From Octopus vulgaris (Eukaryota): DNA of 64,000 nt. Positions 1-64,000 of this stretch are shown here, one piece after another. The position numbers were made by a program, and so were the translations under genes. Numbering within the stretch: position 1 is the stretch's first letter; every line of letters begins with the position of its first letter. Below the pieces are notes generated by a model. It was not told the origin of the DNA. It made no database searches and saw only the letters and a program-made list of their open reading frames with translations. Location: the NCBI GenBank assembly GCA_951406725.2, contig OX597817.1, forward strand, positions 145,638,001 through 145,702,000. Reading direction: 5' to 3'.

Positions 1-761
1 AAGTTTGGTAGGCTAATATACCCCATTATAAATGTTTAAATCAAACCAATTTCATGTCCTTTCTGAAGATTATTAAAAAATTACTAAAACTTTGGTCTCA
101 CTGTATCAGCCTCACCATTCAACAGAAACTTGTGAGAAGCCATAGGCATATCTCTTTCCGTAAACCAAACCAACAATAATTATACAAAGAAATATGTATA
201 TAGCCATTTTGACCAAATAGAACTTGACTGTTACTGAATCATTATATCTGCTGCTGCTGCTGCTTATTATTGCATTTTTTTATAATCCTATTTTCTTCTC
301 ATAAAGCCATAATTTAATTAAAATTACTCTTTGTTTCACAGATTTACTTTTACAGTAGATGTTCCATATTTCTCCTTTTGAGTTTTATTTATTCAGTATT
401 TGCACTACCTTGTTTTTGGTCCTTACTCAGCATCAAGTCCTTTTGGTTTTATTTTTATTGTTTATAAATTAAGTGCTGTACTTAAACAATTTTTCAGCAC
501 TTCATCTTTGATTACTGGACCATTTACTGTACAAAAAAATATGAAGGATTACATTTGTTTTAATTATCATCTACCTTTAGGTGTTTATGAAGAATATTAT
601 ACTGTGATGGATTTTACATATCACACTTGCAGATTTGAATAAATTAGAATAAATTCAAATTTTTAAATGAAATTTTAATTTTATTTTCATTTTCTTAAGT
701 ATTTTCTTCCAGATTGTAGCATTATATCTTATGGAGAATTTTTTTTTTTTACCTTCATTAG

Positions 762-987
762 AAAACAAAAGGAACTGGAAGAAAAATTGATAGAAGAGGA
801 AGTAGCTAGGCGTGTAGAAGAGCTTGTGGCTAAAAGAGTTAATGAAGAGCTTGAGAAACGTAAAGATGAAATTGAAGCTGAGGTGATGCGACGGGTAGAA
901 GAAGCAAAACGAATAATGGAGAAACAAATGCTTGAAGAATTAGAAAGACAACGCCAAGCTGAACTTGAAGCACAACGTCAAAAGGAG
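762..987 (+). CDS. ARGLU1: ARGLU1 internal coding exon (upstream exon lies outside the window)
   Basis: Poly-T tract and TAG acceptor at 759-761, GT donor at 988. Encodes [75 protein letters not shown], recognisable as the ARGLU1 Glu-rich coiled coil. Confidence 0.96.
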
Positions 988-1331
988 GTATTGCAAAGTT
1001 TCAGCTTTTATTTTTCTTTGCTGTTTTCCCCTCAGTTTGGTTTACTTTTCATATTTTACTCTCCAGTTCCCTAAAGAAAAACATCAGTAACTATTGTATT
1101 GATTTTTTTTTTTTTTTTTGTCTTTTAAATTCTAAAATTGATAATCACTTTAGGCTACATTTTGTTTTAAAATGTCTTGTCAAAGTCCTGAAGCTATGTG
1201 TGTTTTGGTAATCTTGTAAATTGCTTTTCACTTTAAATTGTTATGGCTTTAGTTCCATTAAAATTTTCTTTTTACTATTATATATCTACTTAAGTAAACT
1301 ATAATGGTGTGTGTGTGTATGTATATATATA

Positions 1332-1376
<45 letters not shown>

Positions 1377-4300
1377 TTAAATTAGGTCAGCTGTATTGTA
1401 GTATTTTCATAATTAATAGTTAATTAGTTAATTATTTTCCCAAAGAAAGGCTTATTATCTAATTCTATATTAAAAAATGCCAAAACCATAATTGATTAGG
1501 ACTTGGTAACACATTTACTAAATTCATGTAGGTATTTTAAATTGGGAAGGAAAAAAGTCTTTTTTTTTTGTTTTTATTACAAGGAAGAAATTAAGAGTTC
1601 TTATATTTCTTTCTCTCTACTTCCTATGATAATTCATTTTTAGGTTGATATAGTTAAAAACTTTATTCTGAAAAAAAAAAAAAATCATCTCTATCCTGAA
1701 TGTGAACTGTTTTATCGAACATTTCTGTTCCTAACTCTCTTGTTACCGTATTTCTAATAAAATACACTGCCTGTCAATTTTTGGATTAATTTGAAGGATT
1801 TAGTAAAAATATAAGTATAACATTCTTATAACTTATATCTCCTGCATAAAACTACATGGAGGGTTCAATTTTAAATATAAACAACTTAAAAATGAACAGA
1901 TTTATATTAGAGGCAGTTTGGTGTCCAAAGAGTTTAATTTAAAGAAGGAATAAAAGTACTTCCTTGTTGATATTGTGTGACAGTTCTTACCACACACACA
2001 CACACGTGCAATTTGTATTTTGATCTTTTCTAAAAAGGATTCTCTCAGAACTTTAAAACACAATGTAGGAATACTTTTGAAAGAAACAGTAAACATTACA
2101 AAGCAAATAGTATTGACATTATTAAATTGCATTTTGATTTCCAATTCACAAATCATAAACTTCTTTTCAATAGTGGAAAGAGTTTGATGTACATAATTTA
2201 AAAGAAATAAATTTTCTTTTAAAATAAAATCTCATCTCTTTTCACATGTATCTTATTTGCACACAGTTTTTGATTGTTCACAATTCTTGTATTATAGATG
2301 GTTTTTATCTTTTTTTTTCTCCCACTTCTTCAATCTGTGAAAGTTCAATAATAGAAATGATAATTATTGACCTGTATAATTTAAAATGTCATTTATGAAA
2401 AATAAATGGCTCTGGCTGACAAATTAAATGTTGGCTCTATAATTTAATGCTAGCCTAGTTCTGTAAAGTTGTAAATGGAATGAAAAATGTGAGGGGAAAT
2501 AGGCAAGGAATCTTTTAACTGGCAGTTTATCCCCTTCCTCTCTATAACATTAAATTTGTCTTAAAATATTTAATATCTATGTTGGTTTTTCTTTTCAATT
2601 CCTTCCAATAAGATGGTTGCAGTGTTCCTTTCCTCAAGGCTGTCTTAAAGATTTCAATAGATATTTTATATAATATCCTGGTTCCCTTTTTCTATTCAGG
2701 ATGATTTTTTGTTAGTTAGTTTCAAGTTTTTAATTAATCAAGAGAAAATTTTGATTTCCAAATTGTTTTATATATTCTTACTCCTTTTAATGGAATTTAA
2801 AACAACACCAATTACAACTGATTGCATATTTTCCTTTTTGTGGTTTTTGCTGAATTGGTCAAAATTTATCAACATTATTTTAGCAGTGAATATGGCCCAG
2901 AGCCCTGATTCATATCCTATTCAAATTGTTTCAACTTTGCAATAATATTCCCACTTTTACTGTCCTTTTTTTTTTTTTTTTTCATTGCAAACATTTTTGT
3001 TAGCATTTAACAGTCTTGTTCTTCATAAACCTCAAGCATTTTATTGATAACATCATTATAATTTTCAGTTGGCTCAGTTAACAATCTTGTCTTATTTTCT
3101 CTCACGTTTTTCAAACCAAAGTCTATGTTATCTAAATCAACTTATGTTAATGTCTTAATTATTTGTATTTGTTAGTTTTCTGGTTACTTCACTTGTGAAA
3201 CTGGTTATGTACATCTTCTGGTGTTGAAGCTGTTTCTCTCTATTTTGTATGAATGGTTGATGTAAGTATGCAAGTGGCTCTTTTTTTTTTTTTTTTAGTT
3301 GACAGCAAAATTAGAATCTGCATCAGTGAAGACCATTTATTTTATTTAATCTTTTAAGTTTCATTTTGTTTGTAAATTTGAGGATAGTCTCTCTTTAGTT
3401 TGAATGGCTGATGTATTACACTACTTTTGCTTCACATTAGTCTTCTATCATTGGTAGCTCTATTCTGACATAATTGAGTGCTACTCTGTGAAATGAGGAA
3501 TATTTGTTTTAATAATGGTTGGAATGATACAGATTCTATCTTCTTCCCAAGTAGAAAATCTTGTTCAAGAGACAGCTTTTTCCTTAAAGAAATTGTAGAA
3601 ATTCCTTAAGGCTTAAATCAACGAGTTTGAATTTCTTTTTATTTCAATTTGATAGGAAACTTATAAACTGGAATTGTTTGATTTGTTGCAATACATATGT
3701 TGGTTTCTTAAAATTTGCTTCCTCTTTGGATTGCAGAACTCAAACTAAACTCAGAGCTTTGCTTAACCATTTGAAGTTTCTGATAAATGATAGTTTCTGA
3801 ATGGTGTCATAGGTGCAATGTCATGGTACTGTTTTTATGTCTTGTATCCATCTGCTTTTGCATTGGCTTTTTTTTTTTTTTTTCCATCTTCTCATTTATT
3901 GGACTTTTGGCTGCTGAACTGTACATCCTTACCAATATTGATACAACGTGCTAAACAGTTATATTGTTGCTTTCTTTTTTTTATTTTATGAAGAATAAGT
4001 TACATGCTGGAAAATATAAAAGAGCATGGAAACTGTAATGTATTTGAACTTCAGTTTTTATTCTGAAAGGATGAATATATATCCTAAAATTAACAATTGA
4101 AATTTTCCATTTTCGTTTACATAACTCAAAAATTGAGTACATTTCCAGCTGAAAATGTTATTGGCAGTTGGTTATTTAATCCAACAGGTTTCCAATTTGT
4201 GAAAGATTTCTTTAAGCAGAAAGCTGTTTCTTGACATCTCTTTGTAAGTATTGTTATTGATTGAGCAATTCTGCTCTCATGTGTACATGCTATATTTTGG

Positions 4301-6733
4301 CCACACATATATCGGCATAAGTTAACTGGAACAATCATTAGGTTGCTAATGCCGTCAGACCTAATGAGAACATTTTTTTACAGTATTCAGTGATGCATTT
4401 CCAGTAAAATAAACCATACCATTGGATTCCTGCTGAAAAGATATAAAAGATTGGATATTCACACAGCTGAGGAAGTATGTAAAGTTTACACAGCCATAAT
4501 TCCCTTCTGTCCTTGCTCCCTTAAATTGCTGTTTGCCCATTCTGATCTAAATGGTGCGTTCATCTCTTGTACTTCAGGGTTTAATATTACACTATTTAGC
4601 TTTGAATTTTTCTTGACGTTATTAATAACATCTTTTCACAGATTGTCCATTCCATTGCATTGCAAGTTCTTGGCACTGGTACTTAGAATATACTTTAAAA
4701 TACATGGAATTTCTTTATCAGATTTTCATTCACTCTTTTTTTTTTCTTTTTTCTATATACTTCAGAATAAGTTTTGGTGTGCAATTCAAAACTCTACATG
4801 TTAAGGGGCTAAAACAATTTTCAAGATGGTTATTTAATGAATGTAGTTTTGACCATTTTCAAACAGTTTTAGGAAATTCTCTGCAAATTTCAGCTTGTCA
4901 GCCAATTTCTATTCCATATTGTTTGTTGAGTGTTGCTTCTCTCTTTTTAGTTTCTTTTTGCTCCTGTCTTTTAATTTTATATTTACATTGTTTCTTTAAT
5001 TTCCCATCAAACTAATGTTAAAAGAAAATGAAAGAATTGTTTTGTATAGAGATTGATATTTAGACCAAAATCTCTCTTAATAGTGTGTTAGTATTTTTTA
5101 GTAACAGGAACCCTTATCTAAGAGTGTGCAGATTGCTTCCTTCTTACACTAACCTGGGAATGTCTGTGTTTTGATATATTGGTTTATAACAAAGGCAATA
5201 ATCATATGCTTGCCTGATTATCATTTAGTATTACTAAAAGCAACTTCTATTGTAGCCATTGCCAATTACGACATCTATTTATCAGTATAATTTCTTTTAT
5301 AACGAATGTTAATTATTGAGAGAGGAGAATAAAAGTAAAGCACCAAGTCTTACAATCTTAGGAATTCCCTTTTTTTAGAAATCAGTGGTAGTTGTAGTAG
5401 TTGTAGAAAAGTTTTGTTAATGCCACTTCTGACACTTTCACTTTAGAAGACCTAAAGGGATTTTGTTTTGGGTCTTTGGCCAAATCCTTTTCTTCTGTAT
5501 TATGTATCGACTGCTGAAACAGTTAATACAAGCGTCGTCAATTTTTCGCTGGCCACCTCCTTATAATTACTTGCCCTTTATTACCTGCTGCTGCTGCTAC
5601 TACCACTGACTGGTGGACAGTTTATTTGGTGTCTAGTTGGGGATTTTAATGGCTTTGTTTAAATATGAGACAACTGGCTGCTGCTGTGAAGTAAACAGTT
5701 TGAAGAGGAAGCATTCCTGGAAGGATATAATCGTGTCATGTGCTACAGATGTGTACCTACCTACTCTTGGGTATGTAGAAAGATACTTTTCTATCAATGA
5801 CGTCACATTATCTGTCAATTCTCCGTGCAATTTGTTTAAACTATTCTTGGAGTGTAGTAGAAATTACTGCCCACAATGCAATATGTTGGGCTAATCGATT
5901 CCTTATCTCTAGGAATATGCATAAAAGTTCAACCAAAATGCTAATTCCATACTTATTTTTTTCTAAATTCATGTTTATTATAAAATGTACATTTTTTTTA
6001 TATAATTAATTTTAAATTCTTTAAAGTCCAACTGGTATGTATCTTTTTATTTTGACCTTTTTTTCCCTCATGACTCTAACATATAAAAAGAAAATATTTA
6101 TAATAATGTTGAGGTTGAATTGCTGTTAGATCTCATGCTGATTCATGTGAAAAGGTTTGTAACATTGCCGCTTGTGTTTTTCTTAATTTGTTTCTCAATC
6201 TTTTTTTTTTTTATTTCTCCCTCTTGCCTTTTAAAAACACAAACAATTGTTACCAATGATCTAGCTCCTTTGTTTTTGTTTTTTTTTTCATCAAGAAACA
6301 TGATTCGGTCATCTGTATTTGACTAAACTATTTTTTTTTTCTAGAGTGTTGTTTGAATGTTTGTCTAATGTGATGTGTAGCCTTTTGTAAATTAAAAAAA
6401 AATAACATCAAAAAACATATTTATTATCCCTTGCCTTTCTGTGCTGACAACAACAACAGTAATTTGAAACACCTTTGTTCTCACCCAGCTGTGCTGATGG
6501 CCACTGGTGGTGGTGGTGGTGGCGGCGGTGGTGGGGGGTATAGTGGTTGTGTAACTGCCGCTGGTACTACTGCTGTCGCTGCTGCTACTGCTACTCCTGC
6601 TGCTCTACGTTGAACTCATCCACGGCCTGTTACTTATTGTGTCATAGCTTACAGCTGATTATTTTATTCCTCGTGTATTATACAGTTTGTTTGTTATGCA
6701 CCTTCGTATGAACATGGTTATCTGTCTTTGTAG

Positions 6734-6817
6734 GAAGAGGAGCGGAAAAAGCGAGAGGATCTTGAACGCATAATGGAAGAAAACAATAAAAAAATTGAAG
6801 AAGCTCAAAGAAAATTG
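6734..6817 (+). CDS. ARGLU1: ARGLU1 penultimate coding exon (84 nt)
   Basis: tctttgtag acceptor, gtaagt donor at 6818, phase 0 at both ends. Encodes EEERKKREDLERIMEENNKKIEEAQRKL. Confidence 0.96.
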
Positions 6818-6869
6818 GTAAGTTGGGGTCTTAGATTGTTGCTTGTCTTGATTTTATTTAAGTAAAATA

Positions 6870-7087
6870 GGCTCCTGTGCTGTTGGCATGTGTAAAAAGA
6901 TTTGAGCGAGGTCGTTGCCAGTACCGCCTGACTGGCCCTCGTGCTGGTGGCACGTAAAAAGCACCCACTACACTCTCAGAGTGGTTGGTGTTAGGAAGGG
7001 CAGCCATCTGGTTCGCCAACCCTCAGTCAAAATCGTCCAACCCATGCTAGCATGGAAAGCTGACATTAAACGATGATAATGATGATA
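6870..7087 (+). mobile_element. Retroposon 3' fragment with (GAT)n tail (abundant family, probably an RTE LINE 3' UTR)
   Basis: Core gagtggttggYgttaggaagggca...ccaacccatgctagcatggaaagc...aaacgatgat recurs many times on both strands (e.g. near 14020, 26450, 33970, 39370, 55420, 60200). Confidence 0.75.
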
Positions 7088-7985
7088 AACATAGAAGTGT
7101 GGCTTTAATTCTAGCCCAAATACAAAGTTAGAAACTGCTTAATGATATTAACATTGGATATTACTAGATGAAATATCCTAGAGTATAAGTTTCGCAAATA
7201 TGACCTTGATGAAGCGTCATGGATTTTAGGAAAATGGAAACCCTATTGATTAAGCCCTGGTTAAAAAGGTTTGAGAATGCAGTCTCCATTAGCAATGATT
7301 TAGTGACTTTAAAAATGTAATATGATTGTTGAATCACTTCATGACAGATTTACATGTCAGGTGACAATAAAGTATGTCCATAGTTTATATTCAATTCCCA
7401 AGAATCTGATGTTCTCATGAGTCTTGCTGCAATGATGTTTGCCTTGCTCTGCTATTATATAGTGTTCTTAAGATGTCTATGAAAAGATTTCCTCACAGAC
7501 AAAGTCCACTGCATCATGCCTTTCATTGTTGTATATACATTAAGTATGATGCACAGATGGCTAATTTCAATTTAATGTTGGCTCAAGAAACAGTTGTCGT
7601 GATAAGTTGTTTGAAATGTCATTCAATAAAAATTCATGCTCTGAATAGTATTTAACTAGAAGCCTCATGTTAGACCTTACTATCTCTGAGTATGTGGTCT
7701 TAGCTATGTTAGGCGTATGTTTTTGCTGGGATCACATCTTATAGCCTGAACCTTCTCTTCGGGGCCAGAACATATGTTCACTTCCAACAATGAGTCTACA
7801 AAACACAAGTGAAGGCTGACATCGAAGTATTTCTCCCACAGTTGGAGGTGTGGTGTTGTTGTTGTTTGCACACACACTTTTAAAATCCATATCTACACAT
7901 TTTGTCAAGGAGTCAACTTAATAATTACTTTTTAAACTAGAGCAAACCATAGGATAATTAATGATAATGTAAGAGTATTGCTAAA

Positions 7986-8206
7986 CCCTTTCGTTACCAA
8001 CCTGGCTGAAACTGCCTCCGGCTCTGTAGTATAACTGTCTTGTTTTCATAAGTTTTGAATTAAAGTCTTCCTCCAAACCTTAGTCACAATTTATGTTCCT
8101 AACACTAGCTGAATGATAACTAAGTTATTTTGCTGAATTCTTTGTTATATTTAAAGTAATTGAAAGAAACACAGAGCATCTCAAAATAAATACAGTAATG
8201 AAAGGG
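7986..8206. mobile_element. piggyBac-type MITE
   Basis: Termini ccctttcgttac and gtaatgaaaggg are inverted; flanks TAAA and TTAA; no ORF. Confidence 0.65.
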
Positions 8207-8279
8207 TTAAGGATATTTCTCATTGAAATATGCATTGTTCTTTTTATTTTATTTCATTTTTTTTTTCTTCTTCATTCAG

Positions 8280-8438
8280 GCTGAAGAGCAGTTGAAGCTG
8301 GTTGAAGAACAGCGAAAAATTTTGGAAGAGAAACAGAGAATGGAAGAGGAGGAAAGGAAACGGGTGAAACAAGAACAAGACAGAATTTTAAATAAGAAAA
8401 ATGCTCGACCAAAATTATCGTTCAGTTTGGGAAAATGA
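8280..8438 (+). CDS. ARGLU1: ARGLU1 last coding exon
   Basis: Long pyrimidine tract and CAG at 8277-8279. Encodes AEEQLKLVEEQRKILEEKQRMEEEERKRVKQEQDRILNKKNARPKLSFSLGK*, ending in the conserved RPKLSFSL. Confidence 0.96.
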   Translation, partial: AEEQLKLVEEQRKILEEKQRMEEEERKRVKQEQDRILNKKNARPKLSFSLGK

Positions 8439-10690
8439 AAGACTAAAGACTGGTGTAATGTAAGAAAATCTAAAATTAGAAAGTTATTTTGTGTAGGCAA
8501 TGTTGACAATAAGATACAAATTAAGGATTTGGTTATCTTTATGGAGAGCTGCTAAAGTAAAAGATTTAAAAGAGACCTGGAATAAAATTGCAGACTATAC
8601 TGCAAGTTCTATTTACAGATGTCTTGGAAAAGGGAAGAAATTTTGATTGTGTTTACTGCATTGCATTATTCATGAACTTTTTTTAAAGCGTAAGAACTTA
8701 ATAAGGTTTTTAAAATCTGGTCTTCCTTAGAAAAAGATTCCCTTTTTCTCTTGATGATTATTTTTCAAGAGAAGGATTCATAATCTTATCAGGGATTAGT
8801 CGTCATGGATTAAATAAAAGAAACTTTTTTTTTGTTATCCCTAACACCAGTTGAAAAAAAAAAAAAAAAGCCACAATTAGTTTAGGTTACTGGTCTGTTT
8901 TCTTTGTTGAAAGATTAAAGAACATGCATACATTTGCGTCCGTATTATGTGAAATATCAATTTCTCTTGGTCGTTGATGTTTCATGAATTAGGAATGTTA
9001 ATCAAATAATGTTTTTCTGACTAATTTAAATGCCTTGTCAGAAAATACATTATGTAGTGAATTTGATGAGTATGTCATTGTTGACGGTTGGTTGTTACTT
9101 TGAACAGAGGTGATTGCATTTTAATGTATTTTATTTCACTGTTGCAAATCTACTGTCTAGTTGGCACTGTAACTCCACTTGCTTTGTGGCTTTAACAACA
9201 ATATATTCTCTTGTTACAAGGAATATAGTTGTTTACAACCAGTTTGGCTAAAAATACTTGGCTGAACTCTGTGAACAATATCACACCAATAAGATAGGTG
9301 ATGTCGCTAAATCATCTAATGTTGAATGATGCATTGTTATAGAATAAACATCACAGCAAAATGCTGTTTTGTTTGATCAGAGTTAAAGATGCAGGGTTGG
9401 CTGGACTTTTTATTGTTAAATGGTATCGCTTGACTTGTTGCTGCTTTATATCTGCAGCCATTTCTCTCACTCCTCCATTATAATTACTGCTCCAATTGAA
9501 CAAAATGTAAAATTTCAAAATCTCTAGAAAACGGCCATTTCCTATATTCTTTTGAATATAGATTATTGATACCTTCTTGATTGTAAAAATTGTTTCTGTA
9601 CATTAGTTAAATGGTACAGAACTTTTTTTTTTTTTAATGTACATTTATTGTACTTCTGGATCTCATCACCATCTTTCCTTCCCCTACCCCCCAACATTTT
9701 GTACAGTTTTTACATCTGTAGCAAAACTTGTTTCATTCATACATTTTGCAACTTCTCTCTCTCTTTCCCATCATCCCCTACTCTCTTTCAAAAGCCCAGA
9801 TGTTGTACCTTGCAGTGTTCAAATGTTGGCTTATTAAATCAGTTGAATGCTACCCAAGCTTGATCTACATTTGTACATTTTGATACTTTCATAAATGATC
9901 TCCTTTTCATAGGAAATGCTTATCGATTATAAGCATTTGAAAGATCTTCATTTTAATGGATATCTGATGGAAATAGATGCTGGTTCTCAAAAAAAAAAAA
10001 ATCTCTTCTATTCCTGTGCAATGAGCCATTTAATGAACAACTGGCATTGACTACTATCTGTTAGTATATACTGAACATAACGTTCTCAGGTCTACTGCTG
10101 GACCCAGCTGTGTATAATTTCTATGCCGAGCCAAACCAAGACTTACAACATTCTGCCTACTTCAACTTTAGTGCACTTATTTCTGAAGGTTTGGCAGTAG
10201 CTTTGAAAATTGCCTGTTTGACTACTATGTAGTCCAACTTCCCTTTGTCTTTTGTATGTACATTTTTTTTTTTTTAAACTTGGTCATTTCTCCTTTCATT
10301 CCATATCCCAAGTTCATGCTTAACATTATACATATAGTTAGCTTCTTTTGATACTGTCCGTTTCAGTACATTTTGATATTTAAGGACATCTGAAATGTAT
10401 CTAGTTTATAACATTTTTACATTTAATTTTTCAAGAAAACAATTATAAAATAGTGATGCTTAACAAAAAGAGTGAAGTCTTGAGTCTTGGTTGTAAAATT
10501 TTCGAGCAGGTTTTTTTTTTTTTTTTTTCATACCATCTTCTGTAAATACACATGAAATCATTAAAGCATTTAAATGAATGTAGCTTTGTTTTTTCATTTC
10601 TTTTAAACTTATTTAATTTGATCTTGTTAGAAAAAAAAAATCAAAACATTTAATTTGTGAAACTAATAAAATGGACAATCTTAACAGTTT
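8439..10690 (+). other. Probable ARGLU1 3' UTR with several polyadenylation signals
   Basis: U-rich and free of the local repeats. AATAAA near 8581, 8813, 9343 and 10665; SINE-derived sequence resumes at about 10750. Confidence 0.5.
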
Positions 10691-13106
10691 CTGGTGATTG
10701 ACTTTCAAGCTGTGGATTTTGTATATTTCTGCTATAATTTCTTAATGTGATAGCACATGGCCTGTAGGTTAGGACATTGCCCTCATGATTGTGAGGTTGT
10801 GGTTTCAATTTCTGGATCAGATGTGGTGTTGATCAACACTTGTCTTACTATCATTAATAGTTCCACAAGACACTAATTAGAACTGTTGGCTACTGGTCTT
10901 TTTATAATGGCTGGTAGGAACCACTTTTTTACTGGGAGGGGTATAGTTTCACTATGCAACACAGACAATGAAAGATTTTTAGCTTAGAAGTCATTTCTAC
11001 ATAGATTGTTATTCAGAACAAAGATAGTGTAGCCTAGACAATGGAGAAGAGGTGAAGACAGTAGTCGTTTCTCATTGAAGAATAAGATATGACTTTGTAA
11101 CTTTGAATCTACTGCATGGCACTTTGGGCTAGTCTTCTACTGGAGCCCAGAGTTAAAAGCTTTGTGAGTGAAATTTGGTAGATGGAAACAATATGAAAAC
11201 CCACTGAGGGATGAGCTCCTGTTCTTTGGTAGAAGACTTAATCCATGGACTTTGCAACATAAAAGGGAGAACTGTACAGCAGATTGAACATGATCCTTTA
11301 ACCTTCTAGACTATAAGCAGTCTAGGTAAAAGTCGAGGGCCTTTGACTGAGCATTTTAGAATTTAATAACTGGTGAGAAAAGACAGGACATTATGAATCA
11401 GCTGATGGGCAGCCTCCCTTTGTGTTAGCCGCAGGTGTGTCTGAGAAAACAAAGAAGCACAAAGCAGAGAAGATGCTAGATAAAGGCATGCACTGGTCAA
11501 AACGATTGCAACAGTATGGACTGGGCACCAGAGTGTATGGGGGGTGAAAAATAAAAACTAGTTGTCATCCACTCCAAGCCAATGATTGCACTTCTCCACA
11601 TTTGTTCAGTGAGCTAGAAATAGAAGCCAAATTCCCCTCAAAGCACACTTTATCAAATGTGTTAACTTTTTGTAAAATAATGTTGATAATGAATAGAGTA
11701 CTATATAATGGACCGTTGTGGATAACAAGCATCTAAACCAATTTGAGAGATAATACAGTATCTGCCAGGAAAACTTATCTTTTTGTAAAATAGTAATGTA
11801 GCCACAAATACACTGTATGAAGTTAAGACAGGAGGTTTACAGCTGGAATGACTTTTGTCATTGGTCTCCTCAATGGAAATTGACCTAGGGTTAAACAAGT
11901 GTATATACAGTGTAATAAACAATATTTTATATATTGGGCAATGTTTCTTATGTTCAGTAACTTTCTTTTAATCTTATTCAGTGTTTCATAATCAACTTCT
12001 TAATTATTTCACAAGTTCTCATCTCTATGCATCAACAACTGCTGTAGGTTTTATGATCATTTCTAAGCAGCAACCAGTTTCTAATTGATCACAAAAAAAA
12101 AAAAAAAAAAAAAATCAATGAAGTTGGTAATAAAAGCACCGTGATAAATGGAAGCAAAACTGGTATAACTGGTGGATTGAATCTTAATCTTAATAACTTT
12201 TTTTTAATTATATTTTGGTCCTTTTGAAAGGAGCATGGAAGAAAATTTAATGTTATAATGAAGATGCAACAGATCAAAAGATCTTTCTTCGATCAGCTAT
12301 TTTTAAATTGGACACAAAGAGAATATAAAATTTAATTTACAAGCGATATTTTGTTTGTCGTGTTGTTTTCAATGTAATTGTAATTCAGTGAAATATCAGA
12401 AGTTTGTAATCATGCAATCCTTCCTTTTGTAGCTGACAGTTTTAATACCATGACATAGCATGTTTGAAATGATTCAATAAGAGCTGTTTTGCCAACATTA
12501 TTTATAATATGCAGCTTGGATTTTTGTCCCTTAGTCGAATTGCTTAAAATTTTTAACTAAGAAAAAAAAAGGGAAAAGACAAGCCAAAATATACCAGCCA
12601 TGTTAGTCCATTTGAGAAGTATTTGCTTATGTTATAAATCCTAAAATTTGAAAAGCATACTTCTGTTGATTATCATGATGAGTGTAAAGTGATAGTGGGA
12701 GATAAAATGAGATTCCTGTTAGTTTAAAATCCTTTGCAATTTGTTATGCTTTTAAGTCTTTGAACAGTTCACATCAGTAGTCATGTTTTGGGTTTTTCTT
12801 TTTTTTTTTGCGCCTTTAAGATAATGTTGGAAGTTATAGGTTTGAAATTTCTATTTTATAAATATCACAGTTTTATGCTTTAGGATAAACAACAAATATA
12901 TTATGTAGCAATGTTCGATACCAAATCATTTTCAGTATATTGGTATTTAAGAGTGTTGATGATGGTGCTTCAGCAGCGCTACAGCCAAGAGGTTGAAATC
13001 TGTACAAGAATTGTTCAGAAATAGGAACACCAAGGATTTGGGGTTCTCAGAGATGTAAATAATTTAATATATATTTAAAGGGTTTAGCTGATTGAAGTCT
13101 TTCGTG

Positions 13107-13237
13107 TTAGGATTTTGATTGGTCTATGTGAGATTCCATAGAAGGACTTTTTTTGGGCTCTGTACAAAAAAATCTGGAAATGAAACTTTCACTGCGACTT
13201 CGTGGAACTTGATCAGGCGGAGGCATAGAGGGAGTTT
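13107..13237 (-). CDS. HDAC11: HDAC11 exon 10 (predicted last coding exon, C-terminal extension)
   Basis: Minus-strand acceptor ctcctctcttttccag; phase 1 matches the exon 9 donor. Open frame ETPSMPPPDQVPRSRSESFISRFFCTEPKKSPSMESHIDQSKS* (TAA at 13109-13107). Rests on splice logic only, not homology. Confidence 0.7.
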
Positions 13238-13634
13238 CTGGAAAAGAGAGGAGTAATGAGATAAATTATAGGGATTGACTTTTGGGATTTGTAAATTAAT
13301 AGTTGATTAGCAAATACTGTTACATGTTTTAAAATCCTTTTCTATAAAAACAGTATTGCACTTTACATCTTCCAGCACCACACCCTGTATGGCTGCTAGA
13401 TACATTCGTTTGTAAAGTGAGTGGCATTAGGAAGGGGATCCAACTGTAGAAACTATGTCAAAATAGATAATGGAGCTTGGTCGTGTGTTTTGACTTGGTT
13501 TCTATGGTTGGATGCTCTGCCTAATGTCAACCACTTTACAGTATGTACTGGGTGCTTTTTACATGGCACCAGCACCAACAAGGTCATAGAGTAACTTGCA
13601 AGATAAAAAAAAAATAGGAAGGGAGTTATATAGT

Positions 13635-14160
13635 TATGGAAGAGGAAGACCTGGGATGAGGTGATGAAGCACGACCTTCAAACATTGGACATCACAGAGG
13701 CAATGATAAGTGACAGACCTTTGGAGATATGCTGTGCTTGTGAAGACCCGGCAAGCCAAGTGAGATCGTAGCCATGGTCGGTGCCAGTGTCACATAACCA
13801 GCCCATTTAAAAGTACCCCTCAATCATTGGAATATGCTGTGCTTGAGAAGACTTGGCAAGTCAAGTGAGATCGTAGCCATGGCCGATGCCAGTGTCGCAT
13901 AATCAGCCCATTTAAAAGTACCCTTCAATCGTTGGAATATGCTGTGCTCGAGAAGACCTGTTGAGTCAAGTGAAATTATGGCCGAAGCCAGTAGCACATA
14001 AAAAGCACCCACTACATTCTTGGAGTGGTTGGCGTTAGGAAGGGCATCCAACTGTAGAAACCTCACCAGATCAGATTGGAACCTGGCTTGCCAGACCTCA
14101 GTCAAACCGTCCAACCCATGCCAGCATGGAAAGCAGATGTTAAACGATGGTGATGATGAT
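13635..14160 (+). mobile_element. RTE-like LINE 3' end joined to the (GAT)n-tailed repeat, with an internal ~105 bp duplication
   Basis: Decayed RKTWDEVMKHDLQTLDITEAM, typical of the RTE ORF C-terminus, runs directly into the common repeat; gatatgctgtgcttg-gaagacc recurs near 13727, 13831 and 13936. Confidence 0.65.
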
Positions 14161-14398
14161 ATAGCTGAAATTTATAGTAAGACAAAGACAGGTGTATGAA
14201 CAACAAGCAAGTGTATTAGTTTGACGCTCAGGAAATATATATATACACATACATACACACACATGTACAGGTGTGGCAATATGATAAGACGTTTGCTTCC
14301 CAACTGCATATATATGGCAGGTTTCTTTGTTTTTGTTTACCAAATCTACTCACAAGCCTTTGGCTAGCCTAGGGTAGAAGACACTTGCTGAAGGTGCT

Positions 14399-14750
14399 TG
14401 CTTGTTTGTTGAGCGAAGCGGTCTTTGTCCCAGAGTGTAGTGGGAGAAGTCCGAAACATGGTCCTTTGCTATTCGTAAGACCCGCAGAAGAGAAAGCAGG
14501 TCAACCCCTGACACCGAGAGCATCGACGGATGGATGAGTGCGCATCCAGGCTCAGCGGTTGCGTAGGAAGTCGGGGACAAGAAAGTTGGAGTGAAAGAGT
14601 ACAACAGGGGTCGCCACTACCTCCTGCCAGAGCCTCGTGGAGCTTTAGGTGTTTTCGCTTAATAAACACACACAATGCCCGGTCTGGGAATCGAAACCGC
14701 GATCCTCCGACTGCGAGTCCGCTGCTCTAACCACTGGGCCATTGCGCCTC
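14399..14750 (-). mobile_element. Young tRNA-derived SINE nested in an older SINE
   Basis: Head GAGGCGCAATGGCCCAGTGGTTAGAGC...GGTTTCGATTCC (Pol III A and B boxes), CpG-rich body, CAAA-type tail, 17-bp duplication cacttgctgaaggtgct at 14382-14398 and 14751-14767. Confidence 0.9.
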
Positions 14751-14879
14751 CACTTGCTGAAGGTGCTGTGTAGTAGGACTGAACCCAAGACCAGATAGTT
14801 AAGAAGCTTGCTTAAACTAATAAAATATCAGAATGGTATGTTTTACCATTGTTTCAATGCAAAACAAAATAGTTCTTAC

Positions 14880-15060
14880 CAAGTGCTTGGTGATGCCTTG
14901 CTTCCTTACAGTCAATGAGTTGGTTTTGATGTAGATTCAGAATAGAATTAGCAATTATACGTGCATTGTTTCTCATGTAGCCACCACTTGTTAACATAAT
15001 TATAGGAATGTTACGTGATCTCACAGCTTCAAATACAATGTAATCTCGTTTAATTACTCC
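14880..15060 (-). CDS. HDAC11: HDAC11 exon 9
   Basis: CAG acceptor, gtaaga donor. GVIKRDYIVFEAVRSRNIPIIMLTSGGYMRNNARIIANSILNL..., containing the SGGY catalytic tyrosine motif. Confidence 0.95.
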
Positions 15061-15493
15061 CTGAATAAATAGACCAAGGGAAAATCTCAAAACTAACACA
15101 AATTTGGTTAACATTCAATTTAACATAATAATTTAATTATAACAGATAATGGACAATTATTAAGGTCAAGTTATTATTTTATTATAATTAAGAGAAAGTT
15201 CATAAGGTTAATGGTTTTATCTTTTACTTGTTTCTGTGGCCATGCTGGGGCACCACCTTGAAGAATTTTTAGTCGAATGGATCAGCACAAGTACTTTTTT
15301 TTTAAAGCTTGGTACTTATTCCATCACTCTCTATTGCTGAACTGCTAAGTTACAGGGATGTAAATATATTAACACTGGTTAATATATATACACATATATA
15401 CATACATATATATATGTCTATATATCTACCCTCTTTGTACTGTTGGCAAATGAAATAAGTATAAGAATGTCCGTTTAATTGAAAAATTCTATA

Positions 15494-15581
15494 TGTGGCT
15501 GAAGATTGCTCTACATTTTAAAACTGATGTAATACTTACAGTGTTTAATAAAATGAAGAAGCATGAAACATTTGTACTACA
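15494..15581 (+). ncRNA. Type I hammerhead ribozyme motif in a ~200 bp element within (TA)n
   Basis: tgtgg-CTGAAGA-t-tgct...agca-t-GAAAC-attt-GTA-ctaca: both core boxes, 5-bp stem I, extended stem II, short stem III. First pair of stem II is a U-U mismatch. Confidence 0.7.
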
Positions 15582-15613
15582 CTACCTTTGAAATCCTTGT
15601 TGCTTATTTTGAT

Positions 15614-15663
<50 letters not shown>

Positions 15664-16054
15664 ACAGGCTTCATTCAGTTTCTGTCTACCGAATCACCTT
15701 ACAAAGTTTAGATTGGCCCGAGGCTATAGTAGAATACACTTGCCCAAAGTGCCACACAGTGGGACTGAACCCAGAACCATGTGGTAGGAAAGTAATCTTT
15801 TTACCACACTATAACAAATTACTGAAAAATTTTAAAGTAATAGCAAAAAACTCCGAGTGAAATTTGAGTTTGAAAATATGATGTTTATCATGAAAACGTG
15901 ACATAAATAATAATATTTATTTACAGACAAAATTTTTGAAGGTCAGTGTCAGCAGTTGTAGTAGTGGTCGTTTAAGCAGCTGAATAATTTCATTTTGGTA
16001 ACAGAATTTAGGAAACTTGGGACACTTCAACATCTAGAATGTTAAAACTGCTCA

Positions 16055-16413
16055 CAGGAGTGGCTGTGTGGTAAGAAGCTTGTTTCCCAACCACATGGTT
16101 CTGGGTTCAATTTCACTGCATGGCACCTCGGGCTAGTGTCTTCTACTATAGCCTTGTGAGTGGATTTGGTAGATGGAAACTAAAAGAAGCCTGTCGTATA
16201 TGTGTGTGTGTGTCTGTGTTTGTCCCCTAACCATCGCTTGACAACTGATGTTGTGTTTACGTCCCCGTAACTTAGTAGTTTGGTAAAAAAGACTGACAGA
16301 ATAAGTATACTAGGCTTACAAAGAATAAGTCCTGGGGATGATTTGTCTGACTAAAGGTGGTGCTCCAGCATGGCCGCAGTCAAATGACTGAAACAAGTAA
16401 AAGAGTAAAAGAA
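16055..16413 (+). mobile_element. tRNA-derived SINE, family A (near full length)
   Basis: Head gtggctgtgtggtaagaagc...gggttcaa, central (TG)n, tail gactgaaacaagtaaaagagtaaaag. Other copies at about 15220-15810, 24785-25335, 28630-28990, 29665-30045, 34205-34770, 40850-41210, 46320-46650, 48405-48760 and 59690-60058. Confidence 0.85.
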
Positions 16414-16671
16414 TACTCAGCAAAAATGAACAGAGTGTTTCTGTGATAGAAAACCAGTGACAATTTAACACTAAGCAAACAAAATACTGGTTTCAAATTT
16501 TGGCACAAGGCCAGCAATTTCAAGGAGGGGGGAGTACATCAATTACATCAACCTCAGTGCTCAGCTGATACTATTTTATTAACCCCAAAAGGATGGAATG
16601 TTGCTAAGCAATTTTCCTAGTGTGCCCGAACAAAGCAGAAAGTAGATAAGTTATAATATTGTCTTACATAC

Positions 16672-16780
16672 CGCTGGAGAGATGGCAAGATTTCCGAGAG
16701 GATCTCCATCTAAAATGTCAGTCCCCGCATTATAAATAACAACATCTGCAGCAAACTCATTTAAGGCTCCATGGACATTT
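16672..16780 (-). CDS. HDAC11: HDAC11 exon 8
   Basis: TAG acceptor, gtatgt donor. NVHGALNEFAADVVIYNAGTDILDGDPLGNLAISPA, containing the Zn-ligand Asp of NAGTD. Phases 2 and 0 fit the neighbours. Confidence 0.96.
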
Positions 16781-16843
16781 CTAAATCAACAACAGATAAA
16801 ACAAAGATTGATATTAAGCTGTTTGAAAATTAACATATTTATT

Positions 16844-17476
16844 TAATAATAATAATAATGAAATTATTGTATAGTGCTCAGGTGCACCACAACTTGTCAA
16901 AAAGTGCGTATAAAGTATATGCAGTAATGTACAAATGTCTGGAAAGTGAACAGTGTATGAGTCAGTTACATGCTTGTGTGTGTATGGAGGGGAGAAAATT
17001 AGGTGTAGTGTTGGCGAATCTCAGGAAGCATGGAAGTTTTGAAGGATGCAGTGCTCCAACAACTAACAACTGATGCCGGCAGTTTGTTCCATGCTTCAGC
17101 AACTCTTAGCATGAAAAAATGTTTCCGAAAGTCTTGGGAGCTGTGCTGTTTTCTGACTTTGTAAACATGTCCACGGGTGTTAGACAGGTGGAGTTTGAAA
17201 AGGTGCTCAGAGTTATTGTTTGTAAGATGGTTAATAATTTTTTGGGTGTCTGCCAAGTCAGCTGCCAGACGTTGGAGTGTCAATGTGTCCTTGCAGACGA
17301 TTAATATCCTGGGCAAGATAGGGGTTCCAGACCGGTGATGCAAATTCCAGGTGAGGTCGTACCATAGCTATATAAAGCCTCAGATAGATAGCCGGAGTGC
17401 GGCTCACAAAGGACTTGGTGAGTGATGCTAAGACACCCTCAGCCCTCTTGGCAATTTTAGCGATGTGTTTTGTCAC
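16844..17476 (-). mobile_element. 5'-truncated CR1-clade LINE (post-RT C-terminus and 3' UTR)
   Basis: LYIAMVRPHLEFASPVWNPY, TRGHVYKV and FFMLRVAEAWNKLPASVV in two frames; (TTA)n tail. A second short 3' copy lies at about 20285-20487. Confidence 0.88.
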
Positions 17477-19668
17477 ATACTGATGTAAAATCTATACCTC
17501 TATTTATGAGTAAATAAGTGTTTAATCAGATTTACTATAATTGCTATCTAAAATACAGTGAAAAAAAAATATCCTAAACAAAAAGCAAATATAACAGGGG
17601 CCAGAGCAGGCTGGCAAACAGCCACGATCGTTTGGTGCTTTTACGTGTCACCAACACAGTTGCCAGTCAGGCGGTGCTGGCATCTTCCACGTTCGGACGG
17701 TGCTTTTTATGTGGCACCCAGTGCTTTTATATAAAATACCAAAATACAGGAATACACACACACAATGGCTGATTTTCCTTGTCACACTTTAGACAAGAGC
17801 CTTATATGTGCACAATAAATGCACATACAAGATTTTTGGCAGGTAATGAGTAAAGGAACACTATAGAAAGAAGGGATCATAAAGAAGGAGAAAAAGTAAA
17901 TGACACAGAAGTTATGGGAGGAGTTGAACACATGAGGAATTTGTTTCATTTAATTGTAAATTTAAGAGAACAAATATTTTTCTTCGGGAAATTAGTATTC
18001 ATTTCTTCATTCTGTACAAACACCAAGAAGTTTGATAAAATTAATTACTGTCTGTATACTATATTTCCTGATATGACCGGGGGGGGGGGGGGGAGTGTAC
18101 TTCCAAAGTTACCCTTCATATGATGGGTAACACTAGTATATAGAGAGTTACCAACATAATACTGATTGCAAATTTTAGCACAAGGCCAGCAATTTCTGGG
18201 GAGGGGGTTAGTGGATTACACCCCACCCCCAGTGCTCAACTGGTACTTATTTTATTGAGCCTGAGAAGATGAAAGGCAAAGTTGACCTAAGTGGAATTTG
18301 AACTTAGAACATAAAGACAAAATGCTAAGCATTTCGTCTGATGTGATAACAATTCTGCCAGCTCACCGCCTTAAGTTACCAACATAATATTACTACTGGA
18401 AAAGTGCCTCTCTCTCTCTCTCTCTTGCATATATATATCACCATCATCACCATCATTGTTTAATGTCTGCCTTCCATGCTATCATGGGTGGAACAGTTTC
18501 ACAAGAGCTGGCCAGGCCGAAGCCTGAACCAGACTTCTGTGACTGTTTCGGCAGGATTTTTACACCTGGATGCTCTTCCTAACACAAGCCACTCAGCAGA
18601 GTGGACTTAGTGCTTTTTTCGTGGCACAAGCACAGGTGAGGTGAGTAGTGCTTTTTATGTGGCACAAGCTATATATGTGTGTATAGAAGCTAAGTAGTAG
18701 TATGGTTGTCTTTGCATACAGGCATGTCCTCTACATCCCTCTCCAGCTGAGCATTCATAATCTTGCAGGCTCATGGGAGCTGGCGCCACATAAAAAGCAC
18801 CCATACTGATGCCACATAAATGTACCCATACCAGTGCTGCATAAAAGCACCCGGTACATTCTGTAAAGTGGTTGGCATTAGGAAGGGCATCCAGCTGTAG
18901 AAATCATGCCAAAATAATTCATGGAGCTTGGGCAAACCGTCCAACCCATGCCAGCATGGAAGACGGATGTTAAATGATGATGATTTCATATATTTCTACC
19001 AGCCCTTTTTCTCACTATCAAGAGCTTGTATGAAATTCTGCTCTTTCTCTTAGGATCTAAGACAACTCTCTCTCTGTTTCATCAGTATCATCATCATCCT
19101 TATTAAGGCAGGAGCTGGCAGAATTGTTAGCATATCAGACAAAATGCTTAGTAGCATTTCATCCATCTTTACATTAGGAGTTCAAATTCTGCCATGGTTG
19201 ACTTTGCCTTTCATCCTTTTGGGGTTGATAAAATAAGTACCAGTTGAGGACTGGGGTTGATAAATTCAACTGGTCCCCTCTCCCATCTCCACATTTCAGG
19301 CCTTGTGCCTATAGTAGAAAAGATCATCACTATTGCTATTATCATTCCCCTACTGCTCTATTCCTTGTTGTCATCTGTCTGCTGCTGCCATCAGATGAGA
19401 TACATTGAGAGACAGATTTCTATGGGCAGACACTCTTCCTGACATCAACACCAACCCTCACCAGCTTCTGGACAAGGTAATAAATAATCTCCCTAGAGCT
19501 TCAAATACAAACAGCACACAAGCCAGGCATGATTTCTGGGAAGACTGCAAAATAATAACACTGATGTTGTATGATGATGATATTTGTTTACAAGTGTGAT
19601 GTCAAGATAAAGACACACACACACACACAGATATTAACAGAGAAATAAAACTACAAAACTTTACTCAC

Positions 19669-19738
19669 ACTGAAACAGAATTAAGATATTCTTCATCGGC
19701 CGTGAAAGGTTCAAGTTCTACTTTTCTCTTGATGGCTT
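19669..19738 (-). CDS. HDAC11: HDAC11 exon 7
   Basis: CAG acceptor, gtgagt donor, 70 nt. (K)AIKRKVELEPFTADEEYLNSVS(V). Confidence 0.94.
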
Positions 19739-20682
19739 CTGGAAATATATAAATAAGGATAAGAAATTTAATCAGATACAAAAGCACTTCATCACTGAGC
19801 TAATTACACAGTCATATCTTTTCTTTTATCTTTCAATTGTTGCAGTCACTGGATAGCGGCCATGCTGGAGCATCGCCTTGAAGGGTTTAGCTGAACATAT
19901 TGACTCCAGTACTTATTTTCTGAGTCTGATGCTTGTTTTATCGGTCCCTTATACTGAGTCACTAAGTCACAGGGACATAGTGAAACCAAACCCAGTTGTC
20001 AAGCAGTGGAGTGGGGACACAAAAGACACACACATACGATGGGCTTCCATACACACACAAATGCTGGTGGTACGTAAAAGCATCCATTACACTCTCGGAG
20101 TGGTTGACATTAGGAAGGGCATCCAGTCATAAAAACCATGCCAAAACAGGCTGGAGCCTAGTGCAGCTTTCCAGCTTGCCAATCCTGGTCAAATCATTTG
20201 ACCCATACCAGCATGGACAACGAATGTTAAATGACAATGATAATGATAAATCTACCAACAAAGCTTTTGTTGGCCTGAGACTATAATAATAATAATGATG
20301 ATAATGAAATTATTGTGTATATTGCTCAGGTGCACTATAACTCATCAAAGGCGCATGTACAGTACATAGAATTGTATACAAATGTCAGGAAAGCGAACAG
20401 TGTATGAGTCAGGATATACATGTATGCATGCATATGGAGCAGGGGATATCAGGTGTAGCATTGGCGAATTTCAGGAAGCATGAAGGTGACATTTGCCCAG
20501 GTGTTGAACAGTGGGACTGAACCTGAAACTACATGGTTGAAAAGTGAGCTTCTTAACCATGCAGCTAGGCTTGCATCCTACTCAACTTTATCACATGAAA
20601 TAGACTTTGTAAACGCCAAACATAATAAGGTTTAATAAAAGTAACTCAACATCGAATTATGGTTTTTGCAAAATGTGCTCAC

Positions 20683-20785
20683 TTTTAGCATAGCCATCAA
20701 ATGGATAGATCTTTCTGTTGTAAATATCCAAGATATAGACATCATTGTCATCAGCTTCAAGTACATCTCTCTGGTATCCATTGCC
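20683..20785 (-). CDS. HDAC11: HDAC11 exon 6
   Basis: CAG acceptor, gtgagc donor, 103 nt. GNGYQRDVLEADDNDVYILDIYNRKIYPFDGYAK. Confidence 0.95.
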
Positions 20786-20925
20786 CTGGAAAATAGGAAT
20801 AACATTTTAAGGAGAGGTTTTGATGGCAAGAAAATATATGTCTGTGTGCATGTGCATGCGTGAGAGAGAGAGAGAGAAATCCATTGAGAGTGGGAAAAAG
20901 GGGAGAAAGAAGAAGTCATTTTTAC

Positions 20926-21105
20926 CTGATGAGCATCAAGGTCTACAATTAATATTTTTCTAATCTTATGTCTGTCTCTCATGAATTTCATTGTAAGTGT
21001 AATATCAGCGTAAGCACAAAATCCACCCCCTTTCTTGGCTGAACAGTGATGAAATCCACCTCCGAGATTTATTGACCAGCCACGCTTAAGAGCAAGTTCA
21101 CCAGC
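20926..21105 (-). CDS. HDAC11: HDAC11 exon 5 (catalytic His dyad and Zn ligands)
   Basis: AGELALKRGWSINLGGGFHHCSAKKGGGFCAYADITLTMKFMRDRHKIRKILIVDLDAHQ; CAG and GT boundaries, 180 nt. Confidence 0.97.
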
Positions 21106-22265
21106 CTGCAACAAGAGAACAGATTCATTAGAAATTAAGACAATGATACATGTTAAAAGGAAAATGATAAAAAAAAATTTCTCACAGTGGTACAAGGCTA
21201 GACATTTGTAAGAGAGGGGAAGAGTCTATTAAATTGACGACATCACAAAATACAAAGTTTATTGATTGTCGAGAAATAGAAGACAACTTTGGTAGGATCT
21301 GAACTCAGAATGTGGAGCACAGAATTATTCTGCCACCACATGTAGTGATATTAATTTCAGATTTTGGCACAAAGTCAGCAATTTGGGGGGGAGGGGTAAG
21401 TCGATTATATCAACCCCAGGGCTCAACTGGTGATTATTTTATCAACCTCAAATGGACGAAAGGCAAAATTGATCCCAGTGGTATTTGAACTCAGAACATG
21501 AAGTGAGAAGAAATGCCACTAAGCATTTTGTCCAGTATGTTAATGATCTGCCAACCCATTGCCTCAGGAATGATATTAATACATTAGTTATTAAAGTAAT
21601 GGAAAACAGAAGGGTTTGTAATTGATACTCTTGCCAAGATCATATGCAAGAAATTATCAAAAAAACGTAATGACCCAAATGGGAAATCATATAAAGAGAA
21701 TTAGACAACACTGTATTGGTTAGACTGAACAACTTGTCACAGTTAGAATATACATATATCTACAACCATGCAAATTATTTATATCTATTGGGATGTGTGT
21801 GTGTGTATGTGATTTATTTAGTGATCCAGTGGTTTGTTACTCTGGAGATTCCACAGCATGCCACCACTTCTTCAAGTCAAAGTGAGCCATGTGTGTGTGT
21901 GTGTGTACATAAACACTACTAAATCATCAAGAAACATCAAAAACAAACATTTCTTAAAATGCTGTCATTGAAAACAACCAATTTACGGTTTTCAATGAAG
22001 GAGACTCTACATGATCATTTGATCTGTTAGAAATAGCAGCCAAATCTCCCTCAAACTACATGTTAGCATCCTGTTAAGAGACGGACACATTAGATAATGT
22101 AGTCCTAGATACTCAATGCCTGAGAGAAATATGGGACTGTCATCAGTAGAATCATAGGTCTGCTTGATCACTACCGACCTGGTACTAAGAAACAGCTCAA
22201 ATAAGTAAAATATAAGAAAACCACAAAAAAATTATTACAAAAGACTGAAAAGGTCTTTTCTGTAA

Positions 22266-22564
22266 CCCTTTAGCATTTAAACTGACCATGTCTGACCTAA
22301 ATATTCCACCTGTTTTATGTTCAGACCAGTCAGATCTAACCTCTCATACCATCATCTTCATTGTTCGACAGTGGTCGAGACAATGGAATTTACTATGTTA
22401 CGCCAGACTTCACGGTCCATCATAGCATTACGGAGGTCCTGTTGCTAAAAATATACAATCAGATCATTGAAATCTCAAAGATGTGAGATATAGCATGATT
22501 ATTTCAAACACAAAGTGAAAAAATAACCATTACAAATTGATAGAATAACCTAAATGCTAAAGGG
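22266..22564. mobile_element. piggyBac-type MITE
   Basis: Perfect 14-bp inverted termini ccctttagcattta and taaatgctaaaggg; flanks GTAA and TTAA. Confidence 0.75.
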
Positions 22565-23358
22565 TTAACATATTGATCTCCTGTGGTTTTAACAATGTGT
22601 TTGTATGTGAAGACATTGGGAAAATGTGCAGAGGATGCAGGCAGAAACTATTATAAGTCGTGTTAGAATTTGAAATATTTTAGCATAATCATCACTCAGA
22701 ATCTGCTTTCTATACTGGCATAGGTTGGACAGTTTGGCAGGATCTGGCAAGCCACAGGGCTGTGAAAAGCCCCAATGTCAACTTTGGCACAATTTCTATG
22801 ACTAGATGCCCTTTCTACTGCCAAACACTCCACAGCATGTACTAGGTGCTCCTTTTGTGCCATTGGCAGAAACGTTAGCATGCCGGGTGAAATGCTTAGC
22901 GGCATTTCGTCTGCCGCTACATTCTGAGTTCAAATTCCGCCGAGGTCGACTTTGCCCTTCATCCTTTCGGGGTCGATTAAATAAGTACCAGTTATGCAGA
23001 TATAATCAACTTAATCCATTTGTCTGTCCTCTCTGTGTTTAGCCCCTTGTGGGTAGTAAAGAAATAGGTCACCAGGTAACTTACAAAGATAAAAAAAAAG
23101 AACAGGAAGAAAGCTCCCTTGGTTACATGAGGAAGGTGACTTTATGTCAGGTAACATTACAACCAAAATTTTAATAACATTAACATTTTACTACACATAC
23201 ACTAACATTGTTTGTGACAGATTGAACCAAGAAATGAAACAAACCTTTTTCAGAAAGTGCAGTATTGTTTGAGAGACTAGTTTAATTTAATTAAAAAATT
23301 ACTTTCAGACCAGCTGATTTCAACATGGAAAGACCACAAAACAAGATTAACAGCTTAC

Positions 23359-23475
23359 CAGAATAGTGCCACCTGTCTGATACCTAAATGGCTGAAGAAC
23401 ATAGCGCTGTACTAAGAAGTTTGGCATAATGGCCACAGGTGGAATTTCAACAATTCTTGCAACATTTAATCCAGT
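23359..23475 (-). CDS. HDAC11: HDAC11 exon 4
   Basis: CAG acceptor, gtaagc donor, 117 nt. TGLNVARIVEIPPVAIMPNFLVQRYVLQPFRYQTGGTIL. Confidence 0.97.
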
Positions 23476-26400
23476 CTGAAATAAATGAAAAGACATTATT
23501 AAATTTTGTTAAAATGTAAGTTCATGAATACAATGATTGGAGAAGTTTGTCCTGATACTTACAAAAGCTTACAAAACACAATGGCTGGAAGAAATTTCAA
23601 GTAGCCGTGAAAACCCCCAACAACAAATCTGTCCCTACTCCTCCCATCAAACAATAACTTCTCAACATCTCCCCAAAAGCAACTACTTTATCTTCCATTC
23701 GCCCTCTGAGGTGAAGGAAATCTTTAGTCTTGTGCATTACAAAGAAACCTCACTAGTGATCGTACATCATCATCATTTAAAATCTGTTTTCCATGCTGGC
23801 ATGAGTTGCACAGTTTGACAGGAGATGACAAGGCCAGGAGCCATACCAGGTTCCATTGTATGTTTTGGTTTGGTTTCTACAGGTGGATGCCCTTCCTAAT
23901 GCCAACCACTTTACAGAGTGTACTAAATGATTTTTACATGGCATTAGCACCAGTGCTTTTTGCATGTACCATCACCAGTGCCTTTTCTGTGACACCATCT
24001 TCGGTGCTCACAAAACAAATTTTTTTTTTAATGACTTAGTACACTGTAAAGTGACTGGCATTAGGATTGGTATCTAACCAGAGAAACTATAGCAAAATTG
24101 AAACACTAGAGCAAGACATAGTTCTCCAACTTATTGGATTGTATCTAACTGTCCAGCCCATGCCACCATCAAAAGTGGACATAAAAATAACGATGACAGT
24201 GACAATAATGATGATTGACAATATAGATTTTTTTTTTTTTAAATCTTAACACAGCAGCTGAAAATATTTGTCCACTACAAGACAATTTACTGCATTAACA
24301 ATGTGTCCTTGCAGAGAAAAAGACCCCAAAAAACATTTTAATATTTTGTGAATAAAGTGAGGCAGTGAGCTGGCAGAATCGTTACCATGCTATGCAAAAT
24401 GTTCAGTGGTATTTCATCCATCTATATTCTGAGTTCAAACTCTGTTGAGGTTGCCTTTCATCCTTTCAGGGTTGTCCAAAGACAAGTACTGGTTGTGCAC
24501 TGGGGTCAATGTAATCGACTTGCCCCTCCCTTGAAATTGCTGGCCTTGTGATCAAAGTTTGAAACTAATATTTTATGATTAAAGTTTTTGCTTTTGAAAT
24601 CCTCTTTATTTTACTAATTCTAGAAGACTCTTTAAAAGTCTTCCCGATTTTTGTTCTCACCCTGGTCAGATGGTCATCTAAACCCACTTTTCACATCCAT
24701 CTCTCTCCCTCTCATTATCTTTACTGTGTCTCTCAAATGAGATTCTGCAGCAAATACTTCTAATAACTCTTCACCATTAGTGCAGGTATGGCTATGTGGC
24801 TAGAAAGATCACTTTGCAACCATATGACTTTTTGGGTTCAGCCCCACTCTGTACCATCTTGGACAAGAACCTTCTACTATAACTGACCCTAGGCCAACCA
24901 ATGCCTTGTGAGGGAATTTGGTAGACAGAAATTGTGCGTGTGTTAAGGCGGTGAGTTGGCAGAAATGTTAGCACACTGGGCAAAATGCATAGCAGTATTT
25001 CGTCTGCCATTACGTTCTGAGTTCAAATTCCTCTGAGGTCGACTTTGCCTTTCATCCTTTCGGGGTTGATAAATTAAATACCAGTTACAAACTGGGGTCG
25101 ATGTAATCGACTTAATCCCTTTGTCTGTCCTTGTTTAGCCCCTTGTGAGCAGTAAAGAAATAAGAAAGTGTGTGTGTGTTTGTTTTGACAACCAATGTTG
25201 ATTTATGTCCCAGTAACTTAGCAGTTCAATAAAAGAGATTGGTAGAATAAGTACTGGACTTTAAAAATAAATTTTGGGAGGTCAGAATTTGACTAAACCC
25301 TTCAAAGTAGTGTCACAGCTTGACCACAGTCCACTGATTGAACCAAGTGAAAGATATAGCTGCTGACCACTGGAATTTCTCTCTTGCTCAGGTTTCGCCC
25401 ACACAAATTCAAACTGAACATCAACTACACCAACCTGATCCATCTGGGAGTGGAAGGGGACACAGGGTTAGCTACACATGGATCTGCTAATTAAAGACTG
25501 TAAGAAACCAAAACCTGCTTTAGGTGCAAGCATAGCCTTGAGCTTAAGAAGTTCACTTCACCAGCATGACATGCTAGATTTGATCTCACTGCATGGCATC
25601 TTAGCTACTGTCTTTTCTTGGAAGCTACAGGTTATCCAATGCTTTGCAAAAGCAGAAACTGAGCAGAAACCAATCATATATATGAATACAAGCAGCCAAA
25701 ATAGAGCTCCTTTGAAAGATGTGTGGAGTAATATTATTTAACAAAGTGCATAGATGGAAGAGCAAGGAGTCTCTCCAGGTCAAACCACAACTTCTCTGCA
25801 TTGAGAGATCACAGCTCTGTTATATAGGAATGAATCAGAAGACATATTCTTCAAGTTGAGTCAATTGGGAGGGGACCTAGGGGTACATCAAGAACAAGAT
25901 GATTTGGAATCCATCTGGAAAGTGTAATGACAGAGTCCACAGGCAAGGGTTCTACCGAAAGTAACTACATCTACAACCTTCCCAGGAATAGTGGGTGGAG
26001 AAATGGATCCAGAAAGTAAAGTGAGATCACAGCCATAGCTTATACCACTGTCGCATAACCAATCCATTTAAAAAGTGCCTTTGAATCGTCGGGCAACATG
26101 CCATGCTTGAGGAGACCTATTGAGTCAAGTAAAATCAAAAGTCAAATCACAATCAAATGAAAATTGTAGTCATGGCCGATGCCAGTGCTACCTGACTGGC
26201 TCTCGTACTGGTCGCATGCAATAAACACCATCCATGTGTGGGTTGTTGTCAGTGCCGCCTGACTGGCTCCCTGTGCCAGTGACAAGTAAAAAGCACCATC
26301 CAAATGTGGTCGATGCCAGCCACACCCACCCCAATTGGCTCCTGTGCTGGTAGCATGTAAAAAGCACCATCCGAATGTGGCCGATGCCAGTGCCACCTGA

Positions 26401-26629
26401 CTGGCTCCTGGGTCAGTGGAATGTAAAAATCACCCACTACATTCTCAGAGTGGTTGATGTTAGGAAGGGCATCCAGCTGTAGAAACATTGCCAGATCAGA
26501 TTGGAGCCTGGTGCAGCCACCTGGCTTGCTAGTCTCCAGCCAAACCATCCAACCCATGCTAACATGGAAAACGGACATTAAACGATGATGATATAAAACA
26601 AGGTATACTAAACAAACTCTAAATTTCAA

Positions 26630-27743
26630 CTACAGTTTTCAAAGTGAAACAAAATAGTGGAAACTGCTCAGTATTCACCAAGCATTTGACCAGAAGTTCA
26701 ACGGACATACAGCTCAATGGTGGTTCCAACAATTTTGTAATAGAGATGAGAGCCTTAAAGACAAGGGGAGTCACAAGATGACTTTATGTGATTGACAATA
26801 ACCAAATGGGGGTCATTACTGAAGTGGACTCTCGCTAAACAATTCAAGAAGTTGCAGAAGAATTATAGGTTGACCACATTGGGAAGTTAAAAAAGCTCAA
26901 CAAATGGGTAGTTCAGGAGCTGAACAAAAATAGGGTAAAATAAAATCTATGGACTTCTTTTGTGTAACAAAAACAACCCATTTTTTAACTGCATTGTGAC
27001 ATATGATGAAAATATATATTCTATATGACAACATACAGCATGTAATGGGTAGACCAAAATGGAGAACCAAAACACTTTCCCAAACAAAAGCTGCATCAAA
27101 AGAATGTTCAGTTTGATGGTTGACATCCTGTTCTACTTCCTTGAATCTTGGCAAATATTCAGAAATATTGCCAGGAAATTGACAAAATGCACCAAGAACT
27201 ATAACATCTATGTCAAGCGTTAGACAATCAGAAAGGATCAATCCTTCACAACGCATGACCATATGTTTTGCATATGCCTGTGGAAACTGAAAATAGACTA
27301 CAAGATCAGCTGACCTTACTTCCCAGACCGATCTCTAAGGAGCTCAGTAACTTCCTTCAACAGAAGCTCTTTTAACAACCAAGCAGTAGTTCAAATCACC
27401 TTTGAAGAATTCATCTGTTCTATGCTACTAGAATAGTAGCATAGAATTCTGAAATGTTAACCAATGCTCAAATGGCTATAGCAAAAGAGAGTGGGGGAGG
27501 GAAGGAGAAAAGAAGTAAGAGATATATAGATACAAATTGGTAGAGAGAAATATGATTCACAACGACATTCAAAGAGAGATAGGTAGAATTAGACAGATAG
27601 AAAGACAAAAGACAGATATTCTTGGGGGTAAAATATGTATAGATTCTAATGAATATTAATTTGATTAATAAAATATATTCTCATGAGATATGTTATTTTA
27701 CAGCCGATGATTAAATATTGCCAATATTTTGGCACCAACCTAT
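26630..27743 (+). mobile_element. Highly decayed mariner transposon
   Basis: Remnant FLxCIVTYDE...ILYDN near 26980-27030 and a right terminus ttttggcaccaacctatta typical of mariner TIRs. Left end uncertain. Confidence 0.65.
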
Positions 27744-30700
27744 TATTTTAACTTCAAAATGTCAAGGGGAAACTGAAATGTGAGTGCAGGAGGACACGGA
27801 CTGATTGATACATAGCGCTGTACTATTGGGAAATGTCATGGTGTCCTTTAGGATTCAGTAAAAAGTTAATAGCTAATTCCTGTCCAAAAAATTTATTTCA
27901 CAACCAGTTTGTGAAAACTGTGTGAAGGTCACTAGTGTGTGCGTGTGTCCCTGTTTATGCCTCATAACTTAGCAGTACAACAAACAGAGATTACCAAAGA
28001 ACTGAAATAAATACTGGGGTTGATATGATCAATAAACCCTTGAAGACACCCACCCCAGTATAGCTGAAATCAGTTAAATACCAAATCACATTTCTTTCAC
28101 ATGGTATGTGTTACCTCTGATTTTCAATTGACGACTGACCACCACCCACCACCCCCATCTAACATTCGTCTTCCATACTGGCGTGAACTGGATGGTCCAA
28201 CAGGATCCAATGATCCAAGGCTTGCCTCAAGACCCAGTGCCATGGTTACTATTGTTAGATGCCTTCCTGGAACAGGCACTAGTGAGGTTACCGAGTAATT
28301 AGCAAGAAAGATCCCTCAAACGAGTGAGGAGCGGTATTAAGGGGGTGGTGGTGGCTTTGGAGCCAAGTGTTAAGAGTGTAAAGTCTGGGAGAGAGACTGG
28401 AACATGTGTCTATCAATAAAGAGAGATGATTTATGGATATTTATATTTCTTTCACAGTCTCTGTACATTTGGTTTTCAAATGTGTCATGGCTCGTAGATA
28501 CCTTAGCAACATTCAAGGCAACAATAAAGAGAAAAATATTAAAACTGTCTATCTGTGTGTGTGTGTGTGTATATATAGAGGGAGAGGGAGATCATTAATG
28601 TGTCAATATGGGAAAGTCTTTTTTTTTTTATCTTTTACTTGTTTCAGTCATTGGACTGCAGCCATGCTGGGAGACTGCCTTGAAAGGTTTGGTCAAGCAA
28701 ATTGACTCCAGTGCATAGTTTTCAAGTCTGGGACTTATTCTATAGATTTCTTTTACTGAACTACTAATTTACCAAGGATGTAAACTAACCGACACCAGTT
28801 GTCAAGCAGTGTGAAGGTAGGGACAAACACAAACACATACATGCTCACACACACATATGCATATATACAATGAACTTCCAGACAATCTTTAGATATTAAA
28901 TTCACTCTTAAGGATTTGGTTGGCCTGGGGCTATAGTAGAAGACACTTGCTCAGTGGGATTGAACCCATAACCACACAGTTGCTAAGCAAGCTCCTTAAC
29001 CACACAGCCATTCTAGGAACAATATTTTGGAAAAATCTATATTTTTTATTTTCTACTTCTGACTTGTTATGGGATTCATCGTCTGTTCAAACTAGAATTA
29101 AATAAGCTGGGTGTAAAACACAAATTTGTTTTCTCTCCTTGTTTGTAGCAATAGTTAATAAAACCTGATCAATAACAGCAGTTAGATCAGATAAATTGAT
29201 TTCAAAAGAGAAGTTAGATCAATATTTAAACCAGCATGTTATGTACTAGAAACAGAATATTTATTTAAAAGAACAGAAACTAAGTGGGTGTAGCTATACT
29301 GAACACAAGAGTTAACATATTTACATTCATTTTCTTCACAAGTGTATGGTAATTGGGTAAAATGATAGTCTGAAAACAAAACACTGTGAATCTTCACAAC
29401 AAACATGTATTAATTATTGAATTTAATAAATCAATAGAAATATAATGTATATTGATCAAGACAATATACAAATGAAATGAATTCTAACAGCAACAAGAAT
29501 AATATTTTTTTAAACTTGTACCATAGCTGGTTTGTAAGAGAAGCAAGTATAGTCAATTATATCAATAATTCAAGCTACTAACTTAATAGATTCAGTGAAG
29601 ATCATTACGACTAAAAGAAAAAAACTTATAAAAGCTACTCTTGGAGTCTCTATATAGAACTAGCTTTTATCTCTTACCTTTTGTTTCAACCATTGAACTG
29701 TGGCCATGCTGGGGTACAACCATGAAGGGTTTTAGTCAAACAAACTGGCTCCAGTATTTACTGTTTAAGTCTGGTACTTGTTCTATTGGCCCCTTTTGCC
29801 CCCAACAGCTAAGTTACAGCATGTAAACAAACAATGGTTGTCAAATGGTGGGGTGGTGGTGACAAACTTAGACACAAAGAAACACATACACAATGGGCTT
29901 CCATACAGTTTCTATCTACCAAATTCACTCACAAGGCTTTGGTTGGCCTAGAGCTATAGCAGAAGACACTTACCCAAGGTGCCATGCAATGGGACTGAAC
30001 TCAAAGCCACATGGTTGCAAAGCAAGTTTTTCAATCATGTAGCAATGTAAGTCTATTATATTTAAAACAAATTTTTGTTACAAAAACCCATCAGAATATT
30101 GATTCAAAGTGAAATAAAAAATATGCCAATTTATTAAATAAGTGTTAGAATGATTCTTATCAATAAGAGACTAATGTAAAATCAACTATACAAAACAGAG
30201 GAGACATATTTAAATTACATAAAAGCACCAGCCACCTTTCTAGATCTCTGGTCTATTTCTACCACAATATGCCTTTACATTGAGCTCATATGGCATCAAA
30301 CTTCTAACATAGCCTTTCTTTGTATGCAGCGATACATCATATTTTGTCACAAAAAACCTCTCAGTAATTCCCATGAACTCTCAGTCTCTTTATTTGTAGA
30401 CTAGGTGCTACTATTAGCACTAATTATGTTCTTTTAGTGGACACTCAATCTGTCGACTGTATTCTGTTCATGATTGCTTATACGGTTAGCTTAACTTCAC
30501 TAGTTAATCTGCCACAGATCTCCTGGCTCTTTCTGTTTGTATTTATAGTTTCCAGTCAATAGACTGTCTATTTCCTATCCAATGTTCTTTACAAGCTAAG
30601 CAAGACTATTACTTCTTTGGTGCTATTGTAGTTTGCTCTTTTTCTACCTTTGTTACTAACTAATGCTCTTGTCTCACAAACGTTTATCTTTTTGAGATAA

Positions 30701-30774
30701 GCTATACATGTAAAAAGCACCTGTGTTAGTACCGTGTACAGAACAACCATGCCAACGCTATGTACAACAGGGTA

Positions 30775-31320
30775 TCCATGCTGGCACCACATCAAGAGCA
30801 CCCGTGCCAGTACCACGACAAGAGTACCCGCACTGGCACCATGTCAAGAGCACCCGCACTGGCACCACGTCAAGAGCACTTGCACTGGCACCACGTCAAG
30901 AGCACTCGCACTGGCACCACGTCAAGAGCACTCGCACTGGTACCACGTCAAGAGCACTCGCACTGGCACCACGTCAAGAGCACCCGCACTGGCACCACGT
31001 CAAGAGCACCCGCACTGGCACCACGTCAAGAGCACCCGCACTGGCACCACGTCAAGAGCACCCGTGCCAGTGCCACGTCAAGAGCACCTGTGCTGGTGCC
31101 ACGTCAAGAGCACCTGTGCTGGTGCCATGTCAAGAGCCCCTGTGCCAGCATCACATCAAGAGCACCCATGCTGGTGCCAGCATCACATCAAGAGCACCCA
31201 TGCCGGTGCCATGTCAAGAGCACCCATGCCGGTGCCATGTCAAGAGCACCCATGCCAGTGCCATGTCAAGAGCACCCATGCCAGTGCCATGTCAAGAGCA
31301 CCCATGCCAGTGCCATGTAT
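30775..31320 (+). repeat. 26-bp minisatellite, about 21 copies, inside a (GAT)n-tailed retroposon fragment
   Basis: Unit cactggcaccacgtcaagagcacccg head to tail with no spacers; continues into the common repeat at 31340-31513. Confidence 0.92.
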
Positions 31321-32404
31321 GAAGCAATCATGCTGGTTCTACATAAAAAGGCACCCAGTACATGCTGTAAAATGGTTGGCATTAAGAAGAGCATCCAACT
31401 GTAGAAACCATGCCAAAGCATACAATTGGAACCTGGGCAGCTCTCTGGCTTGTCAGCTCCTGTCAAACCATCCAACTTAGGCCAGCATGAAAAAATGAAT
31501 GTTAAATGATGATACACACACTTGTATATATGGGCACAGACATGGCTGTCTGGTTAGGCTTCCTTCCTAACTGTGTGGTCTAGGGCAAAAGTCTTCTACT
31601 ATAGCCCTGGGCTGACCAAAGCTCTGAGTGGATCTGGGAGATAGAAACTGAATGAAGTGCATCGTGTGTGTATCCCTTTGTCTTGACATCATGTGATGGT
31701 TGTAAGTGAGCATCACAAGTGAGGTTGTCTATTTCTAGTCTTGCATGCAAAATATGTCTAGCTATGAAGAAACATTACATTGCAAGGAAACACAAGGGTT
31801 AGCAACAGGAAAGGCATCCAGCAATAGAAAATCTGCCTCAGCAAATTCTATCTGACCTGTACAGGCATGGAGAAATGGATTTTAAATGATTAGCTTTAGA
31901 CTTTCTTCTATAGATTCTTCAATGTGAACTTAGTTATTAGCACACAATGTTCCCATGAATGTCTAATCTTGAATTCTTGTGCAACTGCTAAGAAGAATAG
32001 TAAATTTTAAGGTGGCAAACTGGCAGAATTGTTAGCATGCTGGGCGAAATGCTTAGCAGTATTTCGTCTGCCGCTACGTTCTAAGTTCAAATTCTGCCGA
32101 GGTCGACTGTGCCTTTCATCCTTTCAGGGTCAATTAAATAAGTACCAGTTATGCACTGGGGTCAATGTAATTGACTTAATCCATTTGTCTGTCCTTGTTT
32201 GTCCCCTCTATGTTTAGCCACTTGTGGGTAGTAAAGAAATAAGAATAGTAAATTCCACACCTAATTTACTGTTTACTGCCAATTCTGACTTGAGTTTAAC
32301 ACTTCAGTGGCTGAAACAATTTTCATTATTTTGTTGTATCTCAGGAGAGTCAATATGTCAATAATGAATACAAACTGGTTCTACTTCATTTCTTTTGTTA
32401 CTAT

Positions 32405-32680
32405 CATTCAATTTGTTAACATTCAATCACCAGATTGATTAATTAATTGTTTGAATAATCATTCAGTCAAGCACTCAATCAGGTGGGTTTGTCAGAGTCC
32501 TTTCATCACAATTCCTGACCTCATCTCAGAATAGACAAGCAAACCTAGAATAGTAGGGGCATGTCATTGATGAGGCTGAGATTGGTAACAAAAAGACTAA
32601 CAAACCTAGCTAACTGATTGGTTGGCTGAATAATTAAACAACTGATTAATCAAACAATCAATTAGTTAATAGGTTAAATG
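32405..32680. repeat. Decayed palindrome or MITE
   Basis: Left ttgattaattaattgtttgaataatcattcagtcaa...cctcatc mirrors right gatgaggc...ttggctgaataattaaacaactgattaatcaa. Confidence 0.55.
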
Positions 32681-34293
32681 GTTAATTAGTTGAATAATAA
32701 TAATAATAAAAGAAGTGAAACAGAACCAGTGCATGTGTTTATTATTGACATTATGACCCTCCTCAGAAGGAACAGATTCTATTTCTGCAGAAGAGTTCAC
32801 ATCAAGAATCTTGCAAACCAAATACAAAAAATAAAAAAAAATTTAATGAACCATTCCTTTGCTCATTACTGATTGAACTACTGAATAAGTGATAAGAATA
32901 AACACAAATCCAAATACCATTAACAGAAATTCAAAACTAATAACTTACATAAAACTTCTAATGTTAGAAATTTGGTTAGTTTTTCCTTTTAATCATAACT
33001 TTATCTGCATGCACTTAAAAATTTCATTTGATTCAATTACACAACATATTGGTATATTTCTTGCTTAAATAACTGCGAGAGTATGTGCATCAGTTTAGAA
33101 GTAGGTCAAAATAAAAATAATACAATGCTATGCATCTTCAGGGTGCAAATCTGGGTTGCTTGTTACAGAGGTGGTGGTAAACACTTCTGGAATTTATGCC
33201 CCTTCCTTTCTATCTCCTGCCATGTTCCCTCTTCCCAAAAGAGTATTCTGTTGCTTGCTCCACTACCATTCTCTTACAACTACAAATATGCTCCTCTTCT
33301 CTTACTTTACTCTCCACCATCACACAGCCTCCTGCTAATCTCTTTCAATTATAGGGGCCATTTTAGGCACTTAGTCTTGTAGATTGTAAGGTGACCTCAC
33401 TGGGGCTGGTGTCATGAAAAAAAAAAAAAAGCAATCAGTATGCCCTGTAAAGTGGTGTTAGGAATAGCATCCAGCTGTAGAAACTAAATCAAAGTAAACT
33501 GGAGCACAATGCAATTCTCCAATTCATCAGGTCCTACCGGATTGTTCAACCCATGCCAGCAGGGACATTAAATGATGATGGTATTCATGATAATCTATTG
33601 ACTCTAGGGAGATATTAGAGCTTTGTTTATTTCTTAATCATTTGATTACAGTGAGCTTTCAAAATGCACTCCATGCAAACACAGCTCAGACACCTCATAC
33701 CAAACATACAACTTGAAAACATCTTACAATAGGAGCACAACAGCTTAAGACACTTTCAACAGCACAAAACAGTCACTACACATATAAAGGGGACCTACCT
33801 GCAGCATTACACTATCCATACAAATAAATAATATACTGCTTTAGACAGTACTGCCTAATTGGCACCCCTACCGGTGGCACATAAAAAACACCATTCAAGC
33901 ATGGCCGATGCCAGTACCACCTGACTGGCCCTAGTGCTGGTGGCACTTTAAAAGCACCCACTATACTCTCAGAGTGGTTGGTGTTAGGAAGAGCATCCAG
34001 CTGTAGAAACACTGCCAGATTGGATTGGAACCTAGTACAGCCTCCTGGCTTGCCAGCCCTCAGTCAAACCATCCAACTCATGCCAGTATGGAAAGCGGAT
34101 ATTAAACGACGATGATGATGACAGCTGAAACTTTCAAGGTTGTTACACCAATGAACTTTCCATGGCAATCCAAAATAGGCTCTTTGGAACCAGAAAGTAT
34201 TATAGGTGCAGGTGTGGCTGTATGGTAAGAAGTTTGCTTCCCAACCATATGGCTTTGGGTTCATTAGGTAAGTGTCTTTGACTATATCTTCAG

Positions 34294-34496
34294 CCGTTCA
34301 AGAATTTGGACCTGGAGATTTCCATTTCCAGCAACTTCGAGGGCCACCTCCCAGTGGTGTCAGGCGTCAACAAAGAGCCCTCGACTACAACAAGACGACC
34401 AAAAGTTTTTTTTTTTCCAAGGTCTGGGGTCTCCCACCCCTAAGCCCTAGACCATCACCTAATAACCCTTACCCGTTTTGTTTCTCAACAACAACA
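34294..34496 (+). mobile_element. Short retroposon 3' end with (CAA)n tail inserted in a family A SINE
   Basis: 13-bp target duplication actatatcYtcag at 34281-34293 and 34497-34509. Confidence 0.75.
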
Positions 34497-36440
34497 ACTA
34501 TATCCTCAGGCAGCCAAAGCCTTGTGAGTGGATTTGGCAGACAGGAACTGAAAGAAGCCCACTGTGTGTGTGTGTGTCCCACTACCACTTGGTAACTGGA
34601 GTTGGTGTGTTTACATTCCCGTAACTCAGTGGTTCAGCAGAAGAGACTGATAGAATAAGTACCAGGCTTTAAAAAAGTACTGAAGTCGATTCATTTGAGT
34701 AAACTACTTAAAGTTGGTGCCCCAGCATGGCTACAGTCCAATGACTGAAACAAGTAAAAAATAAAAGATAGCTTAGAACAGCTATGGAACCTCTATGTGT
34801 ACAAGTTGCGACTCACATTGGAATACTTCTTCCAGGAATTTAACCTTTGGAATTCTTTTCTTGCTCACATATTCTCTACAAAGTTCAAGATGAATATCAG
34901 TTGATTTGACATCATCAGTCTGGAATGGTCTGGAAAAACTGAGTGTGGCCCCTCCTATCAAAGCTGAATAATAGTTTCTGCTTTAGGCACGAAACCAGTA
35001 ATTTTGAGGGGCCAGGAGTTAGAGGATGCCATCAAACCTAGTGCTTGATTGGTATTTTATTTTATCAATCCTGGACAAATGTAAAGTAAAGTTGACTTAG
35101 GTGAAATTTGATCTTAGAATGTTAATAGTCTGAATGACTGCTACAAAGCATTTTTCTGATACTCTAACAATTATGCCAGCTCAAGATCTAACCAATCACC
35201 ATTTTGAGTGACTGGCAAAAACAATATTTTAAATGTCCACAAAATTGTAATTCATATTTTTAATTTACCGATTCCATTGAAACATACATAGACATATTAA
35301 AACAACAATAATCTATAAAGCAACAAAATATTTAACATCAGAAACAATGCATTCCTAAAAGAAATAGTCATAACAATCATTGAATAGATACGAAATGTTT
35401 TAAGTTGATGCAGCTACCTGCTTAATATTTATTTGCTGTGATGTGGAACAACCTTACTATGAAGTTTTGTCATGCATGCTATAAAGTGAGTGGAAGACAG
35501 AAAATATTGGGGGTAACAAGACATATATTTACAGTTATATTGAGTTGCAATTCTCCCTAAAATAACAATAAAAGCTGAAACAAAACAAATCATGCGGTCA
35601 ATGAAATTTTATCAGATATTAATTAGATTTTACAATTATTTTTCATTATATTTCATTCCAAGGAGGGGCAGCAAAGATGCAGAAATAGCGGGCCAAACTA
35701 TAAGCATTAACAATATTTATCTCTCTATGACATGATTTCAGATCCCACCAAAATCAACTTTTTTTTTTTCATCCTTTCAAGTCAATAAAATAAGAAACAG
35801 TAATATGTTTGTTTTACATCCAGTTTTCTATGCTGGCACAGGTTATATGAGTACTTATTTCAGGTCGTATTTTACAACCAAATTCTCTTCCTGTCATTAA
35901 CTCTTACATGTTTTATAAGTAAGGAATTTTATTCTACTACTATGAGACTAAGACCACAGAGTTACAGGATGAAATGTTCACTAAGAATGTAAACACAAGT
36001 TGTTTAGTTTGGCTCAGATGATCTTCTGTGAAGGGGTGTAAATGACAACTTTAAGCACATGCACAAGAAAAAAACTCCAGTGCACTGTGTAATGTGGTTG
36101 GTGATAGAAAGGACAACCAGCCATAGAAACCAAACAAAACATGAAATGCAAGCAAGATGAGATTCTCCAACCTATCTAGGGTTGGCAGTGCACAGTACCC
36201 TTGAATACCAGTCCAACTGTGGTGACCCATGCAATCCATACCAGAATAGAAAGTAGATGTGAAATTATGATGTCTATATCATCATCTCTTTCTCTCTCTT
36301 TCTCACACTCATATACACACTTTCATGCATTTTCCATCTTGCATGGAGATGAAGGATAAAACAGTTCTATATTTAAGAGATGAGGAATTATGTACATTAT
36401 TTAAATTTGACGAATAGTTGTCCTAATCTTGTTTGTTGTT

Positions 36441-36486
36441 AACACAATGTTTCGGCTGATATACCCTCCAGCCTTCATCAGGTGTC
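36441..36486 (-). ncRNA. Minimal type I hammerhead ribozyme motif
   Basis: Minus strand reads gacac-CTGATGA-a-ggctg-gagggtatat-cagcc-GAAACATT-gtgtt: core boxes, perfect 5-bp stem II, stem I gacac/gtgtt. Confidence 0.75.
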
Positions 36487-36748
36487 TTGGGGAAATTTCG
36501 AACCTGGGTTCTCATTTCTAAGGTATTTTTTGATGTTGTTATTATTATTATTATTCAGGTCACTGCCTGGAATAGGACTTGGAATTAGTAACCCGAGCTC
36601 TTAACCACTACGCCATATTCCAACAGACAAAAGGCTACTAACCCAAAAATTCGAGTTTGATTCCTGGCAGTGACCTGAATAATAACAATAATAATAATAT
36701 CAAAAAATTACCTTAGGAATGAGAACCCAGGTTCGAAATATCCCCCAA

Positions 36749-36794
36749 GACACCTGATGAAGGCCGGAGAGTATATCAGCCAAAACATTGTGTT
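36749..36794 (+). ncRNA. Mutated second copy of the hammerhead motif
   Basis: gacac-CTGATGA-a-ggccg...cagcc-AAAACATT-gtgtt; the catalytic G of GAAA is replaced by A. Confidence 0.6.
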
Positions 36795-36952
36795 AACAAC
36801 AAACAAGATGAGGACAAATATCCGTCAAATGTAAATAATGAAAGATTAAAGTTGAGCCTAAATGAGGGATGAAACTAAATACCATGAGGCACAGGGTCTG
36901 TTTCTCCACTATTATCTTCTTTAATAATGGTAATAAGCTTTTTTAAAAATAC

Positions 36953-38160
36953 ATTGGGTTGAAACAAAAGTTCATACCATTTTTCAGTTGGTGGCATTTA
37001 AAACACGTTTCTTACATGACAGAAGAATACAATATATTTTCTGAAAGGTGACATTTCAATACATTTTCCTACATAATTATTGTGTTTAGGTTACTTATAT
37101 TGTTTTTACTCTAAAAGTGAAAATGGAGGTAAATGAGATGCATTTTCATCATTTGATGTTCTTTTATTTCCAGAAAGGAAAGAAGTGCTGCACAACAGCA
37201 AAAAAGACCTGTGCAGTTTATGGAGATGGTGCCATGCTTGAAAGGATGGTTCATAAGTGGTTCACTTAGTTTAGAAGTGGAAATTTAGATATGGAAAGCT
37301 GTGAAATGTTCTGGCAGCCCTAGAGTTGTTGAGGATGGCCAAATCAAATGTTAATCATAACTAATCCAGGTCACATGGAACAAGACGTTGCAGAGATTCT
37401 CTACATATCTCATATGAACATTATAAAGCATTTAAAGACACTTGGATACATGAACTGCATTTCCATCTGTGATTCTCTGTTCAAATGTAATAAAAATGAA
37501 TCATTTTTGAAAAGAACGATCATAAGTGATGGAAAATGAATTTTTACAACAATGCGGAAAGGAAAAGGTCCTGGAGAAAATGAAATAAACCACCTTTCAT
37601 CAGTCCAAAAGCTAGTCAATCTCCAAAGAAAGTGATGCTCTCTAACTGGTGGAATTGTAAGGGCATTGTGTATCATGAGCTCCTTCCACAAAATCAGATG
37701 AATTCAGACAATTATTGTTCCCAGTCAGACTGATTAAAGGAGACAAAAGTCTAGAACTGGCCAACTGGAAGGGTGTTATCTCCATTTAGAACAATGCTAG
37801 ACTTCATGCTACATAGCAAGCTTAGCAGAAATTGGTACATCTTAGCCAGGATGTCCTACCACACCCAACAAACTCATCTGACCTTGCACCTTTGAATTAC
37901 CATATATTTCAATCTCTACAAAATTCTCTTAAATGGGAAGAACTTCAATTCTTTGAAATACTGTAAAAACAACTTGAACCAGTTCATGACCTAAAAAGGT
38001 GCCAAGTTCTGGGAAGATGGGATCATGAAGTTGCCTCAAAGTTGGTAAAAGGTAACAGAACTGAACGGGACAGATGTATTTGAATAAAAGTATGTACAAA
38101 TACCTAAATACTGTTATTGAAATTTACTTTGAAAATGGTTTGCATTTGTTCCAACCTAAT
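36953..38160 (+). mobile_element. Near full-length defective mariner transposon (~1.2 kb)
   Basis: Inverted termini attgggttgaaacaaa...accattttc and gaaaatggtt...tttgttccaacctaat. Broken transposase: MEVNEMHFHHLMFFYFQKG, CAVYGDGA, FLKRTIISDGK*, HPTNSSDLAPLNYHIFQSLQNSL (YSPDLAP-like), with stops and frameshifts. Confidence 0.9.
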
Positions 38161-40058
38161 ATATTAAAGGTGCACATTTTACGAACTTAGAGGGACTGAA
38201 AATAAATTTTCCCAGACAGGATTTGAACACAGAATGTAGAGTTGTAACTAAGTACTGCTGTGTATTTATTTAGATGTGCTACTTGACTGCTGTAGTAGTA
38301 GTAATAATAATAATAATCCGTTCTACTATAGACACAAGGTCTGAAATTTTGGAAGAGGGGGCTAATGAAGTGTATCAACCCCAGTACTGAACTGGTACTT
38401 AATTTATCAACCCCGAAAGGATGAAAGACAAAATTTGGATGTAAAGGGCTGGAAGAAATGCTGCTTAGCATTTTTTCCGATTCACTAATGATTCTGCCAG
38501 ATAATAATAATAACTAATGAGGATGACCATAATGATATTTATTTAAATTAATGATAATAGCAAAAAATAATTATAAGACAACATCTAAATGCTTAAAAAT
38601 TCTGTCACACCATCTTTCACCAGTTTATTAACCAAAATTGATTTGAGGTTTCACAGATCAATTAAAATGCAAAAATTGATTTTTGATAGACTAATAACTA
38701 ATTAAATTTCTTAATTCAAAAATATTTTTTGTTGACTGTTTAATGCCAATAAACCTTAAATCACTCTTTGTTCTACAATACAAATTTCTGGTTTTAAAGT
38801 GTTCTAAATTATAAACCTTCCATTAAAATTTAATGTTAATTTATGTATCAAAAACCATATTAATACTGACAAAGTTATTTTACTAAATTCTTCATTTTCA
38901 AAATTAACCAAAACAAGGCTAGAGAATTTCAGAGATAAGGTAACAAAAGGGTTCAATAAATCCCTATATTCATCCAAAAACAAGTGTTTGTATCTACACT
39001 AAACAGATATTCAACAATGCTTTCTCTAAAATTAAAATAATTTTTGTTCTCTCAACATTAGAAACCAATATTGTGGTTGTTATTTAGTTCCAGATAATGT
39101 GTATCTATTATTTAATGTGTCAGTATGACATGATGGAGATTGGATGTTATTGCAAGAAGCTGCAGTGACTGTATAAAGTTTTTTTTTGCTGGGTGTTAAT
39201 ATGGTTTTTTAAACACATAAAAAACATTCGAGCGAGGATGTTGCCAGTGCCACTGGACCGGCTCCTGTGCAGGAAGCACATAAAAAGCACTATTTGAGCG
39301 TGGCCATTGCCAGTACCGCCTGACTGGCCCTCGTGCCGGTGGCACGTAAAAGCACCCACTACACTCTCGGAGTGGTTGGCGTTAGGAAGGGCATCCAGCT
39401 GTAGAAACTCTGCCATATCAGATTGGAATCTGGTGCAGCCATCAGGTCCACCAGACCTCAGTCAAATTGTCCAACCCATGCTAGCATGGAAAGCGGACGT
39501 TAAATGATGACGACATAAAACCATTGATATATGACTTATAAAACACTTCAATACTTTTATAATTGCTGTTTAATAGATTTTTTATTACAAACATTTAAAA
39601 TTACTTTTTTCTTTTTTGACATCAAATATTTCATATAAGAAATATTTGTTATAATAACTGCTTGGTTTCTTTGTAGGATTTTTTGTTTTTGTCTTTTGTT
39701 TTACATTTAGAATATGCCATCCTCCTTTCTTTTTTGTGTGTAAATGAGTACGTGTCTGTGTGTTTGTAGGCAGAAATAAACAAATTGAGGCATGGAGAGT
39801 GTTTTGTTCTGGGTCTCCTATCTTTGAGACATATCTGCTGCACACAACAGATTGTCTTGAGTATCAACATTAGGGAGGACAATGCAATGTTAGAAAATTA
39901 CAGAATAGAGAAACTCGTGTGACTTGTTTGTGAGATCAAAGCCTATATTGTTACAGTACATCTATTACCATAGTTACACATGCAAAGAGCAGTAGGCCTA
40001 CAGATATTCCATATCATAATGTAAAAAAATTAAACAAAAAAAAAAAATGCACTAATAG

Positions 40059-40138
40059 ACAATGGTTTGCAAGCAGGGGGTAACTCAACCAGCCATAAAC
40101 AATAGTTTGCAAGCAGGAGCTAAGTCAACTAACCATAA
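40059..40138. repeat. Diverged 40-bp tandem duplication
   Basis: acaatggtttgcaagcagggggtaactcaaccagccataa followed by acaatagtttgcaagcaggagctaagtcaactaaccataa. Confidence 0.8.
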
Positions 40139-42400
40139 TACACACTCATAAATCTCTATATTTAGACAAGGAGCGCTTTAGATTAGTATAACTGTGAAGG
40201 TATTTCAATTGTGTGTTGTAGCTAGTTCGTTTCATTTATGCAGTTTATATCTTTGGGAAAGGTATGGGTGTGAGTAGGGTTGATTGCTTATCTATATTTA
40301 TCTCATAATTACTTCTATTTACAGCACTTTTATTATTGTTTTACAGTCCTTTTAGCATAAGAGCATTCAATGTTTACATACATTAATATTATCGCGGGTA
40401 TTTGTCAGAGAGGATAGTTTTACAGTTGCATATCCAACAGAGTTCTAACTACTTGATAATAAAGTAGGAAGAATACTTGTCAACAGTTAGACAAACTTGA
40501 ATCAGAACAAAATGTAATGCCCTTTATCTTGGAGTAGTATACATTGGCTGTGTGTAGGGTTTCAACTCATGACTGTATCATAGCCATAGCACTGAAGCAC
40601 ACAAACACTCACTAATGGAACGGCAGGAGAATACAGTAACAGTTAACTGGCACTCTATTGGTTACAACAATAAGGATTCCAGTTGATCCAATCAACAAAA
40701 CAGCCTGCTTGTCAAACAATCAAGTGGCTGAGCACTCCACAGACACGCGTACTCTTAACGTAGTTCTCAGGGAGTTTCAGCATGACAAGGAATGTGGCAT
40801 GGCTGGCCCATTGAACTACAGATACTACTCGTTTTTGCCAGCAACAATACTCTCTTTACTCTTTTACTTGTTCCAGTCATTTTGACTGCGGCCATGCTGG
40901 AACACCACCTTTAGTCGAGCAAATTGACCCCAGGACTTATTCTTTGGAAGACTAATACTTATTCTATCGGTCTCTTTTGCCAAACTGCTAAGTTACGGGG
41001 ACTTAAACACACCAGCATCGGTTGTCAAGCGATGTTCGGGGAACAAACACAGACACACACTTTCAGTTTCTGTCTACCAAATCCACTCACAAAGATTTGG
41101 TCAGCCCAAGGCTATAGTAGAAGACACTTGCCCAAGGTGCCACACAGTGGGACTGAACCCGGAACCATGTGGTTGGTAAGCAAGCTACTTACCACACAGC
41201 CACACCTGTGCCTAATACTGCAGGAATTAAATAAGAATAGTAGATAGTACTGTCTAAACAGTATTATTTCTTTCTTCAGTGATCCACTCCCTAAATTTGA
41301 ATATTTCTGAGAGATACCGTATGAACACAAGGAGGATATACCATAGCCCCTCATCATCATCTTACCACTTCCTCAAACAAATTGTTACTGTACTACATGC
41401 TTAGATCTCGTGTGTCAGGGCCTAATCCCTTACTAACATGATCAAGCCAGGAGGAAATGTTTATAGCTAGAAACGAAACTAATTCAGGTTAATTCAAAAT
41501 TAACTGATCCACAGTGGACCATGTAGCTAATTAAATGCCTTGTTTCTTTTTAAGATAAAAACCATATCTGAGGACAATTGTCTTAGTTATCAATTCAGGA
41601 TAAATTAAATAACTGTAACCTAAACAGTCAACTACTTAGTTCCTATCAAAAAGGTTTAGGGTACAAATAATTTGCTACTTCTTAAACAACAATATTTAAA
41701 TTTCAATTATTAATCATAAATGAATCAATGGCTGGTAATAATGAGTAAACTGAAACTTAAACCATAAGTTTAATGCTTGAGAATTACAAATTTAGTTTTC
41801 TTACATTGAGAAAATGCAAAAGATTTTTAAAAATTAGTTGCATTTTTATTATAATAGAATCAAATCATTTATGTGAAGGAATAATTCTGTTTGTATACAA
41901 CTGATATAGATATCAGTGGAATCGAAAAATGAATTTGCATAAAAAAAATTACCAAAATGAATATAATTTTGAATACTTATTTTAAAGTACTCGACTATAG
42001 CTTAAATTGTTGAATTCTAATGACAAAAATGGTGTGACAGAACAGCTACAAAACAAAAGGTTGTCCCACCTCAATAAGTCCTTCCAAAATGGTGTGAAGC
42101 TGTGGGGAAGATGCAGGGAAGAAATGTTATTAGGATGGTGGTTTTAAAGAACCTACTAAAAAGCAGAGTTGGTTAAAATTCAATGCCAATAATTTATACT
42201 GGTAACTGATTAGAGCTAATATTGAAAAAATATCAAATAGTACAAAAAAATTTATTTAATTAAATAATAAAATGTAAAGTTGTTAAAGTATGCAATATGA
42301 ACAAGGAAACAAATACACTAAAACATTGGGTAATGAATTAAATATGCAGAGTAAAAACCCAGTGTTTTATTTTAATTTATAGTATAGACATGAAAATATC

Positions 42401-42614
42401 AGTTTCAAATTTTGGCACAAGGCCAGCAATTTTGAGGGAAGGGCTAAGTCGATTACATCGACCCCAGTGCACAACTGGTACTTATTTTATCGACCCCAAA
42501 AGGATGAAAGGCAAAGTTGACCTTGGTGTTATTTGAACCCAGAACATAAAGACGGATGAAATGCCGCTAAGCATTTTGCCCAGCACAATAACGATTCTGC
42601 CAGTTCGCCACATT
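42401..42614 (-). mobile_element. SINE family B (~215 bp)
   Basis: Reverse complement of ggcgagctggcagaatcgtt...aaatgcttagcggcattt...gagttcaaat...cctttcatcctttYgggg. Copies at about 18170-18375, 19105-19325, 21355-21565, 22865-23065, 24360-24570, 24945-25165, 32010-32240, 52515-52825 and 60725-60940. Confidence 0.8.
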
Positions 42615-43701
42615 AAACAGACATGAAAATATTAAAATATATTTCAATTCAAGTGTTAAACTAACATTTAAAAACAAACAGTTAAAATGGATTATATAAG
42701 CTTCTGAATAAATCAAGGAAATTTAAAATTAAATTGAGTAAACTTAAATTTACAGAAAACCCTATTTAAATATCGGACTGCCAATTTCCAAAAATAGGAT
42801 TTTCAATATAAGTATTATTTGTTTTTCTGCCAAGTTGTTTTCATCATAAATGAAAACAGTAGGAAGCAAAAAAGAATTTAATAAAATATTTTTCAAAAAT
42901 TTTAAATTATAATCAATAAAACATTCTAGCCTTTTATCAAACTTTGATTGATGCTTTTTTTCCATTTTAATTTCCTCCTAACTGACAACATATTACTTTA
43001 TAAAAATCAGTTGACTGATTTTATCAATTAAAAGTTTCAAAACAGTGAAAAACAAAATTGCAACAACCTTGAATTTAAATTCCAATTTATAGTCAACTAT
43101 TTTTTTTTTTTTAGATCAGTGTTTTTACCTTAATATATCTATTATATTGGTCAAATTGCCCAATCTACTTTATTTTAGCATTTGACCATTTTAGATCATA
43201 ATTCTTAGAAGTAAATGGAAAGTAAAATTAGAAACTAGTGATCAGAAGATATACTAGAAACTATATGAACTTTAAATATTAATATTTATACATAAGTCAA
43301 ATTCGCTGAATGGTGAAAGTATTATTGGCACTGAATATTAGCACATTATACAGCAATCTAGTAAGTACTGTAGTAACTAAAGTACATATTTAATAAGCTA
43401 GGTACAACTTACATGCATATTTCAACATTGGCAATACACATGCAGGTTTTAAAATTAAAGTACAGTCTAGTTAGTCTAAGGTCAAAGTGTGGATTAAGTA
43501 CAAGGGTTTTAGTTCAAATAATTTACAAAAAAAAACAAAGTATTAAGTTATTGCTATGTGCATGTGTTTATTAAAATAAACACACACACACATACATTTC
43601 ATTTCAACAAAAAAAGATTAAATTAAAATAAAAATAAATTTAGAATCAAACAAAACTCAAGGTGAACGAGAACATAATCTAAATCTCATAACTTGAAATA
43701 C

Positions 43702-43802
43702 CTTTAAAGACTTGAGATATTTCTGTGGGTGGATTACCAATAAGTCATCTTCTGAAGCTTCTATTGGTTCCACAGTGGTGTCATCTTGAAGGAACTTTTC
43801 AT
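43702..43802 (-). CDS. HDAC11: HDAC11 exon 3
   Basis: TAG acceptor, gtattt donor, 101 nt. (D)EKFLQDDTTVEPIEASEDDLLVIHPQKYLKSLK. Confidence 0.95.
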
Positions 43803-45313
43803 CTAAAAAAAATAACATTAATTCATTTTGACTGAATAATAAGTAAAACAACTGACAAATTGTATAAAAGCATTAATTGGACATTTTCTTCATGTTGGGA
43901 TAAATCTGATAGTAATCTTTGTAAATAGAAAACCTCCATTGTCATAAACAAAAATAAATGTCTAGATTTTCAGTTCAAACTCTCATACAGCTGAATTGAT
44001 TTAACTAGAACAAACAGAAGTACCTATTTGTTACTTGGCTGTGAACTCCTCCATAACAGCTCTAATGACTGATAAGGTCTCAGTTACTCTGACAGGTTCA
44101 TGGTTGTGCTTGTGGCAATTAAGACCTCCAGTGTTCTTGGTCCCCAGACCATATCCCTGCTCACTGCTATCAGGATACAAATTGTTGTCTGCAAATGCAA
44201 GCCACGCAAGTCAGAGTGGCTGTTCCAGTGCATCTCCCTTGCCATCCTTCAAGGCAATGTCTTTTCCATTTTGTCTGCTGGTGCCATGAGAAAATTCCTT
44301 ATTCCTGTAGTTAAAATTCTCACTCCCTAATTATTCCAAGATATTTTGCTGTCTTCACCGTTTTCCATTAGATGTCCAGTCACCATCTCACACCACACAA
44401 AAGATAACTATTTCAACATTCCCTAAAGTTATTGTTATGGTTCTCACATTCCTTCCATAATTCCATGGTAACTCAGCTGGTAAAGAAGCTGAGTAGCTTC
44501 TACCAGCTAATCCCCACCCCACATCCACTCATACCTCAAATTCTACTAGCTAATCTTTACTTCCAGCTCTTTCTGTTGCCCTCTTCACCCCACGCCCTTG
44601 CTTTCTCTTTCTCTTTGATTTTACAAATTAAGAAGCAGGAAACTTAGAAAACAAAAACCCACTCTATGACAGAGAGAGATCTCTGAGTAAAGAATAGCTT
44701 TTATCATTTTGAAAACATACAGTCCAATCCATTACAGTACTTGATAAAAAACAAACAAATAATCTTATGATTTAATACAATAAAAAAAAAATTGAATTAA
44801 TTGAAGTTTCTACAATAAATGGTAATTAGAGAAATACAAACTATTTCTATTGAATTAGTAGAGCTTACATTAATTAGGTTTTCAAATGTTGGCACAAGGC
44901 CAGCAGTTTTTTTAGGGGAAGTCAATTACATCAACTCCTGTGCTCAACTGGTACTTACTTTACTGACCTCAAAAAGATGAAAAGCAAAGCTGACTTTGGC
45001 AGAGTCTGAACACATCAGCATCATTATTTAAGATCTGTTGTCCATGCTGGCATGAGTTGGACTCCACTCTGATTTGGCATAGTTTTCTATGGCTGGATGC
45101 CCTTCCTAACACCAACCACCCCAGGAGTGTAATGAGTGCTTTTATGTGCTAACAATTCTGCCAGATTGCCACCTTAATGAAGCATTAAATATTAACTGAT
45201 ATTTCGTGTGTAAAAAGGGATTTTATGAGACTTGAACTACTGAATTAATTATTTGGAAACTTTTGTACTAAATCTAAGAATTCTATTGTGAAGGCATACA
45301 GCTTAATGGTTAG

Positions 45314-45373
45314 GGTTCCACAGTGGTGTCATCTTGAAGGAACTTTTCATCTAAAAAAATAACATTAATTCAT
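45314..45373 (-). repeat. 60-nt duplicate of the HDAC11 exon 3 acceptor and exon start, inside a SINE head
   Basis: Identical to 43766-43826 except for one fewer A in the A-run. Confidence 0.9.
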
Positions 45374-46049
45374 AACCATAAGATCATGGTTTCAATTCTG
45401 ACACTAAGCAGTGCACTGTGTTCTTGAACAAAACACTTCATTTCACATAGTTCCAGTCCATTCAGCTGTAAACAAGTTCCAACAATAGCTAGGAAGTTAA
45501 CTCTGTGATGGAGTGGCATTCGATCCAGGGGGTGGGGACGGTCATTGAATATGAAACTGACCTGGCCTTTTGAGTTCTAGGGTTCATGAGAGACCTAAAA
45601 ATAGAATCCTAAAATTATAGATTTTAATGAAAGGAAATTAACATCAAACATTTTTTGTTTGTTATACTTGGGGATGGTAGTTTGTCTCCTCTTCTCTCTT
45701 ATCTTACACAAAGAACAGATTGAAAAGGTCACAGAATGTGTAATGAAAGGACTCTAATACATAAACTAAAAATAATAATAAAGCTGAAGTGAAGATCAAA
45801 TAAATAGTGCATGTGTTTGTTGAAAAAATGAGCATCCACAAATAAAACTATACCTATTTTAACATGATTTCACATCAAGAACCTTCCAAAACAAATACAT
45901 AAGCCTAGTTATTTTGTTTATTTTACTTTGACTGGAATACATTTTTTTTAAAACTTGCTTAGAAAAAAATTTAGAATAAAAAATGATTTCAGATATGATT
46001 TAAGAAATAAAAATATAACATTTGCTGAGTTTTAATTTTACAATCTTAC

Positions 46050-46201
46050 CTTTGAGAAATTTGTGTATTTTACCCCATTTTCCAGCATCGAAAGGGTGTA
46101 ATTTTTCAAAGTACATAAAGCTGATGTTGTAATGAGATGAGTATATGATAGGCCATTTGTAATCAGGAATCTCAATAAATAATTTGGAATTATTGATTCG
46201 A
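46050..46201 (-). CDS. HDAC11: HDAC11 exon 2
   Basis: Long pyrimidine tract with AAG acceptor, gtaaga donor. RINNSKLFIEIPDYKWPIIYSSHYNISFMYFEKLHPFDAGKWGKIHKFLK, containing the HDAC11-diagnostic EKLHPFDAGKWG. Confidence 0.96.
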
Positions 46202-49200
46202 CTTGAAGAAGAAAAGAAAATAGAAAAAGAGAATAACAATTTTAACATTACATATATATTTATGTAATTTTAACATTATATACACATTAATATTATATAA
46301 TTATATCTTTTACTACCTTCAAGAATTTTTAGGCAAAAGAATCGACCCCTGTAATTTTTTTTTAAAAGTCTGGTACTTATTCTAACAATCCCTTTTGCTG
46401 AGCTGCTAAGTTATGGGGACAAACACACCAACACCAATTCTTAAGTGGTGGTGGGGAACAAACACAGACACAAAGACTCATGCATAGATATATATACACA
46501 ACAGGTTTAATTCAATTTCCATCAACCAAATCTACTCACAAGGCTTTGGTCGGCCCAAGGCTATATTAGAAGCCACTTGCCCAAGGTGCCATGGAGTGGG
46601 ACTGAACCCGGAACGGGAAGCAAGCTTCTTACCACACAGCCACACCTGTGCCATGTAAAAAAGCACTCAGTCCACTCTGTGGGGTAGTTGGTGTTAGGAA
46701 GGGCATCCAGCTGTAAAAACCATGCCAAAACAGACATAGAAGTCTGGTGCAGTCTTTTGCCTGGCCAGCTCCTGTCAAAGCGTCCGACCCATGCCAGCAT
46801 GGAAGGTGGACGTTAAACAATGATGATGATATATATAATTTTAACATTACATAAGGGCCAGCAACTTTGGTGGAGGGGGTAAGTCAATTAGATTGATCCC
46901 AATGCTCAAGTAGTACTTATTTTACCAACCCTGAAAGGATGAAAAACAAAGTTGACCACAACAGAATTTGAACTCTGAATGTAAAGATATGAAACGCTGC
47001 TAAGCATTTCAACCAGCATGCTAATGGTTCAGTAATTAATCATATCAGTAATATTATACATCCAAATAAAAATCAAATGTTTATATTTATCTTATACTAG
47101 CTTAGAAGTTGCATTCCATGCAAACTTTTACACTGGCTTCTGTAGAGGGCTAATTGGGCCTGTGACCCAAAAGTAAAGAGAGCTAAGTACTCTATAATAA
47201 GTCTATAATGACAATATGCCCCGGTGGTATTTGAGCAGAGGTTAAGGATGGATGAGAATAATTTCTGTAATGTGATCATTCTATTGTTCCAGTCCCAATT
47301 TGAATTCCAGCTGTTGGTCAATTTGCACCAAAGTTCTTATCTCGATGTAAAATTAACAAAGTGAATGTTGTTTATTTCCTCCTTAATCTCTGATGTCATC
47401 TGACAAACACCAACCAAGATGGCATGAATCAGCCAAGCTTTACCTGCTAGAAATAGCCAGCAAAATGCTTTTAAATCAGATCCCAATGCTGGTTGTTTAA
47501 GAATCAAATGAAGGGCAGATTTTCAATCCCAGGATCATCTTGATTCCAAAAAGGTGTAATATATCTATGTAGAGCAAATGTAGACTGAGATAGAAGGGGT
47601 CCCAGACAGACAGACAGACTTTTGCTTTTATTATTATAGAAGACTGTAGCATATTAGATTATAAATGTTCTGTCAGCATGGTCATCATCATCATCATTTA
47701 ACATCCGTTGTCCATGCTAACATGGGTTGGACAGTTTGACCAGAGCTGGCAAGCTAGAGGGCAGCACCAGGTTCCAGTCTAATTTGGCATAGTTTCTACA
47801 ACTGGATGCCCTTCCTAATGCCAACCACTTTACAGAGTGCTTTTACATGGCACTGCCACAAGTGCTTTTCACCACCAGAGGGACCAGTCTTAACACTTCT
47901 GCTGCAGAGAAAGGGTCTTCTTGAGTACAGCAAGGCACCATGCATTTTGGTCCTTTGTCATCTCACCTGAAAGGTTCAGCATCCTGAGGTCATTCTTAAA
48001 TACTTCATCCCATGTCCTACTGGGTCTCCCACTTCCATGTGCTCCATCTCCTTTGAGAGATCAGCACTTCTTTATGGGGCTGTCAGCATCCATTCGCATC
48101 ACATCATCAACTAGCATATGTTGATCTCACATAACTATGTAAGTCAGAGTGCAAAGAGAAATACATTCAGCCATCAATGGAACCAACTAGCTGTGTTAGC
48201 TTATACTTGGATCTTTAGCAAGCTAGATGTTAACATTGGTTTCTGACAAATCCCCGAGGTCAAAGAATAAACTAAACTGACACTATTCAAGATAGTTTGA
48301 CTTTAAAAAGTTTACCATTTGGAATTGCATCAGAGCTCAAGTAATTCCAAAATTGAATGGTCACACAGGTCACAGTTTTTAAAAGAGGCCACTTACCATA
48401 ATCTTTTATTCTTTTACTTGTTTCAGTCATTTGACTGCGGCTATGCTGGAGCATTGCCTTAAAGGGTTCTAGTTAAAGAAATCGACCCTAGGACATATTC
48501 TTTGTAAGACTAGCATTTATTTTATTGGTCTCTTTTGCTGAACTACTAAGTTACTGGGGAAATAAACACACCAGCATTGGTAGTCAAGTAGTGGCAGGAG
48601 GGAGGAGCAAACACAGACACACACATATATGATGAGCTTCTTTCAGTTTCCATCTAACAAATCCACTCACAAGGCTTTGGTTGGACCAAGGTTATAGCAG
48701 AAGGCACTTGCCCTAGGTACCATGCAGTGGGACTGAACCTTGAACCATGTGGTTAGGAAGCTGTACCAATACATGAGGATAGACAAAGTATGACCTCAAT
48801 ACAATGTTTGTGAAGGAACATTAAAACTATAACAATACATGACAAGTTTTTCTTAAAGAACATGAAGCTGGCTGATCCCTTAGCCTTAAGGAATGATGTC
48901 CTCAAATTTCCTGAAGGTTACTGGAGAGTATGAGGAAGAATGTGTAGTGGCTAGGCCTGAAACAACAGCTAAACAAGCTGGTGCTAAACTGTAGACCTTT
49001 TATAAAAGAATGTACAAGCCATGGGAGCTGCTCACCAAGACAGATCTTGGCAGAAATTAGGGGCGGACAATTACTTGGGATACAAGGTGTTATATGAGGT
49101 CAAAACAAACTTTTAGAATGAGATCTGACAAGCAACTAAATACACTAGACCAAGGGTTCCAACCTGGGGTAACTGCTCTTCCAGCGTGTGCAAGATGGCA

Positions 49201-49369
49201 TTTCAGAGAGGGAAGGTATATACTTTGTTAAAATCATGGAATAAAATTAACTCTTAAAAATAGAATTTCTTGATTACTGTTTACTGAAAATGCCTTATAT
49301 TAGTCAATTCGAGAGAAGAAATTTGTTAGTGACCATACTGTTTCTAAGAAAACACTTATGGTTAAGTCC

Positions 49370-51260
49370 TCCTTTTCGATGCCTTACATGGGCCAGGCTG
49401 AATTCGACGAGGCGTTAATTTATAAACCTAAAGTAAACAAAGAAATAACGCCATATTCGTCTTAAAAGAGAAGATATGATGTAATGTTTATTTGCGTGCT
49501 TGTAAATATATACAGATCTATATCATCCAGTACACTGTGTAAAGTGGTTGGCGTTAGGAAGAGCATCCAGCAGTGGAAACCATGTCAAAGCAGACGTTGG
49601 AACACGACGCAGACTTCATTCATTGGATCCTATCGAACCACTCCAGCCATGCCAGCAAGAAAGACAGAGTTAAATGATAATGATGACGACGACAACCCAG
49701 ATAACGATGATGATGAAGGAGCATTATGGGATGGAAGCCATCTTGAGCACTGGTTTGCTCAATGATGGAATGGATAAAAGATTCAAAAGAAATGACACGG
49801 AGAAGTTATTACCCACGTGTTTAGATTAGATACGCAAAAACACAACAACCACCACCTCCAGCATCAGCAGTGTTGCAATAAATAGCTGCTGCCACTCGAT
49901 AATAACCGTTTTTGGGGTGTCAGTAAAAGCAATCAGTGATGGAATGACAGGTTAGGCAGGGACAAAATTAGAGATGAATTGTGAGGGAAGAAATACCAGA
50001 TGTGTCTTATAAAGTAAAATAAAAATATTCGATACGGTTTTTAAATAACAAACTGAATGGCAGTAACATTCGGAATATATAATTTATATTATCATTAACC
50101 TAGTTTAGGACAAATGGTGGAGCTATTTTAATTAATGGAAACAGGGTGGTTACTCATTTACAAAGAAATTATCGTTAGCAAACCACTGGCTTATAATTGT
50201 GGATTTTTAGACATCAAAGAAATTTTGTAATAAACAGGTAAAAGTTGGTGCTAATTTAAGGGAGAAAACAAACCACCAACTGCATTTTTGGCTCCAGCTA
50301 AATATTGGTGTGTCTTGTATTAAGAAGGCGACGGTATGTCGCAAATATTAAAGAAAAAAAAATCAGTATATTTCAAATAAATTGTTCTAACACAGGAAAA
50401 TATCTAGAGCGTATAATATGGTTAAATATTTCACAAAAGCTTGCCCTAAATAAGAAAATTGCGTCAACAAAGCGGTGACAGAGATCGTATTTATTAAGCA
50501 TTCGCAGGTCTTATATCAGTATAAATAAGGGATTAGGAAGAAGAATTGGTTAATTCTTCGTCAACATGTGCTCTAAATGTCCAGCTATGATTATTATATT
50601 AAGCGATGACTACGTAAAAGAAATGTAGGTGTTGTGTTGTGGGTCCATAGATGGGGGGAAATTGACAAACCAAAACAATTACAGGTGGTTGTTATATGTG
50701 GGAGAGAACGATGATTTTTTCAGACACAATGACGAAATTATAGATACGTAAATGATGCGAATAATTCGATACATTTTCGTTGCTGGTTGCATAAATTTAA
50801 ATGAATCACAAATTAGAAAAAAATATCTGAATGTGTCCAAAAAATAAATTATCGTGTGAGCTTTGAAATTGTTTGTCGACCTAAACATAAACATGGATAT
50901 GTAGAAAAAAGACTACATGTTAACAGCTTAACACTAGTTCAACTGATGGGAGGAACATTCATGTCAAAAGCTAAATGAATTTAGTAATTAAAACGACGGA
51001 GGAAATAATAAAGAACATAAATATATTCACCGTTGTGTTTCATCGTTTTCCTCCATGGTGGTATGAGACAGACGCTGGGTCTAAGCCAGGCCTTGTTATC
51101 TCCCTTGCAGGGCGGCAAGATTTATTTTTTTCTTATTCAACATATAAATATATTTGTAATAATTTGCATAAATATAAACATAAAAATTATTACCTTTTTT
51201 TTTTTAGTTATTTATATTTTTAATTAAATATTTAATTGCGTTCTCGCTATTATCATTTAA
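49370..51260. promoter_or_regulatory. CpG-retaining zone around the HDAC11 5' end
   Basis: CG dinucleotides are visibly more frequent in non-repeat sequence here than in gene-body introns; spans predicted exon 1. Judged by eye, not counted. Confidence 0.5.
51031..51056 (-). CDS. HDAC11: HDAC11 exon 1 coding part (predicted start, MEENDETQR)
   Basis: Strong Kozak context accaccATGG; 26 nt then gtgaat donor in phase 2, matching exon 2; lies in a CpG-retaining, repeat-poor zone. Confidence 0.75.
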
Positions 51261-52034
51261 AACAACTATCTTGTTTTTTTCAAGAAGACTATTTAAACAC
51301 TGAACAAGTCATTCTCTGAAACTGGTTGAATACCTACCATTTAAACATTAAATCAAGCAAAATAGGTTTTACTCATTATCGATAACATTATTTATCTTCT
51401 TAATTGCAAGAATAAAACCAATAATTTACCCAGTCTCTGAAAAGTTCATCTCATTTCGAAAGAGATGGTATTATCTTAGAAGAAGTCATAAGGAGAATAG
51501 TATCAGAGCAAAGATAAGTAGTGAAAAAATAAGCAAAAAGTTGGTAGGATTGCTTCCAGCCATGACATTCTCTGAATAGCAAAGATACATGGTCTAGTGA
51601 TTAGGGAACAAAGTTCACAATCATAAGATTGTGGCTTCAATTCCTGGACAAAGCAGTATGTTGTGTCCTGAACATTGTATCCTAAATATATCTCTTTCTC
51701 TTTACCTTTCCCTCCCTACCTAACAGCACATCATTAATACATCTCTCTCTCTCTTTTTTCTCTCGCTCTATGCCTCTACCTTAAACTTACCACATGATGC
51801 ATTTGGCCTTATACCTTTTTCTCTACTTTTTCTTCTCTACTCACACTCCTCATTTTCCTCTCTCTCTCACACACACACTTTTACTCCACCTCTCTCATCA
51901 TCATCATCATCTTCATTGTCGTTTAACACCGACTTTCCATGCTAGCATGGGTTGGACGATTTGACCGAGGGCTGGCGAACCAGATGGCTGCACCAGATTC
52001 CAATCTGATCAGGCAGAGTTTCAAGCAGATTATA

Positions 52035-52074
<40 letters not shown>

Positions 52075-53205
52075 TGTGTGAGTTCCTATTTCCTCTTCAC
52101 ATGTTTGTTGGTTGTATACACTGGCACCACAGTACAGTGTCTTTTGATTCCAGTTCACTGCAAAAGCATGTTCTGGCTTCTTGATATGTTGTCACATTGC
52201 GCAATCTTTGCTAACAAAATGAATATTCAACTAATGTTGTTTGTTTCCTGTTCTAATCCTAACCATGTCCAGGCTGTTCATTGTTTGAAAACAGGTGAAG
52301 GTTGGGATCAGGAAGAGCACCTGGCCATAGAAAACTCTACCCCAACATTATCTTATCTGACTCATGCCAGCATGGAAAAATAGATGTTAAAACACTGTTA
52401 AAACGCTGATGATAATGATGAGTACTTGGCCAGTGCGATGATGGTCTCAGTTAATTATATATGATCAGTAACCTAGCAAGTGACATAAGAGCTATTTTGA
52501 TATATATGAATGGTAAGGCGGCAAGCTGGCAGAAACATTAGGATGCTGGGCGAAATGCTTAGCGGTATTTCATCTGTCTTTAAATTCTGAGTTCAAATTC
52601 TGTCCAAGTCGAATTTGCCTTTCATCCTTTCGGGATCGATCTAATCGACTAGCACCCTCCCCCAAAATTTCGGGCCTTGTGCCTAGAGTAGAAAAGGATA
52701 TATATGAAGGGTAAGACAGCGAGCTGGCAGAAATGTTAGCAAGCCGGGCAAAATGCTTAGTGGTATTTCATCTGTCTTTACATTCTGAGTTCAAATTCTG
52801 CCTCCATGCCTAGAGTAGAAAAGGACATATATGAAGAGTGGGATTCATGATTGCTTGGTAAGAATAATGATCACTGAGAAGTGTAAAGGAAGATTTTTGT
52901 CACCTGACCTTTCTTCTTTTATCTTTTACTTGTTTCAGTCATTAGACTGTGGCCATGCTAGGGCACCATTTTGAAGAATTTTAATCAAATGGATCAACTC
53001 CAGTACTTGTTATTTTTTGTAATACCCAGTACTTATTCTATCAGTTTCTTTTGCTGAACTGCTAAGTTATGGGGGTGTGAAAGAACTAGCACCAGTTGCC
53101 AAGTGATGGTGGTGGTGAGGATAAACACAGGCACAGAGACCCACACACACATATATGGGTGTGTGTATATACAAATATACATATATATATATAAGGGTGT
53201 ATAAA

Positions 53206-53364
53206 GTATACAGGAAGAGGAAAACCACTAAGTGGTCTTACAAGCCGAAAGGAGATGTCAAATCCTCAAACCATGAAAGTTACATTCTTTTTGTGGCTAA
53301 GGGACTTGCTATCTCCTTTTAGAATATACGGAGACCACTTAGTAGTTTTCTTCTCACTGTATAC
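53206..53364. repeat. ~160 bp imperfect palindrome or MITE
   Basis: gtatacag...aaaaccactaagtggtct versus agaccacttagtagtttt...ctgtatac; inner halves (aaaggagat / atctccttt) also complementary. Confidence 0.75.
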
Positions 53365-53617
53365 TTGATACACACTTATATGTATAAAAAATATTTTAGT
53401 CTACAGTCAACTTTTATGCACATTGGCAACTGGTATAAATTATTATTTTTAATAATTTTTACCCTTTACACACACACACACACATACACATATATATGTA
53501 TATATATATATCATCATCATCATCATCATATATATATATTTCAATATGTGACCGTGTGTGTATCATAGGTAATTTTCTTTCTCCGTTTTCCCTTCCTTGG
53601 ACCTTTTCTTTTTCTAT

Positions 53618-53652
53618 GTTTCTGATGAAGAGCTCTGCTCGAAACGTTAAAT
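53618..53652 (+). ncRNA. Minimal type I hammerhead ribozyme (Penelope/retrozyme type)
   Basis: gttt-CTGATGA-a-gagc-tct-gctc-GAAACGTT-aaat: intact core, 4-bp stem II, palindromic AACGTT in place of stem III. Confidence 0.82.
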
Positions 53653-53749
53653 CCTCCTTCTTTCTTTCCCTTCCTGAACGTCCATAACACTATACTTGTT
53701 CCACATCCTCACGTTGTTGTATTTTCTCTTTGTGTTTTCATGTTTGGAT

Positions 53750-53810
<61 letters not shown>

Positions 53811-53987
53811 ATACAGTATGGATGGATTTTCGAAGTCCAATAATACCCTGCACACCTATTTGATTATGAAGATTTACAAGCATACTTTCCCAGTGAAACT
53901 CAATATACCTACCATTATAGATAATACCAAATGTTCCTTTTCGGACTTTTCATAATGTGATACAGGTCTTTGGTATAGCAATTGCAT

Positions 53988-54079
53988 GTGGCTGAAGAAA
54001 GCTTTAAGCCATCTCTTATGTCAATTATACATTGATGTAAGAATAAGTTGTTTTATAAAGCTTGAAACACGTGTACCGC
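53988..54079 (+). ncRNA. Type I hammerhead ribozyme with long stem II
   Basis: gtgg-CTGAAGA-aagcttta...taaagctt-GAAAC-acgt-GTA-ccgc; distal stem tcttatgtcaat/attgatgtaaga; stem-loop III is the palindrome ACACGTGT. Confidence 0.85.
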
Positions 54080-55629
54080 GACATCCTTTGTGTTCTGTTT
54101 TTTATTTCATTTGATATATATATATACACACACGTATCAATCATCATCATCATCATTATTTAACATCCATTGTCCATGCTGGCCTCAGTTGGGCGGTTTG
54201 ACCAGGGCTGGCAAGCTGGAAGGCTGCACTGGACTCCAGTCTGATTTAGCATGGTTTCTACAGCTGGATGCTCTTCCTAACATCAACCACATGTAATGGA
54301 TACTTTTACAAGTCACTGGTGCCATTTGTGTGGCACCAGTATCTGCCATGACTGCGATTTTACTTGGCTTGATGGGTCTTCTTCTCAAGTACAATATAAT
54401 ACCAAAGGTCTTAATCATTTGTCATTGCCTCTGTGAGGCCCAACACTCAAAAGAAAGTTTTCACATGCCACTTTGTGTTAGCTACAGAATATCCCTAACA
54501 GTGAGGCAGGGGGAGATGTTAGGTTATGTATTATACATGTCTGTGAAAAGACAAATGAGAGCCTCTTGTAATTAGAAACCAAGGAGGTGTGGGGGTGCAT
54601 AGGAGGCAAGGCAGCTCAGTGAAGACCTAGTTAAAGACTGTGAAGGAAGATCTAGCAAATAAGGGCCTGAGAGCAGGCTCATGAGTGGATGGAGATCTCA
54701 GCCTGATGCTCCAGGGTATACAAGAGCTACTGACTGTCGGTTATGACAGTTGATCCGATTAACAGAACAACCTGCTCATGAAATAAATATGCAAGTGGCT
54801 GAGCACTCAACAAACACACATACCATTAATGTAGTTCTCAAGAAGATTCAGCACAAGGCTGGTCCTTTGAAATATAGATACAACTCATTTTTGCCAGCTG
54901 AATGGACTGAAGCAACATGAAACAAAGTGTCTTGTTCAAGGACACACTGCTCCACTGGTTATTGAACTCATGACCTTACGATCATGAGCCGAATCCCCTA
55001 ACCACTAAGCCACATACACCACATATTAGAGCTTCTGTAAAGAGAAAGCAAAATGGGTTCTTGTTTTAATGCAATTTTGATAATGTTAAGAATACAAACG
55101 AAATCGAAATCAAATTCGATGACTGGCATCCGTGCTAGTGGAGTGCTAAGAGCACCATCCAAGCATGATCGTTGTCAGAGCAGCAAACTGGCTTCCATAC
55201 CGGTGGCACGTAAAAAGCACCATTTGAGTGTGGCACATAAAAAGCACCATTACCAGTGTCGCCTTACTGGCATGTGAAAAAACATTTGAGCGAGGTCATT
55301 GCCAGTGCTGCTGGACTGGCTCCTGTGCAGGTGGCACATAAAAACACCATTTGAGTGTGGCCGTTGCCAGTACCACCTCGTGCCAGTGGCATGTAGAAGC
55401 ACCCACTACACTCTCGGAGTGGTTGGCATTAGGAAGGGCATCCAGCTGTAGAAACTCTGCCAGATCAGATTGGACCCTGGTGCACCCATCTGGTTCACCA
55501 GTCCTCAGTCAAATCATCCAACCCATGCTAGCATGGAAAGCGGACGTTAAACAATAATGATGATGTATGTGGATGGTGAGGAAAAATCTGTTAATTTAGG
55601 AATGGAAAGTGGGTTGTGATGCAATTTCA

Positions 55630-55878
55630 AAACATTCTGTTGGAACAATTCTTTATTACTTTAGCTTTAATAAAGTGTGTATTTGGGAAAGAGAGAAATA
55701 AATAAAAAACAACACAAGTAAAATTTAATTCTTTTTAATGAAGTGACATTTTTACAATCATCAAAAATATTCAACCATATTATATTGGTTGTAAAAGTTA
55801 ATATCACATTAATTTCAACAATGAAATTCAAGTTCTGTTTTGTTAACAGTGTGTGAGTGAATGAGTGAATGTGTGTGC

Positions 55879-55915
<37 letters not shown>

Positions 55916-58744
55916 GGAGTAGAGGAAGAATGACAATAAGAGAAGGGAAGAAAAAAAAAAAACAAAGTGGAAGAGAGAAAGGAACCAGAGTGAGTGAGTG
56001 AGGGAGAGGGGGAAAAAAAAGGGGGAAAATCAGTTTGGTGAGAAGAAAAATTTGGAAATTTTCTACAAAATAAATTTTCAACTGAATAAAAATAAATAAA
56101 TAAATATATGATCAAGTGGACAAAGTAGATATGCAAGCTTTTAAGGAATATTTAAAGAAGTGTAAAGAAATGCTGGTCATTTTTTGGCAGCAGAATGATC
56201 AGTTTTGGGATTAAGAAGAATGAAAATCTATTGATAGAGATGCGAGTTTGATTTAGTTTTTGTGTGCAGTTTTTAATACAACATAAAATGTAGTTTTGAC
56301 ATGTCTACACAATATATAAGTAAGCTAATATCAAAGACGGTTGCTTGAGACAGCTGACAACTGTTGCTTGTAATGTCTTCTTCACTTCTAGCTTTCAACG
56401 CTGCTTTTCTTTTTTTTTTCTGCTTTACAAGACCTATCTTTGATTAAAGCTTGGTGCCTGGAGCTGTGGAATTCATAGGTGTTATTTCCAGGAATGTGGC
56501 TCCAAAGACATGGCAGTCCCAATGTTAAGAATATCAAAGTAGTTTTTATGATGTCAGAAACAGCATTTAACAGCTGTCCTTGTGTATCTTGTGCAACATA
56601 AACAAATGTTCCCTGCCATATTTAACATTATATCAGTTATACAATGTGCCAAGGTAGAGAAACTCAGGTTTTCTTATCGTTTACTGTGTTTGTCATTAAT
56701 TAAAATCTTAGGGCAGCAAGAATATTTATCGAAAAAATTCTTAGTTACCAGTGGTGTAGCGAGAAAGAAAAAATTAGTCAATAGACTATATATTATTCAT
56801 AGAAAAATACAGTGTACATTCAAACACAAGAGATACCCAATGAATAGGATATCTGACTCACTAGAAAGAGCAGTTAAACTCCAAGCCACTAATTGTAATT
56901 CCGAAAGTGATTGAAAAATAAAAACTTTTACCTTAATCCTAGACCCTACAAGGTTTCTGCAGACTTAAATACAGATTGAAATATAATAATTTCAGTTTAT
57001 ATCTGGTGCTGCTTCTTCAGTAGGTTGCCAGGACTGAACACATACACACGGAGCGATAAATAACCTGCCACGTGTCTATAGGTTCTAATTTTTTGAATCC
57101 ACCGCGCAAATGTGGAACTCAACTGGCAGTAAATGAATAAATTGCCGATTTTCTTGCAGGGTCTAGGATTAAGGTAAAAGTTTTTATTTTTCAATCACTT
57201 TTGGAATTACAACAATTAGTGGCTTGGAGTTTAACTGCTCTTTCTAGTGAGCCAGATATCCTATTCTTTGGGTATCTCTTTTGTGTTTGAATTTACTGTG
57301 TTTGTGTAGACACACGTATACACACACAAAAAATAACTGAATCATATAAAGATTTATATGAGAAACTTTAAAAAATGGGCAATGGACACAGCATTAACAT
57401 AATGGAAATAAGTAAAGTTACGAATATATGTAATATTGGTACATATTGATGATAAAGATAAAAATAATAGATTGACTGAGATATTGAAACAAAATAAAAT
57501 ACTAGAGACAATCTGGAAGTCTATCTCTATTCATCCATATCCAAACTAATAGTGCTGCATGAGTGATCTTGTTCACATGTAACTATTTAAGTTACAACAT
57601 TGTAAGATAATCAATATTTTTTTTTTATTAATCTCACTGACAAACAGAACTCATTGCTTTACTCTTTGCAATCAGAGAATACCAGTCAATGAATGATCAT
57701 CTCCATTGTTTCAGATTGGTCAGAAATGTATTTTAAATGTTACCTTTTCTTTCGTAACAGCAAAAGAAAAACAGTTAGAATTGGGTATCAAGACCTGGGC
57801 ACAGATTCAGCTTACCAGAAGCTTTGTTTCTACCCGTTACTGATTGCTTCCAAATAAGTAATCAACTTAACCATAGATCTTTGTTTTCGTTTTTTTTTTA
57901 TTGTTGACAATATTTAGATAGAAAGCATGCATTTTAAAGATATAGCAAAAATCTAACAACTTGTCTTCTTCAAATCATTAGACCATGATAAATTGTCATT
58001 TACAGACAAGCTGATAATCACTCGAGTCATTAAAACATATTTTGTGGCACATTAAATTCGCTTCCATAATCAGATTTTAATTTTTTTCTTACTAAGCACA
58101 AGGCCAGTTTTAGCAGAAGTGGGACACCTTTAAATCAACCCCAGTATACAAGTAGTATTATCTCTTTTTTTGATGTATTAAAGACAAAGTTGACTGCATA
58201 AAATCAAACCCTGAACAGCGACATAATGAATCGATTCTTGTGAAGTCTTCTGCTCCAGATTTTACTGAATTCGTCATCTTCATAGTCATCTTATTATCAA
58301 ATGATTGATAAGAGAACACTGAAATATGAATACCTTTTTTCTTCAGTCATAAAATGTTTTGACATTTTACAAGAGGAGTTTAAAGAACAATTTCTGTTTT
58401 ATAACAGCAGATTATAAAAAAATATAAAGGACAAACATAAACTCTTGTTTTATAGGAGTTGTAAGTTGAAGCCAAGTATATTTGGAGAAGGTTTTGTCCC
58501 AACAAGTTTATCTGCTTTTTACTTGTTTGATCACAATTTCCTTGGTCACTCATCAAAAAAGGTTACCTGATGAGTTCTACCCACTTTAGACAATAAATTT
58601 CAAATGATGCCTCTGTTAATATTCATTTAAATTATGCAATGAAATTCATTGATTCTGTTTCTGATAAAGAAAAGAAAAAAATATAAAATTTTAATTTTTT
58701 TTTACAGATATAATTCTAAATAAGAATTATTTTCCATTTTGATA
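55630..58744 (-). other. Probable ~3.1 kb LIN37 3' UTR
   Basis: Largely free of the common SINEs and U-rich on minus; AATAAA on minus at 55657-55652, just before repeats resume. Confidence 0.45.
56809..57299. mobile_element. Fold-back element or MITE with ~145 bp inverted arms
   Basis: 56809-56952 is the near-perfect reverse complement of 57153-57299; ~200 nt spacer; CAGT...ACTG ends. Confidence 0.88.
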
Positions 58745-58841
58745 TCATGACTCTTTACAAAGATGTCTATCAAACATATCTTTCAACATATTCAAACTCC
58801 GAGCATATTGCATTTCGTTTCGGCGGGATGATTCTTTCCAT
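58745..58841 (-). CDS. LIN37: LIN37 last coding exon
   Basis: CAG acceptor in phase 2. (K)WKESSRRNEMQYARSLNMLKDMFDRHLCKES*, matching the LIN37 C-terminus [23 protein letters not shown]. Confidence 0.9.
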
Positions 58842-61325
58842 CTGTGTAGAAATTGAAGCAGAACAATTACTTGATGGCCACAAAATAATAAAAACAATTA
58901 GCAGAAGTTCATTAAATAATCATAAATAAACTAATGAAAAAAAAAAAAGACACATACAATATTAACACGGAGGTGGATCTCAGTTGTATGATGAGGAGGA
59001 TTCAGCTGTTTCAGCATCATCATTTAATGTCCATTGTCCATGCTGGCATGAGTTGGACAGTGTGACCACAGCTGGCAAGTCATGGGGCAGCACCAGACAC
59101 CAGTCTGTTTTGGCTGGGTTTCTACAGCTGGATGCCCTTCCTAATGCCAACCACTTTACAGAGTGTGCTGGATGCTTTTACATGGCATCACACTGGCGCA
59201 TTTATGTGTTGCCACTAGGGCGCTTTTACATGGTGCCACAGGGGCACTTTTACATGGCACCACCAGGAGTGCTTTACACAACCAGAAGGATCAGTCTTAA
59301 TAGTTTTGCTGCAGGATACAGGTCTTCTTGTGTATGGCCAGGTGCCAGGTATCTCGGTCCTTTGTCATCTCACCTGATAGGTTCAGCTTCCTGAAATCCT
59401 TTTTCAGTACTTCAACTGAATAATCAGCTCCTGAATTAATACGTAAGCAGCTGAGTATTCCAAATACATGTACCTTTAATATAATTCTCAGGTAGAATCT
59501 GTGCAGATAGTGACAAGATTGTAGCTTTTGAATTAAAGGTACAACAAGGTTGATAAATATCATCATCACCAGCATACGTCCTTTTTTCATGTTGCCACAG
59601 ACTGGACTGATTACAATGTTTTATCACTTGTGATTCTTCATGATCCCCACTTCCTCTCTCTTCTCTCTCACACACACAGTGCACTAACAGGCGTAGTTGT
59701 GGCTGTGTGGTATGTAGCTTGCTTACCAACCACATGGTTCTGGGTTCAGTCCCACTGTGTGGCACCTTGGGCAAGTGTTTTCTACTGTAGCTTCGGGCCA
59801 ACCAAAGCCTCGTTGAGTGGATTTGGTAGACGGAACCTGAAAGAAGCCCGTCATATATATGTATATATATATACACATATGCATGTGTGTCTGTGTTTGT
59901 CCCCCATCATTGCTTGACAACCGATGTTGGTGTGGTTATGTCCCCGTCACTTAGCGGTTCGGCAAAAGAGACCGATAGAATAAGTACTGGGCTTACAAAG
60001 AATAAGTCCTGAGGTCAATTTGCTCAACTAAAGGCGGTGCTCCAGCATGGCCGCAGTCTTTATGTTATAAATTTTCTACAAAATCATCATCATTGTTTAA
60101 CATCCGTTTTCCATGCTGGTATAGGTTGGACAGTTTGACTGGGGACTGGCAACCCAGTAGGCTGTGCCAGGCCCCAATCTGATCTGCAAAGGTTTCTACA
60201 GCTAGATGCCCTTCCTAATGCCAATCACTCTGAGAGTGTAGTGGGCGCTTTTTACGTGCCACTGGCATTGACAACATTCAGATGATGCTTTTTACGTGCC
60301 ACCAGCACAGGAGCCAGTCCGAGAGGGGGGACTGGCACTGACCACATTTGGATGGTGCTTTTTATGTGCCACCAGCACGGGTGCCAGTCAGGCAACACTG
60401 GCATCAGCCACAACTATAATTTTCATTTTGATTTCGATCTTATTTTGATTTTGATTTTACTTGACTCAATAGGTCTTCTCAAGCACAACTTATCGCCCGA
60501 TGATTCAAGGGTACTTTTAAATGGGCTGGTTATGCGACACTGGTATAGGCTACGGCTGTGTTCTCACTTTACTTTGTTGCAATAAAGGCCTAGCTTTCAC
60601 CTTTTTCCAAATGCTGTATTTCTGACTGCAATGTTAGAGTTACAAGCTTTCTTTAACACTTTCCACAAACTGGTTACTCTTATTAACATTGTAACCCTAA
60701 TGGTTGGGCAATATGTAAACAGATAAAAGTGGCAAGCTGGCAGAATTGTTAGCATACCAGGCAAAATGCTTTGTGGCATTTTGCCCGTCTTTACATTCTG
60801 AGTTCAAATTCTGCAGTAGTCAGCTTTGGCTTTTATCCTTTGGGGATCAATAAAAAAAGTACCAGTTGAGTGCTAGGGCCAATGTAATCGACTTACTCCC
60901 TCCTCCGAAATTGCTGGCCTTATGCCAACATTTGAAAACAATATATAAATAGATAAAGGCACATACAAAGCACATAGGCGCTGGACATTGCTCTTTTCAG
61001 CTTAAATGTAAATAATGATGGAGTAACACCAGAAATCAATGACTGCTTGAATGGTTGTTCAGCTAAAGGCACCCAAAGGCCAGGCAGGGGTTTTAAATTG
61101 GGCAGTAGATTAGATCTCACCACTCAAGAACAGAAACAATGGGTTTCTACAGCTTCTGGCTTCACCTACAAGGCTTTGATCAACCTGAGGCTATCATAGA
61201 AAACACTTGTTCGAGATGCTGTGCAGAGGAATTGAACCCCAAACCAATGTAAATTTAAAGTGAATCAGTCTCATATAGAACTCAACACCATATCATTTCA
61301 ATATTCATGATAAGTCTGAACTTAC

Positions 61326-61399
61326 TTGTGTCGAATACGCTTCCAACGAGTCATGTGATTTAATAAAAGATCGTCTTGAGATGGAGCTTTGTCAGGATC
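61326..61399 (-). CDS. LIN37: LIN37 penultimate coding exon
   Basis: TAG acceptor, gtaagt donor, 74 nt. DPDKAPSQDDLLLNHMTRWKRIRH, compare MQRWKRIRQ in LIN37. Confidence 0.9.
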
Positions 61400-61571
61400 C
61401 TACAAATGAAACAGCTTTAAATATAAACCAATGGTTACAGAATTTAACATCTAAGGAACAACATTCCCTATTTGGATCTTAGTTTTTTCATCTCGGATCT
61501 TTTAAACTTTAGGATCATCTGTGCTCCAAATGGCTCCCATGCCAGTGGTACGTAAAAAGCTCTATCTGAGC

Positions 61572-62660
61572 GCGATGGAGAGGGCCATAGCCCAACTAAT
61601 TAGGGAGGGAGTCTGCTTAGATGAGATAAAGTTCTGTTTTGTGCCAGGTAGAAGCACCACTGATGCTATATTCTTGGTATGGCAACTGCAGGAGAAATAC
61701 CTAGCCAAAGATAAACTCCTATACTTGGCTTTTGTTGACTTGGAGAAAGCCTTTGACAGGATCCCTTAAACCCTTATCTGGTGGGCAATGCAGAAACTGG
61801 GGATTAACAAGTGGTTAATAAGAGCTGTACAAGGATGTCGTTAGTAAGGTACGGGTCAGCAATGAGTATAGCGAAGAATTCCAGGTAGAAGTAGTGGTTC
61901 ACCAAGGATCAGCCCTCAACACCCTCTTATTCATCATAGTCCTCCAGGCAATAACAGAGGAATTCAAGACAGGCTGCCCCTGGGGGCTCCTCTATGCTGA
62001 TGACCTTGCTCTCATAGCAGAAGCACTACCAGAACTTAAGAAGAAATTTCATGTGTGGAAACAAGGTTTAGAATTGAAGGGCCTTAGAGTCAATGTTGCA
62101 AAAACCAAAGCCCTAGTAAGTAGGAAGAAACTCCATAAGATGTACCCAGTGTAAGCTATGGACGCATAAGAGGTGCAGCAACATCAAAGGAAGGTTAACT
62201 GGGAAGATAGCTTTTGTGTGCGGCAGATGCACAGGGGCAATAAACACTGCAGATGCTCAGAAAACTGATTCCATCACATGCCAGGGGAAGAAACTAGAGG
62301 TGGTTGATAGCTTCTGCTACTTAGGTGACCAAGTCTGTAGTGGGGGGTGGGGATGCTCAGAGAGTGTTGCCACTAGAATAAGAATAGCCTGGGCAAAGTT
62401 CAGAAAGCTTCTACCTCTACTGGTGACAGGGCCTCTCGCTCAGAGTGAAAGGTAGATTGTATGATGCATGTGTGCAAGCTGCCATGCTAGATGGCAGTGA
62501 CTACTGAAGATATGCGTAGGCTTGAAAGAAATGAGGCTAGTATGATCTGCTGGATGTGTAATGTCAGTGTGCAAACATGACAGAATGTAAGAGCCCTGAG
62601 AAAAAAGTTGGACATAAGAAGCATCAGATGTTGTGTGCAAGAGAGACAACTGCACTTGTA
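61572..62660 (+). mobile_element. Defective RTE-clade LINE reverse transcriptase fragment
   Basis: FVPGRSTTDAIF, LAFVDLEKAFD, VHQGSAL, LLYADDLALIAE and LEVVDSFCYLGD across several frames with stops. Confidence 0.92.
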
Positions 62661-62924
62661 TGGTCTGGAAGGCTGCACTAGATTCCAGCCTGATTTAGCA
62701 TGGTTTCTATGGCAGGATGCCCCTCCTAACACCAACCACTCCAAGAGTTTAATGGGTACTTTTACATGCCATTGGCACAGGTGCCATTTACGTGATGCTC
62801 GGGTGCATTTACATGTCACTGGCATGGGTGCCAATTTGTGTGACACCAGTGTCTGCCACGACTGTGATTTTGCTCAGCTTGATGGTCTTCTTCTCAAGCA
62901 CAACATAATGCCAAATGTCTTGGT

Positions 62925-63195
62925 CATTGCCTCCATGAGGCCCAAAACTCGAAAGGGACTCAGCCATTTTGCCTTGGTCAGATCCAATGCTTAAGCGGAA
63001 CTCAGCCACATTGCCTCTGCCAGGCCCAACTCTTGAGAGGAACTCAGCCACTTTGCCTCCATGAGGCCCAATATTTGAAAGGAACTCAGCCACCTTGTCT
63101 CCGTGAGGCCCAACACTCAAAAGGGACTCATCCACTTTGCCTCCTTCAGGCCCAACACTCGAGAGGAACCCAGTCACTTTGTCTTTGTGAGGCCC
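62925..63195. repeat. ~39-bp tandem repeat, about 7 diverged copies
   Basis: Unit approximately ggaactcagccactttgcctccRtgaggcccaacactcgaa, contiguous with a reverse-oriented copy of the (GAT)n-tailed repeat. Confidence 0.8.
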
Positions 63196-63292
63196 CTCTT
63201 TATATTACCATCCAAACAAGAACAGGTGTAAATAATAATAATAATAAGTACTGTAAATAGAAAGATTGTGAAATCATTGAAATTAAACTTAC

Positions 63293-63415
63293 AGCATAAA
63301 TATCTAGTCTACCTGAAGCTTGAGGAATGGGAGAAGGAATCCGTAAATCAACATATTGATCTTCTCTTTTTATTGGAGATGGTAAGTGGTATATATTGCC
63401 ATCTTTATTTACAGT
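63293..63415 (-). CDS. LIN37: LIN37 internal coding exon (5' part of the gene lies beyond the window)
   Basis: Pyrimidine tract with CAG acceptor, gtaagt donor, 123 nt in phase 0. TVNKDGNIYHLPSPIKREDQYVDLRIPSPIPQASGRLDIYA, compare DVYKLPPP...RIPSP in LIN37. Confidence 0.88.
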
Positions 63416-64000
63416 CTGAAAAGAAAAGGAAAAATTAAAAGAAATGTTTCAATCGAAGAGATACCTAAAGATATATTACAAAACATTACAGTGTTTATAG
63501 ACTCTCTTGTACTTAGCAAAAGTTGACCCAGGTTTACTTCAGCAAGAATTCAAACGAAAACCACAGGATTTATATAAATTGCTGTACAGATTTTGATTGC
63601 ACAAGGAGGACACGTGTGTGCATTCAGATGCTCTACATCTTCCCATACTAAGCAAATTTTGTAACTGAAACACAGATGGAATTCAGTCTGAAGAACTCTT
63701 TTACTCGATAGTATTTTAACTTCTACCAGAAATGGAATTTTTGCAAAAATATCAAAGTAGCAACTAAAATACTCTATAAGGCATTTAATTGGTTCATTTT
63801 ATTTGATTAGTATATATCAATTAATAAATTACAAAAGAAAAGGAGTTAAGTGCTGCGATTTGCACTGACATAGCATGGACTGCTGAGCACATTTTATGAA
63901 AATGGGACTACCATGCACACATAAAAAACAAAAAAATAGTTAAAATATCTTCTTATTATATAATGGGTGCAAGTTTTACATCATCTGAAAAGTCATTAGT

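Follow-up and report, generated by a model that had tools for sequence, protein, structure and literature searches.

Does the long second intron of ARGLU1 in the octopus work as a control element, as the intron at this position does in vertebrates? Human ARGLU1 intron 2 contains an ultraconserved element (UCE), is retained, carries an alternative exon linked to NMD and takes part in homeostatic splicing (Pirnie et al., PMC5389617), in agreement with what an earlier note on this DNA had said of the vertebrate intron. Sequences that meet the criteria for ultraconservation are cited as vertebrate-only (PMC5389617). We analysed a 64,000-nt stretch containing the octopus gene (the window, whose positions are used throughout; Table 1) and conclude that its intron 2 is probably a transposon-depleted, retained control intron with a predicted fold, which would limit the gene's own output.

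Table 1. Features of the ARGLU1 region (a slash within a motif marks the exon-intron boundary).
Feature	Position	Strand	Basis or detail
ARGLU1 coding exon 2	762..987 (226 nt)	+	Translation; Pfam PF15346; 84-88% identity to best relatives
Intron 2 donor, no +5G, +6G present	985..993	+	GAG/GTATTG; sequence; comparison with 44 loci
ARGLU1 intron 2	988..6733 (5,746 nt)	+	GTATTG...TTTGTAG; GT-AG; phase 0
In-frame stop, 28 codons inside intron 2 if retained	1072..1074	+	Read-through translation
(GT)n/(TA)n microsatellite	1307..1373	.	Source of sub-threshold Rfam mir-297 match
Old MITE-like relic of the family present at 7982-8210 and 38722-38964	1728..1925	-	nhmmer profile, 18.9 bits; 52% identity
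Predicted long-range stem, 2481-2503 with 3091-3113	2481..3113	+	23 bp, 4 G·U, no mismatch, ~590-nt loop
Linker between two stems, candidate decoy region	3230..3415	+	Sequence; predicted stems
Predicted long-range stem, 3565-3594 with 4205-4234	3565..4234	+	30 bp, 3 G·U, 1 mismatch, 610-nt loop
Predicted stem, 5382-5406 with 5585-5609	5382..5609	+	GUA/GUU triplets against CUG/CUA triplets; z -3.56
Predicted 29-bp GGU/CUG hairpin, ~140 nt upstream of acceptor	6506..6595	+	Fold prediction
ARGLU1 exon 3	6734..6817 (84 nt)	+	Translation
ARGLU1 intron 3	6818..8279	+	Canonical donor TTG/GTAAGT; one SINE-like and one MITE-like insertion
SINE-like insertion in intron 3	6866-7105		Repeat comparison within window
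MITE-like insertion in intron 3	7982-8210		Match to 38722-38964
ARGLU1 last coding exon, ends at stop codon	8280..8438	+	Translation

The host gene is ARGLU1. The translation of exon 2 matches the ARGLU family of Pfam (E 1.3e-19), homologues carry the same name, and the exons at 762-987, 6734-6817 and 8280-8438 translate in frame throughout. The 5.7-kb intron described earlier is borne out, as is its placement at the site of the autoregulated vertebrate intron: it separates exons 2 and 3, the residue at which named vertebrate proteins show read-through is the same, and the site agrees with the human donor. The two species share gene, intron position and phase, and in both, retention of intron 2 creates an early stop. 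Of 74 loci gathered for comparison, 60 show GT at this base, 8 are already spliced at it, 5 differ and 1 is cut. The octopus intron is U-rich (T 41%, A 29%) and longer than that of all 30 complete invertebrate orthologues gathered (0.8-3.1 kb). Its ORFs (longest 117 aa) have the appearance of low-complexity noise. Protein searches (best identities 84-91%) returned neither an isoform nor a read-through form of ARGLU1 from a cephalopod, protein-cluster entries carried no informative names, and no relative turned up in the viral and prokaryote collections.

The intron had been described as having no recognisable transposon, which proved too strong. Self-BLAST of the window gives zero matches inside intron 2, and a two-copy nhmmer profile (7982-8210 with 38722-38964) recovers a single old relic there, at 1728-1925, which single-sequence nhmmer missed. 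Its score compares with a maximum of 6.3 bits in 60 nulls; the relic is 52% identical to each of the two MITE-like copies, and one terminal repeat is still visible at 1732. No other relic in the intron emerged from 76 family profiles made with the window's own repeats; the families detectable in this way are those with a second copy within the 64 kb. A second possible relic (2105-2228, E 0.36) received no support from the two-copy profile. Transposon-free regions are defined by a threshold of 10 kb; here the longest clean stretch is 4,940 nt. Octopus intron 2 is repeat-poor, not repeat-free.

The scarcity holds with the relic counted. One insertion compares with 11.0 expected (Poisson P(<=1) = 2e-4), or with 6.8 under a clustered count (P(<=1) = 9e-3). 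Positions 13,400-64,000 contain 65 repeat intervals, which cover 33% of the sequence and leave a largest gap of 2,201 nt. Of the neighbouring genes with which the intron had been contrasted, putatively HDAC11 and LIN37, an HDAC-domain exon is supported by Pfam; the two pieces of LIN37 that were tried gave no Pfam match. Could this be simply a long intron whose gene happens to be locally poor in repeats, with the predicted stems described below as by-products of triplet microsatellites and chance? We consider this unlikely. A window-wide scan puts the chance of the largest gap reaching 4,940 nt at 0.03 once the relic is counted, and positions 1-761 and most of 8,440-13,400, like the first 13.4 kb as a whole, are likewise poor in repeats; both points fit an ordinary intron. 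Intron 3 of the same gene, however, has taken up two insertions in 1.46 kb, just as the earlier note had observed.

The comparison with other invertebrates bears on the same question from both sides. Neither BLASTN at word size 7 nor four profile HMMs, made from the introns of other invertebrates, gave octopus intron 2 a significant match. The 74 loci include no cephalopod orthologue, and the best exon identity among them is 74%. The intron aligns with none of these loci, so that they show no conserved block for the octopus lineage, ultraconserved (>=200 nt at >=95%) or otherwise, and the lack of homology fits an ordinary intron. A 26-nt match of octopus intron 1 to loci L022 and L024 (E 0.006) was taken as chance. 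Set against this, selective conservation of the orthologous intron is seen in two groups of spiralians and two of arthropods. When 14 related spiralian loci are compared, intron 2 can be aligned in all 91 pairs over a median of 65% of its length, and intron 3 in 7 of 66 pairs; the length of intron 2 also varies far less (CV 0.12 against 0.62). The loci L004 and L009 align over 1,635 nt of an intron 2 of 1,819 nt and over 0 nt of intron 3, at a third-position identity of 70%. These comparisons of sequence, together with the contigs described next, support the general view of intron 2 as constrained, and as retained, in invertebrates.

We identified 18 transcript-type contigs in which exon 1 is joined to exon 2 (L025 was excluded from this count, its upstream frame not being exon 1). 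In ten the sequence runs on into intron 2, and the other 8 are fully spliced; removal of intron 2 with intron 3 still in place occurs in none of the 18. The retaining contigs are arthropod-like and come from about seven species, in some of which introns 1 and 3 may have been lost. The spiralian-type transcript contigs among the loci (4 of 4) are fully spliced, and a spiralian-type protein cluster (P0003, 4 members) shows retention of the kind seen in the ten contigs. Of 246 protein-database entries, 34 have exon 1 joined and read through, in counts that are biased against full-length forms. For octopus itself, 12 sequencing runs from 4 studies, their type guessed as RNA with none recorded as such (48-199 million letters), contain 0.63-0.78 of the words of positions 700-8500. 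The expectation is 0.70 if intron 2 alone is retained, and no more than 0.26 can be reached in its absence; the shares in runs marked DNA (0.63-0.91) overlap these values. As a signal of retention in octopus, the word shares are circumstantial.

Retention could also take a different form. Chan and Pek (2023) reportedly found that the positionally conserved intron 2 of Arglu1 gives rise to a stable intron-containing RNA (sisRNA) in Drosophila and human, and that the fly RNA arises by premature cleavage within the intron; the octopus intron has the same position. By such a route, early cleavage and polyadenylation inside intron 2 would yield a truncated stable RNA, and only the 5' part of the intron would matter. 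Besides the reported fly mechanism, seven AATAAA sites (at 1756, 1949, 2206, 2223, 2401, 4408 and 5328) and the five retaining contigs that end inside the intron are consistent with this. The other five retaining contigs, however, span the whole intron with exons 3 and 4 joined, and a clear poly(A) signal with a tail is missing from those that end inside it, one A-rich end apart. Moreover, the 5' 1.4 kb of the octopus intron looks least constrained (relic, microsatellites, 25% GC), and the predicted stems sit at 2.5-6.6 kb. We regard this route as unlikely in octopus.

Four stems are predicted on the sense strand (Table 1). Within intron 2, five pairings score at least 40, compared with none in 25 block shuffles, and no similar stems occur in 6.1 kb of neighbouring unmasked DNA; both results speak against an origin by chance in an ordinary intron. 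Scored without strand bias, the stems contain 19 G·U and 5 A·C pairs (P 0.03), and control DNA 20 and 23. The domain folds have z values of -2.65 for 2481-3113 (in a region picked around the stem) and -3.13 for 3565-4234. The hairpin near the acceptor reaches -4.38 on 106 nt and only -1.21 on a 254-nt context. Triplet-repeat DNA makes up two of the four stems, and control introns contain fold-backs of equal or higher score. In another clade, intron 2 has a 15-bp stem in which 5 pairs carry double changes, a result given by 0 of 500 shuffles.

The constraint could instead act on DNA or on a separate product: the intron might contain an enhancer or host a non-coding RNA, or the two fold-backs of about 600 nt might be formed by the terminal repeats of old DNA-transposon shells. 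The geometry of these two does resemble that of MITEs, and real MITE-like fold-backs were found in control introns. They nevertheless lack target-site duplications and show no similarity to each other or to other repeats of the window, and their stems contain 6 G·U to 0 A·C. No Rfam family exceeds its gathering score in the intron; a mir-297 match (40 of 90 bits) was rejected as a TA-repeat artefact. We judge this reading unlikely.

The intron 2 donor lacks +5G, as does that of 41 of 44 non-redundant invertebrate loci (33 of 44 have +6G), in contrast to intron 3, where 23 of 24 donors have +5G. The human exon 2 donor (gag/GTaacg; Table 1 of PMC5389617) also lacks +5G. Splicing did not increase when that donor was improved (PMC5389617), so retention need not stem from the odd donor. 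U-tracts are enriched 12-fold: runs of T8 occur at 10.3/kb, compared with 0.86/kb on the sense strand of a masked neighbouring gene. Cryptic acceptors (3.3 vs 3.1/kb) and donors (0.5 vs 0.8/kb) are not enriched, again as in an ordinary intron, and UGCAUG is absent. The linker between two of the stems combines the best cryptic donor (GAT/GTAAGT, after 3261) with a U16 tract and an AG before 3299; it also has a direct repeat of 28 nt, at 3237-3264 and 3388-3415.

Known systems offer a comparison. Human intron 2 has the tandem donors SS5/SS6, similar to those of four other spiralian loci; the G/GTGAGA donor (human SS6, two spiralian groups) is absent from octopus intron 2. Unlike the human system, the octopus intron has predicted long-range stems and no identified alternative exon, only eight candidate acceptor-donor pairs without enrichment. 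The proposal of a mollusc version of the vertebrate circuit is upheld for host gene and position, and not for a transposon-free intron; for the rest, its support in octopus is indirect and consists of the repeat scarcity, the strand-biased stems, the conserved non-canonical donor and the word shares. Retention through decoy exons is described for SF3B1, OGT and a 58-nt decoy of ARGLU1 (PMC6097662). The octopus intron is similarly long (>1 kb), in a splicing-related gene and with internal splice-site-like sequences, and differs in that cryptic sites are not enriched.

We predict the following for the probable control intron. Part of the ARGLU1 transcripts would keep intron 2 and run into the stop 28 codons in, and therefore would give no full-length protein. 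Judging from other invertebrates and from vertebrates, purifying selection would act along most of the intron, retention would occur in mature RNA from which introns 1 and 3 are removed, and internal decoy sites together with structure would slow splicing. From the human work, ARGLU1 protein may tip the balance to retention, a negative feedback. Between lineages, the control region would have changed in sequence and kept its position and logic. A broader scenario is conceivable, if speculative: feedback via intron 2 would be ancient, with the G/GTGAGA-ending donor pair, which matches the functionally required human SS5/SS6, kept in some spiralians. In the cephalopod-like lineage it would have been replaced by a tripled intron tiled with long double-stranded stems, in which exclusive pairings near the acceptor (5585-5609 with 5382-5406 or, as an alternative prediction, with 6511-6535) could switch splicing and be tunable by ADAR editing.

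Octopus intron 2 is likely a further case of the phenomenon reported for human and fly, and if only retention is found, this would be an expected extension of it. Newly described here are the four G·U-biased long-range predicted stems, the 12-fold enrichment in U-tracts and a donor without +5G. The stems and the linker at 3230-3415 are specific places in which to seek conservation, editing and decoy junctions. The invertebrate loci suggest that intron 2 is constrained along its whole length, and retained, in spiralians as well as arthropods, with no sequence that aligns from one group to the next. ARGLU1 intron 2 may thus serve as a test case for a splicing feedback loop that persists while its sequence turns over.

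ARGLU1 lies on the plus strand, with the window beginning inside the gene, and exon 2 (762-987) matches Pfam ARGLU. It is followed by a phase 0 intron of 5,746 nt (intron 2, 988-6733), which the earlier note had placed at the position of the autoregulated intron. The placement is borne out by named vertebrate proteins with read-through at the residue where exon 2 ends, by the human intron 2 donor, gag|GTaacg (Table 1 of PMC5389617), and by 74 ARGLU1 loci fetched from metagenome contigs of other animals: GT occupies the donor base in 60, eight are spliced there, five differ and one is cut. The shared residue and the human donor show that the intron is the orthologue of human intron 2. The ARGLU1 match stops at residue 51 in L033, L044, L052, L055 and L056, without GT at the usual position, which suggests a different intron layout. 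In a protein tree of 37 rows, the window protein groups with rotifers and other loci in a clade of 18 rows (support 98/97), apart from vertebrates and insects, and is therefore spiralian.

Features of the window and of individual ARGLU1 loci, with their coordinates
Feature	Position	Strand	Basis or remark
ARGLU1 coding exons	762-987, 6734-6817, 8280-8438	+	in-frame translation, C-terminal 155 residues
Predicted stem	2481-2503/3091-3113	+	intron 2 pairing scan
Predicted stem	3565-3594/4205-4234	+	intron 2 pairing scan
Predicted stem	5382-5406/5585-5609	+	intron 2 pairing scan
Predicted stem	6506-6534/6567-6595	+	intron 2 pairing scan
MITE-like relic in intron 2	1728-1925		profile from second intron 3 insertion and its copy 38722-38964
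Covarying 15-bp long-range stem	L042:3117-3131, partner ~145 nt downstream		alignment A2 columns 17-31/219-233
Tandem donors G|GTA...G|GTGAGA	L004:2059-2079, L006:5758-5779, L009:2268-2288, L013:2690-2708		
Broken LINE-type reverse transcriptase fragment	61506-62455	+	Pfam RVT_1, E 2e-9
Minisatellite, 26-nt unit	30779-31307		inside or beside SINE-like copy
Minisatellite, 105-nt unit	13721-13973		inside or beside SINE-like copy
Minisatellite, 42-nt unit	62925-63195		

We consider it probable that intron 2 is constrained and partly retained, diverting transcripts from full-length ARGLU1. A set of 14 related spiralian loci has third-position identities of 0.53-0.88; its intron 2 sequences are alignable in 91/91 pairs, over a median 65% of the length, and its intron 3 sequences in 7/66; the region upstream matches in 19/66, largely in exon 1. 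L004 and L009 align over 1,635/1,819 nt of intron 2 and 0 of intron 3, and the arthropod-like pairs L020/L026 and L002/L003 are alignable in intron 2 too. The window's intron 2 aligned with none of these spiralian or arthropod-like introns. In the 14-locus group, a 15-bp stem is 96% paired and shows double changes in five of its pairs (0/500 shuffles), a result that kinship alone can produce and in which one row is misaligned at the 3' arm.

Exon 1 is joined to exon 2 in 18 contigs (L025 excluded), of which 10, all arthropod-like and from about seven species, continue into intron 2; the eight fully spliced include all four spiralian-type transcript contigs. Introns 1 and 3 are present in genomic contigs of near relatives, and one spiralian-type protein cluster combines joined exon 1 with read-through. 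Twelve runs from four studies, their RNA type guessed, contain 0.63-0.78 of the words of 700-8500 (DNA-marked runs 0.63-0.91), where at most 0.26 is expected if intron 2 is absent and about 0.70 if it alone is retained; if RNA, they fit retention. In fly, Chan and Pek are said to have described in 2023 a stable RNA (sisRNA) from Arglu1 intron 2, made by early cleavage. Such cleavage is an unlikely account of the window intron; half of the retaining contigs (5/10) span all of intron 2 with exons 3-4 joined.

Four deeply diverged loci of the 74 (L004, L006, L009, L013) have tandem donors, G|GTA-N(8-13)-G|GTGAGA, in the sole intron 2 block alignable across them. Since GTGAG donors form a common class, their resemblance to SS5/SS6, the tandem donors inside human intron 2, does not establish homology. 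The human pair was read from primers in PMC5389617, according to which mutating it reduced retention. In the 14-locus group G|GTGAGA is conserved as a single site, and a motif search found no GGTGAG in the window's intron 2. In L006 an exon-like stretch of ~56 nt precedes the tandem donors; the human decoy exon has 58 nt (PMC6097662). These four loci also share a unit ~240-290 nt into intron 2 that resembles a 12-13-nt micro-exon with its branch point, acceptor and AAAG|GTAA donor, and a second conserved donor, G|GTAAGC, at ~90% of its length.

Intron 2 is depleted of repeats, not free of them, since it holds one relic and insertion P values are low. Scarcity of transposons, as the earlier note had it, thus stands and total absence does not; the two insertions it reported in intron 3 (6818-8279) were both found. 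Self-BLAST of the window gave no match inside intron 2, and 65 repeat intervals covering 33% of bases in 13,400-64,000, with gaps of at most 2,201 nt. The relic scores 18.9 bits against a maximum of 6.3 in 60 nulls, at 52% identity with one terminal repeat left, and is the sole intron 2 match among 76 family profiles built from the window, to which families without a second copy there are invisible; 1,926-6,733 is repeat-clean. One insertion compares with 11.0 or 6.8 expected (P 2e-4 or 9e-3), and a 4,940-nt gap anywhere in the window has a chance of 0.03. These values assume uniform insertion, and repeats are scarce across the first 13.4 kb as a whole. That intron 2 is an ordinary intron within a repeat-poor gene is not likely. 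The post-stop stretch 8440-13400 is repeat-poor and U-rich and suggests a 3' UTR of at least 2 kb; AATAAA candidates include 9343 and 10665. Strand-neutral MITE-like fold-backs at 36395-36840 (arms ~200 nt), 32433-32659, 53193-53377 and 22263-22567 had no second copy in the window by self-BLAST.

Long-range structure in intron 2 is moderately supported, because control introns contain stronger fold-backs that are strand-neutral, triplet repeats make up two of the four predicted stems, and the fold z-scores (-2.65, -3.13, -3.56, -4.38) come from regions picked around stems, the last dropping to -1.21 in a wider frame. The stems do not overlap (alternative pairing 5584-5608/6511-6535). Five pairings score >=40 versus none in 25 block shuffles, and one does on the opposite strand. 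Under strand-neutral scoring these pairings contain 19 G·U and 5 A·C (P 0.03), compared with 20 and 23 in nine control stems from 32.7 kb. A DNA-level constraint or a separate product in the intron is improbable, the least favoured of our readings; an Rfam search of intron 2 gave no genuine match.

Intron 2 is U-rich (T 41%, A 29%), and its T8 runs occur at 12x the density seen in the neighbouring gene after masking. If the intron were retained, a stop codon at 1072-1074 would end translation. Cryptic splice sites are not enriched in it; the linker between two stems contains the best donor, following 3261, together with a U16-AG acceptor that precedes 3299. Its own donor, GAG|GTATTG, lacks +5G, as do 41/44 non-redundant loci, which are related; in intron 3, +5G is present in 23/24 donors. 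The need for +5G is partly relaxed by an exonic AG. In human reporters, an improved exon 2 donor did not increase splicing (PMC5389617).

Our literature search, largely outside subscription papers, returned nothing on ARGLU1 in octopus, and none of the invertebrate ARGLU1 matches listed concerned intron 2 control, judging by their listing. Under the retention reading, part of the transcripts would keep intron 2 and yield no full-length ARGLU1, and the protein may feed back on the intron by analogy with human work. The proposal of a conserved control intron is partly supported, and the octopus intron is likely a further instance of the known ARGLU1 intron 2 phenomenon.

What the first reader, a model, noticed from the sequence alone, without database searches (positions are those of the whole stretch)
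53808..54113. Well-preserved long-stem hammerhead ribozyme in a ~300 bp element lodged in a (TA)n microsatellite
Seen: CTGAAGA (53992) and GAAAC (54064) joined by an 8-bp stem II (aagcttta/taaagctt) with a further 12-bp distal stem, a palindromic stem-loop III (ACACGTGT), a GUA cleavage triplet and stem I gtgg/ccgc. The element has no ORF and has TA repeats on both sides. Established: type I hammerheads with tiny or palindromic stem III occur in Penelope-like element pseudo-LTRs and non-LTR retrozymes, and often cleave as dimers. Inference: a non-autonomous, microsatellite-targeting ribozyme retroelement, possibly an uncatalogued cephalopod family.
Basis: partly seen in the sequence, partly recalled or inferred. 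Interest (0 to 1): 0.85.

Follow-up and report, generated by a model that had tools for sequence, protein, structure and literature searches.

The report
Long-armed hammerhead of octopus Hydra retroelements
This 307-base piece is the broken-off 3' end of a protein-coding Penelope-like retrotransposon, and it carries a predicted self-cleaving hammerhead ribozyme whose second arm is several times longer than in described relatives, which is likely why standard ribozyme searches miss it.

Summary
The hammerhead is real, but the element is not a 300-bp non-autonomous retrozyme. [quoted passage not shown] At least 649 copies of this family keep the ribozyme core. Copies end at two fixed points past the predicted cut, form inverted pairs and sit in (TA)n, as PLE insertions do. 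Five related families in this genome (three compared in a tree) carry a type I hammerhead with a palindromic helix III and a 51-86 nt helix II domain. Published Hydra hammerheads have 11-25 nt there, and Rfam finds none of these. Stems covary between subfamilies and families, while single copies decay neutrally. The window copy has five changes from the family norm that are predicted to misfold it. Cleavage, probably as a double hammerhead or with protein help, is untested. Verdict: new variant of a known kind.

The parts
53809..54115 (+). 5'-truncated 3' end (3' UTR / pLTR) of a Hydra-clade PLE, family F1; ends at the shorter of the two family end points
53987..53991 (+). helix I, 5' arm (one C-to-T change from the family norm at 53989)
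53992..53998 (+). hammerhead core CUGAAGA
   Evidence: CUGANGA in the families
53999..54063 (+). 65-nt helix II domain: proximal stem, internal loop, distal hairpin 54014-54042
54064..54075 (+). GAAA core, palindromic helix III (54067-54074) and GUA triplet; predicted cut after 54075
54076..54080 (+). helix I, 3' arm
53754..53808 (.). (TA)27 tract, likely the insertion target; it also flanks a separate upstream repeat
54116..54125 (.). short (AT)5 3' flank

Best explanation
The stretch is the 5'-truncated 3' end of a Hydra-clade Penelope-like retrotransposon whose longer copies encode a reverse transcriptase and a C-terminal endonuclease, and it holds a type I hammerhead, predicted to self-cleave, with a 65-nt helix II domain and a palindromic helix III. 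Shown: the link from ORF to 3' UTR to ribozyme, two fixed 3' ends, inverted pairs, (TA)n flanks and covarying stems. Inferred from known PLE biology: the endonuclease nicked (TA)n DNA, and RT began internally on an uncut or re-ligated tandem transcript about 40 nt past the ribozyme cut site and stopped after about 300 nt. Inferred for the ribozyme (about 0.6): two hammerheads, at the two ends of a pLTR-ORF-pLTR transcript, pair through their palindromes and cut after GUA, probably helped by the element's protein. This would release a unit-length RNA starting about 200 nt before the start codon. The window copy is a lone, decaying copy predicted to be misfolded and inactive.
For: ORF link: L035 reads tail/5' UTR, ORF (about 1888-4828, broken), 3' UTR, ribozyme; 8 of 21 long stretches picked by the 3' UTR had this ORF upstream. 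Conversely 12 of 18 stretches picked by the endonuclease had the ribozyme region downstream on the same strand. Hydra motifs are present. Ends: of 85 pieces in 63 loci, 33 end 36-52 nt and 44 end 108-126 nt past the cut; all 20 loci with inverted pieces have one short and one long end. Copy number: 649 exact pattern matches, 0 for the reversed control. Covariation in F1: 97.6% of cells paired, 4 pairs with changes on both sides, 11 such cells against 4.4 in shuffles. Unselected test: 15 of 21 motif clusters have helix I of 4 bp or more, against 11 of 420 mismatched partners. Helix III hairpin +2.4 kcal/mol, intermolecular duplex -5.8 to -10.3. With 12-nt flanks the double hammerhead is the lowest-energy dimer for 4 of 7 copies tested. 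Elements with a hammerhead at both ends, 4.65-4.72 kb apart: L190, L191, L193, L195, L200.
Against: No cleavage or expression data. With 40-nt flanks the active dimer is the lowest-energy fold in only 1 of 7 copies. Among inserted copies the core is no better conserved than its surroundings (1.79% vs 1.76% and 1.54% vs 1.55% rare changes); this fits neutral decay but gives no copy-level support. One covarying pair (CG/TG/TA in helix III) and some others could come from CpG decay, and the number of pairs with double changes is not above shuffles (68 of 500). No intact F1 ORF was seen among the scored hits, so short F1 copies may have been moved in trans. Genomic 3' ends do not fall at the cut site, and in the anole PLE cleavage was dispensable for insertion in vitro (PMC11167929). 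Pfam gives only a sub-threshold RT hit and no GIY-YIG hit.
Confidence: 0.8

Rival explanations
1. An independent ~300-bp non-autonomous retrozyme or SINE-like element that spreads as small circular RNA.
For: 3' pieces far outnumber ORF-bearing copies (1459-1873 candidates, against about 20 F1-type endonuclease hits at the top); no intact F1 ORF seen. A different long-helix hammerhead family in this genome does form 492-bp tandem arrays.
Against: 5' ends are ragged and run into a shared UTR and ORF; F1 neighbours are inverted, with no monomer-length tandem repeats among 100 listed matches.
Confidence: 0.04
2. Same element, but the ribozyme cuts as a monomer: a 2-3 bp helix III stabilised by tertiary contacts between the long helix II and an extended helix I, or by the element's protein.
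For: Published Hydra hammerheads are drawn with 3-4 bp helix III; the anole PLE ribozyme needs protein; in L224 the active monomer is the lowest-energy fold.
Against: Helix III stays self-complementary through sequence change across the families, which a monomer does not need in its loop; the hairpin is unstable.
Confidence: 0.3
3. The motif is kept for a non-catalytic job in the element's RNA (protein binding or positioning the two RT start sites), with little or no cleavage in vivo.
For: Both 3' end points lie downstream of an uncut site; metazoan PLE hammerheads cut poorly in vitro; no RNA ends were found at the anole site.
Against: The full catalytic core and a cleavable triplet are kept across families whose UTRs no longer align.
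Confidence: 0.15

Closest known systems
Hydra-clade PLEs, including Hydra-1_Obim of Octopus bimaculoides (PMC8557442)
   Same: Single ORF with RT and C-terminal endonuclease, RW and DKT-type motifs, CxCx5C linker, CxxC and CxH, (TA)n insertion, 3' type I hammerhead, inverted 5' copies and tail.
   Different: Listed Hydra elements are 1.1-3.0 kb (Hydra-1_Obim 2507 bp) with 11-25 nt between the core halves. These are about 4.4-6.3 kb, with Asn-rich ORF insertions (842-1091 aa), 1.4-3 kb 3' UTRs, a 51-86 nt helix II domain and a tail of about 75 nt rather than 30-40. The printed Hydra-1_Obim RT motifs and hammerhead differ; it was compared by eye, not aligned.
Minimal and palindromic-helix-III PLE hammerheads (PMC4209133)
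   Same: Type I topology, short helix I, palindromic helix III, mostly single copies from truncated PLEs, proposed dimer mechanism.
   Different: Helix II there is 6-8 bp with a small loop; here it is a multi-stem domain of 51-86 nt.
Non-LTR retrozymes (PMC7229834; bioRxiv 10.64898/2026.07.22.740005)
   Same: Type I hammerhead, PLE-derived, low GC.
   Different: Retrozymes are non-coding tandem repeats of about 300-bp monomers; F1 is dispersed, 5'-truncated and linked to an ORF.
PLE-X1_sMoe and PLE-X1_sTam hammerheads of spike mosses (PMC8557442 file S2)
   Same: About 48-53 nt between the core halves, flagged there as non-canonical: a precedent for long helix II in PLEs.
   Different: Endonuclease-less plant elements that target 28S rDNA.

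Membership tests
Hydra-clade PLE | Single ORF, RT followed by C-terminal GIY-YIG-type endonuclease | tested here: met
   the F1 ORF is broken in L035 and open for 842-1091 aa in sister families. The endonuclease was recognised by motif; Pfam has no hit.
Hydra-clade PLE | RWK motif near the N-terminus | tested here: met
   RWK in F3, RWR in F4, RWA in F1 and F2: a variant in F1.
Hydra-clade PLE | DKG changed to DKT | tested here: met
   DKT in F2, F3, F4; DKI in the broken F1 copy L035.
Hydra-clade PLE | CxCx5C linker, CxxC and CxH around the endonuclease end, no CCHH | tested here: met
   All three motifs in F1-F4; absence of CCHH judged by eye from the printed proteins.
Hydra-clade PLE | Insertion into (TA)n | tested here: met
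   Most 3' ends run into TA repeats.
Hydra-clade PLE | Generally shorter than 3 kb with a canonical hammerhead | tested here: not met
   Units of 4.65-4.72 kb in F3/F4, about 5-6.3 kb estimated in F1; helix II 51-86 nt. A typical trait in the paper rather than a strict criterion.
Hydra-clade PLE | Groups with named Hydra references in an RT tree | tested here: inconclusive
   Quick tree: F1-F4 form one clade (99) inside the unlabelled homologs and apart from three other PLE RTs of this genome; no named Hydra reference was in the tree.
PLE (general) | 5' truncation, inverted 5' copies, pLTR and optional tail from two RT start sites | tested here: met
Type I hammerhead ribozyme | CUGANGA, GAAA and NUH core with helices I-III | tested here: met
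Type I hammerhead ribozyme | Self-cleavage after NUH | not testable with these tools
   Needs a bench assay or raw RNA ends.
Non-LTR retrozyme | Short non-coding monomer in tandem repeats | tested here: not met

The most novel reading that the evidence does not exclude
Octopus Hydra retroelements have evolved a distinct hammerhead architecture in which helix II has grown into a 50-86 nt functional domain, a binding platform for the element's protein or an A-to-I-editing-sensitive switch, that licenses dimer cleavage; such long-armed ribozymes escape current descriptors, so PLEs reported as lacking a hammerhead (for example the 'half-core' Naiads, including Naiad_Ovul) may carry one.
Probability: 0.25. 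Interest if true: 0.7.

Novelty: new variant of a known kind. Interest (0 to 1): 0.45.

Why it matters
The role of PLE hammerheads is open: they cut poorly alone and were dispensable for insertion in the one in vitro system. This genome offers young families with long open frames and a ribozyme at both ends, plus a graded series of natural variants, so dimer and protein-assisted models can be tested directly. A long helix II defeats Rfam here and exceeds the 7-17 nt spacer used for core searches in PMC8557442, so animal hammerhead counts and 'no hammerhead' calls may be too low. The window copy itself is an ordinary decaying fragment.

Tried and rejected
Rfam scans of the window region and four element loci gave no hammerhead hit, only microsatellite matches to miRNA models. 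A Neptune-type ORF upstream in L089 was first taken as the parent; it is a separate family with its own 3' end, and of 60 loci only the source locus itself linked to F1. Poseidon-type and other RTs near copies are separate insertions. Sequencing runs: no RNA holder listed. Contigs of four runs under four organism codes cover the element, but show no ends or strand. The cross-family DNA alignment misaligned helix II and had one row at wrong coordinates; it was not used for counts. One search crashed and was rerun. The careful tree did not finish; the quick tree is reported. One further long-helix family (L088 type) could not be tied to an ORF within 1.5 kb, so it is open whether long helix II occurs outside the Hydra lineage. 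No earlier scan notes existed.

Full report
Observation. Rfam has no hammerhead hit. A rule-based scan found 3 hammerhead-like motifs in the window (shuffle mean 0.02) and 152 in the fetched loci (0 in each of 5 shuffles).

Genome context. G000 is 2.8 Gb in 227 contigs. The closest named homologs of the element's protein are from Argonauta hians at 39-44%, so the host is likely an octopus (inference). A search with 53809-54115 gave 1459 candidates; the 40 scored were 91-97% identical. A pattern for the F1 core matched 649 places, and the reversed control none.

The element is larger than 300 bp. Copies extend upstream to variable points and often carry an inverted piece at the 5' side. Walking upstream through an AT-rich and TG/TA-rich 3' UTR reached L035, which reads tail/5' UTR, a broken ORF of about 2.9 kb, 3' UTR with insertions, ribozyme. 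Eight of 21 long stretches picked by the UTR had this ORF upstream. Twelve of 18 stretches picked by the endonuclease had the ribozyme region downstream on the same strand. I estimate 5-6.3 kb for F1 from those spacings. An early candidate parent, a Neptune-type ORF in L089, proved to be another family.

Clade. The proteins have RW(A/K/R), DKT (DKI in the broken copy), CxCx5C, CxxC and CxH, the features given for the Hydra clade in PMC8557442 section 11. F1-F4 form one clade in a quick tree without named references. No intact F1 ORF was among the scored hits: the two RT hits at 95% or more have open frames of 230 and 261 aa, and the longest F1-type endonuclease frame is 657 aa with stops. Sister families F2 (RT 88-91% identical, 842 aa), F3 (about 980 aa) and F4 (about 1090 aa) have long open frames. 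F5 has a 908-aa frame, with the Hydra endonuclease upstream of the ribozyme in 6 of 8 stretches. Intermediates link F1 and F2.

Insertion signature. Of 85 pieces in 63 loci (five segmental duplicates and one repeated locus dropped), 33 end 36-52 nt and 44 end 108-126 nt past the predicted cut, and 8 elsewhere. All 20 loci with inverted pieces have one short and one long end. F2-F4 show the same two classes, and the tail is the 5' UTR leading to the start codon about 200 nt past the cut. This matches the two internal RT start sites and tail described for the anole PLE (PMC11167929). It also means the template spanned an uncut or re-ligated site. The window copy is of the short class.

Ribozyme. 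All five families carry CUGANGA, GAAAC and a GUA (GUC in F5) triplet with a self-complementary helix III and 51-86 nt between the core halves, although the F1 query no longer aligns to F2-F4 UTRs. Helix I changes in register between families (GCGG/CCGC, UUAG/CUAA, UCGG/CCGA). Within F1, 97.6% of cells pair and four pairs change on both sides; relatedness and CpG decay weaken this test. Without selecting for helix I, 15 of 21 motif clusters have 4 bp or more, against 11 of 420 mismatched partners, and 16 of 21 clusters have a helix II region of 36 nt or more. Among inserted copies the core decays at the background rate, so selection acts only in source lineages. The helix III hairpin is unstable (+2.4 kcal/mol) while the intermolecular duplex is -5.8 to -10.3. 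With 12-nt flanks the double hammerhead is the best dimer fold in 4 of 7 copies, with 40-nt flanks in 1 of 7. The window copy has five departures from the norm, and its active dimer lies 9.6 kcal/mol above the free fold, against 0 for the typical copy L031.

Mechanism. Most likely the source element was transcribed through a pLTR-ORF-pLTR tandem. Its two hammerheads, 4.65-4.72 kb apart in F3 and F4, would pair through their palindromes and cut after GUA, probably with the element's protein (inferred, about 0.6). Insertion is by nicking (TA)n and internal RT initiation (established for PLEs, inferred here). The window copy is a lone truncated product, antisense to and about 7.7 kb upstream of the most 5' deacetylase exon seen, with no sign of a host role.

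Literature seen. PMC8557442: passages, section 11, supplement part 2 and supplement search hits. It lists one octopus Hydra family, Hydra-1_Obim (2507 bp), and Hydra hammerheads with 11-25 nt between the core halves by my count; two spike-moss PLEs have about 48-53 nt. PMC4209133: parts 1-2 of 4 and passages. PMC11167929: parts 1-2 of 4. bioRxiv 10.64898/2026.07.22.740005: part 1 of 5. PMC13282606: passages; 31 Penelope-like families, no 'hammerhead' or 'ribozyme' in the main text, supplements not read. PMC7229834 and PMC3088659: passages. Four searches found no paper describing long-helix-II hammerheads in cephalopod PLEs; the library lacks most subscription journals and I could not check Repbase or Dfam.

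Verdict. Real ribozyme motif, known class of element, new structural variant. Interest 0.45.

Noticed in passing
L077:2333 (+); G000:C1:7117125-7121266, C2:144141883-144144206: A different hammerhead family with a 68-nt helix II region, 99% identical between copies, forms arrays with a 492-493 bp period and inverted junctions: a young retrozyme-like repeat. Parent PLE not found.
   Followed up: partly
L192:7709 (+); L359-L366: Young Hydra family F5 (copies 99% identical) with the longest helix II region seen, 84-86 nt, and a 908-aa open frame in L360.
   Followed up: partly
window 53541-53753 (+), core at 53622: A separate multicopy repeat ending at the same (TA)27 tract, with a minimal hammerhead (12-nt helix II region); likely another PLE 3' end.
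   Followed up: partly
window about 56930-57030 (-), core at 57020: A second long hammerhead (56-nt helix II region, 12-nt self-complementary helix III) of another family, with an inverted partner segment.
   Followed up: partly
L003:1618-1860, run X1: One contig of a run guessed to be RNA shows many A>G differences on the ribozyme strand (16 A>G places in X1 against 6-7 in the other three runs); possibly A-to-I editing, but one contig and no matched DNA.
   Followed up: no
window 16734-46170 (-) and about 760-990 (+): Exons of a histone deacetylase gene (HDAC11-like by recall) on the minus strand and an ARGLU exon on the plus strand.
   Followed up: partly
L089:4700-6930; L091-L150: Abundant Neptune-type PLE family with two 3' end points 44 nt apart and no standard CUGANGA core near its 3' end, only an altered core-like motif.
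   Followed up: no
L088:4762, L183:7162 (-), L013:423 (-), L082:2447, L098:3386: Further unrelated hammerhead families with 43-59 nt helix II regions whose parent elements were not identified.
   Followed up: partly
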